Shown here: positions 1-64,000 of the stretch, piece by piece
How positions within the stretch are numbered: the stretch's first letter is position 1
Layout of the letters: the number at the start of each line of letters is the position of its first letter
Assembly: GCA_013288325.1 (NCBI GenBank)
Contig: JABDCB010000004.1
Coordinates: 4,485 to 68,484 of the forward strand
Origin: Bacteroidota bacterium
GTDB lineage: Bacteria; Bacteroidota; Bacteroidia; Palsa-965
Length of the DNA: 64,000 nt
Reading direction: 5' to 3'
The notes under the pieces: generated by a model
What the model was told of the DNA's origin: nothing
The model's input: only the letters and a program-made list of their open reading frames with translations
Databases searched by the model: none
Translations under genes and position numbers: made by a program

Positions 1-1
1 G

Positions 2-304
2 TTAAAACTGGATTCGGCACAAAGCGCTACCACCCATTTCCGTTATCTTTTTGATCATTGTCTGATAGCAAGTACATTGTCTGTTTTTGGAAATATGCAT
101 TTCGCTTTTGATAATCTATATAACAATACAAACACATCTAACTATCCCAATTTTTATGATCCGGGTAATAATAACCTGAATATACACCCCAACTCACCAG
201 CCGCAGCCCCCAATGGTGGATATCTTTCTAACCCGATATCTACTGATCTTAACAATGTGAGCCGCCCTTTCCCTCCTTCCATAGGGGCGTATGAGCCACA
301 CTGA
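2..304 (+). CDS. 3' end of an unidentified gene that starts upstream of the window; Asn/Pro-rich low-complexity tail
   Basis: The frame is open from base 2 to the TGA at 302-304. The track ORF 77..304 merely begins at an internal TTG. No recognisable domain. Confidence 0.35.
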   Translation, partial: LKLDSAQSATTHFRYLFDHCLIASTLSVFGNMHFAFDNLYNNTNTSNYPNFYDPGNNNLNIHPNSPAAAPNGGYLSNPISTDLNNVSRPFPPSIGAYEPH

Positions 305-323
305 GGGAAACTTTATTGTTTGA

Positions 324-1379
324 TCAGAGTGTCAGCAGGAATTGCATGGTATCCACCCCATCGGCATAATCCCACAACATAGGACATTGACTTTCTCCGA
401 AAGGAACAGAACCGGCAACATGTCCGTCTTTAGAAACAATGCATTGAATTTGTTCCGCATCCCGGGCCAGGATTGTTTTCAAATGCTTCTCATCTTTATA
501 ATACTCATAAAAGAGTACTCCTATAGGAGATGCTAGATTTACGTCCTGACGCAGTAAGAGGAAATTATTATCCAGGAGTTTCTCGGCATGAAGGAGATAC
601 ACAGTCTTATTGTATTCGTAATTGTTCACATACTTATTGTTTTCCATCACCCAGGCGTAAGAAAAGATTCCTTCAAAAAAAGGATCAAAAACAAAGCCTT
701 CGGGAACGAGGAGTTTGGATACATTCCTGCATCCCAGACCATAATAGGAGAAAATATCGGAGCCCAGTTTCTCCCAGTCTGCTGCGTTTTCTGTACCGGT
801 AATAACAGCCAGCGCATGTCTGTTTTTGCGGATGATATGCGGGTATTTACCGAAATAATAATCGAAGTAACGGGAGGTATTATTGCTTCCGGTAGCTATC
901 ACGGCATCCATCGATTTGATAGTTCCGTTTGTAAACTCAATATAAGGCAGAAAACGGGGCTCTATCTGCAACAAGACGGCTGCCAGAAAAGGGATGAGCA
1001 GGTGATCGTCGGAGGATACTTTGCCCAAAAAAGTATGCCCGGAAAGCAACACGGTAATAAAATCATGAGCACCTACGGCAGGAATATTTCCGGCCATGAT
1101 AACGGCTACTTTTTTCTCTGCCTTATTTTTTTCAAGCGCTTCGGTATAATTATCGAGCCATTTTACCAGCTGTTCTTTTTGCAGACTGGCAGCAATACCT
1201 TTTATAGCCGAACGAACGCTGACCGGTGAAAACCATGGATTATGAGCCTTTACCTGAGGCAAGAGCCGGGTAAGCATTTCCTGCTCGGCAGGTAATACCG
1301 TAGGTTGTTTGCTGTCTGCTTCCGAAAGAAATACACCCAGCAATTCAAATGCTCTTATGCGATCTTTCAATTCTATCAT
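324..1379 (-). CDS. LuxC-type acyl-CoA reductase family protein
   Basis: 351-aa ORF. Segments VAVIMAGNIPAVGAHDFITVLLSGH and YYGLGCRNVSKL resemble the Bacteroidota LuxC/acyl-CoA reductase family as I remember it. It is divergent from a ferredoxin gene. Confidence 0.75.
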   Translation of the reverse strand: MIELKDRIRAFELLGVFLSEADSKQPTVLPAEQEMLTRLLPQVKAHNPWFSPVSVRSAIKGIAASLQKEQLVKWLDNYTEALEKNKAEKKVAVIMAGNIPAVGAHDFITVLLSGHTFLGKVSSDDHLLIPFLAAVLLQIEPRFLPYIEFTNGTIKSMDAVIATGSNNTSRYFDYYFGKYPHIIRKNRHALAVITGTENAADWEKLGSDIFSYYGLGCRNVSKLLVPEGFVFDPFFEGIFSYAWVMENNKYVNNYEYNKTVYLLHAEKLLDNNFLLLRQDVNLASPIGVLFYEYYKDEKHLKTILARDAEQIQCIVSKDGHVAGSVPFGESQCPMLWDYADGVDTMQFLLTL

Positions 1380-1407
1380 TTTTCCAAACCTTCGCAGGAT
1401 TTTTTAG

Positions 1408-1415
1408 TACTTTTG
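1408..1415 (+). promoter_or_regulatory. Bacteroidota-type -7 promoter box (TACTTTTG = TAnnTTTG) for the ferredoxin gene
   Basis: Exact TAnnTTTG match 32 nt upstream of the ATG at 1447. Confidence 0.45.
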
Positions 1416-1446
1416 TCAGGTTTTGCAAAACTAATAATATAAAGCT

Positions 1447-1794
1447 ATGGCCATTAAAATAACCGAGGAATGCATCAATTGCGGGGCTTGCGAACCAGAA
1501 TGCCCGAATAATGCAATTTATGAAGGTGGTGCGGAGTGGCGATTTTCTGACGGTACCAGCCTGAAGGGAGAATTTAACTCCAAATCAGGCTTACATGCCG
1601 ATGCAGAAGCTCCTCAGACCCCTGTTTCTATGGATCTGTATTATATTGTTTCCGATAAATGTACTGAATGTGTAGGGTTTCATGATGAACCTCAATGTGC
1701 CGCCGTTTGTCCTGTTGACTGCTGTGTGGATGATGAAAACTGGCGCGAATCCAAAGAAGATCTGCTGACCAAGAAAGCAACACTTCACCTTTAA
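1447..1794 (+). CDS. 4Fe-4S dicluster ferredoxin
   Basis: CINCGACEPECP and CTECVGFHDEPQCAAVCP cysteine clusters. Confidence 0.9.
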   Translation: MAIKITEECINCGACEPECPNNAIYEGGAEWRFSDGTSLKGEFNSKSGLHADAEAPQTPVSMDLYYIVSDKCTECVGFHDEPQCAAVCPVDCCVDDENWRESKEDLLTKKATLHL

Positions 1795-1795
1795 T

Positions 1796-1903
1796 CAGGA
1801 GGCTGGAGGCAGGAAGCAACCAAAATATTCATTTCCTTTTCTGCCTCCTGCTTATTGCCTTCTTTTTTTTGCCTCCTGCGCCTGCCTCCTGCCGCTGTTT
1901 TTT
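1796..1903. repeat. Cluster of GGAGGCAG / CTGCCTCC inverted and direct repeats; probable structured terminator region
   Basis: CAGGAGGC (1796-1803) and GGAGGCAG (1805-1812) are complementary to CTGCCTCC (1841-1848) and GCCTCCTG (1871-1878, 1884-1891). A T-run lies at 1897-1903. The 19-mer at 1871-1889 recurs with one mismatch at 32921-32939. Confidence 0.6.
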
Positions 1904-1967
1904 GCCTACTACCGCTGAATTAGGTGGTATGTAATTATTTCCCGAACTTTACGTTATTCCTCATAGG

Positions 1968-2897
1968 ATGAAACATCGCATTTTCGGGCTCTCCTTTTTA
2001 TTTTTCTTTTTTTACACCTCCTCCTTTGCCAAGGTAGAAAACCCGCTATTGCCTGTTTATGAAGATTCTCTTTGTCACCTGGCCCATAAAATGTTTCAAT
2101 GCAAAACAGATGCGGCAAAATTTAAGTTCAATACCGAATTTCTGAGTCTTCTTGAAAAAACACTCAAACTGGATGAAGCATTCGACTACCCTTTTGACTC
2201 GTTGAAAGATGTAGGCCGCTTACACTCCCCCGACGGCAGTTTCAATATTTTTAACTGGAACATCCCCAAAGAAGACGGGACACAGGTTTATTTCGGCTTT
2301 ATCCAGCATCATAACCCCAAAACAAAGGTGATAGATTTGTTTCCACTCCAGGATAAACGTTCCGAGATCAAAAACCCGGAATCTCAAAGCCTGGATTGCA
2401 AAAAATGGTTTGGCGCCCTTTATTATCAGATTATTGAAAACAAAAGCGGCAAAAACACCTATTATACATTGCTGGGATGGGATGGCAATAATAGACTAAG
2501 CTGGAAAAAACTTATAGACGTTGTTTATTTCGACCGAGATGGTGTTCCGCATTTCGGAGAAAATATCTTTCACATGGGTAAAACACCCAAAAAGCGTGTG
2601 ATCTTCGAATTCCGGGCCGAAATGATTATGGCCCTGCGGTATAATGCCGATAAAGGAATGATCATTTTTGACAATCTGGTACCCGAAGCTCCGGAAGGCA
2701 AGGGTATTTATGAAACCTATGTGATGGATGGAAGCTATAACGGCCTGATTTTCAAGAAGGGAATGTGGCAATTACAGGAAGATGTGAATGCCCTTAATCC
2801 AAAGACCAAAAACGACAATTTTTACGAGGATCCACGTTCTGTTTCGGATAAAAAAGCCAGCAATACGTTTACTCCTGCCCCAAAAAAGAAAGATTGA
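1968..2897 (+). CDS. hypothetical secreted protein
   Basis: 309-aa ORF with an N-terminal signal-like segment (LSFLFFFFYTSSFA). No motif recognised. Confidence 0.7.
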   Translation: MKHRIFGLSFLFFFFYTSSFAKVENPLLPVYEDSLCHLAHKMFQCKTDAAKFKFNTEFLSLLEKTLKLDEAFDYPFDSLKDVGRLHSPDGSFNIFNWNIPKEDGTQVYFGFIQHHNPKTKVIDLFPLQDKRSEIKNPESQSLDCKKWFGALYYQIIENKSGKNTYYTLLGWDGNNRLSWKKLIDVVYFDRDGVPHFGENIFHMGKTPKKRVIFEFRAEMIMALRYNADKGMIIFDNLVPEAPEGKGIYETYVMDGSYNGLIFKKGMWQLQEDVNALNPKTKNDNFYEDPRSVSDKKASNTFTPAPKKKD

Positions 2898-3043
2898 TCT
2901 ATTCCCAATCACCGGGTAAAAATTAAACCCGCTTTCCCCTTCCAGTACCTGTATTATTGTTAAATTTCGGACAGTTTATAAATCTCTGTCTCATGAGCGC
3001 TCCCAGTCTCGAAAGTCAAACAAAAAAAACACATACGAATTCT

Positions 3044-4114
3044 ATGAAAGTGCACAATTTCAGTGCCGGCCCCGGCATCCTGCCTCAGGAAGTTTTACAA
3101 CAGGCTTCTGAAGCCTGTATCGATTTTGACAATTTACATTTGTCTCTGCTCGAAATTTCCCATCGAAGCAAGAACTTCGAAAAGGTAATGGATGAAACAA
3201 CAGCTCTTACCATGGAGTTGCTTCAACTGGATGATAAATACAAAGTAATATTTTTAGGAGGAGGAGCCAGTCTGCAGTTTGCGATGGTTCCTTATAATCT
3301 TCTTCGTACCGATGGAACTGCCGGATATGTCAATACCGGTGTATGGGCCAGTAAAGCAATCAAAGAAGCTAAAATTGTAGGGAATACAAAAGTATTGGCC
3401 TCTTCAGAGGATCATAATTTCAACTTTATTCCAAAAGGGTTTGCCGTACCAAAAGATCTGGACTATATCCACATTACTTCCAACAACACGATTTATGGAA
3501 CCCAGATGAAGAAATGGCCCGTAACACCGGTGCCTGTTGTATGTGACATGTCGTCCGATATTTTCAGCCGCAAGGTGGATGGAAAACAGTTCGGATTGAT
3601 TTATGCCGGAGCTCAGAAAAACATGGGATGTGCAGGATCCACCATGATTGCGGTACGCGAAGATTTGCTGGGCAAGACAGAACGCACCATGTTATCCATG
3701 CTCGATTACAAAGTACATATCAAAGGAGGAAGTATGTATAATACACCTCCTGTATTTCCAATCTATGTATCCTTGCTTACCCTTCGCTGGTTGAAAAAGA
3801 ATGGTGGCCTGGAATGGATTGAGAAAGTCAATATTCAAAAAGCCCAGGCTATCTATTCCGAAATAGATCGCAACTCTCTGTTCAAAGGCACGTGTGAAAA
3901 AGAAGACCGTTCCAATATGAACGTATGTTTTGTGATGCACAAACCTGAACTGGAGCCGGAGTTTGACAAAATGTGGAAAGAAGCTCAGATCAGCGGCATC
4001 CGCGGTCACCGCGATGTAGGCGGATACCGTGCTTCCCTTTACAATGCTCTTCCGCTGGAAAGCGTGCAGGTATTGGTTGAAGTGATGCAGGCTTTTGAGA
4101 AGAAATTTGCTTAA
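3044..4114 (+). CDS. serC: phosphoserine aminotransferase
   Basis: N-terminus MKVHNFSAGPGILPQEVL, and HRSKNF, are typical of SerC. I chose the ATG at 3044 rather than the upstream TTG at 2957. Confidence 0.92.
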   Translation: MKVHNFSAGPGILPQEVLQQASEACIDFDNLHLSLLEISHRSKNFEKVMDETTALTMELLQLDDKYKVIFLGGGASLQFAMVPYNLLRTDGTAGYVNTGVWASKAIKEAKIVGNTKVLASSEDHNFNFIPKGFAVPKDLDYIHITSNNTIYGTQMKKWPVTPVPVVCDMSSDIFSRKVDGKQFGLIYAGAQKNMGCAGSTMIAVREDLLGKTERTMLSMLDYKVHIKGGSMYNTPPVFPIYVSLLTLRWLKKNGGLEWIEKVNIQKAQAIYSEIDRNSLFKGTCEKEDRSNMNVCFVMHKPELEPEFDKMWKEAQISGIRGHRDVGGYRASLYNALPLESVQVLVEVMQAFEKKFA

Positions 4115-4155
4115 ACGACAGGAGCCGATCTCCTGATTATCCACTTAACTATTTT

Positions 4156-5109
4156 ATGAGCCAACGAATTCTCGCCAATGACGGCATCGACCCACAGGGC
4201 AAAGCCCTTTTAGAGAAAGCCGGATACACGGTAGTTACAGAAAAAGTAGCACAGGATAAACTAGCCGAGGAGCTGAATGCCCACCGTTATGTGGGTATTA
4301 CCGTTCGCAGCGCTACCCAGGTTAGAAAAGAAGTGATTGATTCCTGTTCTCACCTCCGCTTGATAGGCCGGGGAGGTGTTGGAATGGATAATATTGATGT
4401 GGACTATGCGCGCAGCAAAGGGTTACAAGTGGTAAACACCCCGGCCGCCTCTTCCCATTCTGTTGCCGAACTGGTATTTGCCCATCTTTTCAGCATGGTT
4501 CGTTTTCTGCAGGATTCCAACCGTCATATGCCCCTGGAAGGAAATACGAAATTTGATGCACTAAAGAAAAAGTATGCAAAAGGAATTGAACTGAAAGGAA
4601 AAACAATCGGTATAATAGGCTTTGGAAGGATTGGACAGGCCGTAGGAAAAATAGCCCTGGGTTGCGGAATGAAGATTGAAGCGTATGATCCCTTTTTAAC
4701 CGAAGCCCTGCTCCCTCTTGATATTCAGGGAGCCGGAAAAGTTGAAGTAAAAATCAAAACTGTATCACTCGAACAAGTGCTGAAACAAAGTGATTTCATT
4801 ACCCTGCATGTTCCAGGCGGAAAAGTGATTACTCATAAAGAGCTGGCACAAATGAAAAAAGGTGTTATGCTGGTGAATGCATCACGCGGAGGAGTAATTG
4901 TAGAAAAGGATCTGATTGATGCACTTAACTCCGGACAGGTGGCCAGAGCGGGACTTGATGTATTTGAACATGAACCTACTCCCAGCCAGGATATTATATC
5001 CCATCCGGGCATTTCTCTGAGTCCGCATATAGGCGCCGCTACCGAAGAAGCCCAGGAACGTATCGGGATTGAACTCGCCGAACTGATCATTGAGAAACTA
5101 AAACAATAA
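4156..5109 (+). CDS. serA: D-3-phosphoglycerate dehydrogenase / D-2-hydroxyacid dehydrogenase
   Basis: NAD-binding GIIGFGRIGQAV. Catalytic-region motifs NASRGGVI and PHIGAAT. Lies next to serC. Confidence 0.88.
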   Translation: MSQRILANDGIDPQGKALLEKAGYTVVTEKVAQDKLAEELNAHRYVGITVRSATQVRKEVIDSCSHLRLIGRGGVGMDNIDVDYARSKGLQVVNTPAASSHSVAELVFAHLFSMVRFLQDSNRHMPLEGNTKFDALKKKYAKGIELKGKTIGIIGFGRIGQAVGKIALGCGMKIEAYDPFLTEALLPLDIQGAGKVEVKIKTVSLEQVLKQSDFITLHVPGGKVITHKELAQMKKGVMLVNASRGGVIVEKDLIDALNSGQVARAGLDVFEHEPTPSQDIISHPGISLSPHIGAATEEAQERIGIELAELIIEKLKQ

Positions 5110-5177
5110 GTTTCCGACAATCTATACTCAGCAACAAAGAAGCAATCTCTTTTTAGCTGACGGATACTGACTATTAT

Positions 5178-6425
5178 ATGGCAACCATCATTCCATTTTG
5201 CGGCATCAGGCCTGCTCCCGACAAAGTACATCTGGTTGCATCGAGGGCGGTAGACGGATATTCCAGCAGCGATTTAAAAGAAAAACTGAAAAGCAACCCG
5301 TTTTCTTTCCTGCATGTAATCAATCCTGATTTCAGCGATGGGAAACGTACCCGCCCGGGATCTCCCGAAAGACTTAAAAAAGTAAAAGCCCGTTACCTCC
5401 AGTTCCGGGAAGAGGAAGTGTTTGTACACGACAGCCATCCCTGCTATTATATCTATCGTCAACAAAAGATGGGCCAGGTATATACCGGTTTGATAGCGTG
5501 TGGCAGCATTGATGATTATTTTGACGGCCTCATTAAGATACACGAACAAACCATCACGGAACGGGAAGAGAAACTGAAACAATATCTGGAAGTATGCGAT
5601 TTTAATGCAGAGCCGGTATTATTCAGCTATCCCAACGATCCGGTGATTGATCAAATTACCGAAGAAATAACGGAAGGACATCCGGTCTATGATTTTACCA
5701 CCACCGATAGGGTACGACATACACTTTGGCTTGCGGATGATCGTGAAACAGTGAAGACACTGGAAGAACATTTCAAAAAAATACCGGCTATTTATATTGC
5801 CGACGGTCACCACCGGTCTGCCTCATCAGCTTTGCTGGGTAAATACAGACGCAGTCAGAATCCGGATCATAACGGAACGGAAGCTTACAATTATTACCTC
5901 GGTGTGTTTTTTCCTGAAAATCAGCTTAAGATCTATGATTTTAACCGGGTGGTGAAAGATCTGAACGGATTGTCGGAGACTCAGCTGATTGACAAAATAA
6001 AAGAAAATTTCTCGGTTGAAGAAGTCGGCGTAGCTATTTACAAACCTACATGCAAACACAACTTCAGTATGTATCTTGGAGGGAAATGGTATTCTCTTAC
6101 TCCTAAACCGGGTATCGTACATGATAAAGAGCCGGTAGGGTCGTTGGATGCCTTCCTGCTTACTGAACATATTCTTTCACCGATACTGGGTATTCATGAT
6201 CTGAAAACCGACAAGCGCATCGGTTTTGTTTCCGGAATAAAAGGGATGGAAGAGTTGAAAAATCAGGTTGATAACTGGAAAGCCAAAGTTGCTTTCGGTT
6301 TATATCCGGTATCGATGGAACAGCTTAAACTTATTGCCGATACCGGCCATATCATGCCTCCCAAATCCACCTGGGTAGAACCCAAAATGCGCAGCGGACT
6401 TATTATCTACAGTCTTTCGGAGTAA
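5178..6425 (+). CDS. DUF1015 family protein
   Basis: 415 aa with the ADGHHR signature I associate with DUF1015. Same strand as serC-serA. Confidence 0.8.
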   Translation: MATIIPFCGIRPAPDKVHLVASRAVDGYSSSDLKEKLKSNPFSFLHVINPDFSDGKRTRPGSPERLKKVKARYLQFREEEVFVHDSHPCYYIYRQQKMGQVYTGLIACGSIDDYFDGLIKIHEQTITEREEKLKQYLEVCDFNAEPVLFSYPNDPVIDQITEEITEGHPVYDFTTTDRVRHTLWLADDRETVKTLEEHFKKIPAIYIADGHHRSASSALLGKYRRSQNPDHNGTEAYNYYLGVFFPENQLKIYDFNRVVKDLNGLSETQLIDKIKENFSVEEVGVAIYKPTCKHNFSMYLGGKWYSLTPKPGIVHDKEPVGSLDAFLLTEHILSPILGIHDLKTDKRIGFVSGIKGMEELKNQVDNWKAKVAFGLYPVSMEQLKLIADTGHIMPPKSTWVEPKMRSGLIIYSLSE

Positions 6426-6451
6426 TTCACCCTGTTTAAGAAGCTGTATCC

Positions 6452-7132
6452 ATGTCTATCGTTCAGAATATTACTCAGCTCAAATCTAAAATTCCTGCAA
6501 GAGTCAGCCTTGTGGCTGTTTCAAAAACACATCCGGTTAATCTTATTCAGGAGGTGTATGACACCGGTCAACGGATTTTCGGAGAAAACAGGGTGCAGGA
6601 ACTCGTATCAAAACACACCGATCTGCCAGCAGATATTGAATGGCACCTCATCGGGCATTTACAAACAAACAAAGTAAAAGATATAGCCCCTTTCATCAGT
6701 CTGATTCATTCCATCGACAGCTTTAAACTGCTGGAGGAAGTCAATAAACAAGCCCGAAAAAACAACCGGGTTATCGACTGTCTTTTACAGGTATATATTG
6801 CAAAGGAAGAAACCAAATTCGGAATGGATTTTGAAGAGGTAAGCTTCCTTTTAACATCAGAGGCCTTGCAACAACTCAAGTACATTCGTATTTGCGGTCT
6901 TATGGGGATGGCTACCAATACAGCCGATATGGATCAGGTTAGAAAAGAATTCCGATCATTGAAAACTTTTTTTGATTCCTGCAGTTTCCCCGCACCTTCC
7001 CATCCTAATCATGCTTCCCTCAAAGTGGTTAAACCTGTTCTTTCTATGGGCATGAGCAGTGATTATCAGCTGGCTATTGAAGAAGGTAGTACCATGATCC
7101 GGGTAGGAAGTGCCATTTTCGGAAGCCGCTGA
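6452..7132 (+). CDS. yggS: YggS-family pyridoxal-phosphate homeostasis protein
   Basis: VAVSKT (PLP lysine), FGENRVQE, WHLIGHLQTNKVK. Confidence 0.9.
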   Translation: MSIVQNITQLKSKIPARVSLVAVSKTHPVNLIQEVYDTGQRIFGENRVQELVSKHTDLPADIEWHLIGHLQTNKVKDIAPFISLIHSIDSFKLLEEVNKQARKNNRVIDCLLQVYIAKEETKFGMDFEEVSFLLTSEALQQLKYIRICGLMGMATNTADMDQVRKEFRSLKTFFDSCSFPAPSHPNHASLKVVKPVLSMGMSSDYQLAIEEGSTMIRVGSAIFGSR

Positions 7133-7198
7133 TATCGTATTCTTCACGGCCCCCTTTATCAAACAAATTGTATTTTTGTTCTCCTTACCTGATTAACC

Positions 7199-7738
7199 AT
7201 GGAATATATTGGAAGCCGGATATCCTATTTACGCAAGCCGGATGAGCTCAGTATTGTGATCTCCGTTTTTTCCGACAAAAAGAAAAACCGCCTGCTTCTT
7301 GCCTGGATACTGGCATGGACCATGGGAGGCCTGGTGATGATGGGCTATTTTTTTACCGTGCATGAAAACCAGTTAAAAACTATGGTACTTGTTTGGCTGG
7401 GCTTTTGGTTTTACTTTGAATACAAGGCCTGGAAGGCCTATACATGGAGAAGACATGGAAAAGAAATTATCAAGATAGGCAAGGGACACTTGTTTTATAA
7501 ACGGGATAACCGGGGAGCTGGTAAAATTCAGGATTTCCAAACCGAAGCCATACAGCAATTTGAAAAATATGCAGGCCGTCAGAATGATTTTATCAATACA
7601 TTGATCAGCTCGTATTGGGTGATTGCCGGAGAAACGATTTCTTTCCGCTATTACGGTAAAGAGGTGGCATTCGGGATGCAGCTCCAGGAAAAAGATACGG
7701 CTGCTCTGATGGAACTGCTTCGTACGGAATTACGCTAG
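7199..7738 (+). CDS. hypothetical membrane protein
   Basis: 179-aa ORF with two hydrophobic helices (LLLAWILAWTMGGLVMMGYFF, MVLVWLGFWFYF). No family recognised. Confidence 0.6.
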   Translation: MEYIGSRISYLRKPDELSIVISVFSDKKKNRLLLAWILAWTMGGLVMMGYFFTVHENQLKTMVLVWLGFWFYFEYKAWKAYTWRRHGKEIIKIGKGHLFYKRDNRGAGKIQDFQTEAIQQFEKYAGRQNDFINTLISSYWVIAGETISFRYYGKEVAFGMQLQEKDTAALMELLRTELR

Positions 7739-8164
7739 ATCCTTTTGCATGAGATAATGCTGGATGAGTCCCCACAGCAAATAGCTCTTTTCTATTTCGC
7801 GGTACCCGTTTCTTATATAAAAATTAACGGCATTTTCCCGAGACTGAAGCACGATCCTTTTTATTCCATGCCGGCGTGCTATGTTTTCAAAATAATCGAG
7901 CAGCATTTTCCCCAGATCCTTACCACGCATATCTTCCCGTATTCCCATAAAACGCAGCTGAGCTTCTTCTGCAGAATTAAACTGCATACGGCATACACCC
8001 AGCACCTCCCCTTCCTCGTTTACAACCATGGCATGCCGTGACTCCTGCTCTTTATCATCTTTAACACTGCTGTAAGGTTGGTTCCACGGCTTACGAAGCA
8101 CTTCGTAACGCAGGTTGAAGTACCGCTCAAAATCTTCGGCAGACTGAGGTTCGGCAACTTTCAT
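7730..8164 (-). CDS. GNAT family N-acetyltransferase
   Basis: Acetyl-CoA motif A region IREDMRGKDLGKMLL. Typical size of 144 aa. Confidence 0.85.
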   Translation of the reverse strand: MKVAEPQSAEDFERYFNLRYEVLRKPWNQPYSSVKDDKEQESRHAMVVNEEGEVLGVCRMQFNSAEEAQLRFMGIREDMRGKDLGKMLLDYFENIARRHGIKRIVLQSRENAVNFYIRNGYREIEKSYLLWGLIQHYLMQKDLA

Positions 8165-8176
8165 CAGGAAAAAGGA

Positions 8177-9109
8177 TCAGAATTTGGAACGTGTACGCTT
8201 ACGTTTGTAAGGAATCTTGTAGTTCACATTCAGAGTCATGAACATATAAGCGTCTTTGTATTTGGGGTTGCCCCGCTCCTGGCCAGGTGCTGCCTGCCAT
8301 ACTCCGGCAGAAGCTCCTCCAAGTTCTTTCGGATACGTCATCAGAGACGGATCGGCAAAATAAGCAGCTATATTTCCATGAGCCGCTTTAATAGCGCTGT
8401 TGGAATAATACTTCCCTCCGGTATCATCAATATAATCTGTGAGCGTGTAACGCATACCGTATTCTGCACCAATGCTCCAGCGCTGGTCAATCGCAATCTT
8501 AGCACCAAGTCCCAAAGGAAAACAAATGCTGACAGGAGAATATTCTTTCGGACCACCAGGCAAACCTTGTCCTTCTGTACCCAACGGTCTCAATGCATAC
8601 CAGTTACCATTAGTATACTCGCCTTTGGGATTGTAGTAAAACAAACCAACACCACCGAAGAAATAAGCCTGAATATCCTTACGTTTCATACCATGCACAT
8701 TTTTCAGACGGTATAAGTGGCCGCCACGATCCTGTGTAAAGTATCCTTCAAAACGAACGGAAGGTTCCAGAATGATTGATTTGAAATTTATATTGCGGTT
8801 ATGACGAAAAGGTTCGGTAGAGATGGCATCGTTTCCACCTACCTGACCCCACCAAAGGCCACCCTGCAAAGCCCAGTAGCGGTTATTCTTATAGCGAATA
8901 CCCAAGCCACCAACGGGTTTGGTTACCTGATAATTGAAATCCTTTACAAAGTGGGTACCTATCTGGCTGGATCCTCCTACGTCACCAAGAAAATTAGTGG
9001 CGCCAAGGTTTAACATCAATTCATACTTATAGCGTTTCCGCCGAAATTGGGCATCAACAAGAAGGGATGGCAGTATTAATGCCAACACAATGACCAATCT
9101 CTTATTCAT
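8177..9109 (-). CDS. outer-membrane beta-barrel protein
   Basis: Signal peptide (LVIVLALILPSLLVDAQ), Gly/aromatic-rich alternating strands, C-terminal Phe. Confidence 0.7.
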   Translation of the reverse strand: MNKRLVIVLALILPSLLVDAQFRRKRYKYELMLNLGATNFLGDVGGSSQIGTHFVKDFNYQVTKPVGGLGIRYKNNRYWALQGGLWWGQVGGNDAISTEPFRHNRNINFKSIILEPSVRFEGYFTQDRGGHLYRLKNVHGMKRKDIQAYFFGGVGLFYYNPKGEYTNGNWYALRPLGTEGQGLPGGPKEYSPVSICFPLGLGAKIAIDQRWSIGAEYGMRYTLTDYIDDTGGKYYSNSAIKAAHGNIAAYFADPSLMTYPKELGGASAGVWQAAPGQERGNPKYKDAYMFMTLNVNYKIPYKRKRTRSKF

Positions 9110-9211
9110 ATACAGATGAGTGATAAGAATTCAGGATCAAATGCTTGAGTTCTGGATTATCTTACAAATATATGATAAATACAGATGGTCTCAAAACACA
9201 TTTTAAAATTA

Positions 9212-10291
9212 CTATTGAGGACTTTTCAATCTGAAAACAACACTTTTGACGCAACGGAGACTGGCACCTTCTCTGAATTCATTCATTATCAATGCCTTTG
9301 CCTTGGAATCAGCGAATACTTCTTCCAGATTTTTTATCAATCCGCAAGGCACTCCGGCTATGTCAAGGGCTGTTTTTAGGTCCTCAGACACCCATTTACC
9401 GGCCGCATTCTGAAGATCCTTCAAAAGGTCTATTCTTGTCCTGACCCGATTGGGGTTGGAATCAAATCTCCGATCCTTGGCCAGTTCCGGGATTGTTAGC
9501 ACCTTACACAAGGCTATAAATTGTTTATCATTTCCAACAGCCAAAACCAGCCATTTATTGTCTGAGCACAAGAGTGTTTCCCCATAAGGTGCAATATTGG
9601 GATGAAGTGATCCTTTTAACCCGGGTATCATGCCGCATTGCAGGTAATTGGTGGCCTGATTGGCCAGGGAGCTCACAGCAGCATCATACAACGAAATGCT
9701 TACCGCACTCCCCTTGCCGGTTTGAAGTCGGCGAATCAAAGCTACGAGCAATGCTTCTTTTAACTGATGGCCCGCCAACAGATCAATAAATGCAACCGGC
9801 ATCTTTATGGGTCCGCTGCCGCCAGTCCCGTTCATGGCCATATATCCGGTTTCGGCCTGCAATACCAGATCAAATGCGGCACGTTCATCCTTTTCTCCAT
9901 AACCGCTCAGATGACCGAAGATGATTTTTTCATTGTATTTATACAGCTCTTCATAAGTCATACCCATCCGCTCCGCTTCTTTAGGTCTGAAATTGCTGAT
10001 TACGATATCTGCTTTCTTTATCCACTCATAAACCTGTGCCCTGTCCTTATCGTTTTTAAGATCCAACAGATGCGATTCTTTGCCCCAGTTCACAGAAGCA
10101 TAATATGCAGATACGGTCGCCGAAGCATCTTCTTGGGGCAATTTCCAGTTGCGGGTCAGATCCCCTCCGGTGCCTTTATTTTCAACCTTTATAACCCTGG
10201 CGCCCAGTTCGGCAAAAAACATACCTGTAGATGGCCCGGCAAGTACATTGGCAAGCTCTACAACCAGAAGATCCTTAAAGATGGTTTCCAT
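9212..10291 (-). CDS. CaiB/BaiF family (class III) CoA-transferase
   Basis: N-terminal LLVVELANVLAGPSTGMFFAELGARVIKVEN is the hallmark of family III CoA-transferases. Confidence 0.88.
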   Translation of the reverse strand: METIFKDLLVVELANVLAGPSTGMFFAELGARVIKVENKGTGGDLTRNWKLPQEDASATVSAYYASVNWGKESHLLDLKNDKDRAQVYEWIKKADIVISNFRPKEAERMGMTYEELYKYNEKIIFGHLSGYGEKDERAAFDLVLQAETGYMAMNGTGGSGPIKMPVAFIDLLAGHQLKEALLVALIRRLQTGKGSAVSISLYDAAVSSLANQATNYLQCGMIPGLKGSLHPNIAPYGETLLCSDNKWLVLAVGNDKQFIALCKVLTIPELAKDRRFDSNPNRVRTRIDLLKDLQNAAGKWVSEDLKTALDIAGVPCGLIKNLEEVFADSKAKALIMNEFREGASLRCVKSVVFRLKSPQ

Positions 10292-10327
10292 ATCAAAATG
10301 TGTCCGGTGAAAGTAAAAAAAATAGCG

Positions 10328-10335
10328 TATATTTG
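10328..10335 (+). promoter_or_regulatory. -7 promoter box TATATTTG for the desaturase gene
   Basis: Exact TAnnTTTG match 45 nt upstream of the ATG at 10380. The box overlaps the track's upstream alternative start at 10335, which argues against that start. Confidence 0.45.
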
Positions 10336-10379
10336 TGGACTACAGATATACTGGAAAATATATTACTGGAAAAGATAAG

Positions 10380-11447
10380 ATGCAGCCACGTATCAAATTC
10401 AACAATAAGAAATACTCCGACTTCGTCTCCGATCTCAAGCAAAGTGTTAACTCTTATTTTGAAACCAATAAGATTTCAAAATACGGGGATTACCGGATGG
10501 TAATCAAAACAGTTTGCATGCTTTCCCTTTATATTGTTCCTTATTTCCTCATCATGTTTGCTCATTTTTCCGAAGGCATCATGCTTCTGATGTGCGTATT
10601 GATGGGAACAGGGCTGGCCGGTATCGGATTCAGCATTGCACACGATGCTTTACACAGCGCTTATTCCCGTAACGAAAAGGTAAACCGTTTTTTGGGTATG
10701 ACCATGAATTTTGTGGGTGCCAATGACTACATGTGGAAAATCAAACACAATATCAAACACCATACCTTCACCAATATTTATGAAAAGGATGAGGATCTGA
10801 GTGTTGTCAAATTTCTTCGTTTATCACCTAATGCTCCTTACCGCAAGGTTCACCGTTTCCAGCATATCGTTGCTTTCTTTGCCTATTCATTGCTGTCGCT
10901 GAGCTGGGTATTTTATACCGATTACAATAAAATATTCCGCTACAAGGACAATACACATCCCCGGAAGGAAATAATCAAACTGCTAGCATTCAAGGTGTTT
11001 TATTACACCTATATCCTGGTATTGCCCCTGGTGTTTTTACCTATCGTATGGTGGAAAGTGCTGCTTGGTTTTGTGGTGATGCATCTGGTAGGTGGTTTTA
11101 TCATCACCATTGTTTTTCAGCTGGCCCATGTTATTGAAGATACAGCGCATCCTGAAGCGGAAGAAAGCGGACTTGTTGACAATGCCTGGATTGTGCATCA
11201 GATGGAAACAACGGCTAATTTTGCTGTCCGTAACCCGGTTATCACCTGGTTTGTAGGCGGTCTTAATTTTCAGGTCGAACACCATTTGTTTCCCCAGGTA
11301 TGCAGTATTCATTATCCTGCCATATCACGGATTGTGGAGAATGTAGCCCAAAAGCACCAGATAGCGTATTATAATAAACATACCTTTCTGGGAGCCATCT
11401 CTTCCCACTACCGTACACTTCGCAAGTTCGGCCATTCCAGAAGCTGA
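10380..11447 (+). CDS. membrane fatty-acid desaturase
   Basis: Three histidine boxes (HDALH, HNIKHH, QVEHHLFP) and multiple TM helices. Confidence 0.88.
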   Translation: MQPRIKFNNKKYSDFVSDLKQSVNSYFETNKISKYGDYRMVIKTVCMLSLYIVPYFLIMFAHFSEGIMLLMCVLMGTGLAGIGFSIAHDALHSAYSRNEKVNRFLGMTMNFVGANDYMWKIKHNIKHHTFTNIYEKDEDLSVVKFLRLSPNAPYRKVHRFQHIVAFFAYSLLSLSWVFYTDYNKIFRYKDNTHPRKEIIKLLAFKVFYYTYILVLPLVFLPIVWWKVLLGFVVMHLVGGFIITIVFQLAHVIEDTAHPEAEESGLVDNAWIVHQMETTANFAVRNPVITWFVGGLNFQVEHHLFPQVCSIHYPAISRIVENVAQKHQIAYYNKHTFLGAISSHYRTLRKFGHSRS

Positions 11448-11537
11448 ATTCCTGCTATTCCTTCCTTTTCCTGACCTTCCGGGCATCTCCTTTCAGATTT
11501 AATCCAGAATTGTACCTTTACTTTGTTTGCCCGCACT

Positions 11538-12215
11538 ATGAAAGTCCTTGTAATTGAAGATGAAAAGGCCCTGGCAGATTCCATCGTATCGTATCTCCGT
11601 GAAGGAGGTCATACCTGCGAATTGGCTACTGATTTTGCCGCCGCCAAACAGAAATCGGAAATTTACGATTATGATTGTGTAGTGGTTGATATCACCCTTC
11701 CCGATGGGAACGGAATGGATATTATCTCCTCACTCAAAAAAAGAGGATCGGAAGCTGGTATCATTATCGTGTCTGCCAAAAATTCATTGGACGATAAAAT
11801 CAGCGGGTTGGATATAGGCGCCGATGACTACCTCACCAAACCGTTTCATCTGAGTGAACTCAACTCCCGAATCAAATCAATCGTACGCAGAAGAAATTTC
11901 AAAGGCAATAAAGAAATAGGGTTTAATGAAATCAGTATCGTACCTGACGAGATGACAGTACTGGTAAACGGCAAATCCGTTATCCTCACCAAAAAAGAAT
12001 TCGATCTCTTATTATTCTTCGTCTCCAACAAAAACCGTGTTATAACAAAAGAAAGTATTGCCGAACATCTCTGGGGTGATGATATGGATGCTTCCGATTC
12101 TTTTGACTTCATTTATTCTCACATCAAGAACCTTCGTAAAAAATTGATTGAAAAAGGTTCGGAAGATTACATCCATACCATCTATGGAATGGGGTATAAA
12201 TTCGGAGAGAAGTGA
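11538..12215 (+). CDS. OmpR-family response regulator
   Basis: Receiver domain (VLVIEDE, VVVDITLPDGNG, YLTKPF) plus a winged-helix C-terminus (YGMGYKF). Confidence 0.92.
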   Translation: MKVLVIEDEKALADSIVSYLREGGHTCELATDFAAAKQKSEIYDYDCVVVDITLPDGNGMDIISSLKKRGSEAGIIIVSAKNSLDDKISGLDIGADDYLTKPFHLSELNSRIKSIVRRRNFKGNKEIGFNEISIVPDEMTVLVNGKSVILTKKEFDLLLFFVSNKNRVITKESIAEHLWGDDMDASDSFDFIYSHIKNLRKKLIEKGSEDYIHTIYGMGYKFGEK

Positions 12216-13507
12216 AACTGCTTAATAAAACCAACAGGTATTATATTATGGCCGCTCTGGCCGTGTTTCTGATTGGAACACTTGTTTTCTATGTCATGCT
12301 CAATCAGATCATGGACAATGATGCGAATGAACAGCTGCTGATTGAGAAAGAACAGATTGCACAGCAGCTGGATCAGCTGGGTACTATCCCTGCTAAAGGA
12401 ATTTCGGCCGGCGATCGTATTGATATTACACTCGTAACCGATACCACCTGCCCTTCCTGCAAAGGTTTTAAACATGATACCGCCATTTATGTAAGAGAAA
12501 GCGGTGAAGTGCTCCCCTTTCGTCAGCTTAGTTTTCTGCATACCATCCGGCATCAGACAGACCCTCCTAAAAGTTGCCGGATTACCATTACCAAAGCCCT
12601 CTTTGAAGATGACGATCTGATTCTGACCATTGTTAAATCCATGCTTATCCTTCTTTCCCTGCTGTTGCTCACCATGTTCGAGATAAACCGCCGGATTTCA
12701 AAAAGACTCTGGAAACCATTCTACAGCTCTCTTCAAAAACTGGAAGTGTTCAACATAAGTAAAGATTACTCTTTGCAGTTTCAGCCTTCAGGCATCAGGG
12801 AATTTGATGAGCTCAATACCACACTTGAAAAAATGACACACAAAATTTCAGAAGACTATCACAGCCTGAAAGATTTTTCTGAAAATGCTTCTCATGAAAT
12901 TCAAACTCCGCTGGCCGTTATAAAATCAAAACTTGAACTTCTTATTCAGAACCAAAATCTGGAAGAGAAACAAATGAAACTCATCAGCGATGCCTATGAA
13001 AGTGCCAGCCGGCTTTCGAGATTGAATCAGGCTCTTATACTCCTTACCCGGATCAACAACAGACAGTACCTCGAAACAAAACAAATTGCGATCCACGAGC
13101 TGATAGAAAACAAATTGCAGCATTTTGAGGAACTGATTCAACATAAACGGATTGTATTAACTGTTGCACTTTCCCAACCCATTGTTACCGAGATGAATCC
13201 TACACTGGCCGATGTACTTATTTCTAACCTCTTGGGCAATGCCATCAAACATAATATTACCGGAGGATGGCTGCGTATCACTTCTTCGGGACGTGAATTA
13301 CGTATCAGTAACAAAGGAGAAACACTGTTGTCTGACCCGTCAAAACTTTTTGAACGCTTTCGTAAAGATCATGCATCCGCAGAATCTCTGGGACTGGGAC
13401 TTGCCATTGTGAAACAGATATGCGACTTCTATTCCATTACCGTAAGCTACGAGTATAGTTTACAGGAGCACACTCTCGTCCTTGTTTTTCCTATAGCACA
13501 AAACTGA
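12212..13507 (+). CDS. sensor histidine kinase
   Basis: Two TM helices flank a ~110-aa periplasmic loop. H-box SHEIQTPLAVI, N-box NLLGNAIKHN, G-box GLGLAIV. The GTG start overlaps the regulator's stop codon. Confidence 0.9.
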   Translation: MKLLNKTNRYYIMAALAVFLIGTLVFYVMLNQIMDNDANEQLLIEKEQIAQQLDQLGTIPAKGISAGDRIDITLVTDTTCPSCKGFKHDTAIYVRESGEVLPFRQLSFLHTIRHQTDPPKSCRITITKALFEDDDLILTIVKSMLILLSLLLLTMFEINRRISKRLWKPFYSSLQKLEVFNISKDYSLQFQPSGIREFDELNTTLEKMTHKISEDYHSLKDFSENASHEIQTPLAVIKSKLELLIQNQNLEEKQMKLISDAYESASRLSRLNQALILLTRINNRQYLETKQIAIHELIENKLQHFEELIQHKRIVLTVALSQPIVTEMNPTLADVLISNLLGNAIKHNITGGWLRITSSGRELRISNKGETLLSDPSKLFERFRKDHASAESLGLGLAIVKQICDFYSITVSYEYSLQEHTLVLVFPIAQN

Positions 13508-13512
13508 AACGA

Positions 13513-14763
13513 ATGCGAGCCTTAAACCGCACCTACCCCCTGCTTACCTTCCTGCTGCTCTTTTGCAGTGTGGTTGCAGGTGCGCAAACAGCTACACTGG
13601 ATGATTATATTCAAAAAGGGATACATAACAATCCTCAGCTCAATGATTACAGGAATCAGATTCAATCGGGCCAGACCGATAGTCTTAAAATAAATGCCAG
13701 CCGTAAGCCCCAGATCAATCTGCTTGGGCAGATTCTTGTGGCCCCTATTATCAATGGCTATGGCTATGATCAGGCCGTTACCAATAACGGCAATTACGAA
13801 TTGCTGGTAGGCGTTAGCCAGAACCTATTTAACAAACAAATTCTGGCGCCTCAGTATGAAAACATACGGCTTCAAAACCAAAGTAACGGTCAGGCTTCTG
13901 CCAAAACCGAACACGACCTGAGAAAAGACATCACGACTCTTTACATTCAAGCTTATGCCGACAATCTTCAGGTTGATCATGCCCTTGCCACCCTGCGTCT
14001 TTTAAAAGAAGAAAACCTGTATCTCGAAAAGCTGGTCGAAAACGGCATCTATAAGCCCTTCGATTACTCCGCATTTCAGGTAACACTCCAGGCACAGGAA
14101 ATCATTGCCGGTCAGCAAAAATTCGCTTACCGCTCGGATATCTACGCACTCAATCTGTTATGCGGCATCAACGATACAGCGATACCTGTACTTGCGGCAC
14201 CTCAGATTCAACCCAAACAAGCCGTTGATACACGCGCATCCCTCTTTATGATGACATTTCACATCGATAGTCTGGTCATTAACAACCGGAAGTTCACAAC
14301 AGGGGCCAACTACAAACCAAAGCTCAGCTGGTTTGCCGATGGAGGTATTCTGAGCTCACAGCCTTCTACGCTATACCGTAATTTCGGAACCAGCTTCGGA
14401 CTGAATTTGTCTGTTCCGCTTTATGACGGACGTCAGAAAAATCTGGAATTCAAAAAAATAAGTCTGGCAGAAAACACCCGCAGCATGTACCAGAGCTATT
14501 TCAAAACTCAGTTTGAAACACAACGTGAATCGCTGCTGGCAGAGCTGAAAGGGAATACAGAGCTTATCGCTCAAACCAACAAACAGTTAAAACTTACCGA
14601 GTCTCAGATTGAACTGGGAAAGAGTCAGCTCAATATCGGCGCATTGCCTGTATCCGATTTTCTTCTGGCTATCAGAAGCTACCGGGAAGTACAAAACAGT
14701 TTAAGTTTATTACAGATCAAACAGCTCCAGCTTATCAATGAGCTGAATTACTGGAATTGGTAA
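13513..14763 (+). CDS. TolC-family outer-membrane efflux protein
   Basis: Signal peptide, 416 aa, duplicated helical/beta composition. First gene of an OMP-MFP-RND order. Confidence 0.85.
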   Translation: MRALNRTYPLLTFLLLFCSVVAGAQTATLDDYIQKGIHNNPQLNDYRNQIQSGQTDSLKINASRKPQINLLGQILVAPIINGYGYDQAVTNNGNYELLVGVSQNLFNKQILAPQYENIRLQNQSNGQASAKTEHDLRKDITTLYIQAYADNLQVDHALATLRLLKEENLYLEKLVENGIYKPFDYSAFQVTLQAQEIIAGQQKFAYRSDIYALNLLCGINDTAIPVLAAPQIQPKQAVDTRASLFMMTFHIDSLVINNRKFTTGANYKPKLSWFADGGILSSQPSTLYRNFGTSFGLNLSVPLYDGRQKNLEFKKISLAENTRSMYQSYFKTQFETQRESLLAELKGNTELIAQTNKQLKLTESQIELGKSQLNIGALPVSDFLLAIRSYREVQNSLSLLQIKQLQLINELNYWNW

Positions 14764-14794
14764 TAAATAAAAAGAACACATAAAAAAGAGGATT

Positions 14795-15733
14795 ATGAAA
14801 TCATCTTTCTGCATATTGGCCGGCCTCATTGCTTTATTGCTGAGCAGCTGCCATTCAAAACAAACAACCGAGTCGGAAGAAGATGCGACAATCGCTTCCA
14901 TTACCCCTGTAACCATTGACACGGCAAGCACAGGAGCGATGAGCGACTATCTGGAACTGAATGCCCTTTCCTCCTTTCTGAAGAAGAATAGTGTGAAGGC
15001 ACCTGCATCGGGATATATCCGTCAGATGAGTATCAACATAGGCGATCTGGTAAAAAAAGATCAGGAGCTGGCGGTATTAAAAACCAAGGAAGCTTCGGCA
15101 CTGGATAATCTTTCACAAAAAGATTCTACCGCCCGATTCAGCGGTCTTATCCATATCCGTTCTTTTCAGGACGGAATCATCAGCGCTTTCAATAAGCATG
15201 TCGGCGATTTTGTTCAGGAGGGAGATGACCTTTGTATCCTGTCTGATCAGAGCAGCTTTGTATTCCTGCTCGATGTTCCTTTTGAACTTCATTCCCTTAT
15301 TCATATAGGAAGTACGGTAGAAGTGGTCCTGCCCGATCATCAGGTATTACCCGGAACCATCTATTCCTGCCTCCCCTCCATGGATGTCAATTCACAAACC
15401 GAAAGCTTTCTGGTACGTCCGTCACGATCTGTTTCATTACCTGAAAATCTGATTGCCCGTATTCGCATTTTAAAAGCAAAAAAAGAAAAAGCTTTTACCT
15501 TGCCCAGAACAGCCATACTCAGCAATGAAGCCCAGACCGAGTTCTGGGTTATGAGGCTCATCAGTGATTCGGTGGCTATAAAAGTTCCTATCCATAAAGG
15601 GCTGGAAACCGACGACCGTACCGAAATCATGGATCCTGTTTTCAAGCCACGCGATCGTTTCCTGATCAGCGGTAATTATGGGCTTGCCGATACTGCCAAA
15701 ATAGTGATTGAGCCAAAGCGACAGGAGCCATGA
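14795..15733 (+). CDS. efflux RND periplasmic adaptor (MFP) lipoprotein
   Basis: Lipobox LLLSSC. Sits between the TolC-like and RND genes. Its stop overlaps the RND start (ATGA). Confidence 0.82.
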   Translation: MKSSFCILAGLIALLLSSCHSKQTTESEEDATIASITPVTIDTASTGAMSDYLELNALSSFLKKNSVKAPASGYIRQMSINIGDLVKKDQELAVLKTKEASALDNLSQKDSTARFSGLIHIRSFQDGIISAFNKHVGDFVQEGDDLCILSDQSSFVFLLDVPFELHSLIHIGSTVEVVLPDHQVLPGTIYSCLPSMDVNSQTESFLVRPSRSVSLPENLIARIRILKAKKEKAFTLPRTAILSNEAQTEFWVMRLISDSVAIKVPIHKGLETDDRTEIMDPVFKPRDRFLISGNYGLADTAKIVIEPKRQEP

Positions 15734-18700
15734 AGAACTTTTTTGCCGTCTACAGAAATCCCGTTTCCGTCCTGCTCCTGCTCATTATTATAGGAGGGCT
15801 TTTTGCATACAGCAAAATGCAGACGGCTTTGTTTCCGGAAATCACCTTTCCGAAAATAAAGCTGATTGCGGATAATGGAGAACAGCCGGTAGAGAAGATG
15901 ATGGTGACTGTTACCAAGCCTCTTGAAAATGCACTCAAAGAAGTCTATAATGTGCACATGATCCGCAGTACCACCAGCCGGGGAAGCTGTGAGATATCGG
16001 CGTTTCTGAATTGGAACGCAGATGTTTTTCAGAGTCAGCAGCTGATGGAAGACAAGGTAAACCATATCCGCAATATCCTTCCTCCCAATACATCCATCAG
16101 CATAGAAAAAATGAATCCCTCGCTGATGCCGGTGATGGGATTTACCGTTGAAAGCAACGAAAAAAGTCTGATCGAATTAAAGCTCCTTGCCAATACCGTT
16201 ATCCGCCCTTTCTTTTCCCAGGTAGATGGGGTATCGGCCGTAAAAGTAATCGGTGGTAAAACAAAAGAGTACTGGATAGAACTGAATCCCCAGAAGATGA
16301 GTTCTTTTTCGGTTACCCCGGCCATGATTAATACCGTGCTGGGTCAAACAAACTTCATCAGCTCCAACGGTTATTCTTCCGACTATCGCCGTCTTTACCT
16401 CAATATTACCGATGCCGCCCTGCACAATAAAGAAGAAATAGAAAATGTAGTGATCCGCAATGACGGTAAAAGAGTGATACGGCTGAAGGAAATGGCTTCG
16501 GTGAATGTGAGGGAGAAAACAGAATACATACGAATCAATGCCAATGGCAAAGAGGCGGTATTGATAACCGTGCAAAAACAGCCTTATGCCGATTTGCTCG
16601 AAATTTCAAAACACATTGATGAAAAAGTAAAGGCGCTGAAAGATGTACTTCCCAAAAGCGTAATTGTCAAACCCTATTACGATCAAAGCGATTTTGTAAA
16701 TACCACCATAAAAAGTGTCAATGACAGCCTCTGGATTGGTTTGCTATTGGCCATCATTGTTGCCGTTATCTTTCTCCGCTCTTTCAGGGCCAGCCTCACC
16801 ATCCTTATCATTATCCCTGTTACGCTAGCCCTTACCGTTCTGGCCCTTTATCTCTGGGGATATACGTTTAACATCATGACATTGGGAGCCATCGCTGCCT
16901 CCATAGGACTCATCATCGACGATGCCATTGTGGTGGTGGAACAGATCCATCGTACCCAGGAAGAACATCCGGAAGACAATACCACCGAAGTAGTTTCCAA
17001 ATCCATTCGTTACCTCCTTCCATCCATGATAGGCTCCTCGTTGAGCACCATTGTCATCTTTCTTCCCTTTATATGGATGACCGGTGTGGCGGGATCTTAT
17101 TTTCATGTGCTCACCAATACGATGATTATTACTTTGCTGTGTTCATTCTTTGTTACCTGGATCTGCCTGCCGGTGGTATACATTTTATTTTCCGGTAAGG
17201 GTAAAACAAAGAAAACACATACTCCCCCCAAACCAGCACACACAGGCAACTGGGCTTCCTTTTTTCTTAATCGTCCGCTCATTGGTATTCTGATTGCGGT
17301 GTTCATGATAGGATCTCTTGTTTACGTATATCCTCGTCTGGAAACCGGTTTTCTCCCAGAGATGGATGAAGGAAGTATCATACTGGATTATAAATCGCCT
17401 CCCGGCACATCGCTGGATGAAACAGATCGCATGCTGCGTGAAGTAGAAAAGATTATTGTGAAAATTCCGGAAGTGGCCGATTACTCGCGCAGGACAGGAA
17501 CGGAAATGGGATTTTTTGTTACTGAACCTAACAAAGGCGATTACCTGATTCAGTTAAAAGATAAGCGTACAAGGAGTACAGAGGAAGTGATCAATGATAT
17601 ACGCAAACAGGTGGAATCCACACAGCCTGCACTGAAAGTAGATTTCGGTCAGGCAATAGGCGATGTGATAGGCGATCTGATGAGTTCTGTGCAACCCATA
17701 GAAATAAAGATCTACGGAAAAGACAAAGAGAAGCTGGCCGGGCTCGCCGATGATGTGGCCAACCTGGCCAAAGGTGTAGAAGGTACTGCCGATGTTCAGA
17801 ACGGAATTATTATTGCCGGCCCCGGAGTGGATATAAAACCTAATCTGGCCAAGCTGGCACAATATAATATAGGAGCCGATGATTTTCAGTTTCAGCTGGA
17901 GAGCCAGCTGGAAGGAAATACCGCAGGAAGTATTCTGGAGAATGAGCAGATGACCGACATCAGGCTTATCTATCCCAATACCCGGCGTGCCGGGATAGAC
18001 AAGCTAAAAGGCACCTATATCTTTTTACCCAATGGCAAACTGAAACCGGTTACCGATTTTGCCAATATCAGTATTGAACCCGGTGTGGCGGAGATCAACA
18101 GAGAAAACCTGCAGTCCATGGTAGCTGTTACGGCCCGCTTAAACAACCGTGATTTGGGCAATGTAATAAAAGACATCAAGGAAAAGATCCGCACCAAACT
18201 GCATTTGCCCGAAGGGTATCGCATTGCCTATGGAGGTGCATTTGCCGAACAGGAAAGCTCGTTCCGGGAGCTTCTGATGATCCTCATCAGCGCCAGCTTG
18301 CTGGTCTTCTGTACCATCCTGTTTCTGTTCCGCGATTTCCGTGCCGCACTCCTTATCCTGTTTATTTCTGTTGCGGGAACAGCCGGAAGTTATATTGCTT
18401 TATTTTTAACCCATACTGCGCTTAACGTAGGAAGCTACACCGGTCTTATCATGATTGTAGGTATCATAGGCGAAAATGCCATTTTTACTTTTCAGCAATT
18501 CAGAGCCAATCTGCAAACAGGTGATACGAGCCAGGCTATTTCGTATGCTATTTCAACACGTCTGAGACCTAAACTCATGACAGCATTTGGCGCCATCATT
18601 GCTCTTATGCCACTCGCATTGGGTATTGGTACCGGTGCAGAATTGCATCAGCCCTTGGCCATTGCAGTAATAGGAGGCTTTGTGGCAGCGCTGCCGTTGC

Positions 18701-18747
18701 TGCTTATTGTGTTTCCTACTTTGCTTAAATTGGTTTATCGGAAATAA
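15730..18747 (+). CDS. efflux RND transporter permease (AcrB/CzcA superfamily)
   Basis: 1005 aa with two large periplasmic loops and ~12 TM helices. The OMP-MFP-RND gene order resembles CzcCBA-type heavy-metal exporters; substrate not determinable. Confidence 0.92.
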   Translation: MKNFFAVYRNPVSVLLLLIIIGGLFAYSKMQTALFPEITFPKIKLIADNGEQPVEKMMVTVTKPLENALKEVYNVHMIRSTTSRGSCEISAFLNWNADVFQSQQLMEDKVNHIRNILPPNTSISIEKMNPSLMPVMGFTVESNEKSLIELKLLANTVIRPFFSQVDGVSAVKVIGGKTKEYWIELNPQKMSSFSVTPAMINTVLGQTNFISSNGYSSDYRRLYLNITDAALHNKEEIENVVIRNDGKRVIRLKEMASVNVREKTEYIRINANGKEAVLITVQKQPYADLLEISKHIDEKVKALKDVLPKSVIVKPYYDQSDFVNTTIKSVNDSLWIGLLLAIIVAVIFLRSFRASLTILIIIPVTLALTVLALYLWGYTFNIMTLGAIAASIGLIIDDAIVVVEQIHRTQEEHPEDNTTEVVSKSIRYLLPSMIGSSLSTIVIFLPFIWMTGVAGSYFHVLTNTMIITLLCSFFVTWICLPVVYILFSGKGKTKKTHTPPKPAHTGNWASFFLNRPLIGILIAVFMIGSLVYVYPRLETGFLPEMDEGSIILDYKSPPGTSLDETDRMLREVEKIIVKIPEVADYSRRTGTEMGFFVTEPNKGDYLIQLKDKRTRSTEEVINDIRKQVESTQPALKVDFGQAIGDVIGDLMSSVQPIEIKIYGKDKEKLAGLADDVANLAKGVEGTADVQNGIIIAGPGVDIKPNLAKLAQYNIGADDFQFQLESQLEGNTAGSILENEQMTDIRLIYPNTRRAGIDKLKGTYIFLPNGKLKPVTDFANISIEPGVAEINRENLQSMVAVTARLNNRDLGNVIKDIKEKIRTKLHLPEGYRIAYGGAFAEQESSFRELLMILISASLLVFCTILFLFRDFRAALLILFISVAGTAGSYIALFLTHTALNVGSYTGLIMIVGIIGENAIFTFQQFRANLQTGDTSQAISYAISTRLRPKLMTAFGAIIALMPLALGIGTGAELHQPLAIAVIGGFVAALPLLLIVFPTLLKLVYRK

Positions 18748-18901
18748 GTCTTCCTCATTAGAAAAGTCAACGTTATCATTCTGAACAGAAGCGTTGGAAA
18801 GTGAATGAGGGTGAAGAATCTGCCGATGTGTTGGCTTGCTTACACGCCAATTAGCTACTCTGTCCATTATTTCGTAAATTAGTCCTCATGGATCCCTTTC
18901 C

Positions 18902-20836
18902 ATGATAAAAAAGTTACTCTTCTTCTTTTCTTTGTTGCCTGTTTTCCTGTCGGCCCAGCAGGAGAGCCCGGAAACGGTACAATGTTCTCTTATTGAAGCC
19001 GAAATGAAAGCCCATATGGCTTTGCATCAGGCCGCTTCTGTAGGATTTCTGAATGATTATAACCTCATTTATCACCGTTGCGAATGGTCTGTTGATCCCG
19101 CAGTTAATTTCATCCAGGGCGCTATCACCTCCTATTTTAAACCTACCGTAAACGGATTCACCCAGGTTCATTTTGATATGAGTGATTCGTTGAGGGCCGA
19201 CTCTGTGCTATATCATGGAATGCCCATCACTATCCAGCATAGCAACAATATTCTTTGTATCAATCTGCCTGCTGTAGTGCCTTTGAATCAGACCGATTCG
19301 CTTTGTGTGTATTATCATGGCGTTCCTCCGGCAACAGGCTTCGGTTCTTTTTATCAGGGAACACATGCCGGCGCACCGGTTATCTGGACCCTATCAGAAC
19401 CTTATGGCGCCCGCGACTGGTGGCCAAGCAAACAAAATCTGATTGATAAAATTGATTCCCTCGATGTATTTGTAACATGCCCTTTGGGAAATCTGGTTGC
19501 CGGTAATGGTACATTGGTATCGGACATTACAAACGGAAGCAACAAAACAGTTCACTGGAAAACCAGATACCCCATTGCCGCTTACCTCGTTGCCATTGCC
19601 GTTACCAATTACGTTTCCTATTCTAATTACATACATCTGAATTCGGGACCAGATTCGATGCAGATATTGAATTATGTTTATCCAGAAGATCTCGCTCTGG
19701 CACAAAGCAGCACTCCTCAGATCATTAAAACAATTGCTTTGTACGACAGCCTCACCATTACCTATCCGTTTAGCCGTGAAAAATACGGTCATGCCGAATT
19801 CGGCTGGGGTGGTGGTATGGAACATCAGACGATGAGTTATGTAGGTGGTTTTTCCAATGTGCTTATTTCACACGAATGTGCACATCAATGGTTTGGCGAT
19901 AGGGTTACATTAGCCAGCTGGCATGATATATGGCTCAATGAAGGCTTTGCCACGTATTTTGAAGCCCTCACAGAAGAACGTTACTTTCCTCAAAACTGGC
20001 TTAACTGGAAAAAAAGCACCACTACCGATGCCATGAATTCACCTAACGGATCGGTATGGGTAGATGATACCACCAGCGTGCCTCGTATATTCAGTGGAAG
20101 TCTCAGCTATTCAAAAGGATCGTACCTGTTGCATATGCTACGTTGGAAGCTGGGAGATCAGCTTTTCTTCCGTTCCTTACAAAACTATCTGAACGATACC
20201 ACCCTGGCTTATCGCTATGCACATACTTCGGATTTGCAACGGCATTTGGAAAATACCAGCGGACAAAATCTCAGCAATTTCTTTACCCAATGGTTTTATG
20301 GCAAAGGATTTCCAAGCTATCAGGTTACCTGGGGACAAACGGGACATACCCTCAGCATCACCCTGGGTCAAACCCAGAGCGACCCGTCCGTAGCGTTCTT
20401 TGAAATGCCTGTACCTATTGAATTTACCGGAGAAGGGCATGATACCACGCTTGTTCTCAATCACACCTATTCGGGACAGGTATTCACCGCCAATCTGAAT
20501 TTCATTGCGGAATATGCATTTTTCGATCCCGATCTGCATATTCTTTCCGGAAACAATAAAGTGCAAACCATACAGAGCCCGGGAGCTATGGCTTCTCTGT
20601 TCAGTTTATATCCCAATCCTGCCTCCGGCAGTATGCAGGTACTGAATATGAATCCATCTAATCCGGTTAGCAGCATAGAACTCTATGGTATTCCAGGCAA
20701 TGTAATCCGCTCCTGGCAGGTATCAGGAAATCAAAACCTCAACAGCATCGATCTCACCGGTATTGCATGCGGCTTATATGAACTGAGGATAAAAACCGAT
20801 CTCGGTTTTGTGGTGAAAAAGCTGGAAGTAAAATAA
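18902..20836 (+). CDS. M1-family zinc aminopeptidase with T9SS C-terminal sorting domain
   Basis: HECAHQWFG...WLNEGFATY (HExxH-18-E), signal peptide, and a C-terminal ~80 aa (LYPNPASGSM...VVKKLEVK) typical of T9SS cargo. Confidence 0.9.
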   Translation: MIKKLLFFFSLLPVFLSAQQESPETVQCSLIEAEMKAHMALHQAASVGFLNDYNLIYHRCEWSVDPAVNFIQGAITSYFKPTVNGFTQVHFDMSDSLRADSVLYHGMPITIQHSNNILCINLPAVVPLNQTDSLCVYYHGVPPATGFGSFYQGTHAGAPVIWTLSEPYGARDWWPSKQNLIDKIDSLDVFVTCPLGNLVAGNGTLVSDITNGSNKTVHWKTRYPIAAYLVAIAVTNYVSYSNYIHLNSGPDSMQILNYVYPEDLALAQSSTPQIIKTIALYDSLTITYPFSREKYGHAEFGWGGGMEHQTMSYVGGFSNVLISHECAHQWFGDRVTLASWHDIWLNEGFATYFEALTEERYFPQNWLNWKKSTTTDAMNSPNGSVWVDDTTSVPRIFSGSLSYSKGSYLLHMLRWKLGDQLFFRSLQNYLNDTTLAYRYAHTSDLQRHLENTSGQNLSNFFTQWFYGKGFPSYQVTWGQTGHTLSITLGQTQSDPSVAFFEMPVPIEFTGEGHDTTLVLNHTYSGQVFTANLNFIAEYAFFDPDLHILSGNNKVQTIQSPGAMASLFSLYPNPASGSMQVLNMNPSNPVSSIELYGIPGNVIRSWQVSGNQNLNSIDLTGIACGLYELRIKTDLGFVVKKLEVK

Positions 20837-20851
20837 ACAACGCATAGTAAT

Positions 20852-20890
20852 GAAAAAGGAAAACCCTGCTACAGGATCTGTGCAGGGTTT
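20852..20890 (-). terminator. intrinsic terminator downstream of the tRNA-Leu pair, possibly bidirectional for the peptidase gene
   Basis: AACCCTGC (20862-20869) pairs with GCAGGGTT (20882-20889) around a 12-nt loop. On the minus strand the hairpin is followed by TTCCTTTTTC. Confidence 0.55.
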
Positions 20891-20897
20891 GGTGGTG

Positions 20898-20981
20898 TGC
20901 CCGAGGAGAGACTCGAACTCTCAAGGATATAACTCCAACGGCTTCTGAGACCGCAACGTTTACCAATTTCGCCACCCGGGC
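20898..20981 (-). tRNA. tRNA-Leu (anticodon CAG), type II with long variable arm, no encoded CCA
   Basis: The reverse complement folds by hand. Acceptor GCCCGGG/CTCGGGC; anticodon loop CTCAGAA; T-arm GAGAG-TTCGAGT-CTCTC; variable stem GGA/TCC. The discriminator A is followed by CAC. Confidence 0.88.
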
Positions 20982-21024
20982 TTAATAAATTCTAAATCAC
21001 AATTTTAAAATCCTAAATTCTTCT

Positions 21025-21107
21025 TGGTGCCCAGGACGAGACTCGAACTCGTACGGTTGCCCGCCACCCCCTCAAGATGGTGCGTCTGCCAATTTCGCCA
21101 CCTGGGC
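21025..21107 (-). tRNA. tRNA-Leu (anticodon GAG), type II, CCA encoded
   Basis: Acceptor GCCCAGG/CCTGGGC; anticodon stem CCATC/GGTGG with loop TTGAGGG; T-arm ACGAG-TTCGAGT-CTCGT; 3' ACCA. Confidence 0.9.
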
Positions 21108-21124
21108 CTAAAAATTTAGGATTG

Positions 21125-21132
21125 CAAAGATA
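21125..21132 (-). promoter_or_regulatory. -7 promoter box (TATCTTTG on the minus strand) for the tRNA-Leu pair
   Basis: Exact TAnnTTTG match 18 nt upstream of the tRNA 5' end. Confidence 0.4.
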
Positions 21133-21275
21133 TATCTTTTTCCGATTTTATACATAAATTCTATGTTTTAAGGCTTTTGAAGGGTTTTATGGTCAAAAAT
21201 CAACTTCTGCTCTGACTTTTGTCATTTTTTTCCGTCCTCCGGCTACTGAACTTTGTATAAACAAATTCAAAAGCC

Positions 21276-21461
21276 ATGAAAAGCAAACTGCCAGTTTATA
21301 TTATTGGACTCATCCTTATTGCTGTTCCATTTAAAATAGCATTCTTGACTCCTTCTTCCTCTTTCTTTGTCAATATTGCCTCTTTTCTGTCGGTTCTTAC
21401 CGGCTTTTTGGTGATACTTCTAGGTGGTGCCAGCGATGGTCAGGAACATGAACATTCTTAG
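21276..21461 (+). CDS. possible small two-helix membrane protein
   Basis: 61-aa ORF with two hydrophobic segments and an acidic/His tail (SDGQEHEHS). No other support. Confidence 0.3.
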   Translation: MKSKLPVYIIGLILIAVPFKIAFLTPSSSFFVNIASFLSVLTGFLVILLGGASDGQEHEHS

Positions 21462-21612
21462 GAGTTTTCTTCCTCATTTATTACCAATCAGCTGATTTAC
21501 AAGCACAAGTAATTGTGCTAAAGATATAGTTGATTTGAGTATCCTGTTCGTTTCTCTGATGCTTTATCATGGAATAACAGATTCCTCATCTACCATTCCG
21601 CCATTCTGAGGA

Positions 21613-21822
21613 ATTTCCGGGCATAGTAGTACAACTGCTAAGCATTCGTATACGATTACTAAGTATTTTCATACGACTGCCAGGTTTTCTATTCCCACTT
21701 CTAAATATTCTGATACCACTCCAAGGCTTTTCATTTCAACTGCCAGGCATTCATATACCACTACCTCGCGGATCAATACAACTACCTCGACTTCTTATAC
21801 AACTGCTTCGCATTCCGTTACC
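21613..21822. repeat. tandem array of a degenerate 21-bp unit (9 clear copies plus 1 degenerate), consensus about ACTGCYAAGCATTCNTATACC
   Basis: Copies start at 21634, 21655, 21676, 21697, 21718, 21739, 21760, 21781 and 21802. Eight begin ACT and one ATT; most end ATAC(N). A weaker copy lies at 21613-21633. The phase is strictly 21 bp with no spacers. Confidence 0.9.
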
Positions 21823-22053
21823 ATCTGTGTAAATAGCATCCATATCCGGTAAGAAACGGTTTGTGTTGCAAGGAATTTCTGGCAGAATTGTAAAGCAAAA
21901 GGTATGCCTTTTACCCGAGCCTCTTATGAATGTGTAAAAGGAACAGAGATCTATATCTTACACGCCCTCCTTCACTTTCCAACTGTTCAAAATTTGATAT
22001 ATTTACGTTGATTATTCAACCCTTTCATACTAATCCGCAAACCCTAAATCCCT

Positions 22054-23106
22054 TTGTCGCAGGTAAATGAAGATCTGATACGGAGAGTTTTTGAGGAAAT
22101 GGTCAAACACAAACCTGCTCTTGCCAAATATCTGGCAGCAGATGAAGATGACCCTTCCGAAACGGTGGATACCCGTGTCCTGGCGGATATGATTATCAAA
22201 CATTTTCCATGGCCCATAGGCGTGGAGCTGAGAAGATTATTCTCCGGTTCCATGCGTCAGCTGGACAGGGGCCGTCTGGATCAGCTTTTTAAAACGATAG
22301 AACGGACCATTCAGTTTCTCAGCTTTGTGATGCTGGCTCAGCTGTGGGAAGAGAAAATAAAACGAAAATTTGATTTCCCCAAGGAGTATGCTTCCCAGTT
22401 CAAGAATAGGATTTCAGTCCTTTCTCTTGGTAATTATACCTGGTTGATACGTGCCACGGGCAATCTGTTTGAATCGCTGGAGATAGACCCTTTCATGCCC
22501 GAAATGAAAGAGATGCTTCACAAAAAATTGTATGAAGCTCTTGATTTCTGGGTACCGGAGCGAAATGAAATCGGGCATTACCAGATTAATCTGACGGATG
22601 AAGAAATACAAAAACGCTGTGTAGAATATGAGGATAAGCTCACGTTTATTCTTCAAAACATTTCGTTTATCGTAAAGTATAAACTGGTTACCATCCGCGA
22701 AATCAAAGTACTGAAACAAAAACACAAAGAGCCCCGCTTTAACCATATCATGGATCTGTTGAATAATTCCGATTCGGATTTTAAAGCCACGGAAATGCAG
22801 CACGATGTTTTTGCCGATAGCAACTCGGTATTGCTCATGAAAGATTTTAAGGTGCCGGAAGAATTTTTGAATCTGAGTCCACTGATCATTGATACCCGTC
22901 CCGAAATAATCGATTCTAAAGAGAAATTCAATCTCAAGAAAGATATTTTCATGTACACCAAATTCAGCAATGATAAGCTGATGTATGTGGGTACGGAGGT
23001 GACGGAGAAATGTGACCTCAGTTATCTGAGCAATTATCCCGTCCTGGTAGAGCAGTTCAAAGAATTGCTTACCGCTTTTGCTGCACCTGAAACGATCAAT
23101 TCCTAA
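22054..23106 (+). CDS. hypothetical protein with HEPN-like Rx4H motif (helical N-half, mixed C-half); first gene of the STAND module
   Basis: 350-aa ORF. ERNEIGHY at residues 169-176 (nt 22558-22581; the RNEIGH core is residues 170-175, nt 22561-22578) fits the HEPN RNxxxH pattern. The stop lies 5 nt before the next start. Start uncertain (TTG 22054 or ATG 22099). Confidence 0.78.
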   Translation: MSQVNEDLIRRVFEEMVKHKPALAKYLAADEDDPSETVDTRVLADMIIKHFPWPIGVELRRLFSGSMRQLDRGRLDQLFKTIERTIQFLSFVMLAQLWEEKIKRKFDFPKEYASQFKNRISVLSLGNYTWLIRATGNLFESLEIDPFMPEMKEMLHKKLYEALDFWVPERNEIGHYQINLTDEEIQKRCVEYEDKLTFILQNISFIVKYKLVTIREIKVLKQKHKEPRFNHIMDLLNNSDSDFKATEMQHDVFADSNSVLLMKDFKVPEEFLNLSPLIIDTRPEIIDSKEKFNLKKDIFMYTKFSNDKLMYVGTEVTEKCDLSYLSNYPVLVEQFKELLTAFAAPETINS

Positions 23107-23111
23107 GCATC

Positions 23112-26000
23112 ATGCAGGGCAGCCCGTTCAAGTTTCTGGATAGCTTTACAAAGGAAGACAAGGATATTTTCTTCGGGCGCGACCGGGAAATAGAAGAAAT
23201 CTATTCCCGTGTTTTCCAAAGCAACCTTTTGCTTGTATACGGTGCTTCGGGAACGGGTAAAACAAGTCTTATCCAATGTGGTCTGGCCAATAAGTTTAAT
23301 GATTCCGACTGGCTTCCTATTCTCATCCGCCGCGGAAGCAATATACTTACATCCATACGGGCTCAGCTGGAGCATCTGGCCATTACACCCATTAAAGAAG
23401 GGGCTTCGTTAAAAAAGTCGATCGAGTCCCTTTATCTGGATCATTTCAAACCGGTATATCTCATATTTGATCAGCTGGAAGAGCTTTTTATTTTCGGATC
23501 CCCGGACGAGATCGGCGGTTTTGTGACGGAAGTAGCAAAGATTTTAAAGTCCGATTTGCAGTGTAAATTCATTTTCATTATCCGCGGCGAATACCTCGAA
23601 CACCTGAGTGTATTTGAAGAAAAGGTTCCCGAATTTTTCAGCAACCGGATACGGATTGAAAAGATGACACGTCTGCACGCCGCAGAAGCCATTACAGGTC
23701 CTTGCCGTAAAGCAAACATTGGTCTTGATCCAGGGTTTGAATTGAATTTTCTGGAGATGCTTTGTCCCGGCAAAGCCGAAGTGGAACTCACCTACCTCCA
23801 GGTTTTTCTCGATAAGCTGTATAAGAAAGCTGTTCAGAAAAATGCGGCCCATCCTGTTTTTACCAATGGACTGTTAAAAGAAACGGGACAGATCAGCGAC
23901 GTGCTATCCGATTTCCTGGAAGAACAGATAGCACGTATCCCCGACTCGGAAGCTGCACTGGCGGTGCTGAAAAGCTTTGTATCCATGGAGGGTACAAAAC
24001 GACAGGTTGATATAGAGGAGATTGAAAAGTTTGTAAGAACACTGGGCAAACAGCTGCCTCTGGAAACCATAGAAAAGCTGGTGCACCAGTTTGTGGATCT
24101 ACGCATTTTACGTGATAAGGATGAGTCGGGCAAATATGAGTTACGTCACGATTCCCTGGCGGTAAAGATCTATGAAAAGATTACCCTGGTTGAAAAAGAT
24201 CTGATAGAGGTGAAAACGCTGATTGAAAATGCGTATTCCAATTATCTGAAGCGACATATTCTCATTCATGAAAGCGATCTGGCCTATATAGCACCTTATG
24301 AGCGCAATCTATTTTTAAGCGAGAAGCTGCAGCAGTTTCTGGATGATAGTAAACGTGCTTCTACGCAGACAAAAAGACGCAGACGACTTGCCTTATTTAT
24401 CGTAACTGGTGTGGCATTTGCGGTACTGAGTGGTTTTACCATCTGGGCCATGAGCGAACGGACCCATGCCATGGAACAAAGCCATGAAGCGGAGAAACAA
24501 AAAATGCTGGCTGAGCAGGAAAAGAATGAAGCCCTCCGATCTAAAGATGAAGCAGTAAAGGCCAATGAGCAGGTGATGCAGGAAAAACTGATTGCGGAGA
24601 AAAATGAGCAGTCGGCATTGGCTGCCAAACAACTGGCCGACAAGGCCAAACAGCAAGCCATGACTGCCATGAATGAGGCGGAAAGAGAAAAAGGGAACGC
24701 CATGTCTCAATCCGAGATTGCAAAAAAAGAAGCATTGAATGCAGAAGCTCAGAAAGAGATAGCCAAAAAAGAAAAAACAAAAGCTGAAGAGTCGGAGAAA
24801 AAAGCACGAAAAAGTTTTGTGCTTTCACTGGCTCAGGGCATAGCCCTGAAGACTCCCCTCTATAAAAATGATCTTCAGCTGGAAGCATTATTAGCTTATC
24901 AGGCTTACAAACTGAATAAAGACAATAACGGACCTGCTCAGGATCCGGTGATCTTTGATGCCTTAAGATCCGCGTTGGGAGCTCCTGACAAACAAAAAGT
25001 AAATCCGGACATAGGGTTTGTACAAACCAATGAATTCATAGCCCTGCAGGAAAGAAACGATACCCTTGTATATGCTGCCCGAAGCGGTTTCATATTCGGA
25101 GTGGATAAAAACAAGCCTTCTTCCTTTACCATCGCAAAGTTGCTGAGCTATCGCTTTTCAATCGATAAACTCTTTTTTAATGCCACAGGCAATTATATAG
25201 TGAGCTCGCATGTAAACAACAGTCTTTGTTTATGGACCCAGCAGCTTCACAATACCGCTCCCGCCTTTCAGGAGTTAACCGGGCATAAAGGTCTTGTCAG
25301 ATCTCTGGCATTCAATACCCGTTCCGATCTTTTTGCAAGCGGAGGAAAAGACAGCCTGCTTATTATCTGGTCCTTACAATCCGGAAAAGCTGCACAGCTC
25401 AAAACAATTAAATTGAATGCTGCCGTCAAGAAACTGGTTTTCTCGAAAGATGAAAGTCAGCTCTTTTGTCTGCTCGAAAACGGCACGATACAACAACTGG
25501 ATCTGAAAACATATACCTATATCCCCTACCCGTACGCAGGCACATCCAAACCGATGGAGATCGCATTGAACCGGAAGAAAAACAAATTGTTGCTTGGACT
25601 GGCCAATGGAAATTTGTGGTCGGAAGATCTGGATACCCACACGCATAGTGATTACAGAGCCCATTTGAGTGGCATTGATTTCCTGGTATTCAATAAAGAT
25701 TACAGTATGCTGGCATCAGCGGGATCGGATCGTACCCTTAAAATTTATGATGCCGATAACCTGGAAAGCAGTCCTATCTCGATTAAGGATCTTCATTCCA
25801 AAGCAAGGGCCATTATATTTACCACCGGCAACCAGCTTTTTGTAGCCTGTGCCGATATCAAAAGCTATCTGATAGAAACATCTTGCGACAGGATGGCTGC
25901 ATCCATTTATCAAACGCTGAAAAGGAATATGACTCAGGACGAGTGGGCTAAGTTTTGTAAAGATGTGACGTATGAAAAAACAAGACCAGATCTGCCTTAA
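23112..26000 (+). CDS. STAND-type P-loop NTPase (nSTAND/NACHT-like) with single TM helix, coiled coil and WD40 repeats
   Basis: N-terminal PFKFLDSFTKEDKDIFFGRDREI; Walker A GASGTGKTS; Walker B VYLIFDQLEE; YELRHDSLA; KRRRR plus a TM helix; K/E/A/Q coiled coil; WD40 blades (LTGHKGLVRSLAF...GGKDSLLIIWSL and AHLSGIDFLVF...AGSDRTLKIYD). Confidence 0.9.
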   Translation: MQGSPFKFLDSFTKEDKDIFFGRDREIEEIYSRVFQSNLLLVYGASGTGKTSLIQCGLANKFNDSDWLPILIRRGSNILTSIRAQLEHLAITPIKEGASLKKSIESLYLDHFKPVYLIFDQLEELFIFGSPDEIGGFVTEVAKILKSDLQCKFIFIIRGEYLEHLSVFEEKVPEFFSNRIRIEKMTRLHAAEAITGPCRKANIGLDPGFELNFLEMLCPGKAEVELTYLQVFLDKLYKKAVQKNAAHPVFTNGLLKETGQISDVLSDFLEEQIARIPDSEAALAVLKSFVSMEGTKRQVDIEEIEKFVRTLGKQLPLETIEKLVHQFVDLRILRDKDESGKYELRHDSLAVKIYEKITLVEKDLIEVKTLIENAYSNYLKRHILIHESDLAYIAPYERNLFLSEKLQQFLDDSKRASTQTKRRRRLALFIVTGVAFAVLSGFTIWAMSERTHAMEQSHEAEKQKMLAEQEKNEALRSKDEAVKANEQVMQEKLIAEKNEQSALAAKQLADKAKQQAMTAMNEAEREKGNAMSQSEIAKKEALNAEAQKEIAKKEKTKAEESEKKARKSFVLSLAQGIALKTPLYKNDLQLEALLAYQAYKLNKDNNGPAQDPVIFDALRSALGAPDKQKVNPDIGFVQTNEFIALQERNDTLVYAARSGFIFGVDKNKPSSFTIAKLLSYRFSIDKLFFNATGNYIVSSHVNNSLCLWTQQLHNTAPAFQELTGHKGLVRSLAFNTRSDLFASGGKDSLLIIWSLQSGKAAQLKTIKLNAAVKKLVFSKDESQLFCLLENGTIQQLDLKTYTYIPYPYAGTSKPMEIALNRKKNKLLLGLANGNLWSEDLDTHTHSDYRAHLSGIDFLVFNKDYSMLASAGSDRTLKIYDADNLESSPISIKDLHSKARAIIFTTGNQLFVACADIKSYLIETSCDRMAASIYQTLKRNMTQDEWAKFCKDVTYEKTRPDLP
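23241..23267 (+). other. Walker A P-loop of the STAND NTPase
   Basis: GASGTGKTS, codons checked against the nucleotide sequence. Confidence 0.9.
24387..24452 (+). other. single predicted transmembrane helix of the STAND NTPase
   Basis: LALFIVTGVAFAVLSGFTIWAM, preceded by KRRRR. The positive-inside rule places the NTPase in the cytoplasm. Confidence 0.75.
25029..25886 (+). other. WD40 beta-propeller region of the STAND NTPase
   Basis: Repeated GH...(S/A)(G/A)(G/S)xD..(I/L)..(W/Y)(D/S) blade signatures. Boundaries approximate. Confidence 0.7.
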
Positions 26001-26012
26001 ATCAATAACCGC

Positions 26013-27194
26013 ATGAACCTTAGAACCACGCTTACGGAATCAAGGATTGTCAGGTTTATTATTATATGCCTGCTTGTTTTGTTTTGCAACAGGACGGTGG
26101 TGGCACAAAATGGAGTGGCCCGTGCCATTTCCGATTTCAATTCTATTTCTGAACAATATCTTCAGAGTGCTCAGGAACTGTTTAATAATGGTGATTATGA
26201 TTCCTGTATTGCTGTTCTCAACAACGGGCTTAAGGTAAATATGTTTGACCGGAAAGGGAATGAAGACATGTTATGTCTGAAGACGAAAACCTACCTGGAA
26301 AAAGATGATCTGAAAGATGCGGAAAAAACAATGAAACAGTTGCTCGAATACAATCCGCATTATGAACTTATCGAGTCTCAAAACACCGAAGATTTTAACC
26401 GGCTTTTCAAACAATTCGATGTCCATGCCAAGCTTACGTTCGGCATCCGAAATACACTTATGTTTCCGGCCCTTAAAACTACTGCCATTTATAGTGCTGT
26501 TCCGGATTATAATTACACAGCCCCTTATAACACGGCCAAATACTTTCTGATGTATTATGGCTGGGCCGAGTATCAGTTCAGAGATAATATCTCCATCAAT
26601 ATGGAAGGCGTATACTGGAGCCTGTCATACAGCCGTAATATGGCTCTTACCACCAATACCACACTGAATATGAATGAGCAGATGCATATTTATGAAATCC
26701 CTGTTTTTGCCCGTTTTTATATGCCCCACAATATGAATATCCCTTTTCTGAAAAATATTTTGCCCTATGCAGCTTTTGGAATCGGTTATCTGCATCTGAA
26801 AGATGCTACGGCCAATTTTAATGAATATGTTATCAATCCATCCACCGGTTATTTAACCAGCAATAGCTATGCAAACGGCGTAAACATGATGAATATGCGG
26901 GCTGCAAACACCTTTGAATGGGTATATGGTTTGGGAATAGGGTATAAAATAAAAAATCTGAGATTATACCTCGACTGGAGAGCTTATGCAGCCATGAATA
27001 CATTGACTGATGCGAGTAAAAGAACCAACAACGTTGACCTGTATAACTACTATTCCTATGTAGACAATGGTATCAAACTGAATAAATCGGAAATAGGTGC
27101 TTCGATTTCATACACCCTGAAAAATTCGGTAAAGAAGAAATCGATCAAAAAAAGCCACACCATCGTGCAGGGTGCTTATAAAGTGAATAAATAA
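26013..27194 (+). CDS. signal peptide + TPR-like helical region + outer-membrane beta-barrel protein
   Basis: Hydrophobic N-terminus ending VVAQ. Then a ~100-aa helical region (AQELFNNGDYDSCIAVLNNGL...AEKTMKQLLEYNP). Then ~250 aa of Tyr/Gly/Asn-rich alternating strands (WVYGLGIGYKI, LYLDWRAYAA). Starts 12 nt after the NTPase stop. Confidence 0.75.
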   Translation: MNLRTTLTESRIVRFIIICLLVLFCNRTVVAQNGVARAISDFNSISEQYLQSAQELFNNGDYDSCIAVLNNGLKVNMFDRKGNEDMLCLKTKTYLEKDDLKDAEKTMKQLLEYNPHYELIESQNTEDFNRLFKQFDVHAKLTFGIRNTLMFPALKTTAIYSAVPDYNYTAPYNTAKYFLMYYGWAEYQFRDNISINMEGVYWSLSYSRNMALTTNTTLNMNEQMHIYEIPVFARFYMPHNMNIPFLKNILPYAAFGIGYLHLKDATANFNEYVINPSTGYLTSNSYANGVNMMNMRAANTFEWVYGLGIGYKIKNLRLYLDWRAYAAMNTLTDASKRTNNVDLYNYYSYVDNGIKLNKSEIGASISYTLKNSVKKKSIKKSHTIVQGAYKVNK

Positions 27195-27196
27195 TA

Positions 27197-29065
27197 TCAG
27201 AATCGTATTCCGATAACGAGTACATCATCGGTTTGCTCCTGCTCTTCTTTCCACTCTTTCAAATAATTTGCCAGAAATGTTCCCTGCTCCTTCATGGATA
27301 GATTGCGGATAGAAAGCAACACCTCTTTCCATTTGGAAGACTTGAGTTTCTTCCCTCCTTTTCCAAACTGATCGGAATACCCATCGCTGAAAACATATAC
27401 GATGTCGCCGGCTTTCATCTCGAACGAATGTGTTTCAAACTGTTGTTCATCCGGGGTATAACCACCTATGGCCACCTTGGTAGCTTTTATTTCTTCCATT
27501 GCCAGGGCTTCTTTTCTCAGGATCCACAAGGGTCTGTTGGCTCCTGCATAATACAGCATGGTTTTACCGGAAGCGGATGAAAGATGCAACAAGGCAATAT
27601 CCATTCCATCGCGCGTTTCTCCTTCCTGTCCGCTCTGCCCCAATGCTTTCTTCATTCCCTGATTAAGCTGACGGAGTATTTCTCCTGCTTTCCTGCTTTT
27701 CATCAGGGCCTCATTCAGCTTTTCATAGCCCAGCATACTCATAAATGCACCCGGAACACCATGACCGGTACAATCAACCGCTGCTAAATAACAAGCATCC
27801 TCTCTTTGATCTATCCAGTAAAAATCTCCGCTGACAATATCTTTGGGTTGAAAAAAGATAAAACTATCGGGAGCCGTTTTTTGCAACATACCCGGTCGTG
27901 GTAGTATAGCCTGCTGGATACGTTGTGCATAATTAATACTCGCTGTGATATCCTTGTTTTTTTCTTCTATACTGTCGTATGCCGATTTCAGCTCTACATT
28001 TTTGAGGCGGTGAATTTCTGCTTCCTGTTCAGATCGTTCAACGGCAAAAGCGATCTGCTGATTTTTAAGCCGGTTGCCCGATTCAGCATTCAATACTTCT
28101 TCTTTTAATGCATGAAAAGCGCGGAAATGATTCAATGCCTCTTTTGCATTACCCTGCTGTTCATACAAAGCTGAAAACAGGGAATGGATTTCATATAACA
28201 AAGGTTTGGCCTGCAGTGCATCTGCAATCTGTTTTGCTTTCTCCAGTTTTTCTATCCCCTGTTCAGGATCCGACATAGCCAGAGCATGATTGGCAAAGCC
28301 CAGCAAACAATATAAGGCAAGACGTTTATCCTTATCACCGGTATTCAGCGTTTGACAATGCTGATAATAGAAAAGCGCTTTTTCCGGATCCTGTTGTTTT
28401 TCGTATAGCGATGCCAAACCCAGATAGCTCCACGGCAGGGCACCCATTTCTTTAAGCTCTTCCCGAAGGTTGATGCTTTTCCAGTAATAGTCGAGCCCGT
28501 TTTTAAAATCGCCTTTGGCCGTATAGGTTCTGGCAATCATATTTAACGATGATGCTACGGCTTTGAGATCGGGAATCGATTCGCGTATGCGCATACTTTT
28601 CTGGTACGATTCCAAAGCATGATCATAATCGGCTATGCGGAAATAGATGGTGCCTGTGGTGCTCAATATATCGCCAAGGCCTTCCTGATTACCGATAGAC
28701 TCGCCTATTTTAAGTCCCCGCTGACACGCTTCCAACCCTTTATCATACTGTCCGTAGGTATCATATACATTTCCAAGATAATTCAGAGCACGTAGCTGAC
28801 CCAGGGCTTCGTGTGTATGATCAAAATAATGGAGGGATGCTGTCAGATCAAGAAGCATGGAGTCCTGTTCCTGAGAGCGTAAAAAAGCACAAACTCCTTC
28901 ATATAAGCGGGCGTAAGCAACTCCCCGTTCGTATCCTATAACTTCCGATTGTTTATGCGCTTGCTTTGCCTGTTCCAGCGCTTTTGAAGTATCACTGTAT
29001 CTCCACGACCATGCCTGCTCGTTCATGGCGTCAATCCGGCTAATATCCTTCCCTGGCTCTGGCAC
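27197..29065 (-). CDS. cytoplasmic TPR-repeat SpoIIE/PP2C-family protein phosphatase
   Basis: N-terminal TPR repeats and a coiled coil. C-terminal PP2C motifs DIVSGDFYW, DCTGHGVPGAFMSM, SDGYSDQF, DDVLVIGIRF. Start uncertain (GTG 29065 or ATG 29026). Confidence 0.88.
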   Translation of the reverse strand: MPEPGKDISRIDAMNEQAWSWRYSDTSKALEQAKQAHKQSEVIGYERGVAYARLYEGVCAFLRSQEQDSMLLDLTASLHYFDHTHEALGQLRALNYLGNVYDTYGQYDKGLEACQRGLKIGESIGNQEGLGDILSTTGTIYFRIADYDHALESYQKSMRIRESIPDLKAVASSLNMIARTYTAKGDFKNGLDYYWKSINLREELKEMGALPWSYLGLASLYEKQQDPEKALFYYQHCQTLNTGDKDKRLALYCLLGFANHALAMSDPEQGIEKLEKAKQIADALQAKPLLYEIHSLFSALYEQQGNAKEALNHFRAFHALKEEVLNAESGNRLKNQQIAFAVERSEQEAEIHRLKNVELKSAYDSIEEKNKDITASINYAQRIQQAILPRPGMLQKTAPDSFIFFQPKDIVSGDFYWIDQREDACYLAAVDCTGHGVPGAFMSMLGYEKLNEALMKSRKAGEILRQLNQGMKKALGQSGQEGETRDGMDIALLHLSSASGKTMLYYAGANRPLWILRKEALAMEEIKATKVAIGGYTPDEQQFETHSFEMKAGDIVYVFSDGYSDQFGKGGKKLKSSKWKEVLLSIRNLSMKEQGTFLANYLKEWKEEQEQTDDVLVIGIRF

Positions 29066-29196
29066 GTGAAATGATGTTTCAACAAATATAGGGGATTATC
29101 AATCAGGCAAAAATCAGCATTATTCGTCTCTACTTAACCTCTAATAAATCCTTTTTTGATATATTTAGCCACTATTGCCAAGACACCCCATTGACT

Positions 29197-32100
29197 ATGC
29201 GTTTTATATTACGATTCTTCTGTTTTTTTCTGCTGCTGACAGCTCCTTCCTTATGCTTATTAGCTCAACCTGAGGATGTTAAATTTGAAAATATTCCATC
29301 TGAACAAGGGCTTTCGAATAAATCAATTCCAGCCATTATTGAAGACAAGCAAGGTTTTCTTTGGTTTGCTACCCAGGATGGACTGAATAAATATGACGGG
29401 TATGAGTTTAAGGTGTTTCAAAACGACCCGTCCGATTCCAACACCATTTCCAATAATAATATCTTTTGTCTTATACAGGATAAGGATGGATTTCTGTGGA
29501 TGGGTACAGAAAACGGAGGTCTTAATAAGTTTGACCCCCGCACGGAAAAGTTTACGCGGTTTATACACGACGAAGGCAATGCATCTTCTATCTGCAGCAA
29601 TAATATCTACAGTATCCTACAGGCCAAAAACGGAGATCTGTGGATCGGAAGCTGGGAAGCAGGCATTGATGTTATGGATCCTAAAACCGGGAAAATACTA
29701 AACCGCTATCATCACAAATCAGGAAAAGAAAATACCCTTTCCAATGGCGGTATCTGGAGCATATTTGAAGATGAAACGGGCATATTCTGGATCTCTACCT
29801 GGGGCAGCGGGCTTGATAAGCTTGATCCGGCAACCGGGCGATTTAAACATTTCCGCCACGACCCTAAAAACCCTTCCAGTATAAGCCATGACATCATTGG
29901 TCCTGTTTATGAAGATAAACATGGCCGTATATGGGTTGCCACCTGGGGCGGTGGATTAAACCTGCTGGACAGAAAAAAAGAAACATTCCGGAGTTTTCAA
30001 CATGCTGCCGATAATCCAAAAAGTATCGGAAGCAATCTGATCTGGCCTATAACCGAAGATTGGGAAGGTAATTTATGGGTAGGAACATATGGCTCCGGTG
30101 TTAACCGTTTTGATCCCCGGACAGAAAACTTTCACCGCTTTGCTCATGATGCCGATGATCCAACCAGTCTTAATCACAATGATGTCTGGTCGCTGCACCT
30201 CGATCGCTCCAATATTCTGTGGGTTGGTACCGAAGGTGGAGGCATAAGCAAATATGTCAATATCCGTAAAGAAGTAGATGTATATGCTTATGACCCGGGC
30301 AATCCGCTTAGTCTGGGTCATAATTCTGTTCGTGCAGTGCATGAAGATCAGGATGGTATCCTTTGGATCGGAACCTGGGATGGAGGACTTGATAAATATG
30401 ATCCATCGGTAGAGAAAATAAAAAATTACAAATTAGATGATAATGAAGAAGGCACTTCGGGATTAAACAAGATCAAATGCATTACAAGCGATCATACCGG
30501 AAGGCTTTGGCTGGGTACTTATCGTGGGGGGCTTTGTGAGTTTAATAAGAGTACGCAAACGTTTACCAACTACACCCACGATCCATCCAACCCCTCCTCC
30601 ATCAGCGACGATTATGTTTACTGTCTGGAAGAAGACAATCAGAATAATTTGTGGGTTGGAACACTCAATGGTCTCAATATTTTTGACCGGACATCAAAAA
30701 CGTTTACCCGTATTAAAAGTGATCCGGCCAATGAACACAGCCTGAGTAATAATACTATCAACACCATCTATCAGACCAAAGATGGCACTTTATGGTTCGG
30801 TACCGATTACGGACTGAACAAATATGACTACACCAAAAAATCGTTTACCCGGTTTCTGCATGAAGCACAGGACCCGCATAGCCTGAGCCATAGTACCGTT
30901 TATACCATCTATGAAGATAAAACCGGCATCTTATGGATAGGTACCCGAAACGGACTTAACAAATTCAATCCCGCTGATCATAGCTTTGAACATTATGATA
31001 CCAAAGACGGACTTCCGAACAGTATTATTATGTCTATACTGGAAGATGCAAAAGGAGATCTGCTTATCAGTACCAAAAATGGCATTTCCCGTTTTAATAA
31101 AGAACAAAAAACATTTATCAATTACGATCTCAGCGATGGTATACAGGGCCGCCAGTTTTTCCCTAATTCCTCCTGCAAGGCAAAAGACGGGAAACTTTAT
31201 TTCGGTGGCACAGAAGGACTCAACTCCTTTTATCCCGATCGTATACAAAATAACCCGTATATACCACCGGTTGTTATTACAAGCATAAAGAAATCGGGTG
31301 AAGAAATCCGTTTTGGAAAACTTATTGAGAATGTAAAAGAGCTTGTCCTCCCCTATCATGAAAACTCACTTTCTTTTGAGTTTGTTGGTCTCAGCTATGC
31401 CAACCCCGATGAAAATCAATATGCCTATAAGCTGGAAGGTGTTGATGAAGACTGGAAATACAGCGGAAATGTACGGGTAGCCAACTATTCCAATCTGAGA
31501 CCAGGCAACTACATATTCCGGGTAAAAGCCTCTAATGATGATGGGCTCTGGAATAACAAAGGCGCCAGTATCCGGGTTACCATTACTCCGCCTTTCTGGA
31601 AAACACTTTGGTTTTTTATTCTCTGTATTCTTCTCGGGTTGGTTCTTATATTTCTGTACATCAAGAACAGAGAGCGGAAATTATTAAAGGAGAAAAAGAT
31701 CCTGGAAGATAAGGTGGAAGAAAGAACCGCTGAGGTGATGACACAGAAAGAAATTCTTGAAACTCAGAATAAAGAGATCAGAGATAGTATTTTATATGCC
31801 AAACGTATTCAGGAAGCTATTCTACCGGCTCAGGAAGATGTGCTTCATGCTTTCCCTGACTCCTTTATTCTTTTCAAACCCCGTGATATTGTAAGCGGTG
31901 ACTTTTACTGGTTCTCCGAAAAAAATGGCAAAGCTATTGTGACAGCAGCCGATTGTACCGGACATGGCGTTCCGGGAGCCTTTATGAGTATGATAGGCAA
32001 TACCCTGCTCAATCAGATTGTAAATGAAAAAGGGATTGTAAAACCCGATGATATCCTGCTGCATCTGAGGGAGAATATCATGAAAAGTCTTAAACAAACC

Positions 32101-32526
32101 GGAGCCGAAGGTGAAAATAAAGACGGTATGGATATTGCGCTTTGTACCTACGATCTGAATACAAGGGAGCTGCAATTTGCAGGTGCTAACAACCCGCTTT
32201 ATATTGTCAGTAATGGGGAGTTATCGGAAATTAAAGGTGATAAACAGCCTATTGGTGTATACATGGGCGAACCCAAACCATTTACCTGTCAAACCGTACA
32301 GCTTCAAAAAGGAGATTGTGTTTATATTGCCAGCGATGGATATGCGGACCAGTTTGGCGGATCGCACGGCAAAAAATTCAAATACAAGCAAATGAAAGAC
32401 TTGCTGCTGGCTTTGAATGACAAAAAAATGTCTGAACAACGTATCACCCTCAACGAAGAAATTGAAAAATGGAAGGGCACGCTTGAACAGGTGGATGATA
32501 TCCTTGTTATCGGTTTCCGGGTTTGA
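29197..32526 (+). CDS. periplasmic beta-propeller (two-component-regulator propeller + Y_Y_Y) sensor fused via one TM helix to a SpoIIE/PP2C phosphatase
   Basis: Signal peptide; many W(I/V)GTxxGGLxxFD blades; YAYKLEGVDEDW; TM helix LWFFILCILLGLVLIFLYI. The PP2C motifs are the same as in the neighbouring paralog (DIVSGDFYW, DCTGHGVPGAFMSM, DDILVIGFRV). Confidence 0.9.
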   Translation: MRFILRFFCFFLLLTAPSLCLLAQPEDVKFENIPSEQGLSNKSIPAIIEDKQGFLWFATQDGLNKYDGYEFKVFQNDPSDSNTISNNNIFCLIQDKDGFLWMGTENGGLNKFDPRTEKFTRFIHDEGNASSICSNNIYSILQAKNGDLWIGSWEAGIDVMDPKTGKILNRYHHKSGKENTLSNGGIWSIFEDETGIFWISTWGSGLDKLDPATGRFKHFRHDPKNPSSISHDIIGPVYEDKHGRIWVATWGGGLNLLDRKKETFRSFQHAADNPKSIGSNLIWPITEDWEGNLWVGTYGSGVNRFDPRTENFHRFAHDADDPTSLNHNDVWSLHLDRSNILWVGTEGGGISKYVNIRKEVDVYAYDPGNPLSLGHNSVRAVHEDQDGILWIGTWDGGLDKYDPSVEKIKNYKLDDNEEGTSGLNKIKCITSDHTGRLWLGTYRGGLCEFNKSTQTFTNYTHDPSNPSSISDDYVYCLEEDNQNNLWVGTLNGLNIFDRTSKTFTRIKSDPANEHSLSNNTINTIYQTKDGTLWFGTDYGLNKYDYTKKSFTRFLHEAQDPHSLSHSTVYTIYEDKTGILWIGTRNGLNKFNPADHSFEHYDTKDGLPNSIIMSILEDAKGDLLISTKNGISRFNKEQKTFINYDLSDGIQGRQFFPNSSCKAKDGKLYFGGTEGLNSFYPDRIQNNPYIPPVVITSIKKSGEEIRFGKLIENVKELVLPYHENSLSFEFVGLSYANPDENQYAYKLEGVDEDWKYSGNVRVANYSNLRPGNYIFRVKASNDDGLWNNKGASIRVTITPPFWKTLWFFILCILLGLVLIFLYIKNRERKLLKEKKILEDKVEERTAEVMTQKEILETQNKEIRDSILYAKRIQEAILPAQEDVLHAFPDSFILFKPRDIVSGDFYWFSEKNGKAIVTAADCTGHGVPGAFMSMIGNTLLNQIVNEKGIVKPDDILLHLRENIMKSLKQTGAEGENKDGMDIALCTYDLNTRELQFAGANNPLYIVSNGELSEIKGDKQPIGVYMGEPKPFTCQTVQLQKGDCVYIASDGYADQFGGSHGKKFKYKQMKDLLLALNDKKMSEQRITLNEEIEKWKGTLEQVDDILVIGFRV

Positions 32527-32639
32527 GCAGTAGTCTCTACTTCAAGTTATCTATTCCGGTCTAGGTGTTTACACTTACCAGCAGCTACTAGCTTCACCGT
32601 ATTTTCAGTATCACCAACCTTTTTGTGCTCTCAACACTT

Positions 32640-32647
32640 TATCTTTG
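32640..32647 (+). promoter_or_regulatory. candidate orphan -7 promoter box TATCTTTG
   Basis: Exact TAnnTTTG in an intergenic region with no downstream plus-strand CDS. TTTG at 32622-32625 is a possible -33, but the spacing is short. Confidence 0.3.
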
Positions 32648-32788
32648 TAATGAAAAGAAAGAATAAGATTCGAGAAGAGTCTTCATATTAAGTATGGATT
32701 GCGAATCACTATCCGGTGGGCTCTCCACGCAAATTCATACGCATCTGTGCCTGCTGTAATATGAATGGCTCTGACAACAGCCCGCACA

Positions 32789-32820
32789 AACCCTCTCACT
32801 GTTACGGGAGGGTTTTTTCT
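32789..32820 (+). terminator. intrinsic terminator
   Basis: AACCCTC (32789-32795) pairs with GAGGGTT (32808-32814) around a 12-nt loop, followed by TTTTCT. Confidence 0.6.
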
Positions 32821-32920
32821 TTGTACTTCACTAAAACGAATATGGAACGTAGTTTATTCTGATTGTTATCATTTTCGCGGATCATCCATATCAGAATAAA
32901 TAATATGGTCTATTTTTTCC

Positions 32921-32939
32921 GCCTCCTGCCCCTGCCTCC
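32921..32939. repeat. second copy of the GCCTCCTGCNCCTGCCTCC element
   Basis: GCCTCCTGCCCCTGCCTCC differs at one base from 1871-1889 (GCCTCCTGCGCCTGCCTCC). T-runs flank it. It lies immediately 3' of the stop of the minus-strand gene 32944..34071. Confidence 0.7.
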
Positions 32940-32943
32940 TTTT

Positions 32944-34071
32944 TTATTGCTCGTATTGTGCGCGATAAAAACGGTGCAACTGATCCGGTTTCAGGGGATG
33001 ATCCTTAAACCAGTTGCCAAAACTAACCCATCTGGCCTTGTTTTGCGCATGCCATTTCTTGAATCCTTCCTTATCCCCTTCCATCAGCAACCAATGGTTA
33101 TAAGCTTCCATTTGTCCTGCCTTTAATACTTCATTCTGATAATCGAATAACAGATTCGGGTATTTCTTATTGTTTCCACTGCTAAAATAATCTTCCAGAA
33201 ACCGCTTCCGGATCCTATCCAGTGAGTTTATATCAATCGAGGTTTCTTTTAATACGGCAATCCCCAGGATGGGTTCATACACCGAAATTCCAAAAGGCGG
33301 CTTAGCCTTTTTCCCTTTCACCGTATCACCTGCAGTGGATGTTTGTTTGCTGAAACTGACCGTAAAGGTGGTATCAGCCCTGAATTTGATATGGCTTTTA
33401 TAGGTATCGAATAACAGTTTACTGATTTCATCACTGCGTTTGCTACCGGGCTCCAACAATACAAACAACTCGCCATACACCATGCCCCATACGGGTTCAG
33501 AAGAATGACAAAACAGCTTGGCAGCCCAGTAATAATTAGATGCAAACTTAGGGTCCTTCTCTATCCCACTTTCATAATACACAAGGGCTCTGTTGTATTC
33601 TTTAAGCTCCATTTCCATTTGCCCGCACTCCATATTCAAACGACCCGAAGTGGGAAACTTCTTCAATCCAGCCTGATATATTTCCTTGGCTTGGGCTACA
33701 TGAAACATATTATCCTGACAATTGCCCGCTAACTGATAAATAACATCGGTTGTATTGGGTCGGTCAAGCAGGCTTTCCAGAACCGTATACGCCATACTAT
33801 CCTTTTTCTGTGTACAATAAGCATAGGCCAGTTCGTATGGATAATCTACACTTGCCGGATCGGCTGTGATACACTCCTGAAGCAAAGGTATGGCCTCGTC
33901 TATTTTTCCCGAATCAATCAGTGCTTCTGCCTTGCGTGCCTTTAGAATGGCTTGTTGTTTTTCAGAAGGAGGTGCAGAAGGTTTCTTGGTTTGAGCCGGC
34001 AGAACTATTACCGACAACAGGAATAAGAGAGAGAGAAAACAGGTTATGGAAAATTTAGGAGCGCTTTTCAA
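32944..34071 (-). CDS. secreted TPR-repeat protein, function unknown
   Basis: Signal peptide (LSLLFLLSVIVLPAQ) and TPR-like helical repeats in the N-half. Confidence 0.72.
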   Translation of the reverse strand: MKSAPKFSITCFLSLLFLLSVIVLPAQTKKPSAPPSEKQQAILKARKAEALIDSGKIDEAIPLLQECITADPASVDYPYELAYAYCTQKKDSMAYTVLESLLDRPNTTDVIYQLAGNCQDNMFHVAQAKEIYQAGLKKFPTSGRLNMECGQMEMELKEYNRALVYYESGIEKDPKFASNYYWAAKLFCHSSEPVWGMVYGELFVLLEPGSKRSDEISKLLFDTYKSHIKFRADTTFTVSFSKQTSTAGDTVKGKKAKPPFGISVYEPILGIAVLKETSIDINSLDRIRKRFLEDYFSSGNNKKYPNLLFDYQNEVLKAGQMEAYNHWLLMEGDKEGFKKWHAQNKARWVSFGNWFKDHPLKPDQLHRFYRAQYEQ

Positions 34072-34742
34072 AGGTTCTGTTTTTTATCGGCTACTATCCG
34101 CTTGATCTCATTGTAATGTATCACCGATATCCCTTTTGTTTGTCCGGCAACTATTTTCATGGCCCTGGCAACGGTGAGGCCATGTATGGAGCGATATTTA
34201 CTCCATCCCCCTACCAACAACGGGGAAAGCCATCTGAATATTGTGCCGAAAACACCTTCGCCTGCCCTGAATTCCTGACGATCCCCCAGCAGAAAAGAGG
34301 GACGGAGAAAAACGATCTGCTCTACTTTGCGTTTGCCCACCGCTTCTTCCATTTCGCCTTTATTACGCAGATAAAAATTGGAACTTCCGGCAGAGGCACC
34401 AACAGCAGAAACCACCATCATACAAGCAACCTGGTTTGCTTGTGCCAAGACAGAAAGATGCACCGGAATTTCATAATCCACTTTCCGTCTCCCTTCTTTG
34501 GAAGGCGTATTTTTGGTGGTGGTACCCAGACAACAAAACAGAACATCGCCCTTGATCCGGTCGCGTACCGCATCCAATGCATCAAAATCTGTAATAACGG
34601 TTTGTAATTTAGGATGCTGAAGAGTCATAGGCCTCCTTACAAAAGCACAGACCATATCATAGTTCGGATCATCCAGCAATTCCCTGAGCAGGTAGCCCCC
34701 GATCATCCCTGTAGAACCAAATAGGAGGGCTGTTTTAGGCAT
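34068..34742 (-). CDS. NAD(P)H-binding (atypical SDR / HTATIP2-like) oxidoreductase
   Basis: Rossmann motif LFGSTGMIGG. 224 aa. 4-nt overlap with the downstream gene. Confidence 0.78.
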   Translation of the reverse strand: MPKTALLFGSTGMIGGYLLRELLDDPNYDMVCAFVRRPMTLQHPKLQTVITDFDALDAVRDRIKGDVLFCCLGTTTKNTPSKEGRRKVDYEIPVHLSVLAQANQVACMMVVSAVGASAGSSNFYLRNKGEMEEAVGKRKVEQIVFLRPSFLLGDRQEFRAGEGVFGTIFRWLSPLLVGGWSKYRSIHGLTVARAMKIVAGQTKGISVIHYNEIKRIVADKKQNL

Positions 34743-34761
34743 TCAAAAAAGTTTAATATTT

Positions 34762-34798
34762 AAATCTTACAAATCTTAAATCGTAATTCTTAAATCTC
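34762..34798. repeat. AT-rich short repeats AAATCTTAC / AAATCTTAAATC / AATTCTTAAATC
   Basis: Three tandem-like copies in the 75-nt spacer between parC and the next gene. The related 12-mer occurs inverted at 39372-39409. Confidence 0.5.
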
Positions 34799-34817
34799 AA
34801 ATACATTAAACCCGAGC

Positions 34818-37475
34818 CTAAAATAAGTTCAACTGATTCGGTTTGTCCTGGTCCTTATGTTTTTCTTCGAACTCGGCTTTTTTTTTAGCGGCCAGACGAA
34901 GCGCCTCTACAGGCGATTCTTTGGTATGTTCAAACTCCAGTTCCTCAGGAGGAATGGTCATTATTTTTTTTTTACTTTCCGGTGTTTCAACCAGGTTCAC
35001 TTCTTTTATTTTGCTTGCACTTAGCTTATTTCCTTTGGCCTTGATATTTCTGACCTCGATAAATTCGGCCAGCTTTATCTTTTCATCTTTAGGAGCAAAG
35101 CCCTTCACCTTAGCAAACTGAAGAATCACCACCGGTGCTGTTTCCAAAGAAACAAGCTCAACACGGCTTTCCGGATTTTCGGTTATAAAATGCACCCGGG
35201 TGCTGGCGGGATCGATTACAAAACGCTTCACAAAATATTGCTTGCTTTCTCCATCAAAATAAACAGCAGTAAGGGTAGCGGACGGATCAAATTTCTCGAT
35301 GAGAATGATGTCTTCATCAAAATGCGCTGTCAGTTCAACGGGTTTAAGCGTGTAATAACCGCTATGCGTTACTACTAGTATCCGGTCTTCCACCATAAAT
35401 TCGCCCAGGTAGGTACCTTTCACATCATAGTTGATCCGGTGTACGGTATCGTCAAACCATACCTTACGTGCTCCGAGGGTAGACATACCCTTTTCCTTTA
35501 TAACCACTTTTTTAACCGGGTTGCGCGTAACCATATTACCGATAGAGCTTCTCGATTTAATAGCGAGCTCGCTGAAATCCAGATCAAACTGTAATTTCCG
35601 CAACGCTACATTCGGCTTCAGAAATACGGTTACCCGTTCTGCTTCTCCATTGGGATTGACAGAGAAATAAAGCACTTCCGAACCGGCGGTTCCTTTGGTA
35701 AGATGATAAGGTTTATCGCGTGTGATACCTGTTACATTAAAACGTTTCATCAGCACAGCACCTTTGGGTCCGTCACGGTATATCATGTTATACGTGGTAC
35801 GTTCATCGCTCTTTCTAAAGACGGAGATATAGAGCAGATCTTTCCCTACAAAGGCCTTCTCCTGTACCTTGCTCACCATCATAGTGCCGTCTTTCCGGAA
35901 CACGATAATATCATCTATATCCGAACAATCGGATACAAACTCATCCTTCTTGATTCCATATCCCGCAAAACCTTCTTCCCTGTTTACATACAGTTTCTCG
36001 TTGGCAATAACAACGCGTGTGGCGATGATATTCTCAAACGATTTGATTTCAGTCTTACGCTCCCGACCTGCACCATACTTCTTCTTTAGTTCTTTGAAAA
36101 ACTCGATGGCATAATCTGTCAGATTAGCCAGGTGATGCTTTACCTGGTCTATTTTCTGATCCAGATCCTTCAGTAGTTCATCGGCCTTTATACTGTCAAA
36201 ACGCGTAATCCGGATCATCGGGATCTGGGTCAGCTTTTGAAGGTCTTCATCATTAATTGCCCGGAGTAATTTACGTTTGTGTGGCTTAAACCGTTCGTGC
36301 AGATATTCGTACAACGTTTCACGGTCGCTGTACTTTTTAAAATCAATATACATCTCCTCTTTAATGAAAATCTTTTCGAGGGATGCGAAATGCCATTTTT
36401 CCTGGAGTTCATGCAATTCAAGCTCGAGCTCCCTTTTTAACTGTTCCAGGGTGCGATGCGTGGAAATCTTAAGCATTTCGCTTACTCCTACAAACCGCGG
36501 TTTGTCATTTTCAATGACACAGGCGTTTGGCGAAATGGATATTTCACAATCTGTAAATGCATACAATGCATCGATTGTTTTATCCGGATCAGAGCCAGGA
36601 GCCAGGTGAACGAGGATCTCCACCTTTTCGGCTGTATTATCCTCAACCTTCCTGATTTTGATTTTTCCTTTTTCATTGGCAGCCAAAATACTTTCAATCA
36701 AACTACCGGTAGTGGTACTAAACGGTATTTCACTAACAACCAATGTCTTTTTATCATACATCCCGATACGGGCCCTGACCCGTATACGACCTCCGCGAAG
36801 ACCTTCATTGTAATTAGAGAAATCAGCTAATCCTCCGGTAGGAAAATCAGGATATATTTCTGCTTTTCTTCCCTTAAGCACGGCAATGGAGCCGTCAATC
36901 AGTTCATGAAAATTATGAGGCAGGATTTTACAGGCGAGACCAACAGCAATACCCTCTACTCCCTGAGCAAGCAGCAAAGGAAACTTAACGGGTAATGTGA
37001 CCGGTTCTTTATTCCGTCCGTCATAACTGCTTTGCCAGGAAGTGGTTTTTGGATTAAAAACAACTTCGAGGGCAAACTTGCTCAGACGGGCCTCAATATA
37101 TCGGGGAGCAGCGGCCGAATCGCCGGTAAATATATTTCCCCAGTTACCCTGCATATCTATCAGCAGATCTTTCTGACCTATCTGAACCATGGCATCACCG
37201 ATAGAAGCATCTCCATGCGGGTGATATTTCATGGTACTACCTATTACATTGGCTACCTTATTATAGCGTCCGTCTTCCAGCTCCCACATCGCATGTAAAA
37301 TACGACGCTGAACAGGCTTCATACCATCTTCCAAAGCCGGAACGGCCCTTTCCAGAATTACATAGGAAGCATACTCCAGAAACCAGTTATTGTACATTCC
37401 CTTCAGGTGGGTGATATTATGATCACCTCCTCCTGTTTGTTCAGGGCCTTCAAATAAATCTTTTTTATCGCTCAT
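34818..37475 (-). CDS. parC: DNA topoisomerase IV subunit A
   Basis: PVQRRILHAM and the catalytic-Tyr region AAAPRYIEARL. 885 aa. Directly downstream of the ParE-type subunit. Confidence 0.88.
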   Translation of the reverse strand: MSDKKDLFEGPEQTGGGDHNITHLKGMYNNWFLEYASYVILERAVPALEDGMKPVQRRILHAMWELEDGRYNKVANVIGSTMKYHPHGDASIGDAMVQIGQKDLLIDMQGNWGNIFTGDSAAAPRYIEARLSKFALEVVFNPKTTSWQSSYDGRNKEPVTLPVKFPLLLAQGVEGIAVGLACKILPHNFHELIDGSIAVLKGRKAEIYPDFPTGGLADFSNYNEGLRGGRIRVRARIGMYDKKTLVVSEIPFSTTTGSLIESILAANEKGKIKIRKVEDNTAEKVEILVHLAPGSDPDKTIDALYAFTDCEISISPNACVIENDKPRFVGVSEMLKISTHRTLEQLKRELELELHELQEKWHFASLEKIFIKEEMYIDFKKYSDRETLYEYLHERFKPHKRKLLRAINDEDLQKLTQIPMIRITRFDSIKADELLKDLDQKIDQVKHHLANLTDYAIEFFKELKKKYGAGRERKTEIKSFENIIATRVVIANEKLYVNREEGFAGYGIKKDEFVSDCSDIDDIIVFRKDGTMMVSKVQEKAFVGKDLLYISVFRKSDERTTYNMIYRDGPKGAVLMKRFNVTGITRDKPYHLTKGTAGSEVLYFSVNPNGEAERVTVFLKPNVALRKLQFDLDFSELAIKSRSSIGNMVTRNPVKKVVIKEKGMSTLGARKVWFDDTVHRINYDVKGTYLGEFMVEDRILVVTHSGYYTLKPVELTAHFDEDIILIEKFDPSATLTAVYFDGESKQYFVKRFVIDPASTRVHFITENPESRVELVSLETAPVVILQFAKVKGFAPKDEKIKLAEFIEVRNIKAKGNKLSASKIKEVNLVETPESKKKIMTIPPEELEFEHTKESPVEALRLAAKKKAEFEEKHKDQDKPNQLNLF

Positions 37476-37518
37476 ATTAAATCTTACGAATAGTAACAGG
37501 AAATGAATCCTGTTGATA

Positions 37519-39366
37519 TTATTCCGATTCTACTAAATCTTTTTCAATTTTCAGATTCTCAATAATAAAGTCTTGTCTTTCCTGCGTGTTCTTACCCATG
37601 AAATAACTCAGAATTTCTCCGATAGAACCTTCTTTACCTACAATAACAGGGTCAAGGCGAATATCTTTTCCGATAAAATGTTTGAACTCATCCGGAGAGA
37701 TTTCACCCAATCCTTTAAATCGGGTTATTTCAGGCTTAACACCCAACTTGCTGATTGCACTTCTCCGCTCTTCATCGGAATAGCAATAAATTGTTTCCTT
37801 TTTATTCCGTACACGGAACAAAGGAGTTTGCAGAATAAATACATGTCCGTTCTTTACCAGATCAGGAAAAAATTGAAGAAAGAAAGTAAGCAGCAACAAG
37901 CGGATGTGCATCCCGTCCACATCCGCATCGGTAGCCAGTACAATCTGATTGTATCGCAGATTTTCCAGACTCTCTTCAATATCCAGCGCCGCCTGAAGCA
38001 GATTAAACTCTTCATTTTCATAAACAATCTTCTTCGTCAGACCATACGCATTCAATGGTTTACCCTTGAGACTAAATACAGCTTGTGTATTCACATCCCT
38101 TGTTTTGGTGATGGAACCGCTTGCGGAATCTCCCTCACAGATAAACAACGTGGTATTGAGACGGTCGTCTGCCTTATCAGTATAATGTATTCGGCAGTCG
38201 CGCAGTTTTTTATTGTGCAAACTTGATTTCTTGGCCCGGTCCCTTGCCAACTTCTGGATTCCACTCAGCTCCTTACGTTCTCTTTCCGATTGCAGTATCT
38301 TGGTCAGAAGGATTTGTGCTACATCCGGATTTTTATGGAGATAGTTATCCAGCTGTTCCTTGATAAAATCGCCAATAAAGGTTTTTATAGAAGGTCCGCT
38401 GGGGCCGATATCCTGAGAACCTAATTTGGTTTTTGTCTGTGATTCAAAAACAGGCTCCTGAACCTTGATGCTGATGGCTGCAATAATGGAGGTACGAACA
38501 TCCACCGCTTCAAAATCTTTTTTATAAAACTCTCGCACCGTTTTAACAACCGCTTCACGAAAGGCCGCCTGGTGAGTACCACCCTGGGTGGTATGCTGAC
38601 CGTTCACAAAGGAATAATATTCTTCTCCATACTGGGAAAAGCTATGTGTCATGGCCAGTTCTATGTCATGTCCGCGAAGATGCACGATGGGATACAGAAT
38701 TTCACCGCTCAGGTTTTCCTGAAGCAGATCTTTAAGTCCGTTTTCAGACTTATAAATAGTACCGTTAAAATTAATACTGAGGCCTGTATTGAGGTAGGCA
38801 TAATTGCGTACCATGCGCTCCACATATTCGAGCAGATACTGCCATTTCGGGAAAATACGGTCGTCTGGTATAAAAGATACCAGCGTTCCTGATTTCTCGG
38901 GGCTGTCACTTAACTTATGGTCCTTGGTAATTTCTCCTCTGCAGAACTCCACCGTTTTGCATTTCCCTTCGCGGTAGGATGCTACTTTGAAATAGCTGGC
39001 CAGGGCATTCACTGCCTTGGTACCTACTCCGTTCAGACCTACAGACTTTTTAAATGCTTCGGAATCGTATTTTGCACCGGTATTGATTTTGGAAACAACA
39101 TCCACCACTTTCCCAAGCGGAATTCCCCGTCCAAAATCTCTTACCGTCACTTCGTTTTTGCTGATGGTGATATCGATCTGTTTACCGGCCCCCATCACAA
39201 ATTCGTCAATGGAATTATCCACCACCTCTTTCAGCATGACATAAATACCATCATCCTGTGATGATCCGTCACCCAGCTTACCGATATACATCCCTGGACG
39301 GAGACGGATATGCTCTTTCCAGTCGAGGGATTTTATACTGTCTTCGTTATATTTTGATTCTGCCAT
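37519..39366 (-). CDS. parE: DNA topoisomerase IV subunit B
   Basis: GHKL ATPase motifs ([23 protein letters not shown]) and Toprim motifs CEGDSASGS and [11 protein letters not shown]. 615 aa. Confidence 0.88.
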
Positions 39367-39371
39367 AAAAC

Positions 39372-39409
39372 GAATTAAGATTTAAGATTTTTGAATTAAG
39401 AATTAATTC
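39372..39409. repeat. AT-rich repeats GAATTAAGATTTAAGATTT / GAATTAAGAATT (inverted orientation of the 34.8-kb motif)
   Basis: GATTTAAGATTT is the exact reverse complement of AAATCTTAAATC at 34771-34782. Confidence 0.5.
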
Positions 39410-39412
39410 TAG

Positions 39413-40507
39413 TTAGACGTTGAACCGGAAATGCATCAGGTCTCCGTCAGATACCACATATTCTTTTCCTTCAATAGAGAGTTTGCCCGCATCGCGGCAG
39501 GCCGACTCGGAACCAAGATCGATAAAATCCTTGTATTTGATCACTTCCGCTTTAATGAATCCTTTTTCAAAATCCGTATGAATCACGGCAGCTGCCTGAG
39601 GCGCTGTCATACCGCGTGTAATGGTCCATGCTCTTACTTCTTTTACCCCGGCCGTGAAATAGGTTTGTAAATCCAGCAGGCGATAAGCAGCTTTGATCAG
39701 TTTATTCACACCCGGCTCTTGCAGTCCTATATCAGCCAGAAAAAGCTGACGTTCTTCATATGTTTCGAGGGCAGCTATTTCGGCTTCCATCTGAGCCGTG
39801 ATTACGATTACTTCAGCACCTTCCTGTTCAACAGCTTTTTTTACCGCATCCACATATTTGTTTCCTGTATTCACAGATTCCACATCAACATTGCAGACAT
39901 ACATCACCGGTTTAACGGTAAGCAGGTGACAATCTTCAATATGAATCTTTTCTTCTTCGCTCAATTGCACGGTACGGGCTGACTTGCCCTGATCCAATGC
40001 TGTTTTAAGCAAGGTGAGTACATCAAATGCTTTTTTGGCGTCTTTATCCGTTTTAGCCAGCTTCTCCACCCGTTTGATCTTAGCTTCTACCGTTTCAAGA
40101 TCTTTCAGCTGCAGTTCGGTATCAATAATCTCTTTGTCGCGTACGGGATGTACAGAGCCATCTACGTGAACCACATTGGGATCGTCAAAACAACGCAATA
40201 CATGCAGGATAGCATTTGTCTCCCTAATATTGGCAAGAAACTTATTTCCAAGTCCCTCCCCTTTACTGGCCCCTTTCACCAATCCGGCTATATCTACAAT
40301 TTCAACCGTAGTAGGTACTACCCGTTCCGGCTTAACCAGCGATTCAAGCTTTGCCAGTCTATCGTCGGGTACGGTAATAACCCCCAGATTAGGTTCTATT
40401 GTACAAAAAGGGAAATTTGCCGCCTGGGCTTTCGCATTGGATAGGCAATTAAACAAGGTTGATTTACCGACGTTTGGCAATCCAACAATACCGCACTTTA
40501 AGGCCAT
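39413..40507 (-). CDS. ychF: redox-regulated ribosome-binding ATPase YchF
   Basis: GIVGLPNVGKSTLFN. 364 aa. C-terminal TGS-like end DGDLMHFRFNV. Confidence 0.95.
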   Translation of the reverse strand: MALKCGIVGLPNVGKSTLFNCLSNAKAQAANFPFCTIEPNLGVITVPDDRLAKLESLVKPERVVPTTVEIVDIAGLVKGASKGEGLGNKFLANIRETNAILHVLRCFDDPNVVHVDGSVHPVRDKEIIDTELQLKDLETVEAKIKRVEKLAKTDKDAKKAFDVLTLLKTALDQGKSARTVQLSEEEKIHIEDCHLLTVKPVMYVCNVDVESVNTGNKYVDAVKKAVEQEGAEVIVITAQMEAEIAALETYEERQLFLADIGLQEPGVNKLIKAAYRLLDLQTYFTAGVKEVRAWTITRGMTAPQAAAVIHTDFEKGFIKAEVIKYKDFIDLGSESACRDAGKLSIEGKEYVVSDGDLMHFRFNV

Positions 40508-40747
40508 ATACTACAGTTCAGATTAATTATAAATTGAATAACAATGCTTCTGGTGATTTCGGAGTTCTTTAGTCAGGGACATTTATTGATCTCTTTCCAT
40601 GGGTTCGTAAAATTACCCCGCTTCAGCAAAACCGCAAAGATACTATTTGATGTCAGGGAGCAAAAACCCTGAAGACCTAATGAATTCGTAGTTTTCAACA
40701 GGGTTGCGAATATTATTAACATTAGGGGCAACCTCTCTAAAAACATT

Positions 40748-40755
40748 TACTTTTG
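40748..40755 (+). promoter_or_regulatory. -7 promoter box TACTTTTG for the transketolase operon
   Basis: Exact TAnnTTTG 27 nt upstream of the ATG at 40782. Confidence 0.45.
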
Positions 40756-40781
40756 GATTCCCTTTCTAAAAACGGATTAAT

Positions 40782-41627
40782 ATGCCCGAAATCAAAGAAT
40801 TAGAGCTCATCTCCAACCAGGTACGAAGAGATATAGTACGGATGGTACATGCCGTTAATTCGGGTCACCCGGGTGGTTCTCTCGGATGTACCGATTTTTT
40901 AGTCGCCCTTTATTTCGAAATCATGAAAAAGGAACCTGTTCCATTTAAAATGGATGGGAAAGGTGAAGATCTCTTTTTTCTCTCAAACGGACATATTTCA
41001 CCCGTATTTTATAGTGTTCTGGCCCGTTCCGGCTATTTTGACGTTAAGGAGCTGAGCACATTCCGTAAACTGAATTCCCGTCTGCAGGGACACCCTACCA
41101 CCCATGAAGGTCTTCCGGGTGTGCGTATGTCATCCGGCTCCCTGGGTCAGGGATTATCCGTAGCAATTGGAGCAGCACTGGCTAAAAAATTAAACGGAGA
41201 TAATCGTATTGTTTACAGCCTTCACGGTGACGGAGAATTACAGGAAGGACAAATATGGGAAGCCGCTATGTATGCTGCCGGAAAAAAGGTGGATAATCTG
41301 ATCTCTACTATTGATATGAATGGCCAGCAAATAGACGGATCAACGGATAACGTACTTCCTCTTGGGAATCTTCGTGCCAAATGGGAAGCTTTCGGCTGGG
41401 ATGTAATGGATATGGACGGAGCCAATATGAACAATATTGTTGCCACCCTGAAAAAAGCAAAAGAACATACAGGCAAAGGAAAACCGGTCATGATCCTGAT
41501 GAAAACAAATATGGGACAAGGGGTTGATTTTATGATGGGATCGCACAAATGGCATGGCGTGGCTCCGAATGATGAGCAACTGGCCCAGGCTTTGGCTCAG
41601 CTACCGGAAACAGCCGGTGACTATTAA
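40782..41627 (+). CDS. transketolase, N-terminal (TPP-binding) subunit
   Basis: GHPGGSLG, SNGH, HGDGELQEGQIWEA. Confidence 0.93.
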   Translation: MPEIKELELISNQVRRDIVRMVHAVNSGHPGGSLGCTDFLVALYFEIMKKEPVPFKMDGKGEDLFFLSNGHISPVFYSVLARSGYFDVKELSTFRKLNSRLQGHPTTHEGLPGVRMSSGSLGQGLSVAIGAALAKKLNGDNRIVYSLHGDGELQEGQIWEAAMYAAGKKVDNLISTIDMNGQQIDGSTDNVLPLGNLRAKWEAFGWDVMDMDGANMNNIVATLKKAKEHTGKGKPVMILMKTNMGQGVDFMMGSHKWHGVAPNDEQLAQALAQLPETAGDY

Positions 41628-41665
41628 ATAATATAAACATTAACAACCCCGAATCAAGAACCCGG

Positions 41666-43117
41666 ATGTTTGTTCCTTTCTGCAAAGCAGCTATCTTATC
41701 GGATGCAACATCTGACAAAATCGGTATCCGGCAATGCCGGGGCTGCTTTTTGAGAATATCTTTCTTTATGATGGTGCTGCTGAGTGTGTCATCCTCCTCT
41801 TCTGCCCAGTCAACTGAACCAACCCGGATACTCTTCATTTTTGATGCCAGCTTCAGTATGTACGGAGAATGGCAAAGCGGAACAAAAATTGAAGTGGCCA
41901 AAAAACTTTTTGCTGAATTTCTGGACACATTAAAATCCAATAACCCCAACCTGGAAATAGCACTGCGCTGTTTCGGTCACCAAACCCCTTTAAGGCCTAA
42001 CATTGATTGCAAGGATACCAAACTGGAGGTTCCTTTTGGTTCGGTACAAAAGAATGTCCCGTTGATCAAGAAAAGGATGGAAACGATTCTTCCCACCGGT
42101 ACTACCCCTATTGCTTATTCTTTAGGAGAAGCCGCTAATGACTTCCCGACGGCTTACGGACGTAATATTATCGTGCTTATAACCGATGGTGTGGAGGAAT
42201 GCGACGGCGACCCGTGTGCTATTTCGCTGAAGCTGCAGGAAAAAGGCGTTATACTGAAACCCTTTGTGCTGGGAATAGGACTAGGAACTATGTTTGCCGA
42301 TCTGATGGGCTGTGTTGGAAAATTTTATGATATCACCAGTGAAGCTTCGTTTAAAGGCATTCTGAATATGGTGGTGAGCGAAGCCATTAACCGTACTACG
42401 ATCCAGGTAAATCTGCTGGATATCAATAAAAAACCTACAGAAACGGATGTGGATATGACATTTTATGATGAATCCACCGGAGAAATCCGTTATAATTTTC
42501 TACATACAATCAATAACAGGGGCAACCCGGATACCTTATCGGTTAATCCCGGTGCTCGTTACAAACTGGTTGTACATACCATTCCTCCGGTTGAAAAAAC
42601 AGGTATCGTATTGAAAGAGGGGCAGCATAATGTCATTGTCCTGGATGCCCCTCAGGGTAGTCTGGCATTGAAAACAGAAGGTACGAATACGTATAAATCG
42701 CTGCAGGCCCTTATTCGTCGCAAAGGGGAAAAAACAAGTCTGCATGTTCAGGATTTTAGCCGGGTAGAGAATTATCTGGTTGGAAAATATGATATCGAAA
42801 TACTTTGTCTGCCCCGTATCATTAAGAGCGATCTGGATATTTCACAAAGCAAGACAACCACTATTACCATACCCCAGGCTGGAATATTGACCCTGATGAA
42901 ACCAGGGGAAGGAGCCGGTAGTGTGTATCTGGAAGATGGCAAAAAGATTGTATGGGTTTGCAACATGAAGGATTTACAAACCCAGGAAAATATTGTTTTA
43001 CAACCGGGTAATTACAGAGCGGAGTTCAGATCCAAAATACTGAAGAAATCGGATAACACGATTGAACGTCGCTTTAAAATTGAATCCGGTATTTCCACAA
43101 CCGTTAAACTTTATTAA
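41666..43117 (+). CDS. secreted von Willebrand factor A (VWA) domain protein with beta-rich C-terminal extension
   Basis: MIDAS DxSxS (FDASFSM) and downstream TGTTPI and ITDG motifs. Signal-like N-terminus; start uncertain (ATG 41666 or 41768). Confidence 0.8.
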   Translation: MFVPFCKAAILSDATSDKIGIRQCRGCFLRISFFMMVLLSVSSSSSAQSTEPTRILFIFDASFSMYGEWQSGTKIEVAKKLFAEFLDTLKSNNPNLEIALRCFGHQTPLRPNIDCKDTKLEVPFGSVQKNVPLIKKRMETILPTGTTPIAYSLGEAANDFPTAYGRNIIVLITDGVEECDGDPCAISLKLQEKGVILKPFVLGIGLGTMFADLMGCVGKFYDITSEASFKGILNMVVSEAINRTTIQVNLLDINKKPTETDVDMTFYDESTGEIRYNFLHTINNRGNPDTLSVNPGARYKLVVHTIPPVEKTGIVLKEGQHNVIVLDAPQGSLALKTEGTNTYKSLQALIRRKGEKTSLHVQDFSRVENYLVGKYDIEILCLPRIIKSDLDISQSKTTTITIPQAGILTLMKPGEGAGSVYLEDGKKIVWVCNMKDLQTQENIVLQPGNYRAEFRSKILKKSDNTIERRFKIESGISTTVKLY

Positions 43118-43126
43118 TTTTAGAAA

Positions 43127-44092
43127 ATGAACTACACGATCCTTGATAAAAAAGATACCCGTTCAGGTTTTGGAGCAGGGTTGTTTGAATTAGGAAGAAC
43201 TAATCCTGAAGTGGTTGCACTTTGTGCCGATCTTACCGGCTCCCTTAAAATGGATGCTTTTCAGAAAGAGTTTCCGGATCGTTTTTTTCAGATCGGGATT
43301 GCGGAGGCCAATATGATCGGGATTGCTGCCGGACTTACTATAGGAGGAAAAATTCCTTTCACCGGCACCTTTGCTAATTTCTCAACCGGAAGGGTTTATG
43401 ATCAGATCCGTCAAAGTGTTGCTTATTCAGGTAAGAATGTCAAGATATGTGCATCTCATGCCGGTCTTACCCTGGGCGAAGATGGTGCTACCCATCAGAT
43501 TCTGGAAGACATTGGATTGATGAAAATGCTGCCCGGGATGACCGTTATAAACCCTTGTGATTATAACCAAACCAAAGCTGCAACCCTTGCTATTGCAAAA
43601 CATACAGGACCTGTATACCTTCGTTTTGGCCGGCCGGTAGTACCCAATTTCACCCCTCCGGATCAGCCCTTTATCATTGGCAAAGCCCTTCATCTTCAGG
43701 AAGGAACGGATGTAAGTATTTTCGCTACAGGCCATCTGGTATGGCAAGCACTGGAAGCGGCCAAAGTACTGAAAGACAAGGGTATTTCTGCCGAAATCAT
43801 CAATATTCACACCATTAAACCTTTGGATGAAGCAGCAGTCTTAAACTCATTGGCAAAAACGCGTTGTGCTGTAAGTGCGGAAGAGCATCAAATGAATGGA
43901 GGACTGGGAGATAGTATTGCTCAGTTGCTTGCCCGCAAACATCCTGCACCTATAGAAATGGTAGCGGTGAAAGATAGTTTTGGAGAAAGTGGTACTCCGG
44001 AACAGTTGATGACCAAATACGGTTTGGATGCAGCACATATCGTACTTGCCGCTGAAAAAGTAATGCAACGGAAGCATGCTCTGATTGCATAA
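43127..44092 (+). CDS. transketolase, C-terminal (pyrimidine-binding) subunit
   Basis: FQIGIAEANMIGIAAGL, DGATHQ, and a C-terminal transketolase-C fold region. Confidence 0.93.
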   Translation: MNYTILDKKDTRSGFGAGLFELGRTNPEVVALCADLTGSLKMDAFQKEFPDRFFQIGIAEANMIGIAAGLTIGGKIPFTGTFANFSTGRVYDQIRQSVAYSGKNVKICASHAGLTLGEDGATHQILEDIGLMKMLPGMTVINPCDYNQTKAATLAIAKHTGPVYLRFGRPVVPNFTPPDQPFIIGKALHLQEGTDVSIFATGHLVWQALEAAKVLKDKGISAEIINIHTIKPLDEAAVLNSLAKTRCAVSAEEHQMNGGLGDSIAQLLARKHPAPIEMVAVKDSFGESGTPEQLMTKYGLDAAHIVLAAEKVMQRKHALIA

Positions 44093-44673
44093 TGTCATCT
44101 TCAACCAACCCCATGAATGACTATTCCGACAAGGAGCTGCTAGAACAGTTCAGGAATGAAAGCTCCCGTAATATGGCTTTCAACCAGCTTGTCAGAAAAT
44201 ACCAGAGACGTGTATACTGGCATATCCGCAGGCTTGTTGTGGATCATGATGATGCGGATGACGTAACCCAGAATACCTTTATCAAAGCCTGGAAGGGCTT
44301 ACATAATTTCAAAGAAGACTCTCAGCTATTTACCTGGCTATACCGGATTGCAACCAACGAATCATTCACTTTTCTGAAACAGAAAAAAGCCAATCTGAAT
44401 CTTCCGTTGGATGATGCTTCTTATGCTATTTCCAAAACACTTACCGATGACAATTTCTTTACCGGAGATGAAATTCAAAAAAAACTTCAGCGGGCGATTC
44501 TGACCCTTCCGGAAAAGCAAAGGATTGTGTTCAATATGAAATACTTTGACGAAATGAAATATGAAGAGATGAGCAAAGTGCTGGATACTTCAGTTGGGGC
44601 TTTAAAAGCCTCTTATCATATAGCGGTAAAGAAAATAGAAGCTTTTGTATTGAAAGAGGTTGAAAACATCTGA
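44092..44673 (+). CDS. ECF-type RNA polymerase sigma-70 factor
   Basis: Region 2 (DDADDVTQNTFIKAW) and region 4 HTH (EEMSKVLDTSVGALKASYHIAVKKI). The start overlaps the transketolase stop (TAATG). Confidence 0.9.
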   Translation: MSSSTNPMNDYSDKELLEQFRNESSRNMAFNQLVRKYQRRVYWHIRRLVVDHDDADDVTQNTFIKAWKGLHNFKEDSQLFTWLYRIATNESFTFLKQKKANLNLPLDDASYAISKTLTDDNFFTGDEIQKKLQRAILTLPEKQRIVFNMKYFDEMKYEEMSKVLDTSVGALKASYHIAVKKIEAFVLKEVENI

Positions 44674-44772
44674 AACAAACCAGAAGGGCAAAAACCGATG
44701 GTAACCCGGAAAAATGAAGATTTCTTGAAGATGTGCTTAAACCTTTAATTATTTTAGATATCAAAGTATTAA

Positions 44773-45438
44773 ATGAACACTCCCGGACACATACATGATG
44801 ATGCAGAAGACCTGAGCAACCTTCCCGGCTTTTTACAGGAAGGTAAGAAAGGGCTTGTTTATCAGGTACCTGCAGATTATTTTGAGGAGCTGCCTAGGCG
44901 TATTATGTCCGAAATAAGGCTTCTTGATCTAAAACCGGCAGAGCAACCGGTTCCGGAACACTTTTTTGAAGAGCTTTCGGAAGCCATTCATCATTCGATT
45001 ATCATTGAAAACCTCTCTATCAGCAAGGAAGAACCTTATCAGGTTCCGGCCGACTACTTTGACTGGCTCCCTTCCCGTATTCAGGATAAGATTGTAACCG
45101 CTCCCCGGGTTCGTTTTGGCCTGGATTGGTGGAAACAATGGGCCACTGTCCGTATTCTTTTACCCAGCGCATTGGGAGTTGTTGTTCTTTTAATCTGCAT
45201 ACGATTCATGGCCCCTGCTGCCAATACCAATGAATCTTTTGCTTTGAATGAGCAGGACAAAAAGGAAGTAATTGAGAATCCTGAAGCATTTGGGTTGGAC
45301 GAAAGTATTGTGATGGAACATGTGGTTAACAGAAGTAAGATTTTGGACAAGACATCTTCTTCATCCGATCAAAATGAAGCCATTGATTACCTGATAGAAA
45401 ACAATGTCGACCTCAATTCCCTTCCTTCAGACAATTGA
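44773..45438 (+). CDS. putative anti-sigma factor / single-pass membrane protein
   Basis: Follows the ECF sigma gene. One TM helix (ILLPSALGVVVLLICIRF). Cytoplasmic repeats YQVPADYFEELPRRI and YQVPADYFDWLPSRI. Confidence 0.55.
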   Translation: MNTPGHIHDDAEDLSNLPGFLQEGKKGLVYQVPADYFEELPRRIMSEIRLLDLKPAEQPVPEHFFEELSEAIHHSIIIENLSISKEEPYQVPADYFDWLPSRIQDKIVTAPRVRFGLDWWKQWATVRILLPSALGVVVLLICIRFMAPAANTNESFALNEQDKKEVIENPEAFGLDESIVMEHVVNRSKILDKTSSSSDQNEAIDYLIENNVDLNSLPSDN

Positions 45439-45908
45439 CAATCTCCTTTATGATGAAAAATTTACTTCTTCCCCTGCTGCTTCTTTTCACCTTACCTGCT
45501 GTTGCACAGCAACGACCAGGTGCTCGCGAGAAAATAGAAACGATGAAAATCGCTTATATCACTACTGCTTTAAATCTTACGGAACTGGAAGCTCAGCAAT
45601 TCTGGCCCGTTTATAACGAAGCCGAAGTAAAAAGAAGAGAGCTTCGTAAATCCAGGATGACAGAACGCTTGGATGCTGCACAGAATTTTGAAACGATGAC
45701 AGACAAGGAAGCCGAAGTATTTATTGACAAAGAAATGGAGTTCAAACAAAAAGAACTTGATATCCAGAAGGAACTACATGTTAAGCTCAAAAAAGTACTG
45801 CCTGCAAAAAAGATAGCCCGTTTGTATAAGGCGGAAACCGATTTTCAACGTAAAGTACTTCAGGAACTGGAGCGAAAAAAAGAGAATGAAATGCCTCCGG
45901 GGCATTAA
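45435..45908 (+). CDS. periplasmic helical protein (Spy/CpxP-like by composition) of the ECF cluster
   Basis: Signal peptide (LLLLFTLPAVAQQ), highly charged helical sequence, 4-nt overlap with the upstream gene. Confidence 0.55.
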   Translation: MTISFMMKNLLLPLLLLFTLPAVAQQRPGAREKIETMKIAYITTALNLTELEAQQFWPVYNEAEVKRRELRKSRMTERLDAAQNFETMTDKEAEVFIDKEMEFKQKELDIQKELHVKLKKVLPAKKIARLYKAETDFQRKVLQELERKKENEMPPGH

Positions 45909-45930
45909 TACCGGACAGGGAATTAGCTCA

Positions 45931-47094
45931 TCAGCTCAAAAGGAAAAGCCTGTCCCAATCAGCAGGTATTTCAAAACCATATTCTGCGCTTAGTAATACA
46001 AGCCCAATACCGGCTATTCCCTCCAGCATCCCATATTCAGGCTGCCATCCCAGATCACCTTGCCAGGCCCTATAGCCAGCCAAACCGGATCCGTGAATAC
46101 GCATCTGTTTGGTCTGTTTAAGCCAGTAATATACTGACTTTAGAAACTCCGGCTCTCCTGTTGCTTCATAAAAACGAAAAAACATCTGACAGAGACCAGC
46201 TGATCCGTGACAAAAACCAGCATCGTATACCTGATCCAGCTTAAGATTCCTTCTTTTGCCGCATTCGGACATCAGACGAAAGCCCTTTTCCTGAATATCA
46301 TGCCAGCCAAACAGCTCACCTGCTTTCCAATGGGCTAAAGCAATTCCCATATCACCTATACACCAGGCCATACGCGTAAAGCCAGAAGCGGCAGGATAGA
46401 GATTACAAAAAGAAGAACGGGAATTTTCAATTTTGAAATATGAATACAAGCCTATCAACCGTTCACAAAGTATCTTGATTCTGATCCGCTCATAACCCGA
46501 CTTATACAGATGAATGAGTACCAACAACAGTCCTGAAATACCATGTGAAAGCGAAGAATTCAGATACCCCTCTGTAAAGCAATAAATTCCCTTTTCATCA
46601 TTAAACCGGGTAAATCCTATACGGCTGGTATTCATTCCATAAATGGGATACAATTCATCAATAAAAGCCCGAACGGAGTCCTGATGAAGACATCCTTCAC
46701 TTGACAAACACCAGATAATACCGGTAGCCCCATGTATAAAGTCGAAATTTTTTGCGTGCAAATATTCCGGTAAAAGATTCCGTATCATTCCCTCCAATTG
46801 CAGATACAGCTCATCTGCTGCATGACAAGCAGGTTTCATTTTCTTCAGACATTTAATCAGGTAATAAACTCCCGACAAACCGGATATAGAGCCTGAAATT
46901 GTTCCATGCTCATTAATACGCTTTACCAACAAAAAGATATCTTCTTCGGGGTCATATTTTTTTCCGGTAACCTGACTTAAATACAAATGGAAATAAATGG
47001 CTGAAGCCATTCCACCTAAAATATCATACCGGTTATCTTCAATACCAGAGGCTATCTTCATAGCCTTCTTCATCTCAAGAATCAATTCCGACAT
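45931..47094 (-). CDS. LanC-type lanthionine cyclase-like protein
   Basis: All three LanC hallmark motifs are present: SLSHGISGLL (acid/base His), MAWCIGDMGIA (Zn Cys) and GFCHGSAGL (Zn Cys-His), plus repeated GxxG helical-toroid repeats. Confidence 0.85.
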   Translation of the reverse strand: MSELILEMKKAMKIASGIEDNRYDILGGMASAIYFHLYLSQVTGKKYDPEEDIFLLVKRINEHGTISGSISGLSGVYYLIKCLKKMKPACHAADELYLQLEGMIRNLLPEYLHAKNFDFIHGATGIIWCLSSEGCLHQDSVRAFIDELYPIYGMNTSRIGFTRFNDEKGIYCFTEGYLNSSLSHGISGLLLVLIHLYKSGYERIRIKILCERLIGLYSYFKIENSRSSFCNLYPAASGFTRMAWCIGDMGIALAHWKAGELFGWHDIQEKGFRLMSECGKRRNLKLDQVYDAGFCHGSAGLCQMFFRFYEATGEPEFLKSVYYWLKQTKQMRIHGSGLAGYRAWQGDLGWQPEYGMLEGIAGIGLVLLSAEYGFEIPADWDRLFLLS

Positions 47095-47491
47095 AGGAGG
47101 ATACTATAAGTGATTTTAAATATGGAAAGGAAAAGAATGCCAAAAAACAAAAAAGGATGCAATTGTAAATAGTAACCAGAGGACCAAAAGAATAACAGAG
47201 ATTGATGAGAAAAATATTAGTCTGAATAGCCAAAGCGAGACAACTTCCGACAGATCTTAAACCTTTAAACAACAAACAAACTCCGGCCAGGAGCTGGAAA
47301 CATCCGACAATTTGAATATATAAAGGAGCCGCGCTGAAATAATAAAAGGTAAGAGCACGAAGTCCCATCGTGTCATTCAGAATGATAGGGTGAGTTTGAT
47401 TAAAATGTAAGCGGGCGATTTTCAGCAAACCGAAAAACAAAAAATTCAGTGCAATACAAAAACGCAATAATCTTCTTAGTCTCTTCCACAT
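47075..47491 (-). CDS. small polytopic membrane protein (about 4 TM; DoxX/MauE-like by composition, unverified)
   Basis: 138-aa hydrophobic ORF between the precursor and LanC genes. 20-nt overlap with the LanC start. Confidence 0.7.
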   Translation of the reverse strand: MWKRLRRLLRFCIALNFLFFGLLKIARLHFNQTHPIILNDTMGLRALTFYYFSAAPLYIQIVGCFQLLAGVCLLFKGLRSVGSCLALAIQTNIFLINLCYSFGPLVTIYNCILFCFLAFFSFPYLKSLIVSSYVGIDS

Positions 47492-47504
47492 ACCCTGTTA
47501 TTTA

Positions 47505-47540
47505 GAAGCCCCGGCTTTATAAACTCAATGCCGGGGCTTC
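47505..47540 (-). terminator. perfect 11-bp stem-loop between the precursor gene and the downstream maturation genes (attenuator or RNA-stabiliser candidate)
   Basis: GAAGCCCCGGC (47505-47515) pairs with GCCGGGGCTTC (47530-47540) around a 14-nt loop. It starts 7 nt after the precursor stop. No clear U-tract. Confidence 0.5.
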
Positions 47541-47546
47541 AGTCAT

Positions 47547-47765
47547 TTACTGCGCCCCACTTCCCCCGCACTGAGCCTCTGTATAGTTACAGATAGGCCC
47601 ATTGGTGCAACCTGTGGTGCAACGACAGCCAAGCGACCATACCTGCGAACCGATGGTTGTCCATTGCGCATCGCCTCCTCTTATCGCTCTCAGGCTTTCA
47701 TCTTCCAAACGAACGATGGTTTCTTTGTTCAAAGCTAACTTGCCTTTCTTTTTTTTGTCTTTCAT
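47547..47765 (-). CDS. RiPP precursor peptide with Bacteroidota-type double-glycine leader and Cys/Ser/Thr-rich core
   Basis: Leader MKDKKKKGKLALNKETIVRLEDESLRAIRGG. The 41-aa core DAQWTTIGSQVWSLGCRCTTGCTNGPICNYTEAQCGGSGAQ has 5 Cys and 9 Ser/Thr. Confidence 0.75.
   Translation of the reverse strand: MKDKKKKGKLALNKETIVRLEDESLRAIRGGDAQWTTIGSQVWSLGCRCTTGCTNGPICNYTEAQCGGSGAQ
47550..47672 (-). other. predicted core peptide (after GG cleavage)
   Basis: Residues 32-72 following IRGG. Confidence 0.6.
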
Positions 47766-47860
47766 TTTATGTTGGTTTTAGTTCTTAATAATTTCATTTC
47801 TGAAACAACATTAACAATACATTTCTGGGAAATAAAATATATTACTCATACTTCACCATA

Positions 47861-47893
47861 AGCCCTGTGAACACATTGGCTACCCTGACAATA
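47861..47893 (-). promoter_or_regulatory. candidate direct-repeat operator (AGCCCTGTGAACA / TACCCTGACAATA, 20-bp phase) upstream of the precursor gene
   Basis: CCCTG pentamers at 47863 and 47883, between the LytTR regulator stop and the precursor start. Weak similarity only. Confidence 0.2.
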
Positions 47894-47907
47894 AATTTTT
47901 TGGTTAA

Positions 47908-48627
47908 TCAAACAATCGTGAGCCTCTTCAGCAATTCTTCTTTGTAGGTAGCTCCAATAGGTATTACACGGGTTTTGTTTTGATAATTCAAAACAATCTC
48001 ATTTCCGGAAATTTCACGGATAGGATAAATAGAGATAATATAAGACTTATGAACCCGGATAAACTGTCCTTCCGGAAGAATCCGTTGCATCCCGGACATG
48101 GTCTTATACAAAGTAATATTCCCCTGATGGGTAGCAATAATCACATAGTTTCCTGCAGCTTCCACAAACAAGATATCCCTGTAAATAACCTTCACCTTTC
48201 GTCCGTCCATATCGGCAAAGAAAAACTCAGAATCAACGGATGTTGTTCTTTGCAAGGAGTTTTTAAGCCTATCCATACACACTTTAAATCGCTGGAAACT
48301 AACCGGCTTTAACAGATAATCCATCACTCCATGATCGTATCCGCTAAGTGCATATTTATCACAGTCAGAAACAAATACAAATACAGGCATATTCCTGCCG
48401 GCCTTGGTTTTCAGAGCAGCAATAAATTCCATTCCGTTCAAATACGGCATATGTACTTCCAGAAAAATCAGATCCGGTGTATACAATTCATAAGCAACCA
48501 AGGCTTCCCGCGGATCGGCAAAGGATGCTTTGAGATGGAGATCGGAGAACATACGTATATGTTCACGAAGCAAATGAATGGATGTTTCCTGCCCATCCAC
48601 TATCATACATGTGATTAAGGGTTTCAA
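47908..48627 (-). CDS. LytTR-family response regulator with Glu at the phospho-acceptor position
   Basis: The receiver aligns by eye to AlgR/AgrA. PDLIFLEVHMPYLNG has E57 where the conserved Asp sits; DD is replaced by DG (VDGQE); Ser/Lys (VSD, LLKPV) are retained. The C-terminal LytTR domain contains FIRVHKSYII. Confidence 0.88.
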   Translation of the reverse strand: MKPLITCMIVDGQETSIHLLREHIRMFSDLHLKASFADPREALVAYELYTPDLIFLEVHMPYLNGMEFIAALKTKAGRNMPVFVFVSDCDKYALSGYDHGVMDYLLKPVSFQRFKVCMDRLKNSLQRTTSVDSEFFFADMDGRKVKVIYRDILFVEAAGNYVIIATHQGNITLYKTMSGMQRILPEGQFIRVHKSYIISIYPIREISGNEIVLNYQNKTRVIPIGATYKEELLKRLTIV

Positions 48628-48718
48628 AACAGATTATTTTGAGAAAGTCCTGGAAGACTGTTTCCGATTAGCTGCACTTCATCTCACGCCTCCTTCGATA
48701 ATTGTGAATCAAAATTAG

Positions 48719-49747
48719 GTGTTCATTTATGGGTTTCCATATATATTATTCGAAATTGTTTTCAGCCGTGATGTACTTCGTGTTTTGACTGATGAAATAA
48801 TAACAGTTCCTTTATTTCCTATTTTATTGAGCTGGCATCTGGGATTTTCGTTTCCTATAAAGTACTTTAGCAGGTTTGCTTTGTATATACATCACCCCAC
48901 CTTTCTTTTTTATTATCTTCGATCCGTGTTCAAGTATATCACCCATACCTTCTATCAGACCTTTCTAAACGCCGAGCAGGAATCAACCGGTTATATACTG
49001 GCTAATGGAAAACGGTTTGATCGAAAATTATTGATCGTATGCCTTTTTACGGCTGTTTGTTTAACACTTATCCATTATTTCCAGGAAACCAGTTTTGCTT
49101 TTGAGTTTCTCAGAAATATAGGAGCGGACAGAATTGCAGACAGGCTGGAAGAAAGGCTTCATCATTCTGTTCATGCACAATTATGGCGACTGGCCTGGTG
49201 GGCGGGATTAATTGTCTTTTTCTACCTGTTGGTTCCCATTGCGGTAATACGTTTTGTATTTAAGGAGAAGCTGAGCGAATACGGACTTCGGCTGAGGGGG
49301 GCTTTTAAGGATATTCGCATCTATATACTCATGCTGGCAGTGATGATTCCCCTCGTACTCTTTTTTTCGGGCACCAAGAGTTTTCAGGCACGTTATCCTT
49401 TCTATGAGCTGAAACCGGGAGAGTCTTTAATACCCGATTTTATAATCTGGGAAGGGCTGTACTTTTTACAATTTTTTTCGCTTGAATTCTTTTTCCGCGG
49501 TTTCCTGTTACATGGATTAAAAAATCGCTTTGGCTTTTACAGTATTTTTGTCATGACCATTCCGTACTGTATGATTCATTTCGGAAAGCCTTTGCCGGAA
49601 ACACTGGCAGCCATCATTGCGGGGATTGTGCTGGGCATACTGAGTTTAAAAAGCCGCTCCGTGTTTCTGGGGGTACTTATCCACTATAGTGTTGCAATTA
49701 CCATGGATCTGTGCGCACTGTGGCAGAAAGGGTTTTGGAATCACTGA
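48719..49747 (+). CDS. CPBP-family (CAAX/Abi) intramembrane protease
   Basis: Motifs LEFFFRGF (ExxxR), CMIHFG (FxxxH-like) and IHYSVAITMD, with multiple TM helices. There is no ATG in the first ~200 codons, so the true start (GTG/TTG) is uncertain and probably lies downstream of 48719. Confidence 0.75.
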   Translation: MFIYGFPYILFEIVFSRDVLRVLTDEIITVPLFPILLSWHLGFSFPIKYFSRFALYIHHPTFLFYYLRSVFKYITHTFYQTFLNAEQESTGYILANGKRFDRKLLIVCLFTAVCLTLIHYFQETSFAFEFLRNIGADRIADRLEERLHHSVHAQLWRLAWWAGLIVFFYLLVPIAVIRFVFKEKLSEYGLRLRGAFKDIRIYILMLAVMIPLVLFFSGTKSFQARYPFYELKPGESLIPDFIIWEGLYFLQFFSLEFFFRGFLLHGLKNRFGFYSIFVMTIPYCMIHFGKPLPETLAAIIAGIVLGILSLKSRSVFLGVLIHYSVAITMDLCALWQKGFWNH

Positions 49748-49751
49748 TCAC

Positions 49752-51197
49752 TTACTCCATCAAGGCAATAAGATCAAGTAATTTTTCCAGTTTTTTCTTC
49801 GCATCCACCGGAGAGCCATCGTAATTATTGGCGATGAGCGAAAATGCCAGCAGGTCTCCGTTCTTTTTCGTTGCATAACCGGTATAACTTCTCACCCGTG
49901 TTATATAACCTCCTTTGGCTACCATGGTTGAATTGTATTCCGGAAGAGATTTGTAAAAAGCTTTGAAAGAAGGATCTTTGCTTATCACCCTTAAAATACT
50001 GGTAAACTGACGGGGAGTAATTGAGTTCCATCGCGACAAGCCGCAGCCGTCATTCATATAAAACCCTTTCAAATCAACTCCTTTGCCATTCCAAAACGAA
50101 ACAATGGCATCGGTACCGGCTCCCTCCGAACCATATCCTGTACGTCTGACGGCCAGTATCTTCATGATGGATTCAGCAAACAGATTCACACTTTTCTTGT
50201 TTGTCCACCAAACAATATCCGCTAAGCGGGGTGAATATTCTGAAAAAATAACCGTGCGGTGCTTTTTCTCGTCTTTATTACCGAGCCGGAGATCTCTCAG
50301 GTTACAGGGCTTTCCCAGGATCTGAATGCCGTTTCGTCTCAAAACGGAATCCACTTCATAGGCGCAGTAATATGCCGGATCGGGCATGGCTCCATCCACC
50401 TGAAAATCGTTTCGATGGGCGGGGATTGAGCCGGTTACAAAATGAAAATCATCATACGGCGCACCGTATATGTATGCATTGTCTTTTGTGCCGGCTGCTT
50501 TTACGTAGTTATATAACCGAAGTCTGGGGATGGAGGGATTCATTTTTGTAATCTTTACCGAATCACCGTCATTGCCGCTTTGAAAAAAGACACTGTATAG
50601 GTTATCTCTGTAATTCAGTCCTCCTGCTCCCGCTCCGTAATAATTTCCAAGATCGCCCCATATCCACGTTTCCGGTATGGTGTTGGAGTCATAAATTAAC
50701 GGATCGGCAATAACAGAGCCTTCTATCTTATGGATGCCTTTGGATTGAAGTTCTCTGGCCCATTTCCAGGCTACAGCAACGGTGTCCTTCTCTTTCAAAA
50801 AATATTTAGAACCCAGGGTAGGATCTCCATTACCTTTGATATACAGATTGCCATAGATAACCCCGTTGATCGTATCGAATACTCCGTCGTATTGAATTTT
50901 TGTTTCGAAGCGATAATTTTCTCCCAGGATGGATAAGGCAGCGGCAGTAGTAACCACTTTTAAGGAGCTGGCAGGAACCAGTCCCACGCCACTATTGTAT
51001 TCGGCAACCACCGAATCTTTCTTCACATCCAGCACGCAAAAACCCCATATCGCATGCTGAAAATCGGGATCGTCCTGAAGACGATACATTTCGGCCTTGA
51101 GATTATCCAATGCACTCAGTTTTGTATCCTGAGCCGTCAGTACCAATTTGGAAAGACAAAAAAAGAGCAGAAATCCTAAGCCAACCCTCATTTTCAT
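49752..51197 (-). CDS. dacB: D-alanyl-D-alanine carboxypeptidase/endopeptidase (PBP4, S13 family)
   Basis: Signal peptide, SxxK (ASSLKV), 481 aa with typical PBP4 layout. Confidence 0.88.
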
Positions 51198-51436
51198 TTC
51201 ATCAGCTTATCAATGGCCGCAGCCAGTTTCCTGTCTTTATCAGTCACTGTATTACCCGCATCATGCGTGCTGAGGGAGATATGTACCTTATTATATACGT
51301 TTGTCCATTCCGGATGATGGTTCATCTTTTCAGCTATCAATGCCACCTGGGTCATAAATGCAAAAGCGGCAATGAAATCGCTAAAAACGAACTCTTTCTC
51401 CAAATGCTTATTTGTTTCTTTCCAGGCTGGTGACAT
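51194..51436 (-). CDS. 4a-hydroxytetrahydrobiopterin (pterin-4a-carbinolamine) dehydratase
   Basis: 80 aa with HHPEW...V...LSTHD. 4-nt overlap with dacB. Confidence 0.9.
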
Positions 51437-51561
51437 GTGCGGGTTTATAGGTTGAAGACAAGAAGAGCAAAGCTATTCAGTCTGTTTTGACGATCTGCTT
51501 TATATCAAGTAAATATACTTACTTTTTTGGGAAAGAGGAAGGATGTAAAATGCGGAGCGCT

Positions 51562-52887
51562 TTACTCGCTGAGTTTTTCCCGATAAAGAAACTTTGTCTG
51601 TCCCGACTCAAAAGGGCGATAAACATAATAGACAAAACCATTTTCCGCTTTTATCCGGCTTACATAAGGATATTTAAGTCTGTATCCCGCATCGGTTTTT
51701 CCGGTTTGCAGATTAATATGTTTAATAAGATAGTATCCGTTTTTCTGGAGCAGCGCATACACCTTCCGGGTAGTTTGATCCTGAATAAGCTTATGTTTCC
51801 ATTCTCTCCAATCTTTCGGATGATGGTATGTAATGGGGATGGAATCGATGAGTGTTCCTGTTTTTTCAAACCGGAACAAACGATCGGTATAATGATCAAA
51901 TACGTATGCCGTATCTCTGGCTACAAACAAGGGTGCATAAAGGGGGGTATAGTGAATGCCTTTTGCAAATCCGGTCATATGTGCTGCAATAATTCTTTTG
52001 TCAATACCTGAACTGATTTCCATTTTACGGGCTGCAAGCCGATCGGCCGGTTTCAGAAAATCGAACTCCTCCTCATACATCTCCAGCAGGTCTTTATCCT
52101 TTATATATTTCAGTTTCTGAACACTGGTATCGCTGACATGATATTTAAACCAGCTGAAAGCAGGGTAATCCTTGTAATAATTGCTAAACAGAATATTACC
52201 CGGAATGGTATCCGCACAGGGCATTATTTCAGACTGGAATTGTTTAACCGGCAAGGATGCAAGAACCAGATGGTCCTGCCGGATCAGGATACGAAATATT
52301 TTTTCCTTGCCTATCACATTGATATAACCCTGAAAATCCTTGAATAATTCTACCGCTTCATCGGGTATATCGGCACTTGAAATTACATGCTGATCCTGGG
52401 TTACCAGTTTAACCTGTGCTTTTTTAAGACTGTTTTCAAAAGTGAGGAGGATAAAACGATCTCCGCAAAACTGGAAATCCTCCACAAAATAAGCCATATT
52501 GCCAAAAACAGTATCTACCTTTTGAGCATAGATAACCGCTGTGGGGGTTGTAATGGGTTTTGGTTTTAACATCACATCCATCAACAGGGTATCTTTGGAG
52601 GTGGTTGCTTTTGCAGTGCTGGGCCTCATTTCTACCGTTTCAAAACCAAGCAGACGAAACTCAATAGCACCTCCGCCTTCTCCTCCCAATGTCAAAAAAT
52701 AATGTCCTCCATACCCTGATTGTGTTACCTGACGGGTACCTTTTACATTGATAACCACCCCGTCTATTCCGGCACCTGTTTCTGCATTCAGAACACGTCC
52801 GGTAAGGGTCATCGTTTGCTGAGCCGGCAGAATCCGGCATAAAAACAAACTCACTAAGAAACACAAAAACGTTAAGCGATACGTCAT
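51562..52887 (-). CDS. secreted protein with N-terminal carboxypeptidase-regulatory-like (CarboxypepD_reg) domain
   Basis: Signal peptide, then LTGRVLNAETGAGIDGVVINVKG, typical of CarboxypepD_reg. The remainder is unrecognised. Confidence 0.7.
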   Translation of the reverse strand: MTYRLTFLCFLVSLFLCRILPAQQTMTLTGRVLNAETGAGIDGVVINVKGTRQVTQSGYGGHYFLTLGGEGGGAIEFRLLGFETVEMRPSTAKATTSKDTLLMDVMLKPKPITTPTAVIYAQKVDTVFGNMAYFVEDFQFCGDRFILLTFENSLKKAQVKLVTQDQHVISSADIPDEAVELFKDFQGYINVIGKEKIFRILIRQDHLVLASLPVKQFQSEIMPCADTIPGNILFSNYYKDYPAFSWFKYHVSDTSVQKLKYIKDKDLLEMYEEEFDFLKPADRLAARKMEISSGIDKRIIAAHMTGFAKGIHYTPLYAPLFVARDTAYVFDHYTDRLFRFEKTGTLIDSIPITYHHPKDWREWKHKLIQDQTTRKVYALLQKNGYYLIKHINLQTGKTDAGYRLKYPYVSRIKAENGFVYYVYRPFESGQTKFLYREKLSE

Positions 52888-52981
52888 GGAAGTGGATTGG
52901 CTCTGGTCCCTTTCAGGAAGGACGTCAAGACCGGGTAAATTTCATAAATTCTGCTGAAAAACTACTATCTTCATCCATAAC

Positions 52982-53497
52982 ATGCAGGATTACTACAAAA
53001 TATTGGGGCTGGAACCCGGTGCGGATGTAGAAAGTATACATAAAGCATACCGTCAACTCGCCAAAGTTTATCATCCTGACCTGAATGGCAGTGAACAGGC
53101 GAATGCCTATTTTATTCTCCTGAACGAGGCATACACCGTTCTCTCTGATGAAGGCAAAAGACTTTTATATGACAATCAATATAAAAGCTGGAAATCGAGA
53201 AAAGAGGATATAAGCCGGTTTCATTACGACTGGAACAGCGTTTATCACATTCAAAACTCAAAAAAGGGAGGCACGGTGCCTGGTCAGATCCTGCAACTTA
53301 TTTTTGGTTTGGAGATGTTCATTGGCTTTATGGAAGCTTTGCTGATATTGGGATATATCTTTATCGGCCCCCTTCACCCTGTTTATGCCGTTTTTTGCAT
53401 TCCGGGTGGCTTATGTGTGATAGACGGATGGAAAGGTATTCTTGGAAAAAAGAGTGTATTGGGAGGAATCATCAAGGCTATCCGGAAGATGATATAA
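52982..53497 (+). CDS. J-domain (DnaJ-like) membrane protein
   Basis: DYYKILGL...YRQLAKVYHPDLN (HPD motif). Two C-terminal TM helices. Confidence 0.85.
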   Translation: MQDYYKILGLEPGADVESIHKAYRQLAKVYHPDLNGSEQANAYFILLNEAYTVLSDEGKRLLYDNQYKSWKSRKEDISRFHYDWNSVYHIQNSKKGGTVPGQILQLIFGLEMFIGFMEALLILGYIFIGPLHPVYAVFCIPGGLCVIDGWKGILGKKSVLGGIIKAIRKMI

Positions 53498-53589
53498 ACC
53501 TGCCAGGTTGTTGGCACAGCCATTTCTATTTTTCTTTATATTCGCGTGGATTTTCACCTATGAAAAGAGTCATTTAAAACCGGAATTCT

Positions 53590-54978
53590 ATGAGCTATGA
53601 TTTAATTGTAATTGGCAGTGGCCCGGGAGGCTATGTTGCGGCTATCCGTGCATCCCAGCTGGGGTTAAAAACCGCTGTGGTGGAAAAAGCAGAGCTGGGA
53701 GGCATTTGTCTGAACTGGGGATGTATACCCACCAAGGCACTACTCAAAAGCGCACAAGTATTTGAATACCTGAAGCATGCTGCCGACTATGGAATCAAGG
53801 TGGCTCCCGGAGAGGCTGACTTTCCTGCTGTTGTAAAACGATCCAGGGATGTGGCTGATGGCATGAGCAAAGGCATTCAGTTTTTGCTTAAAAAGAATAA
53901 GATTGATGTCATTGCCGGTTTTGGTACCGTAAAACCTGGAAAAAAAGTGGAAGTAAAAGCGGCAGATGGAAAAAGCACCGTCTACGACGCTAAAAATATA
54001 ATAGTGGCTGTAGGTGCCCGCTCCCGTCAGCTACCCAATCTGAAACAAGATGGCAAAAAAATAATCGGTTACCGCGAAGCCATGGTGCTTCCAAAACAAC
54101 CGAAATCAATGGTGGTAGTAGGATCCGGAGCCATCGGGGTAGAGTTTGCATACTTCTATGCCACCCTGGGTACTTCCGTAACAATTGTTGAATTTCTGCC
54201 TAATGTAGTTCCGGTGGAAGATGAAGAAGTAAGCAAACAACTTGAACGTTCGTTCAAAAAAGCCGGTATCAAAATAATGACCTCCTCTTCTGTAGAAGCA
54301 GTTGACACAACAGGAACCGGTTGTAAAATAAAAGTAAAGACACCCAAAGGAGAAGAAACGCTGGAAGCTGATATTGTTCTTTCTGCCGTAGGTATTCAGG
54401 CCAATCTGGAAGGTATGGGGTTGGAAGAAGTAGGGATTGCAACAGACAAAGGAAAAATTCTGACCAATCCTTTTTATCAAACCAATATTCCGGGGTATTA
54501 TGCTATCGGAGATTGTGTTGGAGGACAGGCATTGGCTCACGTAGCATCTGCTGAAGGTATCATTTGTGTTGAAAAAATTGCTGGACAACAACCGGAACCG
54601 CTTGATTATAACAACATACCGGGTTGCACCTATTGCTCTCCTGAAATTGCATCAGTAGGTTATACCGAAAAGGCTGCCAAAGAAAAAGGATATGATATCA
54701 AAGTAGGAAAATTCCCCTTCTCCGCTTCCGGAAAAGCAAGTGCTGCCGGTGCCAAGGATGGGTTTGTAAAAGTGATTTTTGATGCCAAGTACGGAGAGTT
54801 TCTGGGTGCCCATATGATTGGCGCCAATGTTACGGAAATGATTGCCGAAGTGGTGGTAGCCCGTAAACTGGAATGTACCGGACATGAAATCATTAAAGCC
54901 GTGCATCCGCACCCGACCATGAGCGAAGCTATTATGGAAGCCGCAGCTGCTGCATACGGAGAGGTTATCCACCTCTGA
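53590..54978 (+). CDS. lpdA: dihydrolipoyl dehydrogenase
   Basis: GSGPGGYVAAIRA, redox-active CLNWGCIPTK, C-terminal HPHPTMSE. Confidence 0.95.
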   Translation: MSYDLIVIGSGPGGYVAAIRASQLGLKTAVVEKAELGGICLNWGCIPTKALLKSAQVFEYLKHAADYGIKVAPGEADFPAVVKRSRDVADGMSKGIQFLLKKNKIDVIAGFGTVKPGKKVEVKAADGKSTVYDAKNIIVAVGARSRQLPNLKQDGKKIIGYREAMVLPKQPKSMVVVGSGAIGVEFAYFYATLGTSVTIVEFLPNVVPVEDEEVSKQLERSFKKAGIKIMTSSSVEAVDTTGTGCKIKVKTPKGEETLEADIVLSAVGIQANLEGMGLEEVGIATDKGKILTNPFYQTNIPGYYAIGDCVGGQALAHVASAEGIICVEKIAGQQPEPLDYNNIPGCTYCSPEIASVGYTEKAAKEKGYDIKVGKFPFSASGKASAAGAKDGFVKVIFDAKYGEFLGAHMIGANVTEMIAEVVVARKLECTGHEIIKAVHPHPTMSEAIMEAAAAAYGEVIHL

Positions 54979-55000
54979 TTAATAACAACACATTATCTTT

Positions 55001-55034
55001 CAAAGGGTCAGCATGCTGACCCTTTGTTGTTTCC
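55001..55034 (+). terminator. intrinsic terminator of lpdA
   Basis: Palindrome CAAAGGGTCAG-CATG-CTGACCCTTTG (11-bp stem) followed by TTGTTTCC. Confidence 0.7.
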
Positions 55035-55087
55035 GGGTGATTGCTTTTACGGTAAATAAAAGATACATTAGCTTAAAACTAAGCGCC

Positions 55088-56824
55088 ATGAAACACCGTC
55101 TGTTCTTTATTCTTTTCAGTGGATTGGCATTCACCTCCCTTTCGCAAACCAATATTCAGTGCACGAACCCTGCTGCTGAGCAGGTAATGCTGGGTCAATA
55201 TAATCCTGCTAGTTACCCCGGTTCAACACAGCTTTATCTTCCCGACACACTTTCTATCGGAATACTAAAGGGTATATCGCCAGACACCTTAAAGAAAAAC
55301 ATTATACACATCGCTTCTTTTCATAATCACAATACAGGCTCCGATACAGTCTCTTCTCAAAATGGGATCGGTGCCGCCAGACGATGGGTATATTCCTGTT
55401 TACAACAATACAGTTCCACCAATCACAACCGCCTGCTTATTTCCTATCTTCAGTTTGATCAGTCCATTTGTGGCATCGGACAACACCGTAATACACTGGC
55501 TATATTACCCGGAGGCGACACCACCGACAAATCCATTGTTATCATAGAAGGTCACCTCGACAGCCGTTGCGAAGGGGTATGTGATACGGCATGTAAGGCC
55601 AATGGTGTGGAAGACAATGCCAGCGGCACTGCGCTTGTTATGGAACTGGCGCGGGTGATGAGCCAATATAGCTTTCATCATACCCTTGTATTTATGATAA
55701 CTACGGGTGAAGAGCAAGGACTTTATGGTGCACAGGCATTTGCCATGTATGCACAGCAAAAGGGAATCAAGATCAAAGCCGTTCTGAACAATGATGTAAT
55801 CGGGGGTATTATTTGTGGTAATACCTCCTCCCCTCCCAGTTGCCCGGGTCCGGGAAATCTGGACAGTACCGATGTGCGGATTTTTTCTTACGGATCTTTT
55901 AACTCTCCATATAAAGGGCTGGCACGTTTTGTTAAACTGGAATACAAGGATCAATTATACTCCCGTGTAAGCATTCCGGTAAACATTCAAATTATGAGTC
56001 CTGAAGACCGCACCGGACGTGGTGGAGATCATATTCCTTTCCGGACATTGAATTATACCGCTGTACGGTTCACCTCTGCCAATGAAGATGGGAATGCGAA
56101 TGTAACAAGTCCAACCTATACCGATCGTCAGCATTCTGTTCGTGATACATTGGGTGCCAGCAAGCTTCACAATGGGATCATAGACAGTTTCTTTGTCAAC
56201 TTTCCTTATCTGGGGCGGAATGCTGTCATCAATGGAAATGTTGCAGCTATGCTGGGCATTGGTCCTAAACAGCCTGATATGCTGCTAAGCGCACCAACCG
56301 TAAATACCTTGCGGATTCAAATTACCCAACAGACAGGGTATCACTCGTACCGGATCGGTTTGCGTACTACAACCAACGACTGGGATTCTGTTTATACGAT
56401 GACCGGAAAACTCATCGACACATTAAAGGGTCTAACTCCGGCGGTGTATGATGTAAGTGTGATGTCGGTAGACAGTAACGGAATAGAAAGCCTTCCTTCA
56501 ACAGAGTATACGGCAACAGTTACCTCGGTAAATGAATTATCGGGCATATCGAAAAAGCTGGAGTTGCTGCAGAACAAACCGAATCCTTTTGATGAATCTA
56601 CTTATATCACTGTATTGGTCAACGAACCTTTGGCGTATCATGACGCATTTATCACCGTTACGGATGAAAAGGGGCGTCAGTTTAAACCCATGCCTGTTAA
56701 ATTGGAAAAGGGTATGAATGAAGTACTCTTTCAGAGAGGTGTTGCTGCCGGAGGGGTTTATTTTTATTCGCTTGTTATTGATGGGAAAAAAGTACAAAGC
56801 CGGGAAATGATCTTTGCAAATTAA
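55088..56824 (+). CDS. M28-family zinc peptidase with T9SS C-terminal sorting domain
   Basis: Signal peptide from the ATG at 55088; the track's 55013 start lies inside the lpdA terminator. Motifs HLDS, EDNASGTA, TGEEQGLYGA. C-terminal NKPNPF...IFAN T9SS domain. Confidence 0.88.
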   Translation: MKHRLFFILFSGLAFTSLSQTNIQCTNPAAEQVMLGQYNPASYPGSTQLYLPDTLSIGILKGISPDTLKKNIIHIASFHNHNTGSDTVSSQNGIGAARRWVYSCLQQYSSTNHNRLLISYLQFDQSICGIGQHRNTLAILPGGDTTDKSIVIIEGHLDSRCEGVCDTACKANGVEDNASGTALVMELARVMSQYSFHHTLVFMITTGEEQGLYGAQAFAMYAQQKGIKIKAVLNNDVIGGIICGNTSSPPSCPGPGNLDSTDVRIFSYGSFNSPYKGLARFVKLEYKDQLYSRVSIPVNIQIMSPEDRTGRGGDHIPFRTLNYTAVRFTSANEDGNANVTSPTYTDRQHSVRDTLGASKLHNGIIDSFFVNFPYLGRNAVINGNVAAMLGIGPKQPDMLLSAPTVNTLRIQITQQTGYHSYRIGLRTTTNDWDSVYTMTGKLIDTLKGLTPAVYDVSVMSVDSNGIESLPSTEYTATVTSVNELSGISKKLELLQNKPNPFDESTYITVLVNEPLAYHDAFITVTDEKGRQFKPMPVKLEKGMNEVLFQRGVAAGGVYFYSLVIDGKKVQSREMIFAN

Positions 56825-57243
56825 CGGGATGGCGGGCTTTCTGTCTTTACTCCGGATTCCTCATCTTCTTTCATCCGTTCACGGAGCCATGATATGGCTT
56901 CATCCCTATTTGAAAACAAACGTGTTGGTGCCAGGGGCTTATGGAATTTAATCATAAAATTACCAACGATCCGGTTGGCAAGAGACTGAATTAAAATTGC
57001 TTGTGCGATTAAGTTTTCATTCGCTTCCTTTCCCGAACCAAAAGCCATTGCCTCTTTGGTTATCGTCACAGTTGCCCTTGCATCGGTAAGCGTAGCAAAC
57101 CTCCGGCCTTTTGTGAGTGTTTTGGACTTTTCGAAATTCTCCAGGGCATTGGGCAGATCAATTTCTTTCCCTTCCAGCAAACGCGTATACAGTATCCCTT
57201 CGGAAAAAGACATTTCGGCAATATTGGAAACAACTATATCCAT
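56821..57243 (-). CDS. hypothetical protein, possibly STAS/SpoIIAA-like fold
   Basis: 140-aa ORF. The overall pattern and the C-terminal F..RDEAISWL resemble SpoIIAA-like/STAS small proteins. Weak call. Confidence 0.55.
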   Translation of the reverse strand: MDIVVSNIAEMSFSEGILYTRLLEGKEIDLPNALENFEKSKTLTKGRRFATLTDARATVTITKEAMAFGSGKEANENLIAQAILIQSLANRIVGNFMIKFHKPLAPTRLFSNRDEAISWLRERMKEDEESGVKTESPPSR

Positions 57244-57291
57244 TTAATGCTTTTGAGGAACGTTACAAATATATGGCATAGAATACTCGGG

Positions 57292-58494
57292 TCAACCTTT
57301 TATGGTTTTTTTCTGCAATGCGGCCATATAAAATCCATCAGAGCCACCGGAAGGAAGAACGATTTTCTCCCTTACCAACTCAAAATTCCCTTCCTGCTCA
57401 TCAATAAACTTTTTAACACGATCCGAGTTTTCAGACGGCAAAATACTGCATGTGGAATAAACCATAACACCATCCGATTTAAGCATGATGGCATAGTCGC
57501 GCAGGATATCAGATTGTATTTTGCCCAATTCTTCCAGGCGTTGAGAACTCAGTTTCCATTTCGTATCGGGGTTTCGTCTCAGCACACCCAGCCCGGAGCA
57601 GGGCACATCCAGCAATAATCGGTCGGCAGAGGCTTCCAGCTTCTTAATCACTTTGGGGCTATCAACCAGCCTTGTTTCAATATTATAAGCTCCGGCCCTT
57701 CTGGCCCTTTTCGTGAGTTCATCCAGCTTCCATTGTTCCACATCAAGCGCAACAATTTTGCCTTTATTTTCCATTCGTGCTGCCATGTGAAGAGTCTTCC
57801 CTCCTGCTCCGGCACATGCATCAATGGCCTTCATACCGGGTTTAAGATCCAGGAAAGGGCCCACCATCTGTGAAGAAGCATCCTGTACCTCAAAATAACC
57901 CAGCTTAAACTCCGGCACCTTAAAAATATTCTGGCGTCTTTCAAGCACAAGAGCCTCATCAAGGCCTGGTACCGGGTATGTTTCCACCTCTCTGGAATGG
58001 AGCAGGCGTATCAGGCTTTCCCTGTTGGTTCTTAGGGTATTGGTTCTTAATACAACCTCCGCCTGCAGGTTTAAGGATGCCAGTTCTTTATCCCATTTCG
58101 AACCCAATTCCTTTTCTCCCAGGGCATCCAGCCAATCAGGAATAGACTCGCGGATAGCTCTTTTCGATTGAACTTCTTTATACAGTCTTTTAATATGCTC
58201 TGGCCGGAGGGATTGAAACTCTTTCCATGCCGGGAGTTCCCCTCCCTGCAATATACACCATGCTCCGAATACCCTCCAGTGATCTCCTTCCGGGGCTCCG
58301 CTTACATCTTTCAGCAATCTCCACCAACGTACTATCTCATAGGTTGTTTCTGCAATAAAACGTCTGTCTCTGGCCCCCCATCTTGGATTGGATTTAAGAC
58401 AGCGTTCTATTACTTTATCAGCATATTTTTTCTCGTCAAAAATCTCCCCGAGGGAGCGGATAATAGCATGTACAAGGTTCGGAAATAGTTTCAA
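57292..58494 (-). CDS. RsmB/NOP2/Sun-family rRNA cytosine-C5 methyltransferase
   Basis: SAM motif [10 protein letters not shown] and catalytic DVPCSGLG and YSTCS. Confidence 0.88.
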
Positions 58495-58568
58495 GGGGGC
58501 GTTATTTGAGCTGCAAGTTTACGAAATGTTCAGAAGTGGCGCACAAGAAAGGATACCGCGTTTTTCAT

Positions 58569-58576
58569 TACCTTTG
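58569..58576 (+). promoter_or_regulatory. -7 promoter box TACCTTTG for ribBA
   Basis: Exact TAnnTTTG 20 nt upstream of the ATG at 58596. This supports the shorter start. Confidence 0.45.
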
Positions 58577-58595
58577 TACCCAGAAATTCAACAAA

Positions 58596-59810
58596 ATGCA
58601 ACTAATTCTGAATACTATAGAAGAAGCCATACAGGCTATCCGTGAAGGGAAGGTCATTATTGTAGTAGATGATGAAGATCGGGAGAACGAAGGGGATTTT
58701 ATTACTGCTGCCCGGAATGTTACTCCGGAGGTGATCAACTTTATGGCTACACATGGTCGCGGTTTGATCTGTGCACCTATTGTTGAAGACCGGGCCGAAG
58801 AGTTAGGGTTGGAATTGATGGTCAGTAATAATACTTCTGTCCATACCACCCCCTTTACAGTATCTATCGATCTTCTGGGCCATGGTTGTACCACAGGCAT
58901 CTCTGCCAGCGATCGGTCCAAGACTATTCAAGCTCTTATTGATCCGACTATCCGTCCTGATGAATTCGGAAAACCCGGCCATATCTTTCCGCTGAAAGCA
59001 AAAAAAGGGGGCGTATTAAGAAGGACAGGACATACTGAAGCTACCATTGATTTCAGCCGGCTTGCAGGTTTTGAACCGGTAGGTGCACTGGTCGAAATCA
59101 TGAACGAAGATGGTACTATGGCCCGTCTTCCGGAGCTATTGGAGATTGCAAAGAAATTTAATCTGAAGATTGTTTCGATTAAAGACCTGATCGAATACCG
59201 TCTGCAAACCGAAACCATTATTCAAAGAGAGGTAGAAGTAAATATGCCCACTGCCTGGGGCGATTTTAAACTGGTAGCTTATCGCCAAACAACCACAGAC
59301 CAGGAACATCTTGCCCTTATTAAAGGAGAATGGAAAAAAGAAGAGCCCATCCTGGTCAGAGTACACTCTTCTTGTCTTACAGGCGATATCTTTGGTTCGT
59401 GCCGTTGCGATTGCGGACAGCAATTACATGCTTCCATGGAAATGATTGAAAAGGCAGGCAAGGGTGTATTGGTATATATGAATCAGGAAGGGCGCGGTAT
59501 TGGCTTATTGAATAAACTGAGAGCCTATAAATTGCAGGAAGAAGGAATGGATACCGTAGAAGCCAATATTGAACTGGGCTTTAAAATGGATGAACGGGAT
59601 TATGGCGTTGGAGCTCAAATACTACGCGATCTGAAGGTTTCCAAGATTCGTCTATTAAGCAACAATCCTAAAAAAAGAGCCGGACTACTTGGATATGGTC
59701 TTGAAATCATAGATACTTTGCCGATAGAAATCACGCCTAATAAACACAACCTTACTTACCTGACTACCAAACGGGATAAGATGGGACACTCTTTGAAATT
59801 CAAAGACTGA
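58596..59810 (+). CDS. ribBA: bifunctional 3,4-dihydroxy-2-butanone-4-phosphate synthase / GTP cyclohydrolase II
   Basis: [10 protein letters not shown] (RibB) and [20 protein letters not shown] (RibA zinc site). Confidence 0.95.
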
Positions 59811-59827
59811 ATAAGCTTAACGACTTA

Positions 59828-62800
59828 CTAATTGGTGGGCGGATGCTCTGCAGGGGCAACGTTATTGCTCTTAAGCATTTTCCGGATTTTCTCCTTGTAT
59901 CGCCTTACTAATTCACCCATTGTATTGAACTCCTCCTTATAAGAGAGCCCTGCTCCTTGTGAGTACGGCGCATCAGCATTCAGAACGGTATTATCATTTG
60001 TTTTATTATATGCTTTTAGTCTCAGCTTTCCGTTCTTGGTAAGCTTGTACTCTACGTTAAGGTCACCAACCAAGTTGTTGGTGGTGCTTTTCTGGGTCGA
60101 TCCGCTTATGACCGATCCATCTACCGAAAGCCGGTCATTCAGCACCTGCGTAGAAAGAGCCAACTCCATTTCATCTCTGTTAACCTGATCACCGGGTCTG
60201 TATTTTACCCTCAAATCAAAATCATTGCTTATCTGAGAAAGCCAATTGCTTAATTGATTGGAAAGCAATTCACTGGTAGTTGCATTCACAGCAGTGGCCC
60301 CTGAGTTTTGAGCATCAAATCCCAGTGGAGCCACGAAATTGTTAAGCACCAATAAAGCAAGCACCTGACGATTTACCTCCTGCTCATTATTTATATTCCG
60401 TTTTACTTCCTGGCGGGTTGTTTCATCTACGGTAGGCAGATCAATATCAAAATTAATATTCGGCTGAAGCAGGCTTCCGGTAAGTCCCATAATACAATCA
60501 ACAGGATATCTTCTGCCACTGGTATCGGTTTGCACAACCGGTTTTAAGCTTGCCCTCACCTGGTAATCGGCTTTAAGATTAACAGTAGCATCTTTGGGTT
60601 CACCCGACCAGCTGATGCTTCCTCCTTTTTCAATCTTAAATTTTTTGTTAATCAGATTTTTCAATGTAAACAGGTACTCTCCGCTTTCAATCGTATAATC
60701 GCCCAACATAGAAAACTTACCAAGGGTATTAATATTCATCTGCACATTTCCGGCACCTTTTGCCTTAATCACATCCCCTACTTTCTGATCAAAAATGAGC
60801 TGAATGTTTGCATCCGGAGTCATCTCGAGACTAAAATTCAGACTGATCCCATTCAGATTAACCTGATAAATGTTTTTCGTTTTAACGGAGTCTTTATTTA
60901 CAAATCGTATAAAATTATTTGTGGAGACTTCTTGTGTGCTTTCCAGAGGAATAAATAAATTGGTAAACCGGGTACGGTTTGCCTTTTTATCAAATAATTT
61001 CTCGGTCTTTACACTGGCTTCAATAAGCAGATTATCCACTGTCCCACTAATGGAAATCGGTCCCGACACAAAGGCTGTTCCATAATAATCCGGATTGTCA
61101 TTCTCTGTGGTATTGAGGCAAAGGAATGTATTTGTTTCAATAGGAAAACGAAGAGCGAAATTTGTAAAATGATCGTGACTAAGACGACCGTTTTTAACTA
61201 TAGCCTGATTGCCATACTCATCCAGGATGACGAAATCGGAGAGGAGGAATGCATTATCCTCAATGGTGATAAGCTGATCCTTAAAGTGGTAATTGGTATT
61301 GAGGTATGACAAGGTAACCTTGGTGCCGTCTGCAATAATACTTCCTGTAAGAGCCGGTTTGCTCCAGGAACCTCTCAGGTTCATGGTTCCGGAAAAATGT
61401 CCCTCAAAATTTTTGCAATAATCCTTTACATACGGTTTGAAAAGCGAAAAGCTCATCCTGTTCAGATCCAGTTCAAAATCCAGATTGTTTTCTTTTCGTC
61501 CGGGGTAATAGTATCCGGAAAACAACATATCAGGAATAAGGCCCTGACTAAAATTACCATGGAGGTATAATGCTTCCTTCTTTTTGTCCCATACCGATTC
61601 GAGACTTCCGTTCCCGATTGTATCATTATTTACTTGTAACCCGCTAAAAGAATAGGAGCTGGTAAAAACAAAACTATGCCAAACATCCGAAATCGAAATC
61701 TTGCCTTCGGTAATTCCTTTTAAAGAAACCCCGGTGTTATGAAGCATCGGATTCAGGTTAGCCAGATTGAAATGGCTGAGGCCAATACTCAAAAAATCAT
61801 TTTTATCTTCCGTGGCTCTTCCATCCAGCTGAACGGACTGCATACCGCTTGCAAAACCAAAATCATGGAAAATAACTTTACCTGAATCGAACAGAACAAT
61901 ATTTCTGCCGGTTTCTTTCCATAACGAATCCTCTAAAAATATTTTTGCAGAAGAAAGATGCAGAATGGCGGCTTCCGGAGAAAGAACATTCAGGTAGGCC
62001 ATGATATTACCGGAATACTTTTTCTTTGTTTCATTTTCCCAATTCATATTAAAACGAACCGAGTCGGCCGATCCGTTGGTTTGAAGTGAAAACTGATCCA
62101 CCCCTACACTATCACTCAACCAGATACGGGAGCTTTCGGTAGTTACAACCATTTGTTTGGCGCTGTTATTTCCGGCATGCAAACTCCAGTCTTCAAAAGT
62201 AGCCTGATGTATACGAAGGGCTTTGGATGCGGCATCCAGTTTTAAGCTGGAAGTGGCCGAATGCAGACTTCCATTTATACTGGTATTGTGTGCAGCACTG
62301 ATTTCAGGAAAGAAGAGGGTGCTAATCATGTCGGTATTTTTCAATACCACATTAAAGCTGAAATCTTCGGGGCTCTGTACACTTCTTTTACTTTTCTTGT
62401 CTTTCTTATCCGGCTGGGGCTCCTGAAAATAAGCGGGAAGATAAGCTCCCAAAAGTCTTTTTGTATAGGAGGTGATATCCATCAATGTAAACTGACCCGA
62501 AACGGTTGCATCCACATAATCAGAGTTAAGCGATAAAACCTTATTGCCTGCCGAACCACTCGAAAATATTGTCACCTCGGGTAAAAACGCCTGATGCTGA
62601 TCCTGAACATAATTTACTTTCTGCAGGCTTATTCCGCCAATGAAATTATCCAGATTATCACCCGTAAGGTTTACATCACAGGTAGCACTGAGTACCGCAT
62701 TCTGTCCCCCATGATAAAAATGAAGAGCTGCCAGGTTTGCATCTCTTACCTCCGCAGTAAAGTTAAATACCGGCAACTTGCCATTAAAATCTATATCTCC

Positions 62801-64000
62801 TTTATAACGGAGATTAATATTTTCATCCTCAATACTCAAACCTCCTTTTAACTCCTGTCTGGAAAAGGTTCCATCAAAACGAATATTTTTGTACACATAG
62901 TCATTCAGTTCCAGATATTGTGCCACTCCATCCTTTAACGAAATTTCTGCCTGTCCATCCCGTATATCATCTCCTTTAAACTCTCCGCTTACTGATAGAC
63001 GGCCAAATCCGGGCAGGGAAAAAAACTGTCCTGCATTAAAATCCTTTACATTCAGTTTACCGAGATATGAAATACGATTATCCGCATTTTTCTTCAGCGT
63101 AATATCGGATGATACGGAACCAATGCTGGTATTAAACTCCCCGAAAGCAACGAATTCATCCAGGTACCCTTCCATTGTTCCATGAAAACGGATGGTACCC
63201 AGTGTAGCTATATTATCCGGCAAGATGAGCTTGGCTCCGGAAAGGAATGGAGGAATGGAGATTTTTTCCAAATCGGCTTTGTCTGTCAACACATCTTTTG
63301 CTTTCAGTGTTATGTAAGTGTGTGTAATATCGGGGAGTCCCTTAAAGCTTACATCACCGATAAAACGTGAGAGTTTACCAAACCCAATATTCAGATTTTT
63401 CCCTACCAGATTGTTTACCCGGCCAGTTACCGTTCCACCTTTTAGCTCCAGCTGCTGATGTATACCCCGCAGATCCCTTGCAAAATAAGCGATATCTCCC
63501 ATTTCAATAACGGAAGATTTAAAGGTTGCATTCATACCAACACTATCTTCTATGTTTTCCAGATCATGGGGATCGTGAAATGTAAAAAGCATATCGGCAT
63601 ATAAATTACTTCGTGGGGTGACAATACGCAGCTCATTGAATTGAGCACACCGGTTACTGAGTTCTACTACGGCAGAAAGACTGCTGAGCAAAAAGCCACT
63701 TCGTTCGCGGGCGCTGAGATAGGCGATTTCTGCATGGATGGTGTCACCGTGCAGCTTAATACCGGTAATACGCGCATTGACACTGCTGGCCCGTATATTC
63801 CTCAGGTTAACACCCCAGGCCGTATCCGTATTCTGCTTAAAGTCATAAACGAATTCCATATTGGTCACCTCTACCGAATTCAGATCCAGTCTCCAATGAC
63901 CCGATGATTTTTTTTGGGGTTTGTCCGGGCCGCTATCCAGGGCATCAATCAAAAAAGTATAAGCCATGTCATGCTCCCCTTTATACTTTTTCATTTTCAG
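59828..64000 (-). CDS. tamB: TamB-like translocation/assembly module protein (5' end probably beyond the window)
   Basis: More than 1388 aa of beta-rich sequence with a TamB/DUF490-like C-terminus. The frame stays open to the window edge and the visible N-terminus lacks the expected TM anchor. Confidence 0.82.
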   Translation of the reverse strand: MKMKKYKGEHDMAYTFLIDALDSGPDKPQKKSSGHWRLDLNSVEVTNMEFVYDFKQNTDTAWGVNLRNIRASSVNARITGIKLHGDTIHAEIAYLSARERSGFLLSSLSAVVELSNRCAQFNELRIVTPRSNLYADMLFTFHDPHDLENIEDSVGMNATFKSSVIEMGDIAYFARDLRGIHQQLELKGGTVTGRVNNLVGKNLNIGFGKLSRFIGDVSFKGLPDITHTYITLKAKDVLTDKADLEKISIPPFLSGAKLILPDNIATLGTIRFHGTMEGYLDEFVAFGEFNTSIGSVSSDITLKKNADNRISYLGKLNVKDFNAGQFFSLPGFGRLSVSGEFKGDDIRDGQAEISLKDGVAQYLELNDYVYKNIRFDGTFSRQELKGGLSIEDENINLRYKGDIDFNGKLPVFNFTAEVRDANLAALHFYHGGQNAVLSATCDVNLTGDNLDNFIGGISLQKVNYVQDQHQAFLPEVTIFSSGSAGNKVLSLNSDYVDATVSGQFTLMDITSYTKRLLGAYLPAYFQEPQPDKKDKKSKRSVQSPEDFSFNVVLKNTDMISTLFFPEISAAHNTSINGSLHSATSSLKLDAASKALRIHQATFEDWSLHAGNNSAKQMVVTTESSRIWLSDSVGVDQFSLQTNGSADSVRFNMNWENETKKKYSGNIMAYLNVLSPEAAILHLSSAKIFLEDSLWKETGRNIVLFDSGKVIFHDFGFASGMQSVQLDGRATEDKNDFLSIGLSHFNLANLNPMLHNTGVSLKGITEGKISISDVWHSFVFTSSYSFSGLQVNNDTIGNGSLESVWDKKKEALYLHGNFSQGLIPDMLFSGYYYPGRKENNLDFELDLNRMSFSLFKPYVKDYCKNFEGHFSGTMNLRGSWSKPALTGSIIADGTKVTLSYLNTNYHFKDQLITIEDNAFLLSDFVILDEYGNQAIVKNGRLSHDHFTNFALRFPIETNTFLCLNTTENDNPDYYGTAFVSGPISISGTVDNLLIEASVKTEKLFDKKANRTRFTNLFIPLESTQEVSTNNFIRFVNKDSVKTKNIYQVNLNGISLNFSLEMTPDANIQLIFDQKVGDVIKAKGAGNVQMNINTLGKFSMLGDYTIESGEYLFTLKNLINKKFKIEKGGSISWSGEPKDATVNLKADYQVRASLKPVVQTDTSGRRYPVDCIMGLTGSLLQPNINFDIDLPTVDETTRQEVKRNINNEQEVNRQVLALLVLNNFVAPLGFDAQNSGATAVNATTSELLSNQLSNWLSQISNDFDLRVKYRPGDQVNRDEMELALSTQVLNDRLSVDGSVISGSTQKSTTNNLVGDLNVEYKLTKNGKLRLKAYNKTNDNTVLNADAPYSQGAGLSYKEEFNTMGELVRRYKEKIRKMLKSNNVAPAEHPPTN

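Follow-up and report, generated by a model that had tools for sequence, protein, structure and literature searches.

STAND and NLR proteins are understood as cytosolic sensors, and the Avs proteins, each a single cytosolic chain fused to its effector, recognise phage proteins in the cytoplasm. The nSTAND1 clade was defined from predicted conflict (counter-invader) systems, and its described representatives, regarded as soluble proteins, have effector or adaptor domains at the N-terminus (EAD10, bDLD3, TIR, caspase and others) (Kaur, Iyer, Burroughs and Aravind, eLife 2021, PMC8195603). NTPases of this clade are sometimes found in EACC1 systems, EACC1 itself being a small single-transmembrane domain that, once proteolysed, forms pores (Kaur et al., eLife 2020, PMC7159879). 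Here, we describe an nSTAND1 NTPase, B, that has a transmembrane helix and is paired with a separate protein, A. The A/B pair is one copy of a conserved, unnamed Bacteroidota module, of which no published description was found in the literature searched, in agreement with the claim of a first-pass annotation of this DNA that no system of such composition had been described. The locus lies in a window, by which we mean the whole stretch of 64,000 nucleotides that was analysed, and comprises four genes:

22054..23106, + strand: gene A, 350 aa, start codon TTG
23112..26000, + strand: gene B, 962 aa, transmembrane STAND NTPase
26013..27194, + strand: gene C, 393 aa, secreted TPR and outer-membrane barrel protein
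27197..29065, − strand: gene D, 622 aa, TPR and PP2C (SpoIIE-type) phosphatase, convergent with C

The ORF list bears out three same-strand reading frames at the coordinates first given for A, B and C, with gaps of 5 nt (A-B) and 12 nt (B-C); C and D are spaced by 2 nt. These gaps had led to the proposal of an operon-like unit, together with a check on whether A co-occurs with transmembrane STAND NTPases elsewhere. Among 43 species loci with full flanks a B homologue adjoins A in 42, A being directly upstream of the nSTAND1 gene, while C is present in 22 and D in 16. In the set of 83 loci, B homologues occur in 77, the C family in 40, directly after WD40-type B genes, and full-length D orthologues (E 1e-126 to 1e-293) in 20. 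The proposed unit thus holds as a nearly universal A-B synteny that is extended to A-B-C in about half of the loci; of the three-gene composition, the A-B core is conserved and C is not universal. C accompanies the WD40 subtype as an accessory and is not a core part, and D is a recurrent fourth neighbour, absent from the earlier annotation, whose position and orientation vary among loci. Neither C, missing at half of the loci, nor D, missing at about 60%, can be essential to the core mechanism. The pairing of A with nSTAND1 holds at all distant stand-alone relatives of A examined and also at CHAT-A fusions and an HTH-cyclase-A fusion, and an nSTAND1 gene is the neighbour in each sampled context of A. 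At loci L026, L027, L040, L049 and L057, B paralogues stand in tandem and differ in their sensor domains.

At least 173 of 185,579 species genomes carry the module, and the best 80 carrier species are all uncultured MAGs, with no cultured carrier among them. More than 1100 homologues of A were retrieved at 62-96% identity, none of them named, and clustering at 50% identity resolves the A family into at least 814 groups. Between orders of Bacteroidota, A proteins are 62-68% identical. The cytoplasmic parts are much better conserved than the periplasmic ones: A has a median identity of 64% and the NTPase of B one of 55%, against 29-35% for the periplasmic parts of B and for C, the WD40 region being the fastest-evolving part (29%). 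Compared with a 93%-identical relative, dN/dS ranges from 0.01 in A to 0.09 in WD40, and gene-wide positive selection on the periplasmic parts, as tested by dN/dS, was not found. A, B and C are all under strong purifying selection.

A 21-bp repeat array in front of A had also been assigned to the module. The periodicity is real, in that positions 21630-21839 hold about 9-10 degenerate units with a lag-21 autocorrelation of 0.55, a value reached by 0 of 5000 shuffles; the array was detected by repeat search and autocorrelation, was unreported by Tandem Repeats Finder and contains no ORF with a start codon. Its membership did not stand, and the repeat is not part of the A/B module. In the closest relative (L093/L094) blastn homology to the window starts only at 21978, 76 nt before A, and the DNA 5′ of this position is unrelated between the two; an array was sought upstream of A in L005 and L008 and none was found, and a metagenome-wide scan for the 21-bp unit gave single chance matches only. 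The sole upstream DNA common to the window and this 93%-identical relative is the following:

21978..22053, + strand: conserved 76-nt region 5′ of A, blastn match between the window and L093/L094

This region probably holds the promoter and 5′ UTR of A. One sigma-70-like site is located at 21976-22003, such sites occurring in the region at chance frequency, and the exact Bacteroidota TAnnTTTG motif is absent upstream of A. Within the region, scans with Rfam and for sigma-70 promoters and terminators yielded nothing but two tRNAs and sites at chance level.

B is an nSTAND1-clade STAND NTPase, as its first annotation as a STAND NTPase had anticipated. It matches Pfam nSTAND1 (PF20703) over residues 5-349 with an E-value of 3.7e-38 and 132.6 bits against a cut-off of 27.1, and both Walker motifs are intact:

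23241..23267, + strand: Walker A of B, GASGTGKTS (G44-S52, with K50), conserved across 66 family members

K50 had been named as the Walker A lysine, and indeed lies within this motif. The Walker B motif, LIFDQLEE at about residues 116-123, is conserved in 66 sequences, and an ELRHD motif (343-347) that is nearly invariant in the 66 family members resembles, by its sequence, the MHD motif of NLRs. Residues 639-925 match WD40/beta-propeller families of Pfam, confirming the predicted repeats, so that B combines the profile match and the intact Walker motifs of nSTAND1 with the C-terminal superstructure-forming repeats. Since the NTPase begins at residue 5, there is no N-terminal effector domain, as previously noted, and the effector or effector-associated domain found at this end in nSTAND1 conflict systems is missing from B.

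The C-terminal half of B is arranged behind a membrane helix that comes directly after the NTPase module:

24387..24452, + strand: single transmembrane helix of B (residues 426-447), preceded by KRRRR, N-in signal anchor
24489..24821, + strand: Ala/Lys/Glu/Gln-rich predicted long helix of B (about 460-570), from sequence and composition
25026..25886, + strand: WD40 beta-propeller of B (639-925), predicted periplasmic sensor/docking domain

The KRRRR stretch and the one helix were correctly recognised at the outset. One hydrophobic segment, within residues 423-513, is present in every full-length B homologue, and the K+R count around it is 6.9 in the N flank versus 3.0 in the C flank, N exceeding C in 65 of 66 proteins. 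Some B paralogues carry the third and fourth domains of GldM after the helix, GldM being the periplasm-spanning part of the gliding/T9SS motor. This charge bias and the relatives with GldM periplasmic domains indicate that the N-terminus of B is inside and that its C-terminal half (helix and WD40) is probably periplasmic, in favour of the N-in/C-out topology proposed earlier; with the helix placed between NTPase and repeats, the sensor of B would be periplasmic. The long segment after the helix, for which about 120 aa had been claimed, measures about 110 residues and is Ala/Lys/Glu-rich; by composition it resembles TolA domain II and it is long enough to span the periplasm. A 42-nt periodicity is seen within B at 24500-24640.

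A is a soluble, cytoplasmic protein of two domains whose family is unnamed. It consists of an N-terminal helical domain (1-208) and a C-terminal beta-rich domain (210-345), has no hydrophobic or transmembrane helix, and finds no match in Pfam, even with E relaxed to 10, in NCBIfam, in PADLOC or, with two profiles, the PDB sequences. EACC1, Pepco and CATASP were considered as its identity and are ruled out by size and architecture. The earlier reading of A as HEPN-like started from a single motif:

22561..22578, + strand: R170-N171-E-I-G-H175 codons of A, HEPN-type R-N-x3-H, putative catalytic site

RNEIGH is invariant in 26 homologues (A1 group), and the 30 stand-alone relatives, which reach down to 24% identity, all keep R170 and N171, with at least 90% conservation of H175, the R170/H175 pair having the Rx4-6H form of HEPN proteins. 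The motif is retained in 29 of 41 stand-alone representatives of A versus 0 of 74 N-terminally extended ones, which are fusions to CHAT protease, AraC HTH or Guanylate_cyc (class III cyclase) domains. Residues kept across the whole superfamily, fusions included, are P52, P54, G56, R60, L62, R74 and L272-D280, all outside the motif. In 30 members of the family, seven sub-threshold matches were found to four HEPN families of Pfam, the distant members hitting HEPN_RiboL-PSP (5.5e-4, below the curated cut-off), HEPN_Swt1, HEPN_Apea and Cas_Csm6_HEPN, and one cas_csm6 match in NCBIfam was also below the curated cut-off. Based on the motif pattern in stand-alone versus fused relatives and on these converging matches, A probably docks on the NTPase as an output of HEPN type. 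The motif in a separate upstream protein was rightly noted. The AF2 model of A (pLDDT 77.5, pTM 0.83) has an all-alpha helical domain, but RNEIGH is modelled 6-12 residues ahead of helix 182-202, in a hairpin of low confidence (pLDDT 62-71) and not at a helix start; in the four-helix core of HEPN proteins the motif stands at the start of the last helix. Foldseek searches against PDB and BFVD gave no HEPN structure, and weak OB-fold-like matches to the C-terminal beta domain alone were not relied on. As no HEPN fold match was obtained, the assignment remains probable.

C is a secreted TPR and outer-membrane barrel protein, and AF2 and Foldseek agree on the nature first ascribed to it. The hydrophobic N-terminus is a signal peptide with cleavage predicted at VVA/Q32, followed by a TPR-like helical region (28-132) and an OmpA/OmpW-like beta-barrel (135-375); the model has a pLDDT of 83.5 overall and about 90 in the barrel. 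The best Foldseek match in the PDB is the transmembrane domain of OmpA (E 1.6e-9), with OmpW, Ail and OmpX following in a set that spans E 1e-9 to 1e-5, so that C has the signal peptide and antiparallel membrane barrel of the small OmpA/OmpW/OmpX-like proteins. Sequence profiles gave a weak TPR match and the NCBIfam barrel TDE1717 (E 1e-6, below cut-off); Pfam OMP_b-brl does not match C of the window, while homologues carry PF13568, precomputed or weak. D is cytoplasmic and matches Pfam TPR_12 and SpoIIE. Related genes recur, the D-type TPR domain being joined to HATPase_c at L001, and TPR-cyclase genes standing in the operon at L013 and at the P0247 locus.

A sensor that is probably outside the inner membrane and constantly paired with a probable RNA-cutting protein looks like undescribed inward envelope signalling. 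We propose a trans-envelope STAND signalling module with the A/B pair as its invariable core, a proposal to which we give about an even chance. B would sit in the inner membrane with its nucleotide switch in the cytoplasm and its helix and WD40 in the periplasm, where the propeller probably contacts C, anchored in the outer membrane by its OmpA-like barrel. The propeller/C pair would sense a change at the outer membrane or in the periplasm, and the signal would pass through the single transmembrane helix to the cytoplasmic NTPase, which may exchange nucleotide and oligomerise as STAND proteins do. Through presumed A-B contacts the oligomer would bring bound copies of A together, and the helical domain, probably a HEPN RNase with an R170/H175 site active on dimerisation, may then cleave RNA and cause growth arrest or reprogramming; D probably modulates or relays the signal. 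Within this explanation the A domain is the constant part, an adaptor by which interchangeable outputs dock on the NTPase, since fused relatives without the motif residues carry CHAT, AraC or class III cyclase domains instead.

The origin of nSTAND1 in predicted counter-invader systems (PMC8195603) makes another role possible, though rather unlikely, namely anti-phage abortive infection of the Avs or bacterial-NLR kind, in which the propeller, with C, would detect a phage component on its way through the envelope, the NTPase oligomerise and A degrade RNA, with death or arrest of the cell. HEPN and CHAT belong to the typical effectors of conflict systems and A occurs fused to CHAT, the distribution of the module is patchy, its tandem B paralogues differ in their sensor domains and the sensor half evolves fastest; 'Transmembrane STAND ATPases' have moreover been named as sensors of defence modules (bioRxiv 10.1101/2025.11.14.688446). 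However, neither A nor C is matched by any PADLOC model, and for B there is only mad8, marginally and over the P-loop (E 1.2e-4). Among 139 neighbour proteins from 67 loci PADLOC matches were sporadic and mostly generic, the neighbours of sampled loci are housekeeping genes, and the loci are not in defence islands; the defence-model match and defence-gene location of Avs and other known anti-phage STAND systems are thus both missing. The very high conservation of A, also across orders, and of the NTPase, and the low dN/dS, which shows no sign of diversifying selection, likewise speak against defence, and the conflict framing of the first-pass annotation is left without contextual support. The AraC-HTH, cyclase and PP2C partners resemble ordinary signalling: the AraC-HTH and cyclase relatives and the linked TPR-PP2C point to signal transduction at least as much as to defence, and as the trigger, envelope stress or another envelope signal is somewhat more likely than phage attack.

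The failure of A to match any HEPN fold or profile above threshold, and the position of the superfamily-wide conserved residues outside the motif, would also suit a non-enzymatic docking or regulatory subunit, with R170/H175 used for binding and with D, TPR-cyclases and histidine-kinase-like ATPases as outputs of a phospho- or second-messenger relay. TPR-PP2C, TPR-HATPase_c and TPR-cyclase genes do recur beside the A-B pair, but the absence of D-type genes from about 60% of well-flanked loci would leave many modules without an output, and the split of RNxxxH (29/41 versus 0/74) is that expected if the motif is the output where none is fused. Together with the convergence of weak matches on four different HEPN families, this makes a non-enzymatic A improbable. 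A structural or mechanical tether across the envelope, made of B and C in the manner of TolA-TolB-Pal or GldM and serving outer-membrane integrity or gliding/T9SS, with the NTPase as an assembly factor, is very improbable. The TolA-like composition of the periplasmic helix, the GldM D3/D4 domains in B paralogues, the T9SS cargo of the host (Por_Secre_tail, Pfam) and the combination of a beta-propeller with a TPR-bearing outer-membrane protein, which recalls TolB/Pal/CpoB, are in its favour. No TolQR/ExbBD/GldL-type motor genes occur in the sampled loci, however, STAND NTPases act as switches and not as motors, the module is absent from most Bacteroidota, and an obligatory A and HTH/cyclase/CHAT output fusions would make no sense in a tether.

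The signalling proposal can be extended, more tentatively, to A/nSTAND1 pairs as an unrecognised trans-envelope signalling class, in which the STAND NTPase is a transmembrane receptor and A an adaptor with interchangeable outputs. Such a receptor would combine a periplasmic propeller or GldM-like sensor, a single transmembrane helix and a cytoplasmic oligomerisation switch, and could act through a HEPN RNase, CHAT protease, class III cyclase or AraC transcription factor. If true, a large conserved family with an external sensor half would extend the STAND/NLR paradigm to the cell envelope and would add a new kind of trans-envelope signalling in Bacteroidota to the anti-sigma/TonB and hybrid two-component systems. 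Were phage entry the trigger, the module would serve in defence and detect an infection while the genome is still outside the cytoplasm. The signature of the A family, HEPN-type residues kept only without a fused output, provides a sharp and testable functional prediction.

Among known systems, the nSTAND1 conflict-system NTPases (PF20703; PMC8195603) share with B the profile match, the Walker motifs and C-terminal repeats, but B has no N-terminal domain and places a transmembrane helix between NTPase and repeats, and it has as output a separate protein, from an unnamed family, to which it is obligatorily linked. Avs and bacterial NLR-related proteins follow the same logic, from sensor repeats via NTPase oligomerisation to a proximity-activated effector, and HEPN-type and protease effectors are common to both; the A/B module differs by its split effector, predicted periplasmic sensor and outer-membrane partner, without PADLOC match or defence-island context. 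The membrane-associated EACC1-caspase conflict system (PMC7159879) and the protease-effector modules (bioRxiv 10.1101/2025.11.14.688446) likewise pair a constant 5′ component with a multi-domain 3′ component that varies, in units of two genes, and CHAT-fused relatives of A exist. In contrast to the small single-transmembrane domain encoded by the 5′ gene of EACC1 systems, and to Pepco, A is soluble, two-domain and about 350 aa long, without transmembrane helix or similarity. Tol-Pal (TolA, TolB, Pal, CpoB) resembles the module in its inner-membrane Ala/Lys/Glu-rich helix, periplasmic propeller and TPR-bearing outer-membrane protein. The Pfam families of the TolQ/TolR motor genes and of TolA domain III are absent from the window and the sampled loci, so that the module lacks the TolQR proton motor and TolA domain III as well as an OmpA-like peptidoglycan-binding domain, and on the cytoplasmic side it has a STAND NTPase and a HEPN-like partner. 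In Ire1 and RNase L, eukaryotic HEPN/KEN RNases that nucleotide-dependent oligomerisation activates, the switch is not homologous (kinase fold versus STAND P-loop NTPase), and in the module the RNase is a separate polypeptide. By analogy, however, the layout resembles that of Ire1, with a far-side sensor, a single transmembrane helix, a cytoplasmic nucleotide-binding oligomerisation module and a putative HEPN-type RNase output, and the stand-alone form may, if this holds, be a bacterial counterpart of the Ire1 logic that converts envelope events directly into RNA cleavage.

The locus is best explained as a trans-envelope STAND signalling module, in which gene A and the nSTAND1 NTPase gene B form the core and genes C and D are partners in part of the loci. 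The coordinates and strand claimed for A, B and C in the first-pass annotation proved exact in the ORF list, as did the gaps of 5 nt (A-B) and 12 nt (B-C).

22054-23106, plus strand: A, 350 aa, TTG start
23112-26000, plus strand: B, 962 aa
26013-27194, plus strand: C, 393 aa

Nothing terminator-like was found in either gap, and a promoter scan around the three genes gave matches no more frequent than chance. When compared with the closest relative, represented by loci L093/L094 (93% identical in DNA), dN/dS was 0.01 for A, 0.05-0.07 for C and, in B, 0.02 for the NTPase, 0.04 for the TM/helix part and 0.09 for the WD40 part, which shows all three to be real genes strongly constrained by purifying selection. 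Across 29 loci, the median identity to the corresponding window protein was 64% for A and 55% for the B NTPase, and 35%, 29% and 35% for B TM/helix, B WD40 and C, respectively. The cytoplasmic core is constant and the envelope-exposed parts are fast-changing, yet still under purifying selection. From 22728 to 23177, across the last third of A and its junction with B, identity to L093 is 97-99%, compared with about 92-95% over the remainder of both genes, and dS is 0.09 versus 0.35-0.45; this low divergence may be due to chance or to constraint on the nucleotides themselves, through translational coupling or an internal signal.

When one genome was scanned for each GTDB species, a relative was identified in at least 173 species, a lower bound since exact peptide patterns were used, and the best 80 of the 173 were all MAGs. 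An A-B-C unit had been proposed, and the A-B part of it stands: a B homologue adjoins A in 42 of 43 fully flanked loci, the remaining one carrying a frameshifted B. C is less constant, being present in 22 of these 43 loci (D in 16) and, by blastp clustering, in only 40 of 83 loci, always directly 3' of a WD40-type B. An nSTAND1 gene also adjoins A in all distant relatives with retrievable context, including three distant stand-alone members, CHAT-A fusions and an HTH-cyclase-A fusion that has nSTAND1, WD40 and a C-like barrel behind it. In loci L072, L068 and L080 the module comes from MAG contigs that bear the labels Chloroflexota and Roseobacteraceae. A there shares 61-63% identity with the window protein, about as much as Bacteroidales copies do; binning error would be a likelier source of these labels than transfer. 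In Cytophagales and Chitinophagales one or two more genes without a Pfam match (about 610-640 aa or 415-450 aa) follow C. The CHAT-A loci carry a short 354-aa nSTAND1 gene and then CarboxypepD_reg-like and S41 peptidase genes, while a 586-aa gene on the 5' side, with weak LapA/PspA-like matches only, overlaps the CHAT-A start. These operon extensions and CHAT-A flanks are found at:

L010, 12948-16626
L002, 13073-15592
L088, 6244-13953

The assignment of B to the STAND-type NTPases is borne out by a match of residues 5-349 to Pfam nSTAND1 (PF20703, E 3.7e-38), and since this match already starts at residue 5 there is no N-terminal effector domain, as had been claimed. Walker A (GASGTGKTS, K50) and Walker B (LIFDQLEE) are kept across 66 B-family members, as is ELRHD (343-347), a motif reminiscent of MHD in NLRs. 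Residues 639-925 match WD40 families (Pfam). Every full-length B homologue has exactly one hydrophobic helix, straight after the NTPase module, and Lys and Arg around it average 6.9 on the N-terminal side versus 3.0 on the C-terminal side, with the excess N-terminal in 65 of 66 proteins. By the positive-inside rule the NTPase would thus be cytoplasmic and the remainder of B outside. This topology, also predicted in the first-pass annotation, is independently backed by relatives whose TM helix is followed, in place of WD40, by the third and fourth GldM domains and in some cases TPR, both at the locus of a distant stand-alone A relative (P0247) and in the following paralogues:

L026, 9081-11615: GldM-type B
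L027, 12917-16198: GldM-type B
L035, 9170-12241: GldM-type B
L043, 14041-16134: GldM-type B

In the gliding/T9SS motor, GldM is the arm that spans the periplasm, and these paralogues suggest that part of the B family docks on the outer-membrane ring of T9SS/gliding. Between two and four B paralogues, in tandem and differing in their periplasmic parts, stand behind a single A in L026, L027, L028, L040, L049 and L057, and A itself is duplicated in L037, L056, L060 and L081. Residues of about 460-570 in B are rich in Ala, Lys, Glu and Gln, a composition similar to that of TolA domain II. A periodicity of 42 nt (14 residues) at 24500-24640, within this Ala/Lys/Glu-rich helix, ranks second in strength among the periodic signals of the window.

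The proposal that C consists of a signal peptide, TPR and barrel agrees with its predicted structure. Its N-terminus is a hydrophobic signal sequence ending VVA/Q, and a Gln after the cleavage site is typical of Bacteroidota signal-peptidase I substrates (PMC5837995). In the AlphaFold model (pLDDT 83.5) residues 28-132 form helical hairpins and 135-375 a beta-barrel, in agreement with weak profile matches to TPR and outer-membrane barrel, and Foldseek against PDB retrieved the OmpA transmembrane domain (E 1.6e-9), followed by OmpW, Ail, OmpX and NspA. As a general part of the module C did not hold up; it is an accessory of one subtype.

A has no match in Pfam, NCBIfam, PADLOC or PDB sequences, and its more than 1100 homologue clusters are all named hypothetical. 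Identity is 62-68% across MAGs of Bacteroidales, Cytophagales, Chitinophagales and Flavobacteriales. In the AF2 model (pLDDT 77.5, pTM 0.83) residues 1-208 form a helical domain and 210-345 a beta-rich one; Foldseek against PDB and BFVD returned nothing significant for the model. EACC1 (PMC7159879) and Pepco were considered as the identity of A and rejected, being different, much smaller proteins. An exhaustive profile search collected 814 representative clusters (497 at E <= 1e-10), in many of which the entire A domain is the C-terminus of a longer protein; in ten such proteins Pfam identified AraC HTH + class III cyclase + A, AraC HTH + A, and CHAT protease + A.

Among 115 representatives aligned to the A profile, R-N-x3-H is present in 29 of the 41 stand-alone proteins, some merely 24-29% identical to the window protein, and in none of the 74 with an N-terminal extension, much closer HTH-fusion relatives included. 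HEPN families were top-ranked in a Pfam scan of 30 stand-alone members, all below threshold: HEPN_RiboL-PSP in three (best E 5.5e-4), HEPN_Swt1 in two, and HEPN_Apea and Cas_Csm6_HEPN in one each. Where coordinates were given, the motif region of A aligned with the C-terminal part of the HEPN profile, where that profile carries its motif, and one member matches NCBIfam cas_csm6. Based on this split and these matches, the helical domain of A is probably a HEPN domain. The HEPN-like character first proposed for A is favoured by the wider family; Foldseek and Pfam were negative for the window protein itself. Outside the motif, P52, P54, G56, R60, L62, R74-Q77 and L272-D280 are conserved superfamily-wide, fusions included, and are candidates for the surface by which A docks on the NTPase.

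The phosphatase gene D is a linked partner overlooked in the first-pass annotation.

27197-29065, minus strand: D, convergent with C and 2 nt from its end; cytoplasmic TPR + PP2C (SpoIIE) phosphatase (Pfam)

In 20 of 83 loci a full-length D orthologue (E 1e-126 to 1e-293) lies beside the module, in variable position and orientation: divergent 5' of A in eight (seven labelled Bacteroidales or Rikenellaceae, one Chloroflexota), and 3' of the module in the window and seven others. Linkage that outlasts rearrangement suggests that D is functionally tied to the module. In L001 the TPR domain of D is joined to HATPase_c, and TPR-cyclase genes lie within the operon in L013 and at the P0247 locus. Next to D, 29191-32526 (plus strand) encodes a 1111-aa protein with eleven Reg_prop repeats, Y_Y_Y and a C-terminal PP2C/SpoIIE phosphatase. 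Reg_prop and Y_Y_Y form the periplasmic sensor of hybrid two-component systems; here the PP2C/SpoIIE output takes the place of kinase, receiver and HTH domains. Full-length matches were obtained in the nearest relatives only (L004, L005, and a 1109-aa gene at the same position in L093).

The repeat array noted ahead of the module is real and is an unrelated neighbour of it. About 9-10 degenerate 21-bp direct repeats with the core TACAACTGCnnnGCATTC occupy 21630-21839, and the periodicity is statistically real (autocorrelation 0.55, 0.57 and 0.52 at lags 21, 42 and 63; the lag-21 value was reached by 0 of 5000 shuffles), while TRF did not report it. The array is non-coding, with no ORF that has a start codon, and has no Rfam match. 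Homology with L093/L094 begins at 21978, just 76 nt 5' of A; beyond this point a CHU_C-domain gene in L093/L094 replaces the array and three further features of the window:

20897-20981, minus strand: tRNA-Leu (CAG)
21025-21107, minus strand: tRNA-Leu (GAG)
21276-21461: 61-aa hydrophobic ORF

L005 and L008 lack an array 5' of A, and a metagenome scan for the repeat unit gave lone chance matches only, which together with the homology start places the array outside the module. The repeats are possibly phased binding sites or a decaying minisatellite. The synteny breakpoint immediately 5' of A (20897-21977), where L093 has its CHU_C-domain gene, may be a rearrangement or integration site beside tRNA genes.

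What stimulus the module responds to may be viewed in two ways. Its surroundings are of a housekeeping type: 5' in the window are a two-component system, an RND efflux pump, a T9SS-sorted M1 peptidase and the tRNA-Leu genes, 3' are two PP2C regulators, topoisomerase IV and YchF, and other loci are flanked by GlnS, FolB, RsgA, UPRTase, rhamnosidase and similar genes. PADLOC on 139 neighbour proteins from 67 loci gave sporadic, mostly generic matches only. The module loci are not defence islands, and the defence or conflict label originally applied finds no support in this context. The stimulus may be envelope stress in ordinary signalling, which fits the genomic context, the conservation of the sequences and the partners of HTH, cyclase and PP2C type. 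Alternatively, it may be phage entry: the nSTAND1 clade originates in predicted conflict systems (PMC8195603), and the CHAT fusions of A, the patchiness of the distribution and the occurrence of sensor paralogues in tandem point the same way.

For either stimulus, the sensor of the trans-envelope module would be its periplasmic propeller or, among the paralogues, a GldM-like domain, and in the WD40 subtype the propeller would probably dock on the TPR/barrel protein C. The single TM helix would link this sensor to the cytoplasm, where the nSTAND1 module may act as an oligomerising switch and A as the docked output. Stand-alone A would be a HEPN RNase; where the catalytic residues are lost, A may instead serve as scaffold for a CHAT protease, a cyclase or an AraC DNA-binding domain.

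The anatomy drawn in the first-pass annotation was largely right, and its statement that no described system has this composition agrees with our searches of the non-subscription literature on nSTAND1, 'transmembrane STAND' and HEPN+STAND+GldM, in which neither the A family nor the module turned up. There, nSTAND1 is described solely as an NTPase in predicted counter-invader proteins that carry adaptor/effector domains at the N-terminus (PMC8195603), and 'Transmembrane STAND ATPases' receive one passing mention, as the sensors in actinobacterial and cyanobacterial protease-effector modules (bioRxiv 10.1101/2025.11.14.688446). Within STAND NTPase systems the novelty probably lies in an unnamed, probably HEPN-type partner family combined with a predicted periplasmic sensor. 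The layout is analogous to that of Ire1, in which a sensor beyond the membrane, a TM helix and nucleotide-dependent oligomerisation control a HEPN RNase, but the switch of Ire1 has no homology to that of the module.

Follow-up and report, generated by a model that had tools for sequence, protein, structure and literature searches.

How could a nucleotide-driven switch in the cytoplasm be joined to a sensor beyond the inner membrane, and which partners would carry its signal? This question is raised by a gene for a 962-aa protein with an ATG start (positions 23112..26000, plus strand) in a stretch of 64,000 nucleotides from a Bacteroidota bacterium (contig JABDCB010000004.1), here called the window. 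Based on its open reading frame, profile matches and a structural model, this protein (the STAND protein) combines an nSTAND1 NTPase, one transmembrane (TM) helix, a stalk and a WD40 propeller.

Domain architecture of the STAND protein

A Pfam search revealed a match to nSTAND1 (PF20703, E=3.7e-38, 132.6 bits at a cut-off of 27.1) over residues 5–349 (23124..24158, plus strand) as well as WD40-type propeller matches at residues 639–925. The NTPase module opens with PFKFLDSF (residues 5–12) and FFGRDREI (20–27), followed on the same strand by the Walker A motif GASGTGKTS (44–52; 23241-23267), the Walker B motif YLIFDQLEEL (116–125; 23457-23486), and the winged-helix motif YELRHDSLA (342–350; 24135-24161). 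Throughout 31 orthologues, residues G44, S46, G47, G49, K50, and S52 of Walker A and D120, Q121, E123, and E124 of Walker B were invariant. Invariance was also found for E343, L344, R345, H346, and D347 of the winged helix, i.e., an RHD (MHD-type) histidine motif. In the model and in Foldseek comparisons, this histidine lies behind the helical domain, the same position as in Apaf-1, and we infer by analogy that it may do the work of the ADP sensor (MHD/LHD-type) known from Apaf-1 and plant NLRs. At the sequence level, the protein is confirmed as a STAND NTPase of the nSTAND1 clade, a name introduced by Kaur, Iyer, Burroughs and Aravind in 2021 (PMC8195603). No effector domain is fused to the NTPase, whose profile begins at residue 5.

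The AlphaFold2 model (mean pLDDT 80.4) displayed one helix at 404–507 that includes the hydrophobic segment, another at 523–584, and 27 strands forming seven blades at 642–921 with pLDDT above 90. Thus, a helical neck (residues 571–638; 24822..25025, plus strand), delimited by the model and by conservation, leads into a seven-bladed WD40 propeller (639–925; 25026..25886, plus strand) recognised by Pfam, AlphaFold2, and Foldseek, and a C-terminal helical tail (926–962; 25887..25997, plus strand) completes the modelled chain. The best full-length Foldseek matches of the model were to Apaf-1 (E=2e-20). A first-pass annotation, made from the letters and their translation, had read this same domain order, an nSTAND-type NTPase without fused effector, and WD40 blades at about 640–925, all of which is borne out by motif positions, Pfam, and AlphaFold2. 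Its placements of Walker A, of YELRHDSLA, and of a KRRRR stretch at 421–425 agree with ours, and its Walker B motif is present as well, at 116–125 instead of 115–124.

A homologue search with the STAND protein resulted in 2797 matches, the best 120 of which measured 896–981 aa (119 of them 946–981 aa) and shared the same layout, an agreement well outside what chance could produce. Conservation decreased from the NTPase (66%) via the winged helix (55%), the neck and TM region (41%), and the stalk (36%) to the propeller (30%), the fastest-evolving part of the protein. Such a gradient is what a constant switch with a variable sensor would predict.

Membrane helix, stalk and orientation

Kyte-Doolittle hydropathy with a 19-residue window, used to locate the TM segment, revealed one peak (2.31 at residues 426–444) and no other above 1.6. 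The segment consists of 22 uncharged residues, is uniformly hydrophobic and non-amphipathic, and forms, behind the KRRRR stretch, a single predicted TM helix (426–447) with a conserved LSGFTIWA end motif (together 24372..24452, plus strand). Among the best 120 of the 2797 homologues, a hydrophobic helix at residues 425–448 was kept in all 120, with a net flank charge of +5.95 on the N side versus +0.37 on the C side. Both hydropathy and charge bias favour a true membrane span, and the helix coincides with the one marked in the first-pass annotation.

Extending the analysis to 97 STAND reading frames from 80 loci, we found the hydrophobic helix in 90 at residues 424–461, regardless of which part followed downstream. 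The other seven were fragments of 234–350 aa or disrupted genes, so that every complete paralogue carries the helix. In some paralogues, the part behind the helix is formed by GldM_3rd and GldM_4th (E~1e-18) or by GldM_1st (E=7e-21), domains which are periplasmic in GldM/PorM (PMC5790014). The Pfam search revealed no GldM domain in the STAND protein of the window; these domains were confined to paralogues in other genomes. Furthermore, most Bacteroidales orthologues harbor two cysteines in the C-terminal tail that occur together, a pair which is missing from the protein of the window. Taken together, helix conservation, the positive-inside bias, the GldM-type paralogues, the coupled barrel gene downstream (see below), and the cysteine pair of the tail provide good computational support for a cytoplasmic NTPase and a stalk and propeller that are most likely periplasmic, the same orientation that the first-pass annotation had suggested.

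The predicted periplasmic stalk (residues 448–570; 24453..24821, plus strand) was delimited by an alanine heptad and the AlphaFold2 model. Residues 450–570 contain 19% Ala, 18% Glu, 17% Lys, and 9% Gln, and alanine occupies 90% of the cells of a single heptad phase, which begins inside the TM helix and extends from A446 to A565 over 18 heptads. Stalk length was quantised to 120 or 127 residues in 31 orthologues, the stalk helix of the STAND protein spanning about 123 residues. A canonical coiled coil was rejected since only one heptad position, the alanine, is hydrophobic or conserved. Thus, the K/E/A/Q-rich composition given for about 450–570 in the first-pass annotation held, and its label as a coiled coil did not, the canonical hydrophobic a/d heptad being absent. 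With a pLDDT below 50 at 452–525, the stalk could, as far as the model goes, fold back as a hairpin instead of extending as a single long helix.

The operon partners U350 and D393

The TM-plus-WD40 arrangement proved to be recurrent, and the flanking genes revealed a context that the first-pass annotation had missed, including a candidate effector gene upstream. According to gene order and spacing, the STAND gene occupies the central place in a conserved, previously undescribed three-gene Bacteroidota operon, U350-STAND-D393. A gap of 5 nt separates the stop codon of U350 from the start of the STAND gene, and another of 12 nt the STAND stop from the start of D393; across the loci these junctions were 4-nt overlaps or gaps of 5–12 nt. 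U350 was located directly upstream of the STAND gene in about 70 of the 80 loci, D393 directly downstream in about 45. The STAND family comprises over 2,700 sequences and 309 loci in species-representative genomes. Though common, it is a family for which we found no name, model, or paper, and the literature on nSTAND1, on STAND with GldM or WD40, on TM or periplasmic STAND, and on HEPN with STAND yielded no annotation or description of the operon.

The downstream partner D393 (26013..27194, plus strand) is a predicted outer-membrane beta-barrel protein with a signal peptide, a hydrophobic N-terminus ending in VVAQ, and a short TPR-like region ahead of the barrel. Its gene is, by prediction, translationally coupled to the STAND gene. 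Ten of 16 D393 orthologues matched OMP_b-brl_2 (PF13568, best E=1e-14) and 8/16 matched PF13505, and the D393 of the window itself gave a sub-threshold match to the TDE1717 barrel only (E=1e-6).

The upstream gene codes for U350, a predicted cytoplasmic protein of 350 aa with a TTG start (22054..23106, plus strand), in which a helical N-domain is followed by a beta domain and a helix at the C-terminus. No match to a known family was obtained in Pfam, NCBIfam, or PADLOC, and with 828 representative clusters U350 forms a new protein domain family. When compared within the same loci, U350 was conserved to 96%, 90%, and 64% versus 70%, 62%, and 42% for the STAND protein. Residues 170–175 of U350 read RNEIGH (22561..22578, plus strand), a candidate catalytic motif of the HEPN Rx4H type. 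Across 32 standalone members with identities as low as 23%, R170 and N171 were invariant and H175 was conserved to at least 90%. In relatives, the U350 domain is fused to a CHAT protease, to an AraC HTH, or to AraC plus a cyclase. These fused forms retain the PWPIGxELRRL and LNLSPLIIDT core of the domain and lack RNxxxH, which was present in 39 of 54 standalone and in none of 68 fused representatives. A catalytic output site would be expected to behave in this way, disappearing precisely where the domain has gained a different output by fusion. In all five fused forms checked, an nSTAND1 gene or gene start follows where the contig allows, and at three such loci (L083, L084, and L088) the TM-WD40 part follows, in two of them together with an outer-membrane-barrel-like gene.

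Weak Pfam matches of the 32 U350 members pointed in the same direction, HEPN being their sole recurring theme. Nine matches to five HEPN families (best 5.5e-4) were obtained, and one further HEPN match reached E=1.8e-4, all below the curated thresholds. The HEPN models hit overall were RiboL-PSP, Swt1, Apea, MAE_28990, and Csm6, and the U350 of the window itself had no such match. Its model is helical at residues 1–208, with a pLDDT of 59–66 around RNEIGH. Foldseek against the PDB gave no match with E below 1, a search that is weak on helical bundles and had to cope with the low pLDDT at the motif, and profile searches against PDB sequences were likewise empty. Searches of plasmid and phage collections revealed no U350 homologues; this absence and the strong conservation are unusual for a toxic effector. 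Overall, U350 appears to be an output subunit with a candidate HEPN-like RNase site. EACC1, considered as a constant component, was rejected, being a domain with a single TM segment that partners caspases in actinobacteria (Kaur 2020).

A recurrent neighbour of the operon is TPR-SpoIIE, a PP2C phosphatase of 622 aa (27197..29065, minus strand), of which a homologue with 37–69% identity adjoins the operon in about 22 of the 80 loci, downstream and convergent in the clade of the window and upstream and divergent in Bacteroidales. It is a possible fourth component of the system; a second PP2C paralogue of this kind is found inside the window. In the window, the operon is further accompanied by genes for an RND pump and an M1 peptidase, by tRNAs, and by PP2C phosphatases, and related loci also lie in housekeeping contexts, where no defence island was seen. 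In one context, PorV and T9SS-cargo genes were located near the operon. The Rfam scan revealed two tRNAs only, and the 946-bp region upstream of U350 contained only a non-conserved 61-aa ORF, no TAnnTTTG, and no similarity to related loci.

Signalling model, rival readings and related systems

From the domain anatomy, conservation, gene linkage, motif distribution, and modular outputs found in this analysis, we infer the orientation, physical contacts, signal direction, RNase activity, and nature of the trigger in what is rather likely a three-part trans-envelope signalling system, composed of U350 in the cytoplasm, the STAND protein in the inner membrane and periplasm, and D393 in the outer membrane, with interchangeable cytoplasmic outputs. 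Such a system may serve stress signalling or immunity. The rigid, fixed-length stalk would keep the propeller well away from the inner membrane (by about 18 nm, provided that the stalk forms a single helix) and thereby close to, or docked on, D393 with its periplasmic TPR-like head. There, the propeller would bind an envelope-derived or extracellular ligand or sense a change in the outer-membrane partner, and the conserved stalk and the TM helix would relay the change into the nSTAND1 module on the cytoplasmic side. This module would work as a nucleotide switch of the STAND type, kept off by the RHD histidine while ADP is bound and then undergoing nucleotide exchange and oligomerisation. Once activated, the NTPase would engage U350, whose putative HEPN-like RNxxxH site at the locus of the window may cleave RNA and lead to growth arrest or reprogramming, and in relatives the same docking domain would instead act through the CHAT protease, AraC HTH, or nucleotide cyclase fused to it.

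A more specific version, in which the operon is an NLR-like immune receptor surveying the periplasm, we regard as speculative and somewhat doubtful. Here, the propeller would detect an invader at the envelope before its entry into the cytoplasm and fire the HEPN RNase or, in sister systems, the caspase-like CHAT protease, the transcription factor, or the cyclase, and tandem paralogues with different ectodomains behind one constant U350 would constitute a multi-specificity array. Such an invader might be a phage tail or ejection protein, a contact-dependent or T6SS effector, or a predatory enzyme.

Other readings of the same data differ in the role of U350, in the role of the STAND protein, or in its location. 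U350 might be an adaptor, a scaffold, or an upstream input rather than an RNase effector, with the output lying elsewhere, e.g., in TPR-SpoIIE via partner-switching. This would agree with the recurrence of the phosphatase beside the operon, with a conservation unlike that of typical toxins, with the missing structural match of the U350 model to HEPN, and with the persistence of the core domain in fused forms devoid of RNxxxH, which would make docking or regulation its primary role. We consider it unlikely since RNxxxH is invariant in standalone U350 and lost on fusion, and since the PP2C neighbour, of which Bacteroidota have many such paralogues, is missing from most loci.

If the STAND protein were instead a mechanical trans-envelope tether or energiser like TolA, TonB, or GldM, with NTP hydrolysis acting on the barrel or on T9SS/gliding, this would account for an inner-membrane anchor, a fixed-length A/E/K-rich helix (domain II of TolA is likewise Ala/Lys/Glu-rich), and a C-terminal domain encoded beside an outer-membrane protein gene, and it would also suit the GldM domains of the paralogues and the PorV/T9SS-cargo genes of the one context. 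However, STAND NTPases are switches, not motors, the fusions of the partner domain to AraC HTH, cyclase, and CHAT speak for a flow of information into cytoplasmic outputs, and the propeller is the least conserved part, unlike a structural interface; we thus hold a tether to be improbable. Hardly credible at all is an entirely cytoplasmic, Apaf-1-like STAND protein for cytoplasmic ligands with the hydrophobic segment as a peripheral anchor or buried helix. Classical WD40 repeats are indeed rare in the periplasm, and the neck, the WD40 sensor arrangement, and the overall fold do match cytoplasmic Apaf-1 and Dark, but this reading is opposed by the uncharged, non-amphipathic segment with its hydropathy peak, by the positive-inside asymmetry, by a helix present in every architecture with GldM domains in the same position behind it, by the coupled barrel gene, and by the tail cysteine pairs.

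To our knowledge, all characterised prokaryotic STAND/NLR-like receptors sense cytoplasmic ligands. In a 2026 census of 589 STAND clades, sensing in the membrane or the periplasm goes unmentioned. If true, the proposed trans-envelope system would have an Apaf-1-like switch span the inner membrane, place the sensor of this switch close to the outer one, and thus provide a model for driving STAND activation from outside the cytoplasm. The unnamed U350 partner domain would couple this switch to at least four outputs (HEPN-like, CHAT, AraC HTH, and cyclase), and an abundant, wholly unannotated family would tie STAND signalling to the envelope of Bacteroidota and to periplasmic modules of the GldM type.

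With nSTAND1 proteins, the STAND protein shares the PxKFLxxY...FFGR lead-in, the Walker A and B motifs, and the winged-helix histidine motif. Described members are parts of predicted conflict systems with EAD or Death-like adaptors and soluble sensors, e.g., FGE/CLec (PMC8195603, PMC10907252); unlike these, it lacks an adaptor and has a membrane helix, a predicted periplasmic stalk and propeller, U350 as a partner, and an outer-membrane partner. The AP-ATPases Apaf-1 and Dark display NTPase, WHD, helical region, and WD40 propeller in the same order, but Apaf-1 is soluble, with a fused N-terminal CARD, two propellers, and a cytosolic ligand, whereas here a membrane and a stalk of about 120 residues would lie between switch and sensor, and the output would be a separate polypeptide. 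Avs1-5 and bNACHT proteins resemble the proposed system in STAND switch logic, a variable C-terminal sensor, effector activation by oligomerisation, and the use of HEPN-like or protease effectors. In contrast to them, the effector is unfused and there is no defence-island, plasmid, or phage context, and a PADLOC scan of the STAND protein matched no system, its P-loop alone hitting mad8 (E=1.2e-4, residues 18–55). TM-containing bNACHTs have been described with multiple TM regions and "likely" intramembrane or periplasmic signals, not with a single span and an extracytoplasmic propeller.

For U350, the invariant RNxxxH in a helical domain and the weak model matches recall the RNases of the HEPN superfamily (Anantharaman et al. 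2013, PMC3710099). It differs in an extra conserved beta domain (LNLSPLIIDT) and in that its RNxxxH-less form survives fused to other outputs. GldM/PorM, from the type IX secretion and gliding motor, resembles the predicted layout of the STAND protein in its single N-in TM anchor, an elongated portion reaching about 18 nm into the periplasm, and a distal domain directed toward an outer-membrane partner, but lacks a cytoplasmic NTPase and takes its drive from GldL and the proton-motive force. Single-pass receptor kinases with an extracytoplasmic propeller, e.g., PknD of M. tuberculosis, and single-pass anti-sigma factors connect a signalling domain in the cytoplasm through one TM helix to a beta-propeller or sensor beyond the membrane. 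The predicted topology of the STAND protein follows the same logic, with an NTPase switch as its cytoplasmic module rather than a kinase or sigma-binding domain.

Anatomy and membrane orientation of the STAND protein

The STAND gene (23112–26000, +) starts with ATG and encodes 962 aa. All motifs named in the first-pass annotation were located in its translation, namely PFKFLDSF (5–12), FFGRDREI (20–27), GASGTGKTS (44–52), YELRHDSLA (342–350), and KRRRR (421–425), as well as the Walker B motif YLIFDQLEEL, which sits at 116–125, one residue off the 115–124 assigned previously. The NTPase and propeller readings agreed with Pfam, in which residues 5–349 matched nSTAND1 (PF20703, E = 3.7e-38, 132.6 bits vs. 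a cut-off of 27.1) and residues 639–925 matched WD40-type propellers; judged by sequence, the NTPase module is a bona fide nSTAND1 member. Its RHD triplet (345–347) is invariant and sits where Apaf-1 and plant NLRs have the MHD/LHD histidine that holds their ADP. PADLOC and NCBIfam models returned nothing meaningful, and the protein belongs to none of the PADLOC defence families.

Modelled with AlphaFold2 from 31 orthologues (mean pLDDT 80.4), the protein displayed the NTPase with a helical and winged-helix part, an unbroken helix (404–507) traversing the hydrophobic segment, a further long helix (523–584) followed by short neck helices, and a seven-bladed propeller (642–921, pLDDT above 90) with two helices at the terminus. 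The best full-length PDB matches via Foldseek were Apaf-1 (3shf, 3j2t, 5juy, and 3sfz, E of c. 2e-20), with Dark (8y6p) also among them. The architecture would work like a membrane-split version of Apaf-1, and its topology resembles that of PknD-type receptor kinases and of the T9SS/gliding motor protein GldM, though the window protein falls outside the GldM family.

The TM helix proposed at 426–447 was borne out by the sole Kyte-Doolittle peak of the protein (2.31 over 19 residues, beginning at 426). A protein search resulted in 2797 homologues, the best 120 of which (896–981 aa, 119 of them at 946–981; 39–70% identity; nearly all full-length) originated from Bacteroidia, Bacteroidales, and Chitinophagales metagenome bins and were annotated solely as "hypothetical" or "WD40 repeat protein". 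All 120 revealed a hydrophobic helix starting at 425–448, 119 of them exactly one, ending in a conserved LSGFTIWA motif (F442 and A446 invariant; L439, S440, and W445 at least 90%). How often the family carries this helix, part of a survey that the first-pass annotation had proposed, was determined by scanning species-representative genomes: among the best 80 of 309 loci, all from Bacteroidota bins bar one "Chloroflexota" bin, the helix was present at 424–461 in 90/97 STAND reading frames irrespective of protein length (690 to 1558 aa), and the other seven were fragments of 234–350 aa or disrupted genes. By these predictions, the TM helix is a constant of the nSTAND1-TM family.

A single span puts the NTPase half and the propeller half on opposite membrane sides. 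The NTPase requires cytoplasmic nucleotide, the N-terminus is without a signal peptide, and the mean net charge of the helix flanks in the 120 best homologues (+5.95 in the 15 residues before, +0.37 in the 15 after) fits N-in. In paralogues, the post-helix part is swapped for other modules, e.g., a short coiled coil with GldM_3rd and GldM_4th domains (L057, L063, and L066; E of c. 1e-18), GldM_1st (L052; E = 7e-21), or one to three propellers, some accompanied by TPRs. Since GldM/PorM has a single TM helix as its anchor and its domains are periplasmic (PMC5790014), these modules argue for the N-in/periplasm-out orientation of the family, and the outer-membrane protein encoded by the next gene points the same way. 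The earlier placement of the NTPase in the cytoplasm and the propeller in the periplasm is strongly supported on these computational grounds. Furthermore, of two cysteines in the C-terminal tail (orthologue alignment reference positions 933 and 958), the second was present in 17/18 orthologues having the first, and both were absent together in the remaining ones; the pair occurs in most Bacteroidales orthologues and in a WD40 protein of locus L088, and the window protein does not carry it. Such co-occurrence, as expected for a disulfide, hints at a periplasmic C-terminus.

One L052 paralogue (4777–6984) possesses three hydrophobic helices followed by the GldM_1st domain. In GldM, this domain adjoins the GldL motor helices, and the paralogue suggests that the T9SS/gliding motor itself may be contacted by part of the family.

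A phased stalk and a variable propeller

Residues 450–570 are rich in Ala, Glu, Lys, and Gln. Across the 31 orthologues, one heptad position of the stalk is filled by Ala in 90% of cells (446, 453, 467, 474, 481, 488, 495, 502, 516 and on to 565), giving 18 heptads in a single phase, the first one inside the TM helix, and the remaining heptad positions are mainly polar. The segment from 448 to 575 measures 127 or 120 residues, i.e., exactly one heptad apart. Because length and phase are fixed, we suggest that the stalk is a ruler or transmission element, not a floppy linker. As one continuous helix of c. 123 residues it would be c. 18 nm long at 1.5 Å per residue, similar to the 180 Å of GldM/PorM; pLDDT is below 50 at 452–525 in the AlphaFold2 model, and a hairpin may form instead of a single helix.

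Mean identity to the window protein was 66% in the NTPase core, 55% in the helical/winged-helix part, 41% in the TM helix and neck, 36% in the stalk, and 30% in the propeller, and even in the closest orthologue the propeller was 55% identical vs. 84% for the core. Five loci (L052, L063, L066, L078, and L079) harbor two to four tandem nSTAND1-TM paralogues with differing ectodomains and one shared U350, the product of the upstream gene. Gradient and arrays together point to a constant-switch, variable-sensor pattern. Locus L025 carries a divergent duplicate U350-STAND pair (3362–1785 and 5798–8707).

The operon and the U350 domain

Gene order and spacing place the STAND gene in the middle of an operon, between U350 (22054–23106, +, 350 aa), which ends 5 nt ahead of its start, and D393 (26013–27194, +, 393 aa), which begins 12 nt past its stop; on annotated contigs, the operon genes overlap by 4 nt. 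Regarding the flanking genes, likewise marked for survey in the first-pass annotation, tblastn detected U350 directly 5' of STAND in c. 70 and D393 directly 3' in c. 45 of the best 80 of 309 loci, and loci without U350 were essentially just those where the contig ends. D393 revealed a signal-peptide-like N-terminus, weak TPR matches, and a sub-threshold outer-membrane barrel match, and its orthologues matched OMP_b-brl_2 in 10/16 (best E = 1e-14) and OMP_b-brl in 8/16 cases. A TPR-SpoIIE (PP2C) gene (27197–29065, −, 622 aa) adjoins the operon in c. 22 of the same 80 loci, downstream convergent in the window's clade and upstream divergent in Bacteroidales, and is a possible fourth component. 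The Chloroflexota-labelled bin (L040, JBLNAO010000168.1) harbored the full TPR-SpoIIE/U350/STAND/D393 set with Bacteroidales-like identity and probably reflects a binning error rather than horizontal transfer.

U350 matched no family in Pfam, NCBIfam, or PADLOC, and its model (pLDDT 76.7, pTM 0.81; helical domain 1–208, beta domain 210–311, C-terminal helix) had no PDB neighbour in Foldseek or in profile searches of PDB sequences. It is more conserved than STAND in the same loci (96 vs. 70%, 90 vs. 62%, 82 vs. 58%, and 64 vs. 42% identity), with a mean column identity of 73% (26 sequences). An exhaustive profile search resulted in 828 representative clusters, in which the domain stands alone (330–350 aa) or lies C-terminally in CHAT (caspase-like) proteins of c. 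575–640 aa, the most numerous fused group, in AraC-HTH proteins, and in AraC-HTH proteins with an adenylate/guanylate cyclase. The motifs PWPIGxELRRL, RLxQLxKTxER, and LNLSPLIIDT are common to every form.

Gene context was analyzed for five fused relatives. CHAT-U350 P0293 (L081, L082) is followed by an nSTAND1 gene with a 4-nt overlap, AraC-cyclase-U350 P0258 (L083) by a gene for an nSTAND1 protein of 952 aa that has KKRRGRRR, WD40 repeats, and a TM helix at 433, and AraC-U350 P0246 (L084) by a disrupted gene of the nSTAND1-TM-WD40 type, behind which lies an OMP_b-brl_2 gene. Downstream of CHAT-U350 P0317 (L088), four genes encode, among others, a soluble tandem nSTAND1 protein, a separate protein combining a basic patch, a TM helix, a coiled coil, a neck, WD40, and the Cys-pair tail, and a D393-like protein; for CHAT-U350 P0290 (L089, 2.6-kb contig), the next gene lies 15 nt downstream and is cut at 81 aa, too short for an assignment. 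These contexts argue that the trans-envelope layout is retained while the cytoplasmic output is swapped. The distant standalone member P0343 (L085) also precedes an nSTAND1-like gene, and genomic association marks the U350 domain as a partner dedicated to nSTAND1. Ahead of the U350-like gene in L085 (849–3229) lie a STAS-domain and a ParE-toxin gene; STAS proteins usually serve as substrates for PP2C phosphatases of the RsbU/SpoIIE type, which brings to mind the PP2C gene that neighbours the operon in the main family.

A fourth motif, ERNxIxHY (RNEIGH, 170–175, in the window protein), is distributed differently. Among standalone members as distant as 23% identity, R170 and N171 never vary and H175 is conserved to at least 90%, and RNxxxH was found in 39/54 standalone vs. 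0/68 fused representatives. RNxxxH is the common form of the HEPN Rx4-6H signature (PMC3710099). Because the motif is lost exactly where another output domain is added, it is a candidate catalytic output site of standalone U350, the pattern being that expected for such a role. HEPN was also the sole recurring theme of weak Pfam matches in the family (RiboL-PSP four times, Swt1 twice, Apea, MAE_28990, and Csm6; best E 5.5e-4 and 1.8e-4), all sub-threshold and without a structural match, so that the assignment is putative.

Proposed signalling route and role

From what was observed, namely the anatomy and its conservation, the gene linkage, the distribution of the motifs, and the modular outputs, we propose a trans-envelope mechanism that we consider, as a whole, reasonably likely; its orientation (strongly supported), contacts, direction of signal flow, catalysis, and trigger are inferred. 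The stalk would bring the propeller close to the outer membrane, perhaps onto D393 and its TPR-like head, where it may detect a ligand or an envelope change. The signal would run via the conserved stalk and TM helix into the nSTAND1 switch, and the activated NTPase, probably oligomerised, would engage U350. Output at the window locus would probably be RNA cleavage by the HEPN-like site, and in sister systems proteolysis, transcription, or cyclic-nucleotide synthesis.

Such a system could serve ordinary envelope signalling, for which the strong conservation, the AraC and cyclase outputs, the PP2C neighbours, and the chromosomal, non-mobile context speak: the wider surroundings vary by lineage and are housekeeping genes rather than a defence island, and no U350 homologues were detected in plasmid or phage collections. 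A role in conflict or immunity would be in line with the HEPN-like and CHAT outputs, the fast-evolving sensor, the paralogue arrays, and the fact that predicted conflict systems employ nSTAND1 (PMC8195603); we favour neither role firmly and give the immune reading a fairly low probability. As to precedent, bacterial NACHT proteins with TM segments, in multi-TM forms, are mentioned in passing as likely sensing intramembrane or periplasmic signals, and a 2026 STAND census mentions neither membrane nor periplasm. Our literature search, with subscription journals mostly outside its range, retrieved no description of the U350 domain or the operon; within that scope, the operon is real and conserved and represents an undescribed variant within a known type of system.

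Upstream of U350, no ORF exceeds 61 aa over 946 bp (21108–22053), an unusual length between genes. The stretch is without a TAnnTTTG motif and shares nucleotide similarity with none of the 80 loci, and its 61-aa ORF (21276–21461), which has two hydrophobic segments, lacks a counterpart in related loci. The operon is separated by two tRNA-Leu genes (anticodons CAG and GAG; 20897–20981, −, and 21025–21107, −) from a gene (18902–20836, +) that by eye encodes a zinc peptidase of the M1 family (HExxH...E) whose C-terminal tail looks like a T9SS sorting domain. Before it lies a gene that, also by eye, encodes an RND-type efflux pump (15730–18747, +). On the other side, a 1111-aa protein (29191–32526, +) with Reg_prop repeats, a Y_Y_Y domain, a TM helix, and a SpoIIE PP2C phosphatase domain is predicted to be another periplasmic-propeller, cytoplasmic-output sensor, its PP2C domain sharing 41–42% identity with that of the adjacent 622-aa TPR-SpoIIE protein.

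Follow-up and report, generated by a model that had tools for sequence, protein, structure and literature searches.

The closest described relatives of the locus reported here are the class I lanthipeptide clusters of the Bacteroidota, in which the LanA precursors carry leaders with the motif LxLxKx5L...GG and the transporter, LanT, has a C39 domain (Walker et al. 2020, PMC7268733). Among these a complete metagenome locus, L002, comes closest, with the order LanA-TM-LanC-LanB-LanT(C39)-HlyD-TM paralogue, where TM is a small polytopic membrane protein and the LanB (1038 aa) has both Pfam domains. A second point of comparison is the nisin-type system, which comprises NisA, NisB, NisC, NisT, NisP and NisRK. 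For lanthipeptides, which are antimicrobial peptides with rings, maturation genes outside clusters are a known phenomenon (PMC8960859), and Marsh et al. (2010, PMC3091789) counted unlinked lanB and lanC genes in Bacteroidetes, Spirosoma linguale and Microscilla marina among them, a scattered layout that has been known in the phylum since 2010. Finally, there are stand-alone LanC-like genes in Bacteroidales that have no zinc-ligand motifs and lie near CAZymes (PMC10352776), so it is likely that these do not encode cyclases.

The stretch of DNA analysed here (the window) is 64 kb of a Bacteroidota genome, and it contains a locus that is on balance probably one half, with precursor and cyclase, of a split class I lanthipeptide system, the missing dehydratase most likely being encoded elsewhere in the genome. 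All five ORFs of the original prediction were found at the coordinates claimed for them, and the minus-strand order that it gave (LytTR regulator, GG-leader precursor, hairpin, 138-aa membrane protein, LanC) holds, with the 20-nt overlap of the last two genes exact. The features are as follows.

45931..47094, minus strand: LanC lanthionine cyclase, 387 aa (PF05147, E 8.6e-32)
47075..47491, minus strand: polytopic membrane protein (TM), 138 aa, without a Pfam or NCBIfam match
47505..47540, minus strand: stem-loop between lanA and the downstream genes (dG -24.1 kcal/mol, z -3.7)
47547..47765, minus strand: LanA precursor, 72 aa (NF038153, 36.4 bits)
47673-47765, minus strand: LanA leader, residues 1-31, with a GG end
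47550-47672, minus strand: LanA core, 41 aa, DAQWTTIGSQVWSLGCRCTTGCTNGPICNYTEAQCGGSGAQ
47766..47907, minus strand: lanA upstream region, presumed promoter/operator, with GGGTAGC at 47879-47885
47908..48606, minus strand: orphan response regulator (RR), receiver plus LytTR (PF00072 and PF04397)
48719..49747, plus strand: CPBP (Rce1-like) intramembrane protease homologue, divergent from RR (PF02517, 38.3 bits)

The leader of LanA has the LxLxKx5L...GG motif of the Bacteroidota class I precursors and matches the NCBIfam model NF038153, 'class I lanthipeptide leader', well above its cutoff of 22 bits, and the core holds 5 Cys and 9 Ser/Thr, as a class I precursor should. Identity of the core to that of the window is 85% in the related locus L004 and, over positions 4-33, 90% in L002, the C-terminal tails of the window and L002 being different (QCGGSGAQ and SQTCQTV, respectively). 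Across three lineages 7 of the Ser/Thr and all 5 Cys are kept. Only three precursor clusters of this family occur among 5.8 billion proteins, and the peptide is a new peptide family. The Ser/Thr/Cys pattern is held in three lineages that lack LanB at the locus, which would be unexpected if the peptide had ceased to be modified. Both core and leader nearly coincide with those of L002, a distant canonical cluster, and therefore the product family is one normally made with a LanB.

The catalytic and zinc-ligand motifs of LanC were predicted to be intact and indeed are: the whole subfamily has His184, Cys245 and Cys295-His296 without exception, these residues line up with the SHG, WC and CHG motifs in a LanC-like protein of solved structure, and in the PDB the sequence matches NisC as well as a LanC-like entry. 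It qualifies as a stand-alone cyclase in which the catalytic His is joined by a Cys/Cys/His set of zinc ligands, as in the nisin-type system, where the cyclase is likewise a separate protein, modification is leader dependent and a hairpin also follows the structural gene. The window locus differs from nisin in its GG leader without a LanP site, in having no clustered dehydratase, transporter or protease, in a LytTR regulator without a kinase in place of an OmpR-type NisR with NisK, and in its Gram-negative host. The stand-alone LanC-like genes of Bacteroidales also belong to Bacteroidota and also have no LanB, whereas the window LanC keeps all of the motifs and adjoins a LanA.

The 138-aa membrane protein has no match in Pfam (searched to E 0.1) or NCBIfam. 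Its orthologues lie between lanA and lanC in L001 (the sister lineage), L004, the P0002 locus and the complete cluster L002, overlapping lanC by 17-35 nt in each, and L002 has a second paralogue at the cluster end. It is probably a partner of LanC or an immunity protein, translationally coupled to LanC. The label 'DoxX/MauE-like' that it had been given falls below the gathering thresholds: a search to E 0.1 matched the window protein to neither PF07681 nor PF07291, the L004 orthologue reaches 18.6 bits on MauE (cutoff 27) and a distant homologue 23.3 bits on DoxX (cutoff 23.6), and the resemblance is a remote one only.

The predicted absence of a dehydratase and a C39 exporter is borne out within the 64-kb window. 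A profile HMM spanning the glutamylation domain as well as the elimination domain, built from 21 LanBs, gave a best E of 0.9 for whole or split LanB in the six-frame translation of the window with filters off, and the LanB, LanT and HlyD of L002 found nothing below E 0.1 (tblastn, phmmer). Neither a clustered LanB (PF04738 plus PF14028) nor a gene for leader removal and export (a C39 LanT or LanP) accompanies the locus, and as there is no second LanC-like region in the window it encodes no LanM, LanKC or LanL. The contig is 91 kb long, and the part inspected was the 64 kb with ~5 kb of flanking sequence on one side. Directly past LanC are convergent backbone genes, and the other large ORFs of the window encode AcrB, an M1 peptidase, a STAND-WD40 protein, SpoIIE phosphatases, ParC, ParE, TamB and an M28 peptidase.

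The RR-LanA-TM-LanC block recurs in two further lineages, with LanC only 42-44% identical there, and its chromosomal site is unchanged: it adjoins ECF-sigma and transketolase genes in the window/L001, P0003 and P0002 lineages. Purifying selection acts on all five genes (dN/dS 0.03-0.11), with 0.10 for RR and, against L001 (dS ~0.4), 0.08 for TM, 0.11 for LanC and 0.03 for LanA, the lowest of the locus. Identity of LanC between lineages goes down to 38-44%, the core peptide meanwhile being kept. Judged by these patterns the locus is real and selectively maintained and not a decaying remnant. We nevertheless considered that it might be a non-producing leftover of a complete ancestral cluster from which LanB, LanT and HlyD had been lost, the rest being kept for another reason; TM and CPBP, for example, could serve as immunity against the lanthipeptide of relatives, with the peptide and LanC either hitchhiking or acting as a signal. 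Pointing in this direction, the nearest complete relative has LanB-LanT-HlyD straight after LanC where the window has its convergent backbone genes, RR, TM and LanC have diverged far more between lineages (40-46% identity) than the backbone (73-94%), and the regulator is split in two on one metagenome contig, L015. The very low dN/dS of LanA, the retention of every catalytic residue in LanC and the Ser/Thr/Cys pattern held without LanB all argue against it, and we regard a leftover as unlikely.

Three routes of maturation had originally been offered, namely dehydration in trans, an unknown activity, or a different chemistry such as disulfides, and of these a LanB in trans is favoured. The core and TM occur with a full LanB and C39 exporter in L002, which otherwise shares with the window the leader motif, GG site, LanA-TM-LanC order, TM/LanC overlap and intact LanC active site, and which is unlike it in having LanB, LanT and HlyD and regulators of HTH and LuxR type. 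Furthermore, a solitary LanB of 1056 aa (L030/L102) lies on a separate, composition-matched contig and keeps 133 of the 134 columns invariant among the 21 LanBs; the 10 kb to each side of it are free of LanA, LanC and LanT. It is found in at least three metagenomes (JGI 3300021180, JGI 3300021404 and ENA ERZ27253675), all three of which also hold the LanC-only locus of the sister lineage. The GC of the LanB contig is 0.435 against 0.430 for the window, and the tetranucleotide correlation between them is 0.954, within the 0.94-0.96 of window-internal controls; among other LanB loci the highest value is 0.917, and a further LanB cluster from the same sample has 0.728. A related lineage gives 0.92-0.93, which with 0.917 for an unrelated contig makes the margin in composition small. 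No orthologue of the solitary LanB at 90% identity or above carried the source signature of the window. Co-occurrence and composition in metagenomes tie this LanB to the sister lineage L001, and for the window's own genome a LanB in trans is a prediction. LanB genes without a nearby LanC are no rarity (10 of the 31 fully flanked LanB loci), and the search for a C39 exporter acting in trans gave no candidate. As in Spirosoma and Microscilla, lanC and lanB would here stand apart in one genome, the LanB of the window's genome being inferred; those cases were counted only, whereas the window locus has a LanA, conserved synteny, purifying selection and a candidate partner LanB. The literature searched offered no example in which a LanB modifies the precursor of a lanA-lanC locus unlinked to it, and if the pairing in trans is confirmed it would provide a clean model for substrate recognition by RiPP enzymes across loci.

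It is also conceivable that the chemistry is independent of LanB, with LanC and the supposedly DoxX/MauE-like TM, or an unknown enzyme, making an electrophile or novel cross-link. The 64 kb without a dehydratase and the tight coupling of TM to LanC in every lineage are in keeping with this, as are the 1392 LanC-like proteins without a known dehydratase that have been described in RiPP-like contexts, possibly as a new class (PMC7268733). On the other side, LanC chemistry requires a dehydroamino acid (PMC9934072), a plausible LanB in trans exists, and TM and core are common to the LanB-containing L002; therefore TM is no substitute for LanB. We think such chemistry quite improbable, and the narrower version, in which LanC and its coupled TM mature the peptide without any LanB-type dehydratase, very improbable, albeit that if true it would place a lanthipeptide-like RiPP class among the ~1400 'unclassified' LanC loci. 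The suggestion of disulfides formed via the TM fares poorly, given that the TM occurs twice in L002, 5 Cys is an odd number, 7 Ser/Thr and the LanC active site are kept, and the likeness to DoxX/MauE is sub-threshold.

The regulator and CPBP gene had been likened to the regulatory and immunity pairing of Gram-positive class II bacteriocin loci, a comparison that proved weak. LytTR regulators adjoin 21 of 80 Bacteroidota-type LanB loci and are therefore an ordinary feature of Bacteroidota class I clusters. In a three-component LytTR system such as Pln, Blp or Com the regulator is phosphorylated by a cognate kinase, which responds to an inducer peptide; here the window and L001 have Glu at the phospho-acceptor position and L004 has Gly, the Asp being present in CheY and in the LanB-adjoining regulators of L025 and L030, and no histidine kinase adjoins RR. 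The CPBP homologue (MrtA-like at 89 bits, cutoff 200) adjoins RR in the window, L001 and L004. Orthologues with called lengths of 290 and 269 aa make it probable that its true start lies further in than 48719. With the L004 copy it shares 65% identity, and it evolves as a chromosomal backbone gene, unlike the lanthipeptide genes; L002 and all 80 LanB loci lack a homologue, and it is doubtful whether the gene belongs to the system. An unmodified or disulfide-bonded class II-type bacteriocin to which LanC is irrelevant would account for the GG leader and the adjoining LytTR and CPBP genes, yet is most improbable considering the odd number of core Cys, a leader that scores as class I, a LanC under selection and co-transcribed with lanA, a backbone-like CPBP and the lack of a C39 exporter.

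If the locus is half of a split class I system, the kinase-independent LytTR regulator would drive a lanA-TM-lanC operon, and the precursor, recognised via its LxLxKx5L leader, would have its conserved core Ser/Thr dehydrated by a LanB from another locus before the local LanC closed up to 5 thioether rings onto the 5 Cys. TM, made in a fixed ratio with LanC, might tether LanC at the membrane or protect the producer, and an unlinked ABC exporter of the C39 type, together with a HlyD partner, would perform GG cleavage and export. Genome-mining pipelines drop LanC loci without a nearby dehydratase as 'unclassified', and the window locus suggests that at least some of these are class I half-systems that are still alive and under selection; with the LanB and presumably the exporter located elsewhere, precursor-centred, genome-wide pairing would be required to find the products. 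The locus further offers as leads an unusually conserved lanthipeptide core, a small TM always alongside its LanC and a kinase-independent LytTR regulator.

The hairpin between lanA and TM is likely an attenuator or mRNA-processing element, and may leave precursor mRNA in excess over enzyme mRNA. None of 200 shuffles folds equally well, and strong hairpins of different sequence are found at the same position in L004 and L002. A comparison of the L030 lanB promoter with the lanA promoter found no common regulatory motif. The lanA upstream region is conserved between the window and L001, and the 9-10-mer GGGTAGCTG(C/T) is also present 5' of lanA in L004 and 5' of lanB in L025, a post-hoc observation that makes this element a weak regulatory lead.

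The five open reading frames claimed by the original prediction are all present where it had placed them:

45931-47094, minus strand: LanC, 387 aa (PF05147, E 8.6e-32)
47075-47491, minus strand: 138-aa membrane protein (TM), overlapping the LanC start by 20 nt
47547-47765, minus strand: LanA precursor, 72 aa (NCBIfam NF038153 class I lanthipeptide leader, 36.4 bits against a curated cutoff of 22)
47908-48606, minus strand: response regulator (receiver plus LytTR), upstream of lanA
48719-49747, plus strand: Rce1-like CPBP ORF, divergent from the regulator

The LanA leader, MKDKKKKGKLALNKETIVRLEDESLRAIRGG, matches the LxLxKx5L...GG motif that Walker et al. describe for Bacteroidetes class I LanAs (PMC7268733), and a hairpin of -24.1 kcal/mol (z -3.7) separates lanA from the TM gene; hairpins are also found in two related loci, L004 and L002, with sequences that differ from that of the window. 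When set against the components of a class I lanthipeptide system the locus has the LanA and the LanC and does not have an in-cluster LanB dehydratase or LanT (C39 ABC) exporter. It behaves like a Bacteroidota class I lanthipeptide system and is best described as a split or satellite class I locus.

The lack of a dehydratase and exporter, already noticed in the original prediction, was borne out within the 64-kb window by LanB HMM, tblastn and phmmer searches. An HMM of 21 sequences that spans the two LanB domains, searched without filters against the six-frame translation of the window, gave a best E of 0.9, and L002, the nearest complete cluster, supplied LanB, LanT and HlyD queries that were negative against the window in tblastn and phmmer. 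LanM, LanKC and LanL are likewise missing from the window, being excluded because it has a single LanC-like region, and its large ORFs are housekeeping or unrelated genes. Weak LanB/LanT tblastn matches downstream of LanC (45546-45887, E of at least 1) were dismissed as chance, since they lie inside a conserved 157-aa gene on the opposite strand. The contig from which the window comes is 91 kb long and is on record at NCBI, IMG and Logan (SRR8430184); there is no LanB in the ~5 kb of it that lie beyond the first gene of the window.

The LanC has one relative at 92% identity (P0001), four at 40-44% (P0002-P0005) and the rest at 35% or below, and when the LanC subfamily was searched for in the species representatives of GTDB, among which the source genome is not included, the only matches were distant LanCs (identity <=32%). 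The P0001 lineage is represented by 13 contigs from several metagenomes, with the same gene order and neighbours at each place compared. In the P0003 lineage (L004-L006) CPBP, regulator, LanA, TM and LanC occupy the same chromosomal site as in the window, adjoining 157-aa, anti-sigma, ECF-sigma and transketolase genes, and no LanB was found at this locus; the P0002 contig carries LanA-TM-LanC and then the same convergent sigma operon. The P0005 locus, L002, is a canonical complete class I cluster that runs LanA-TM (134 aa)-LanC-LanB (1038 aa, PF04738 and PF14028)-LanT (C39 ABC)-HlyD-like protein (433 aa)-TM paralogue (137 aa).

The sigma operon itself (44092-45908, plus strand, convergent with lanC) encodes three proteins: an ECF sigma factor; a probable anti-sigma factor of 221 aa, to which no domain could be matched; and a protein of 157 aa whose Metal_resist/LTXXQ-like match is weak. 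It is syntenic across all LanB-less lineages, between which the sigma factor is 85% identical and the anti-sigma-like protein only 38%. The remaining relative, P0004, lies on a contig with two precursors and two cyclases plus an unusual esterase-family gene, in the order LytTR regulator, LanA (58 aa), erythromycin-esterase-like protein, LanC, LanA (65 aa), LanC, ABC ATPase, ABC-2 permease and a 597-aa gene that runs off the contig end.

A central comparison is that of the predicted core peptides:

Window: DAQWTTIGSQVWSLGCRCTTGCTNGPICNYTEAQCGGSGAQ
L004 (P0003 lineage): NAQWTTIGSDVWSLGCRCTTGCTAGPICNWTETQCGGSGAPNK
L002 (complete cluster): ATAWTTIGSQVWSLGCRCTAGCTDGPICKYTEASQTCQTV

The window core is 85% identical to that of L004 and 90% identical to that of L002 over positions 4-33. 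Conserved across all three are seven Ser/Thr and four Cys, along with a fifth Cys towards the C-terminus; the corresponding LanCs are 38-44% identical and the membrane proteins 40-46%. The precursor family forms three clusters among 5.8 billion proteins. Given this near-identity and the conserved Ser/Thr and Cys, the peptide belongs to a family that in one lineage is the product of a cluster with a LanB, and in the aligned cores the donor/acceptor pattern is retained in lineages whose locus is LanB-less. The rival reading, that LanB-independent chemistry matures the peptide, is made unlikely by the comparison with L002, and we give it only a slim chance. The original prediction had offered one such route, in which the peptide would be matured differently, for example by disulfides via a DoxX/MauE-like membrane protein; the TM occurs twice in L002, which has a LanB, and is therefore an accessory of the family and not a dehydratase replacement, and all DoxX and MauE matches of the TM family are sub-threshold.

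Between the window and L001, the LanC-only metagenome locus of the sister (P0001) lineage, dN/dS at a dS of ~0.4 is 0.03 for LanA, 0.08 for TM, 0.10 for both the regulator and CPBP, and 0.11 for LanC. In the comparison of the window with L004, identity is 73-94% for backbone genes, 75% for LanA, 65% for CPBP, 46% for TM, 44% for LanC and 40% for the regulator. Judged by these comparisons the locus is maintained, with fast-evolving enzymes and a slow-evolving peptide.

Homologues of the TM fall into four close stand-alone clusters and ~200 distant matches, of which those listed are mostly an internal domain (~residues 110-250) of unannotated 400-450-aa membrane proteins (P0293-P0438) that have no Pfam or NCBIfam match. 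One stand-alone homologue, P0291, was set aside as uninformative, its context not being a lanthipeptide locus. The CPBP protein had been proposed as the immunity partner of the locus. None of 80 LanB loci has a CPBP homologue, and its conservation between the window and L004 is far above that of the lanthipeptide genes; we take it for a probable backbone neighbour. It retains two His motifs and LEFFFRG as motif 1, which is not the usual EExxxR; any immunity or leader-peptidase role is putative. Its nearest NCBIfam models are MrtA-type sorting proteases (89 bits, below cutoff). As called (342 aa from GTG) the ORF is probably too long, given that the called lengths of its orthologues are 290 and 269 aa.

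At the position aligned with the CheY-Asp57 phospho-acceptor the regulators of the window and L001 have Glu and that of L004 (6774-7487) has Gly, and the window regulator also has Gly at the second acidic-pocket residue; the LytTR regulators adjoining LanB in two other loci, L025 and L030, have Asp at the acceptor position. As the acceptor Asp is replaced and no histidine kinase is adjacent to the window regulator, it is most simply read as an atypical, probably phosphorylation-independent response regulator. Of the 80 LanB loci, 21 have a LytTR regulator nearby; such regulators are therefore normal for these loci, which weakens the reading of the LytTR-CPBP pair as one typical of Gram-positive class II bacteriocins. 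In one contig of the L001 lineage (L015 1630-2293) two ORFs, a 155-aa receiver and a 63-aa LytTR, stand in place of a single regulator gene, owing to a frameshift or stop in this population or else to misassembly.

A 9-10-mer, GGGTAGCTG(C/T), whose window version is GGGTAGCC, precedes lanA in two diverged lineages and lanB in L025 (window 47879-47885; L001 6111; L004 7647; L025 5915), and the lanB-adjacent regulator of L025 is the closest homologue (43%) of that in the window. This element is a possible operator, the statistics being post hoc; the notable motif is the 9-10-mer common to L001, L004 and L025 and not the 7-mer GGGTAGC, which overall is not enriched (117 observed against 152 expected).

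The 80 LanB loci, obtained by a LanB-alignment scan of metagenomes, include a candidate partner. L030/L102 (Ga0210396_10000319, 69.6 kb), from the same sample as L001, encodes a solitary LanB of 1056 aa (L030 5986-9156, equal to L102 10001-13171) that preserves 133 of the 134 columns invariant among LanBs; the 10 kb to each side of it contain no LanA, LanC or LanT. It lies between two His_kinase-LytTR pairs, with AcpH, an M61 peptidase and T9SS-tailed proteins also in the neighbourhood; a 38-aa ORF beside it was rejected as a precursor, not being a LanA. The GC content of the contig is 0.435 against 0.430 for the window, and its tetranucleotide correlation with the window (r 0.954) exceeds that of the next-best LanB locus (0.917) and falls within that of window-internal 15-kb chunks (0.94-0.96), a complete LanB cluster of the same sample giving 0.728. 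The orphan LanB and LanC-only loci co-occur in JGI 3300021180, JGI 3300021404 and ENA ERZ27253675. This is suggestive, rather than proof, of one genome carrying both the LanB-only and the LanA-TM-LanC loci, and it applies to the sister lineage, whose syntenic genes encode proteins 92-99% identical to those of the window, rather than to the assembly that holds the window; the protein clusters of the orphan LanB and of the genes around it were found to include no member with the window's source signature, and a shared operator between the lanA and orphan lanB promoters was not found in L030.

Two other LanB loci, L044 and L071, were rejected as partners on composition (GC 0.35 and 0.38, r 0.77-0.80); their Ga numbers are near those of the P0003-lineage samples, and they may share a sample series with the window. 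L044 (6001-12310) is a LanB-LanT-HlyD locus without LanC, with a 49-aa LanA-like peptide (leader ...ILGG, core KAHVSTAPVTVPPSTTN, zero Cys) whose product may be dehydrated yet uncyclised.

Dispersed lanB and lanC genes are already on record: Marsh et al. reported four lanB and five lanC genes in Spirosoma linguale with one clustered pair only, and a similar layout in Microscilla marina (PMC3091789). Among the fully flanked LanB loci found here LanC is not nearby in 10 of 31. With the gene set, its motifs, the selection on it and a core matching that of a canonical cluster established, we infer a scheme in which the atypical LytTR protein would activate lanA-TM-lanC, the hairpin setting the ratio of precursor to enzyme transcript. 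A LanB from another locus would dehydrate the core and the local LanC cyclise it, whilst the TM, whose translation is coupled to that of LanC in every lineage, may anchor LanC or confer immunity, and an unlinked C39 PCAT with its HlyD partner would cut at GG and export the peptide. LanC without a dehydratase is a known category of still unclassified loci (PMC7268733), which this case extends in four respects: the LanC-only module is conserved, under selection and equipped with a recognisable LanA; a specific LanB is a candidate for its partner; its accessory membrane protein is new; and its LytTR regulator has a pseudo-receiver.

Elsewhere in the window are signalling or defence-like genes unrelated to the lanthipeptide locus, namely a 962-aa nSTAND1 NTPase fused to WD40 repeats and preceded by a 350-aa ORF (22054-26000, plus strand), and two SpoIIE-phosphatase proteins (27197-32526), one with TPR repeats and the other with Reg_prop/Y_Y_Y domains.

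Follow-up and report, generated by a model that had tools for sequence, protein, structure and literature searches.

Gene content of the locus

The locus was situated in a 64 kb stretch of DNA from a soil metagenome assembly, which was analysed at full length and is referred to as the window. On the minus strand, the gene for a LytTR-type regulator was followed by a lanA-type precursor gene, a stem-loop, a gene for a membrane protein and a gene for a stand-alone LanC cyclase. Flanking genes had housekeeping functions and included a split transketolase, an ECF sigma factor, ychF, parE/parC and a D-Ala-D-Ala carboxypeptidase. A T9SS sorting domain was also encoded in the window, which, like the leader type described below, points to Bacteroidota.

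The precursor gene (47547..47765, minus strand) started with ATG and encoded 72 amino acids, comprising the leader MKDKKKKGKLALNKETIVRLEDESLRAIRGG and the core DAQWTTIGSQVWSLGCRCTTGCTNGPICNYTEAQCGGSGAQ. On the same strand, the leader codons (47673-47765) specified 31 residues with the end RGG, the double glycine being residues 30-31. The core codons (47550-47672) specified 41 residues and the stop codon occupied 47547-47549. Against the NCBIfam model NF038153 (‘class I lanthipeptide’ leader, cutoff 22 bits), the leader scored 36.4 bits with an E value of 4.3e-9, which bore out the Lys-rich GG leader of the Bacteroidota type named in the original prediction. The match to TIGR04149, a generic model of Bacteroidota GG leaders, was marginal, with 25.5 bits at a cutoff of 25 bits. 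Within the leader, KLALNKETIVRL corresponded to LxLxKx5L, the leader motif of class I LanAs of Bacteroidetes (Walker et al. 2020, PMC7268733). Such leaders frequently end on GG and are cleaved by a C39 protease (PMC7268733). In the precomputed annotation, the precursor carried PF28317 (Lant_leader_dom) and the label ‘natural product precursor’. It is of a known kind and had already been labelled automatically; the core family itself is rare and uncharacterised.

The core contained five Cys at positions 16, 18, 22, 28 and 35 and nine Ser/Thr at positions 5, 6, 9, 13, 19, 20, 23, 31 and 38. Trp was located at positions 4 and 12, and the C-terminus was GGSGAQ. The predicted core length of 41 aa, the Cys positions, the two Trp and the tail were all exact on re-reading of the ORF. 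The motif of the core family was W-T-T-I-G-S-x-V-W-S-L-G-C-R-C-T-T-G-C-T. The computed monoisotopic mass of the unmodified core was 4223.79 Da, compared with approximately 4219.76 Da for the all-disulfide form and 4133.73-4061.69 Da after five to nine dehydrations. When all small ORFs of the window were scanned for the leader motif, no second precursor emerged, in agreement with the expectation that no paralogous precursor gene was nearby.

Directly upstream of lanA, the LytTR-type response regulator (47908..48627, minus strand) was syntenic in a genus-level relative (L005) and in a sister population (L028). A LytTR regulator was also present at the head of the P0004 cluster. The gene is probably the regulator of the cassette. 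At the phospho-acceptor position, the window's protein carried Glu (PDLIFLEVHMP) and the L005 orthologue (6774-7487) carried Gly (DLVFIGFTMA). No histidine kinase gene was adjacent, and on L030, a contig of the sister population, the regulator gene (1630-2293) was split into pieces of 155 aa and 63 aa. The regulator looks phosphorylation-independent, and it is possibly dispensable. The 142 nt upstream of lanA (47766-47907, minus strand) contained no Bacteroidota -7 box TAnnTTTG. Such a box was found upstream of the regulator gene (48710-48717), and a sigma-70 promoter scan remained at chance level. Transcription of lanA may depend on the LytTR regulator or on a different sigma factor. Divergent from the regulator, a CPBP/Abi (Rce1-like) intramembrane protease was encoded on the plus strand (48719..49747). 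The gene was syntenic in the LanB-less lineages described below, and the protein was 65% identical to its L005 orthologue. The protease is a possible member of the module and may be immunity-related.

A perfect, GC-rich stem-loop of 11 bp (47505..47540, minus strand; -25.3 kcal/mol, z -2.75) was located 7 nt past the lanA stop. A strong hairpin was found at the same place in L028, L005, L001 and L010, which together with the window makes five diverged loci, and the hairpin sequences were unrelated. A hairpin after lanA is part of the classical lantibiotic-operon layout and results in more precursor mRNA than enzyme mRNA. The stem-loop is probably a leaky terminator or mRNA stabiliser placed between lanA and the genes that follow.

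The membrane protein (47075..47491, minus strand) comprised 138 aa with four long helices. Its gene was always placed between lanA and lanC, and its 3' end overlapped the start of lanC by 20 nt. Orthologues were present in L005 and in two further relatives, L001 and L123, and a paralogue closed the L001 cluster. No significant Pfam or NCBIfam family was assigned, and a word search returned only one close homologue. The L005 orthologue matched MauE weakly (E 0.0024). The AF2 model of the window's protein had a pLDDT of 78.6 and its best PDB fold neighbour was NACHO/TMEM35A (TM 0.63-0.65), which we take to be a member of the DoxX family; a DoxX-type match in the fold search was seen at E 0.12 only. 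On these matches, the predicted fold is described as DoxX/MauE-like. As to function, the protein is a candidate immunity or accessory factor; immunity is our guess, prompted by the paralogue that closes the L001 cluster.

The LanC cyclase (45931..47094, minus strand) comprised 387 aa and matched PF05147 with an E value of 8.6e-32. Residues H184, W244-C245 and C295-H296 were invariant in four family members. In the alignment with NisC, SLSHG corresponded to GLAHG, AWCIG to AWCYG and FCHG to ICHG. In NisC, the zinc ligands are Cys284, Cys330 and His331 and the catalytic His is His212. By this alignment, the Cys-Cys-His zinc ligands and the catalytic His of the window's LanC are intact. The numbering of NisC His212 and Tyr285 was taken from PMC9934072.

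Loci with and without a dehydratase

Pfam searches of ORFs of at least about 220 aa detected no LanB (PF04738/PF14028), neither full nor split, in the 64 kb. The same searches detected no C39 peptidase or C39-ABC exporter and no radical SAM, kinase/lyase or other dehydration enzyme. LanB, LanT and HlyD of a relative, used as tblastn queries, also found no match in the window. The original prediction had read the gene as a precursor whose core fits lanthionine rings. This was sustained by the leader, the LanC and the clusters of relatives; it did not mention that the locus lacks both the dehydratase and the exporter on which such chemistry depends.

Homologues were retrieved with word-indexed and exhaustive HMMER searches. 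About eight precursor homologues were found among 1.84 billion representatives, and LanC followed in every case with readable context. Full clusters were present in L001 (P0003, on a contig of 77 kb) and L123/L124, comprising lanA, a membrane protein of 134 aa, LanC, LanB, a C39-ABC LanT and HlyD. The LanB proteins were full-length, with 1038 or 1040 aa, and were encoded directly after LanC in L001 and L123. The L001 cluster held an additional second small membrane protein. Over their whole length, the cores of L001 and L123/L124 were 70-74% identical to that of the window, and 30 of the 33 residues at core positions 1-33 were identical. A protein of 67 aa from the search of representatives, P0007, showed LLETK in place of GG, loss of C22 and T23 and a Lys-rich tail. 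This protein may represent a copy in decay or one put to a new use. Two further hits of that search, P0005 and P0008, were dismissed as unrelated repeat proteins.

LanB-less loci, which held no more than the regulator, lanA, the membrane protein and LanC, were found in the window, in L028-L032 and in L005-L008. L028-L032 represented the sister population, with 13 contigs from several soil metagenomes and DNA approximately 92-95% identical to the window. In L005-L008, the genus-level relative, the flanking housekeeping proteins were 85-93% identical. All LanB-less loci shared one position, flanked by the CPBP gene on one side and the ECF-sigma/transketolase genes on the other.

A tree was calculated from 72 LanCs, 58 of which had a LanB within 4 kb; it was a quick tree with unrooted polarity. 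The six members of the family, including the LanB-linked L001 and L123, formed a clade with an SH-aLRT of 100. Inside this clade, the LanB-less LanCs formed a single sub-clade (SH-aLRT 97). This grouping would be explained most simply if lanB-lanT-hlyD had been lost or relocated once, before the window and L005 lineages diverged. Measured from the node that unites the six LanCs, branches comprised 1.16 substitutions per site for the window and 0.96 for L005, compared with 0.57 for L001 and 0.61 for L123. The LanB-less branches were thus about twice as long as the LanB-linked ones, which could reflect a relaxed or changed function.

Searches for a LanB elsewhere gave no candidate for the window. 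Among 80 metagenomic LanB loci from a LanB-profile scan, none of them from samples holding the window's organism, no locus contained this precursor or membrane-protein family. A protein search with the LanB of L001 yielded 666 relatives, and none was linkable to the window's genome. P0091 from this search was set aside as an unrelated cluster from other samples. A LanC-profile scan of GTDB representatives, a collection without the window's genome, recovered distant LanCs only, with at most 32% identity.

Other precursor-cyclase arrangements were observed in the collected contigs. The P0004 contig (JGI 3300059473) carried a homologous precursor in a cluster with two precursor-cyclase pairs behind one LytTR regulator. 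The regulator was followed by lanA (58 aa), an erythromycin-esterase-like protein and LanC, and then by lanA (65 aa) and another LanC. An ABC-2 transporter pair came next, and the last gene was large and truncated, with at least 597 aa. A widespread cluster type on the marine metagenome contigs L113-L122 started with lanA, an erythromycin-esterase-like protein, LanC, a luciferase-like monooxygenase, LanB and a further lanA. After these came a number of unknown genes and a C39-ABC exporter, with C39 split from ABC in some contigs.

Selection on the core and its candidate Ser/Thr-Cys pairs

Between the window and L028, lanA showed 15 synonymous and 2 non-synonymous differences, with a pN/pS of 0.04. 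The membrane gene and lanC had values of 0.11 and 0.13, respectively, within the range of the neighbouring genes. Purifying selection acts on the whole trio, and pN/pS ruled out a decaying pseudogene remnant. Compared with L005, synonymous sites were saturated and all three ORFs were intact. The NF038153 score, the homologues in independent assemblies and the excess of synonymous differences place the precursor beyond chance. Taken together, these data support the assignment of ORF 47547-47765 as a true LanA, that of a class I lanthipeptide, with a leader of the Bacteroidota LxLxKx5L-GG type.

Identity between the window and L005 amounted to 85% for the core, 58% for the leader and 43% each for the membrane protein and LanC. 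The LanB-bearing pair L001 and L123 was 97% identical in the core, 93% in the leader, 75% in the membrane protein, 73% in LanC and 72% in LanB. In all lineage pairs, conservation decreased from the core to the leader to the membrane protein and LanC, the latter two being about equal. In RiPP systems, cores are usually variable and enzymes conserved, so that the order found here is the reverse. The conservation of the core above leader and enzymes in all pairs speaks for selection on one and the same mature structure, be a LanB linked or not. The near-constant core points to a tightly constrained interaction with a target or receptor.

The alignment of homologues comprised eight sequences. S9, S/T13, C18, S/T19 and C28 were present in all eight. 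C22 and T23 were present in seven and jointly absent from the remaining one, a degenerate homologue in which the GG was missing too. For the C-terminal T/S...C, either both residues or neither were found in seven of the eight, the exception being P0009, which had the Thr without the final Cys. T20, which is without an obvious Cys partner, varied between T and A. Conservation of Cys alone would have favoured a disulfide peptide; in the eight homologues the Ser/Thr partners were kept as well, and the lanthionine reading survived this check. The number of Cys was always odd (5, 5, 5, 5, 5, 5, 3 and 3). Five Cys cannot all form disulfides, and with the odd counts and the conserved Ser/Thr partners an all-disulfide peptide was judged unlikely. 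Candidate ring pairs would be S9 or S13 with C16/C18, T19 with C22, T23 with C28 and T31 with C35.

The spacing had been predicted to be nisin-like, and Ser/Thr were indeed located N-terminal of the candidate Cys. The likeness did not extend to the lipid II-binding motif of nisin- and gallidermin-type lantibiotics, SxxxCTP(G/S)C (PMC7268733), which was absent from the core and from all eight homologues. The relevant core segment was S13-L-G-C-R-C18-T-T-G-C22. Its C-T-T-G-C (C18-C22) resembles CTPGC of ring B, with S13 upstream of C18. However, the stretch S13-C18 is one residue longer than SxxxC, Thr replaces Pro and an extra Cys16 is located in the putative ring A. The nisin leader also differs, with FNLD and cleavage by NisP, whereas the leader of the window is of the GG type.

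Proposed maturation of the peptide and comparison with known systems

We consider it probable that the locus is a three-gene satellite cassette, whose product is matured by a LanB and an exporter encoded elsewhere. The ancestral cluster would have lost or relocated LanB and the C39-ABC exporter/HlyD in this lineage, leaving lanA, the stem-loop, the DoxX-like membrane protein and lanC, with the LytTR regulator at the head. The precursor would be made in excess, assisted by the leaky hairpin. A LanB from elsewhere in the genome would recognise the shared leader and dehydrate Ser/Thr via glutamyl-tRNA, and the LanC of the cassette would then close up to five thioether rings in the N-to-C direction. 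A C39 peptidase-exporter, likewise from elsewhere, would cut after GG and secrete a presumably active peptide of approximately 4.06-4.13 kDa. The membrane protein would be the candidate immunity factor. Comparable gene content was found in other Bacteroidota. Two to three LanCs and many precursors per single LanB were detected in L012, L015, L022, L023 and L027, and by analogy this suggests that a LanB can be shared. In L019 and L021, a lanA with an L1a leader was located directly upstream of LanC, and the 10 kb to each side contained no LanB. The pair in L019, a chromosome of Ulvibacterium sp., spanned 9501-11197 with LanT and HlyD nearby, and that in L021, Aquimarina atlantica, spanned 9525-11026. 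The genome of Chitinophaga pinensis contains several dehydratase/cyclase pairs (PMC9680876). Against the satellite cassette stand the 64 kb free of LanB and C39 peptidase and the LanB-locus and protein searches, which returned no linkable candidate acting in trans. The roughly doubled branch length of the LanB-less LanCs, the missing TAnnTTTG box upstream of lanA and a search for RNA runs that returned none also weigh against it.

The same gaps could be read as those of a non-producing remnant, in which lanB and lanT were lost, the membrane protein, perhaps with LanC and the CPBP protease, serves as orphan immunity and the peptide, unmodified or with disulfides, acts as a signal through LytTR. 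LanB, LanT and HlyD are missing at the locus in three lineages, the LytTR regulator always adjoins the GG-leader peptide, the CPBP/Abi-type gene is syntenic and the LanCs of the LanB-less clade stand on longer branches, all of which such a remnant would accommodate. We nevertheless regard it as unlikely. Immunity alone leaves the low pN/pS of the precursor and the intact, constrained LanC unexplained, and the Ser/Thr ring partners stayed invariant despite saturated synonymous sites. Disulfides could not pair all five Cys, and a regulator without phospho-acceptor Asp or kinase partner offers no visible classical peptide-sensing circuit.

Another reading, to which we assign still less weight and which we consider improbable, is that the trio is self-sufficient and LanB-independent: LanC, possibly with a redox-associated membrane protein, would form cross-links or modify Cys in some other way, with no glutamyl-tRNA-dependent dehydration of the LanB type, or an unrecognised enzyme would carry out dehydration. 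The trio is the conserved nucleus of every locus, LanB-bearing ones included, the overlap couples translation of the membrane gene to that of lanC, the membrane gene encodes a DoxX/MauE-like fold, and lanA-lanC pairs without LanB recur in L019 and L021. The somewhat longer LanC branches of the LanB-less clade leave room for this reading as well. If it were such a module, the long retention of the trio at a housekeeping locus without dehydratase or exporter would be explained. LanC is, however, known solely for the addition of thiols to dehydro-amino acids (PMC9934072), and the 64 kb held no gene for an alternative dehydratase, a kinase/lyase or a radical SAM enzyme. In L001 and L123, moreover, the trio directly precedes a full-length LanB, so that the ancestral chemistry would have needed LanB. 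A radical-SAM-modified GG-leader peptide of the TIGR04149 type, or an unmodified class II-like bacteriocin with LanC nearby by chance, is very improbable. The TIGR04149 score just above its cutoff speaks for it, but the NF038153 score was higher, no radical SAM gene was found among ORFs of at least 220 aa in the window and LanC followed every homologue with readable context.

To our knowledge, very few lanthipeptides of Bacteroidota have been characterised (pinensins and Ped15.1/15.2). With the pinensins of Chitinophaga pinensis and Ped15.1/15.2 of Pedobacter lusitanus NL19, the window shares the leader type, the GG site, a core with Cys and Ser/Thr and a stand-alone LanC. LanB, the C39-ABC exporter and HlyD are matched only in the clusters of the window's relatives. 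In contrast to these systems, the locus is without LanB or LanT, the gene for a DoxX-like protein separates lanA from lanC, the core shows no relation to characterised peptides and, in the window's family, the core is conserved above the enzymes. Prochlorosin precursors are encoded far from ProcM, and lanthipeptide proteases can be unclustered (PMC8960859). Such distributed RiPP pathways have likewise scattered genes, and one enzyme is presumed to serve remote substrates. The precursor in the window differs in that it retains its own cyclase, and the remote part would be the dehydratase. No description of a class I system with its own cyclase and a remote dehydratase was found in the literature.

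The points of interest are the long conservation of a cassette without dehydratase and exporter and the conservation of the core above the enzymes. The dehydratase-less cassette provides a clean natural test of whether a class I cyclase can work with a dehydratase encoded apart. If class I pathways run with a remote LanB, mining rules that require LanB beside LanC would miss such loci. If the genome holds no LanB, LanC would have a role that does not involve dehydration, and this would be truly unexpected. The peptides represent a new core family, in which the mature part is near constant while the enzymes diverge to approximately 40% identity.
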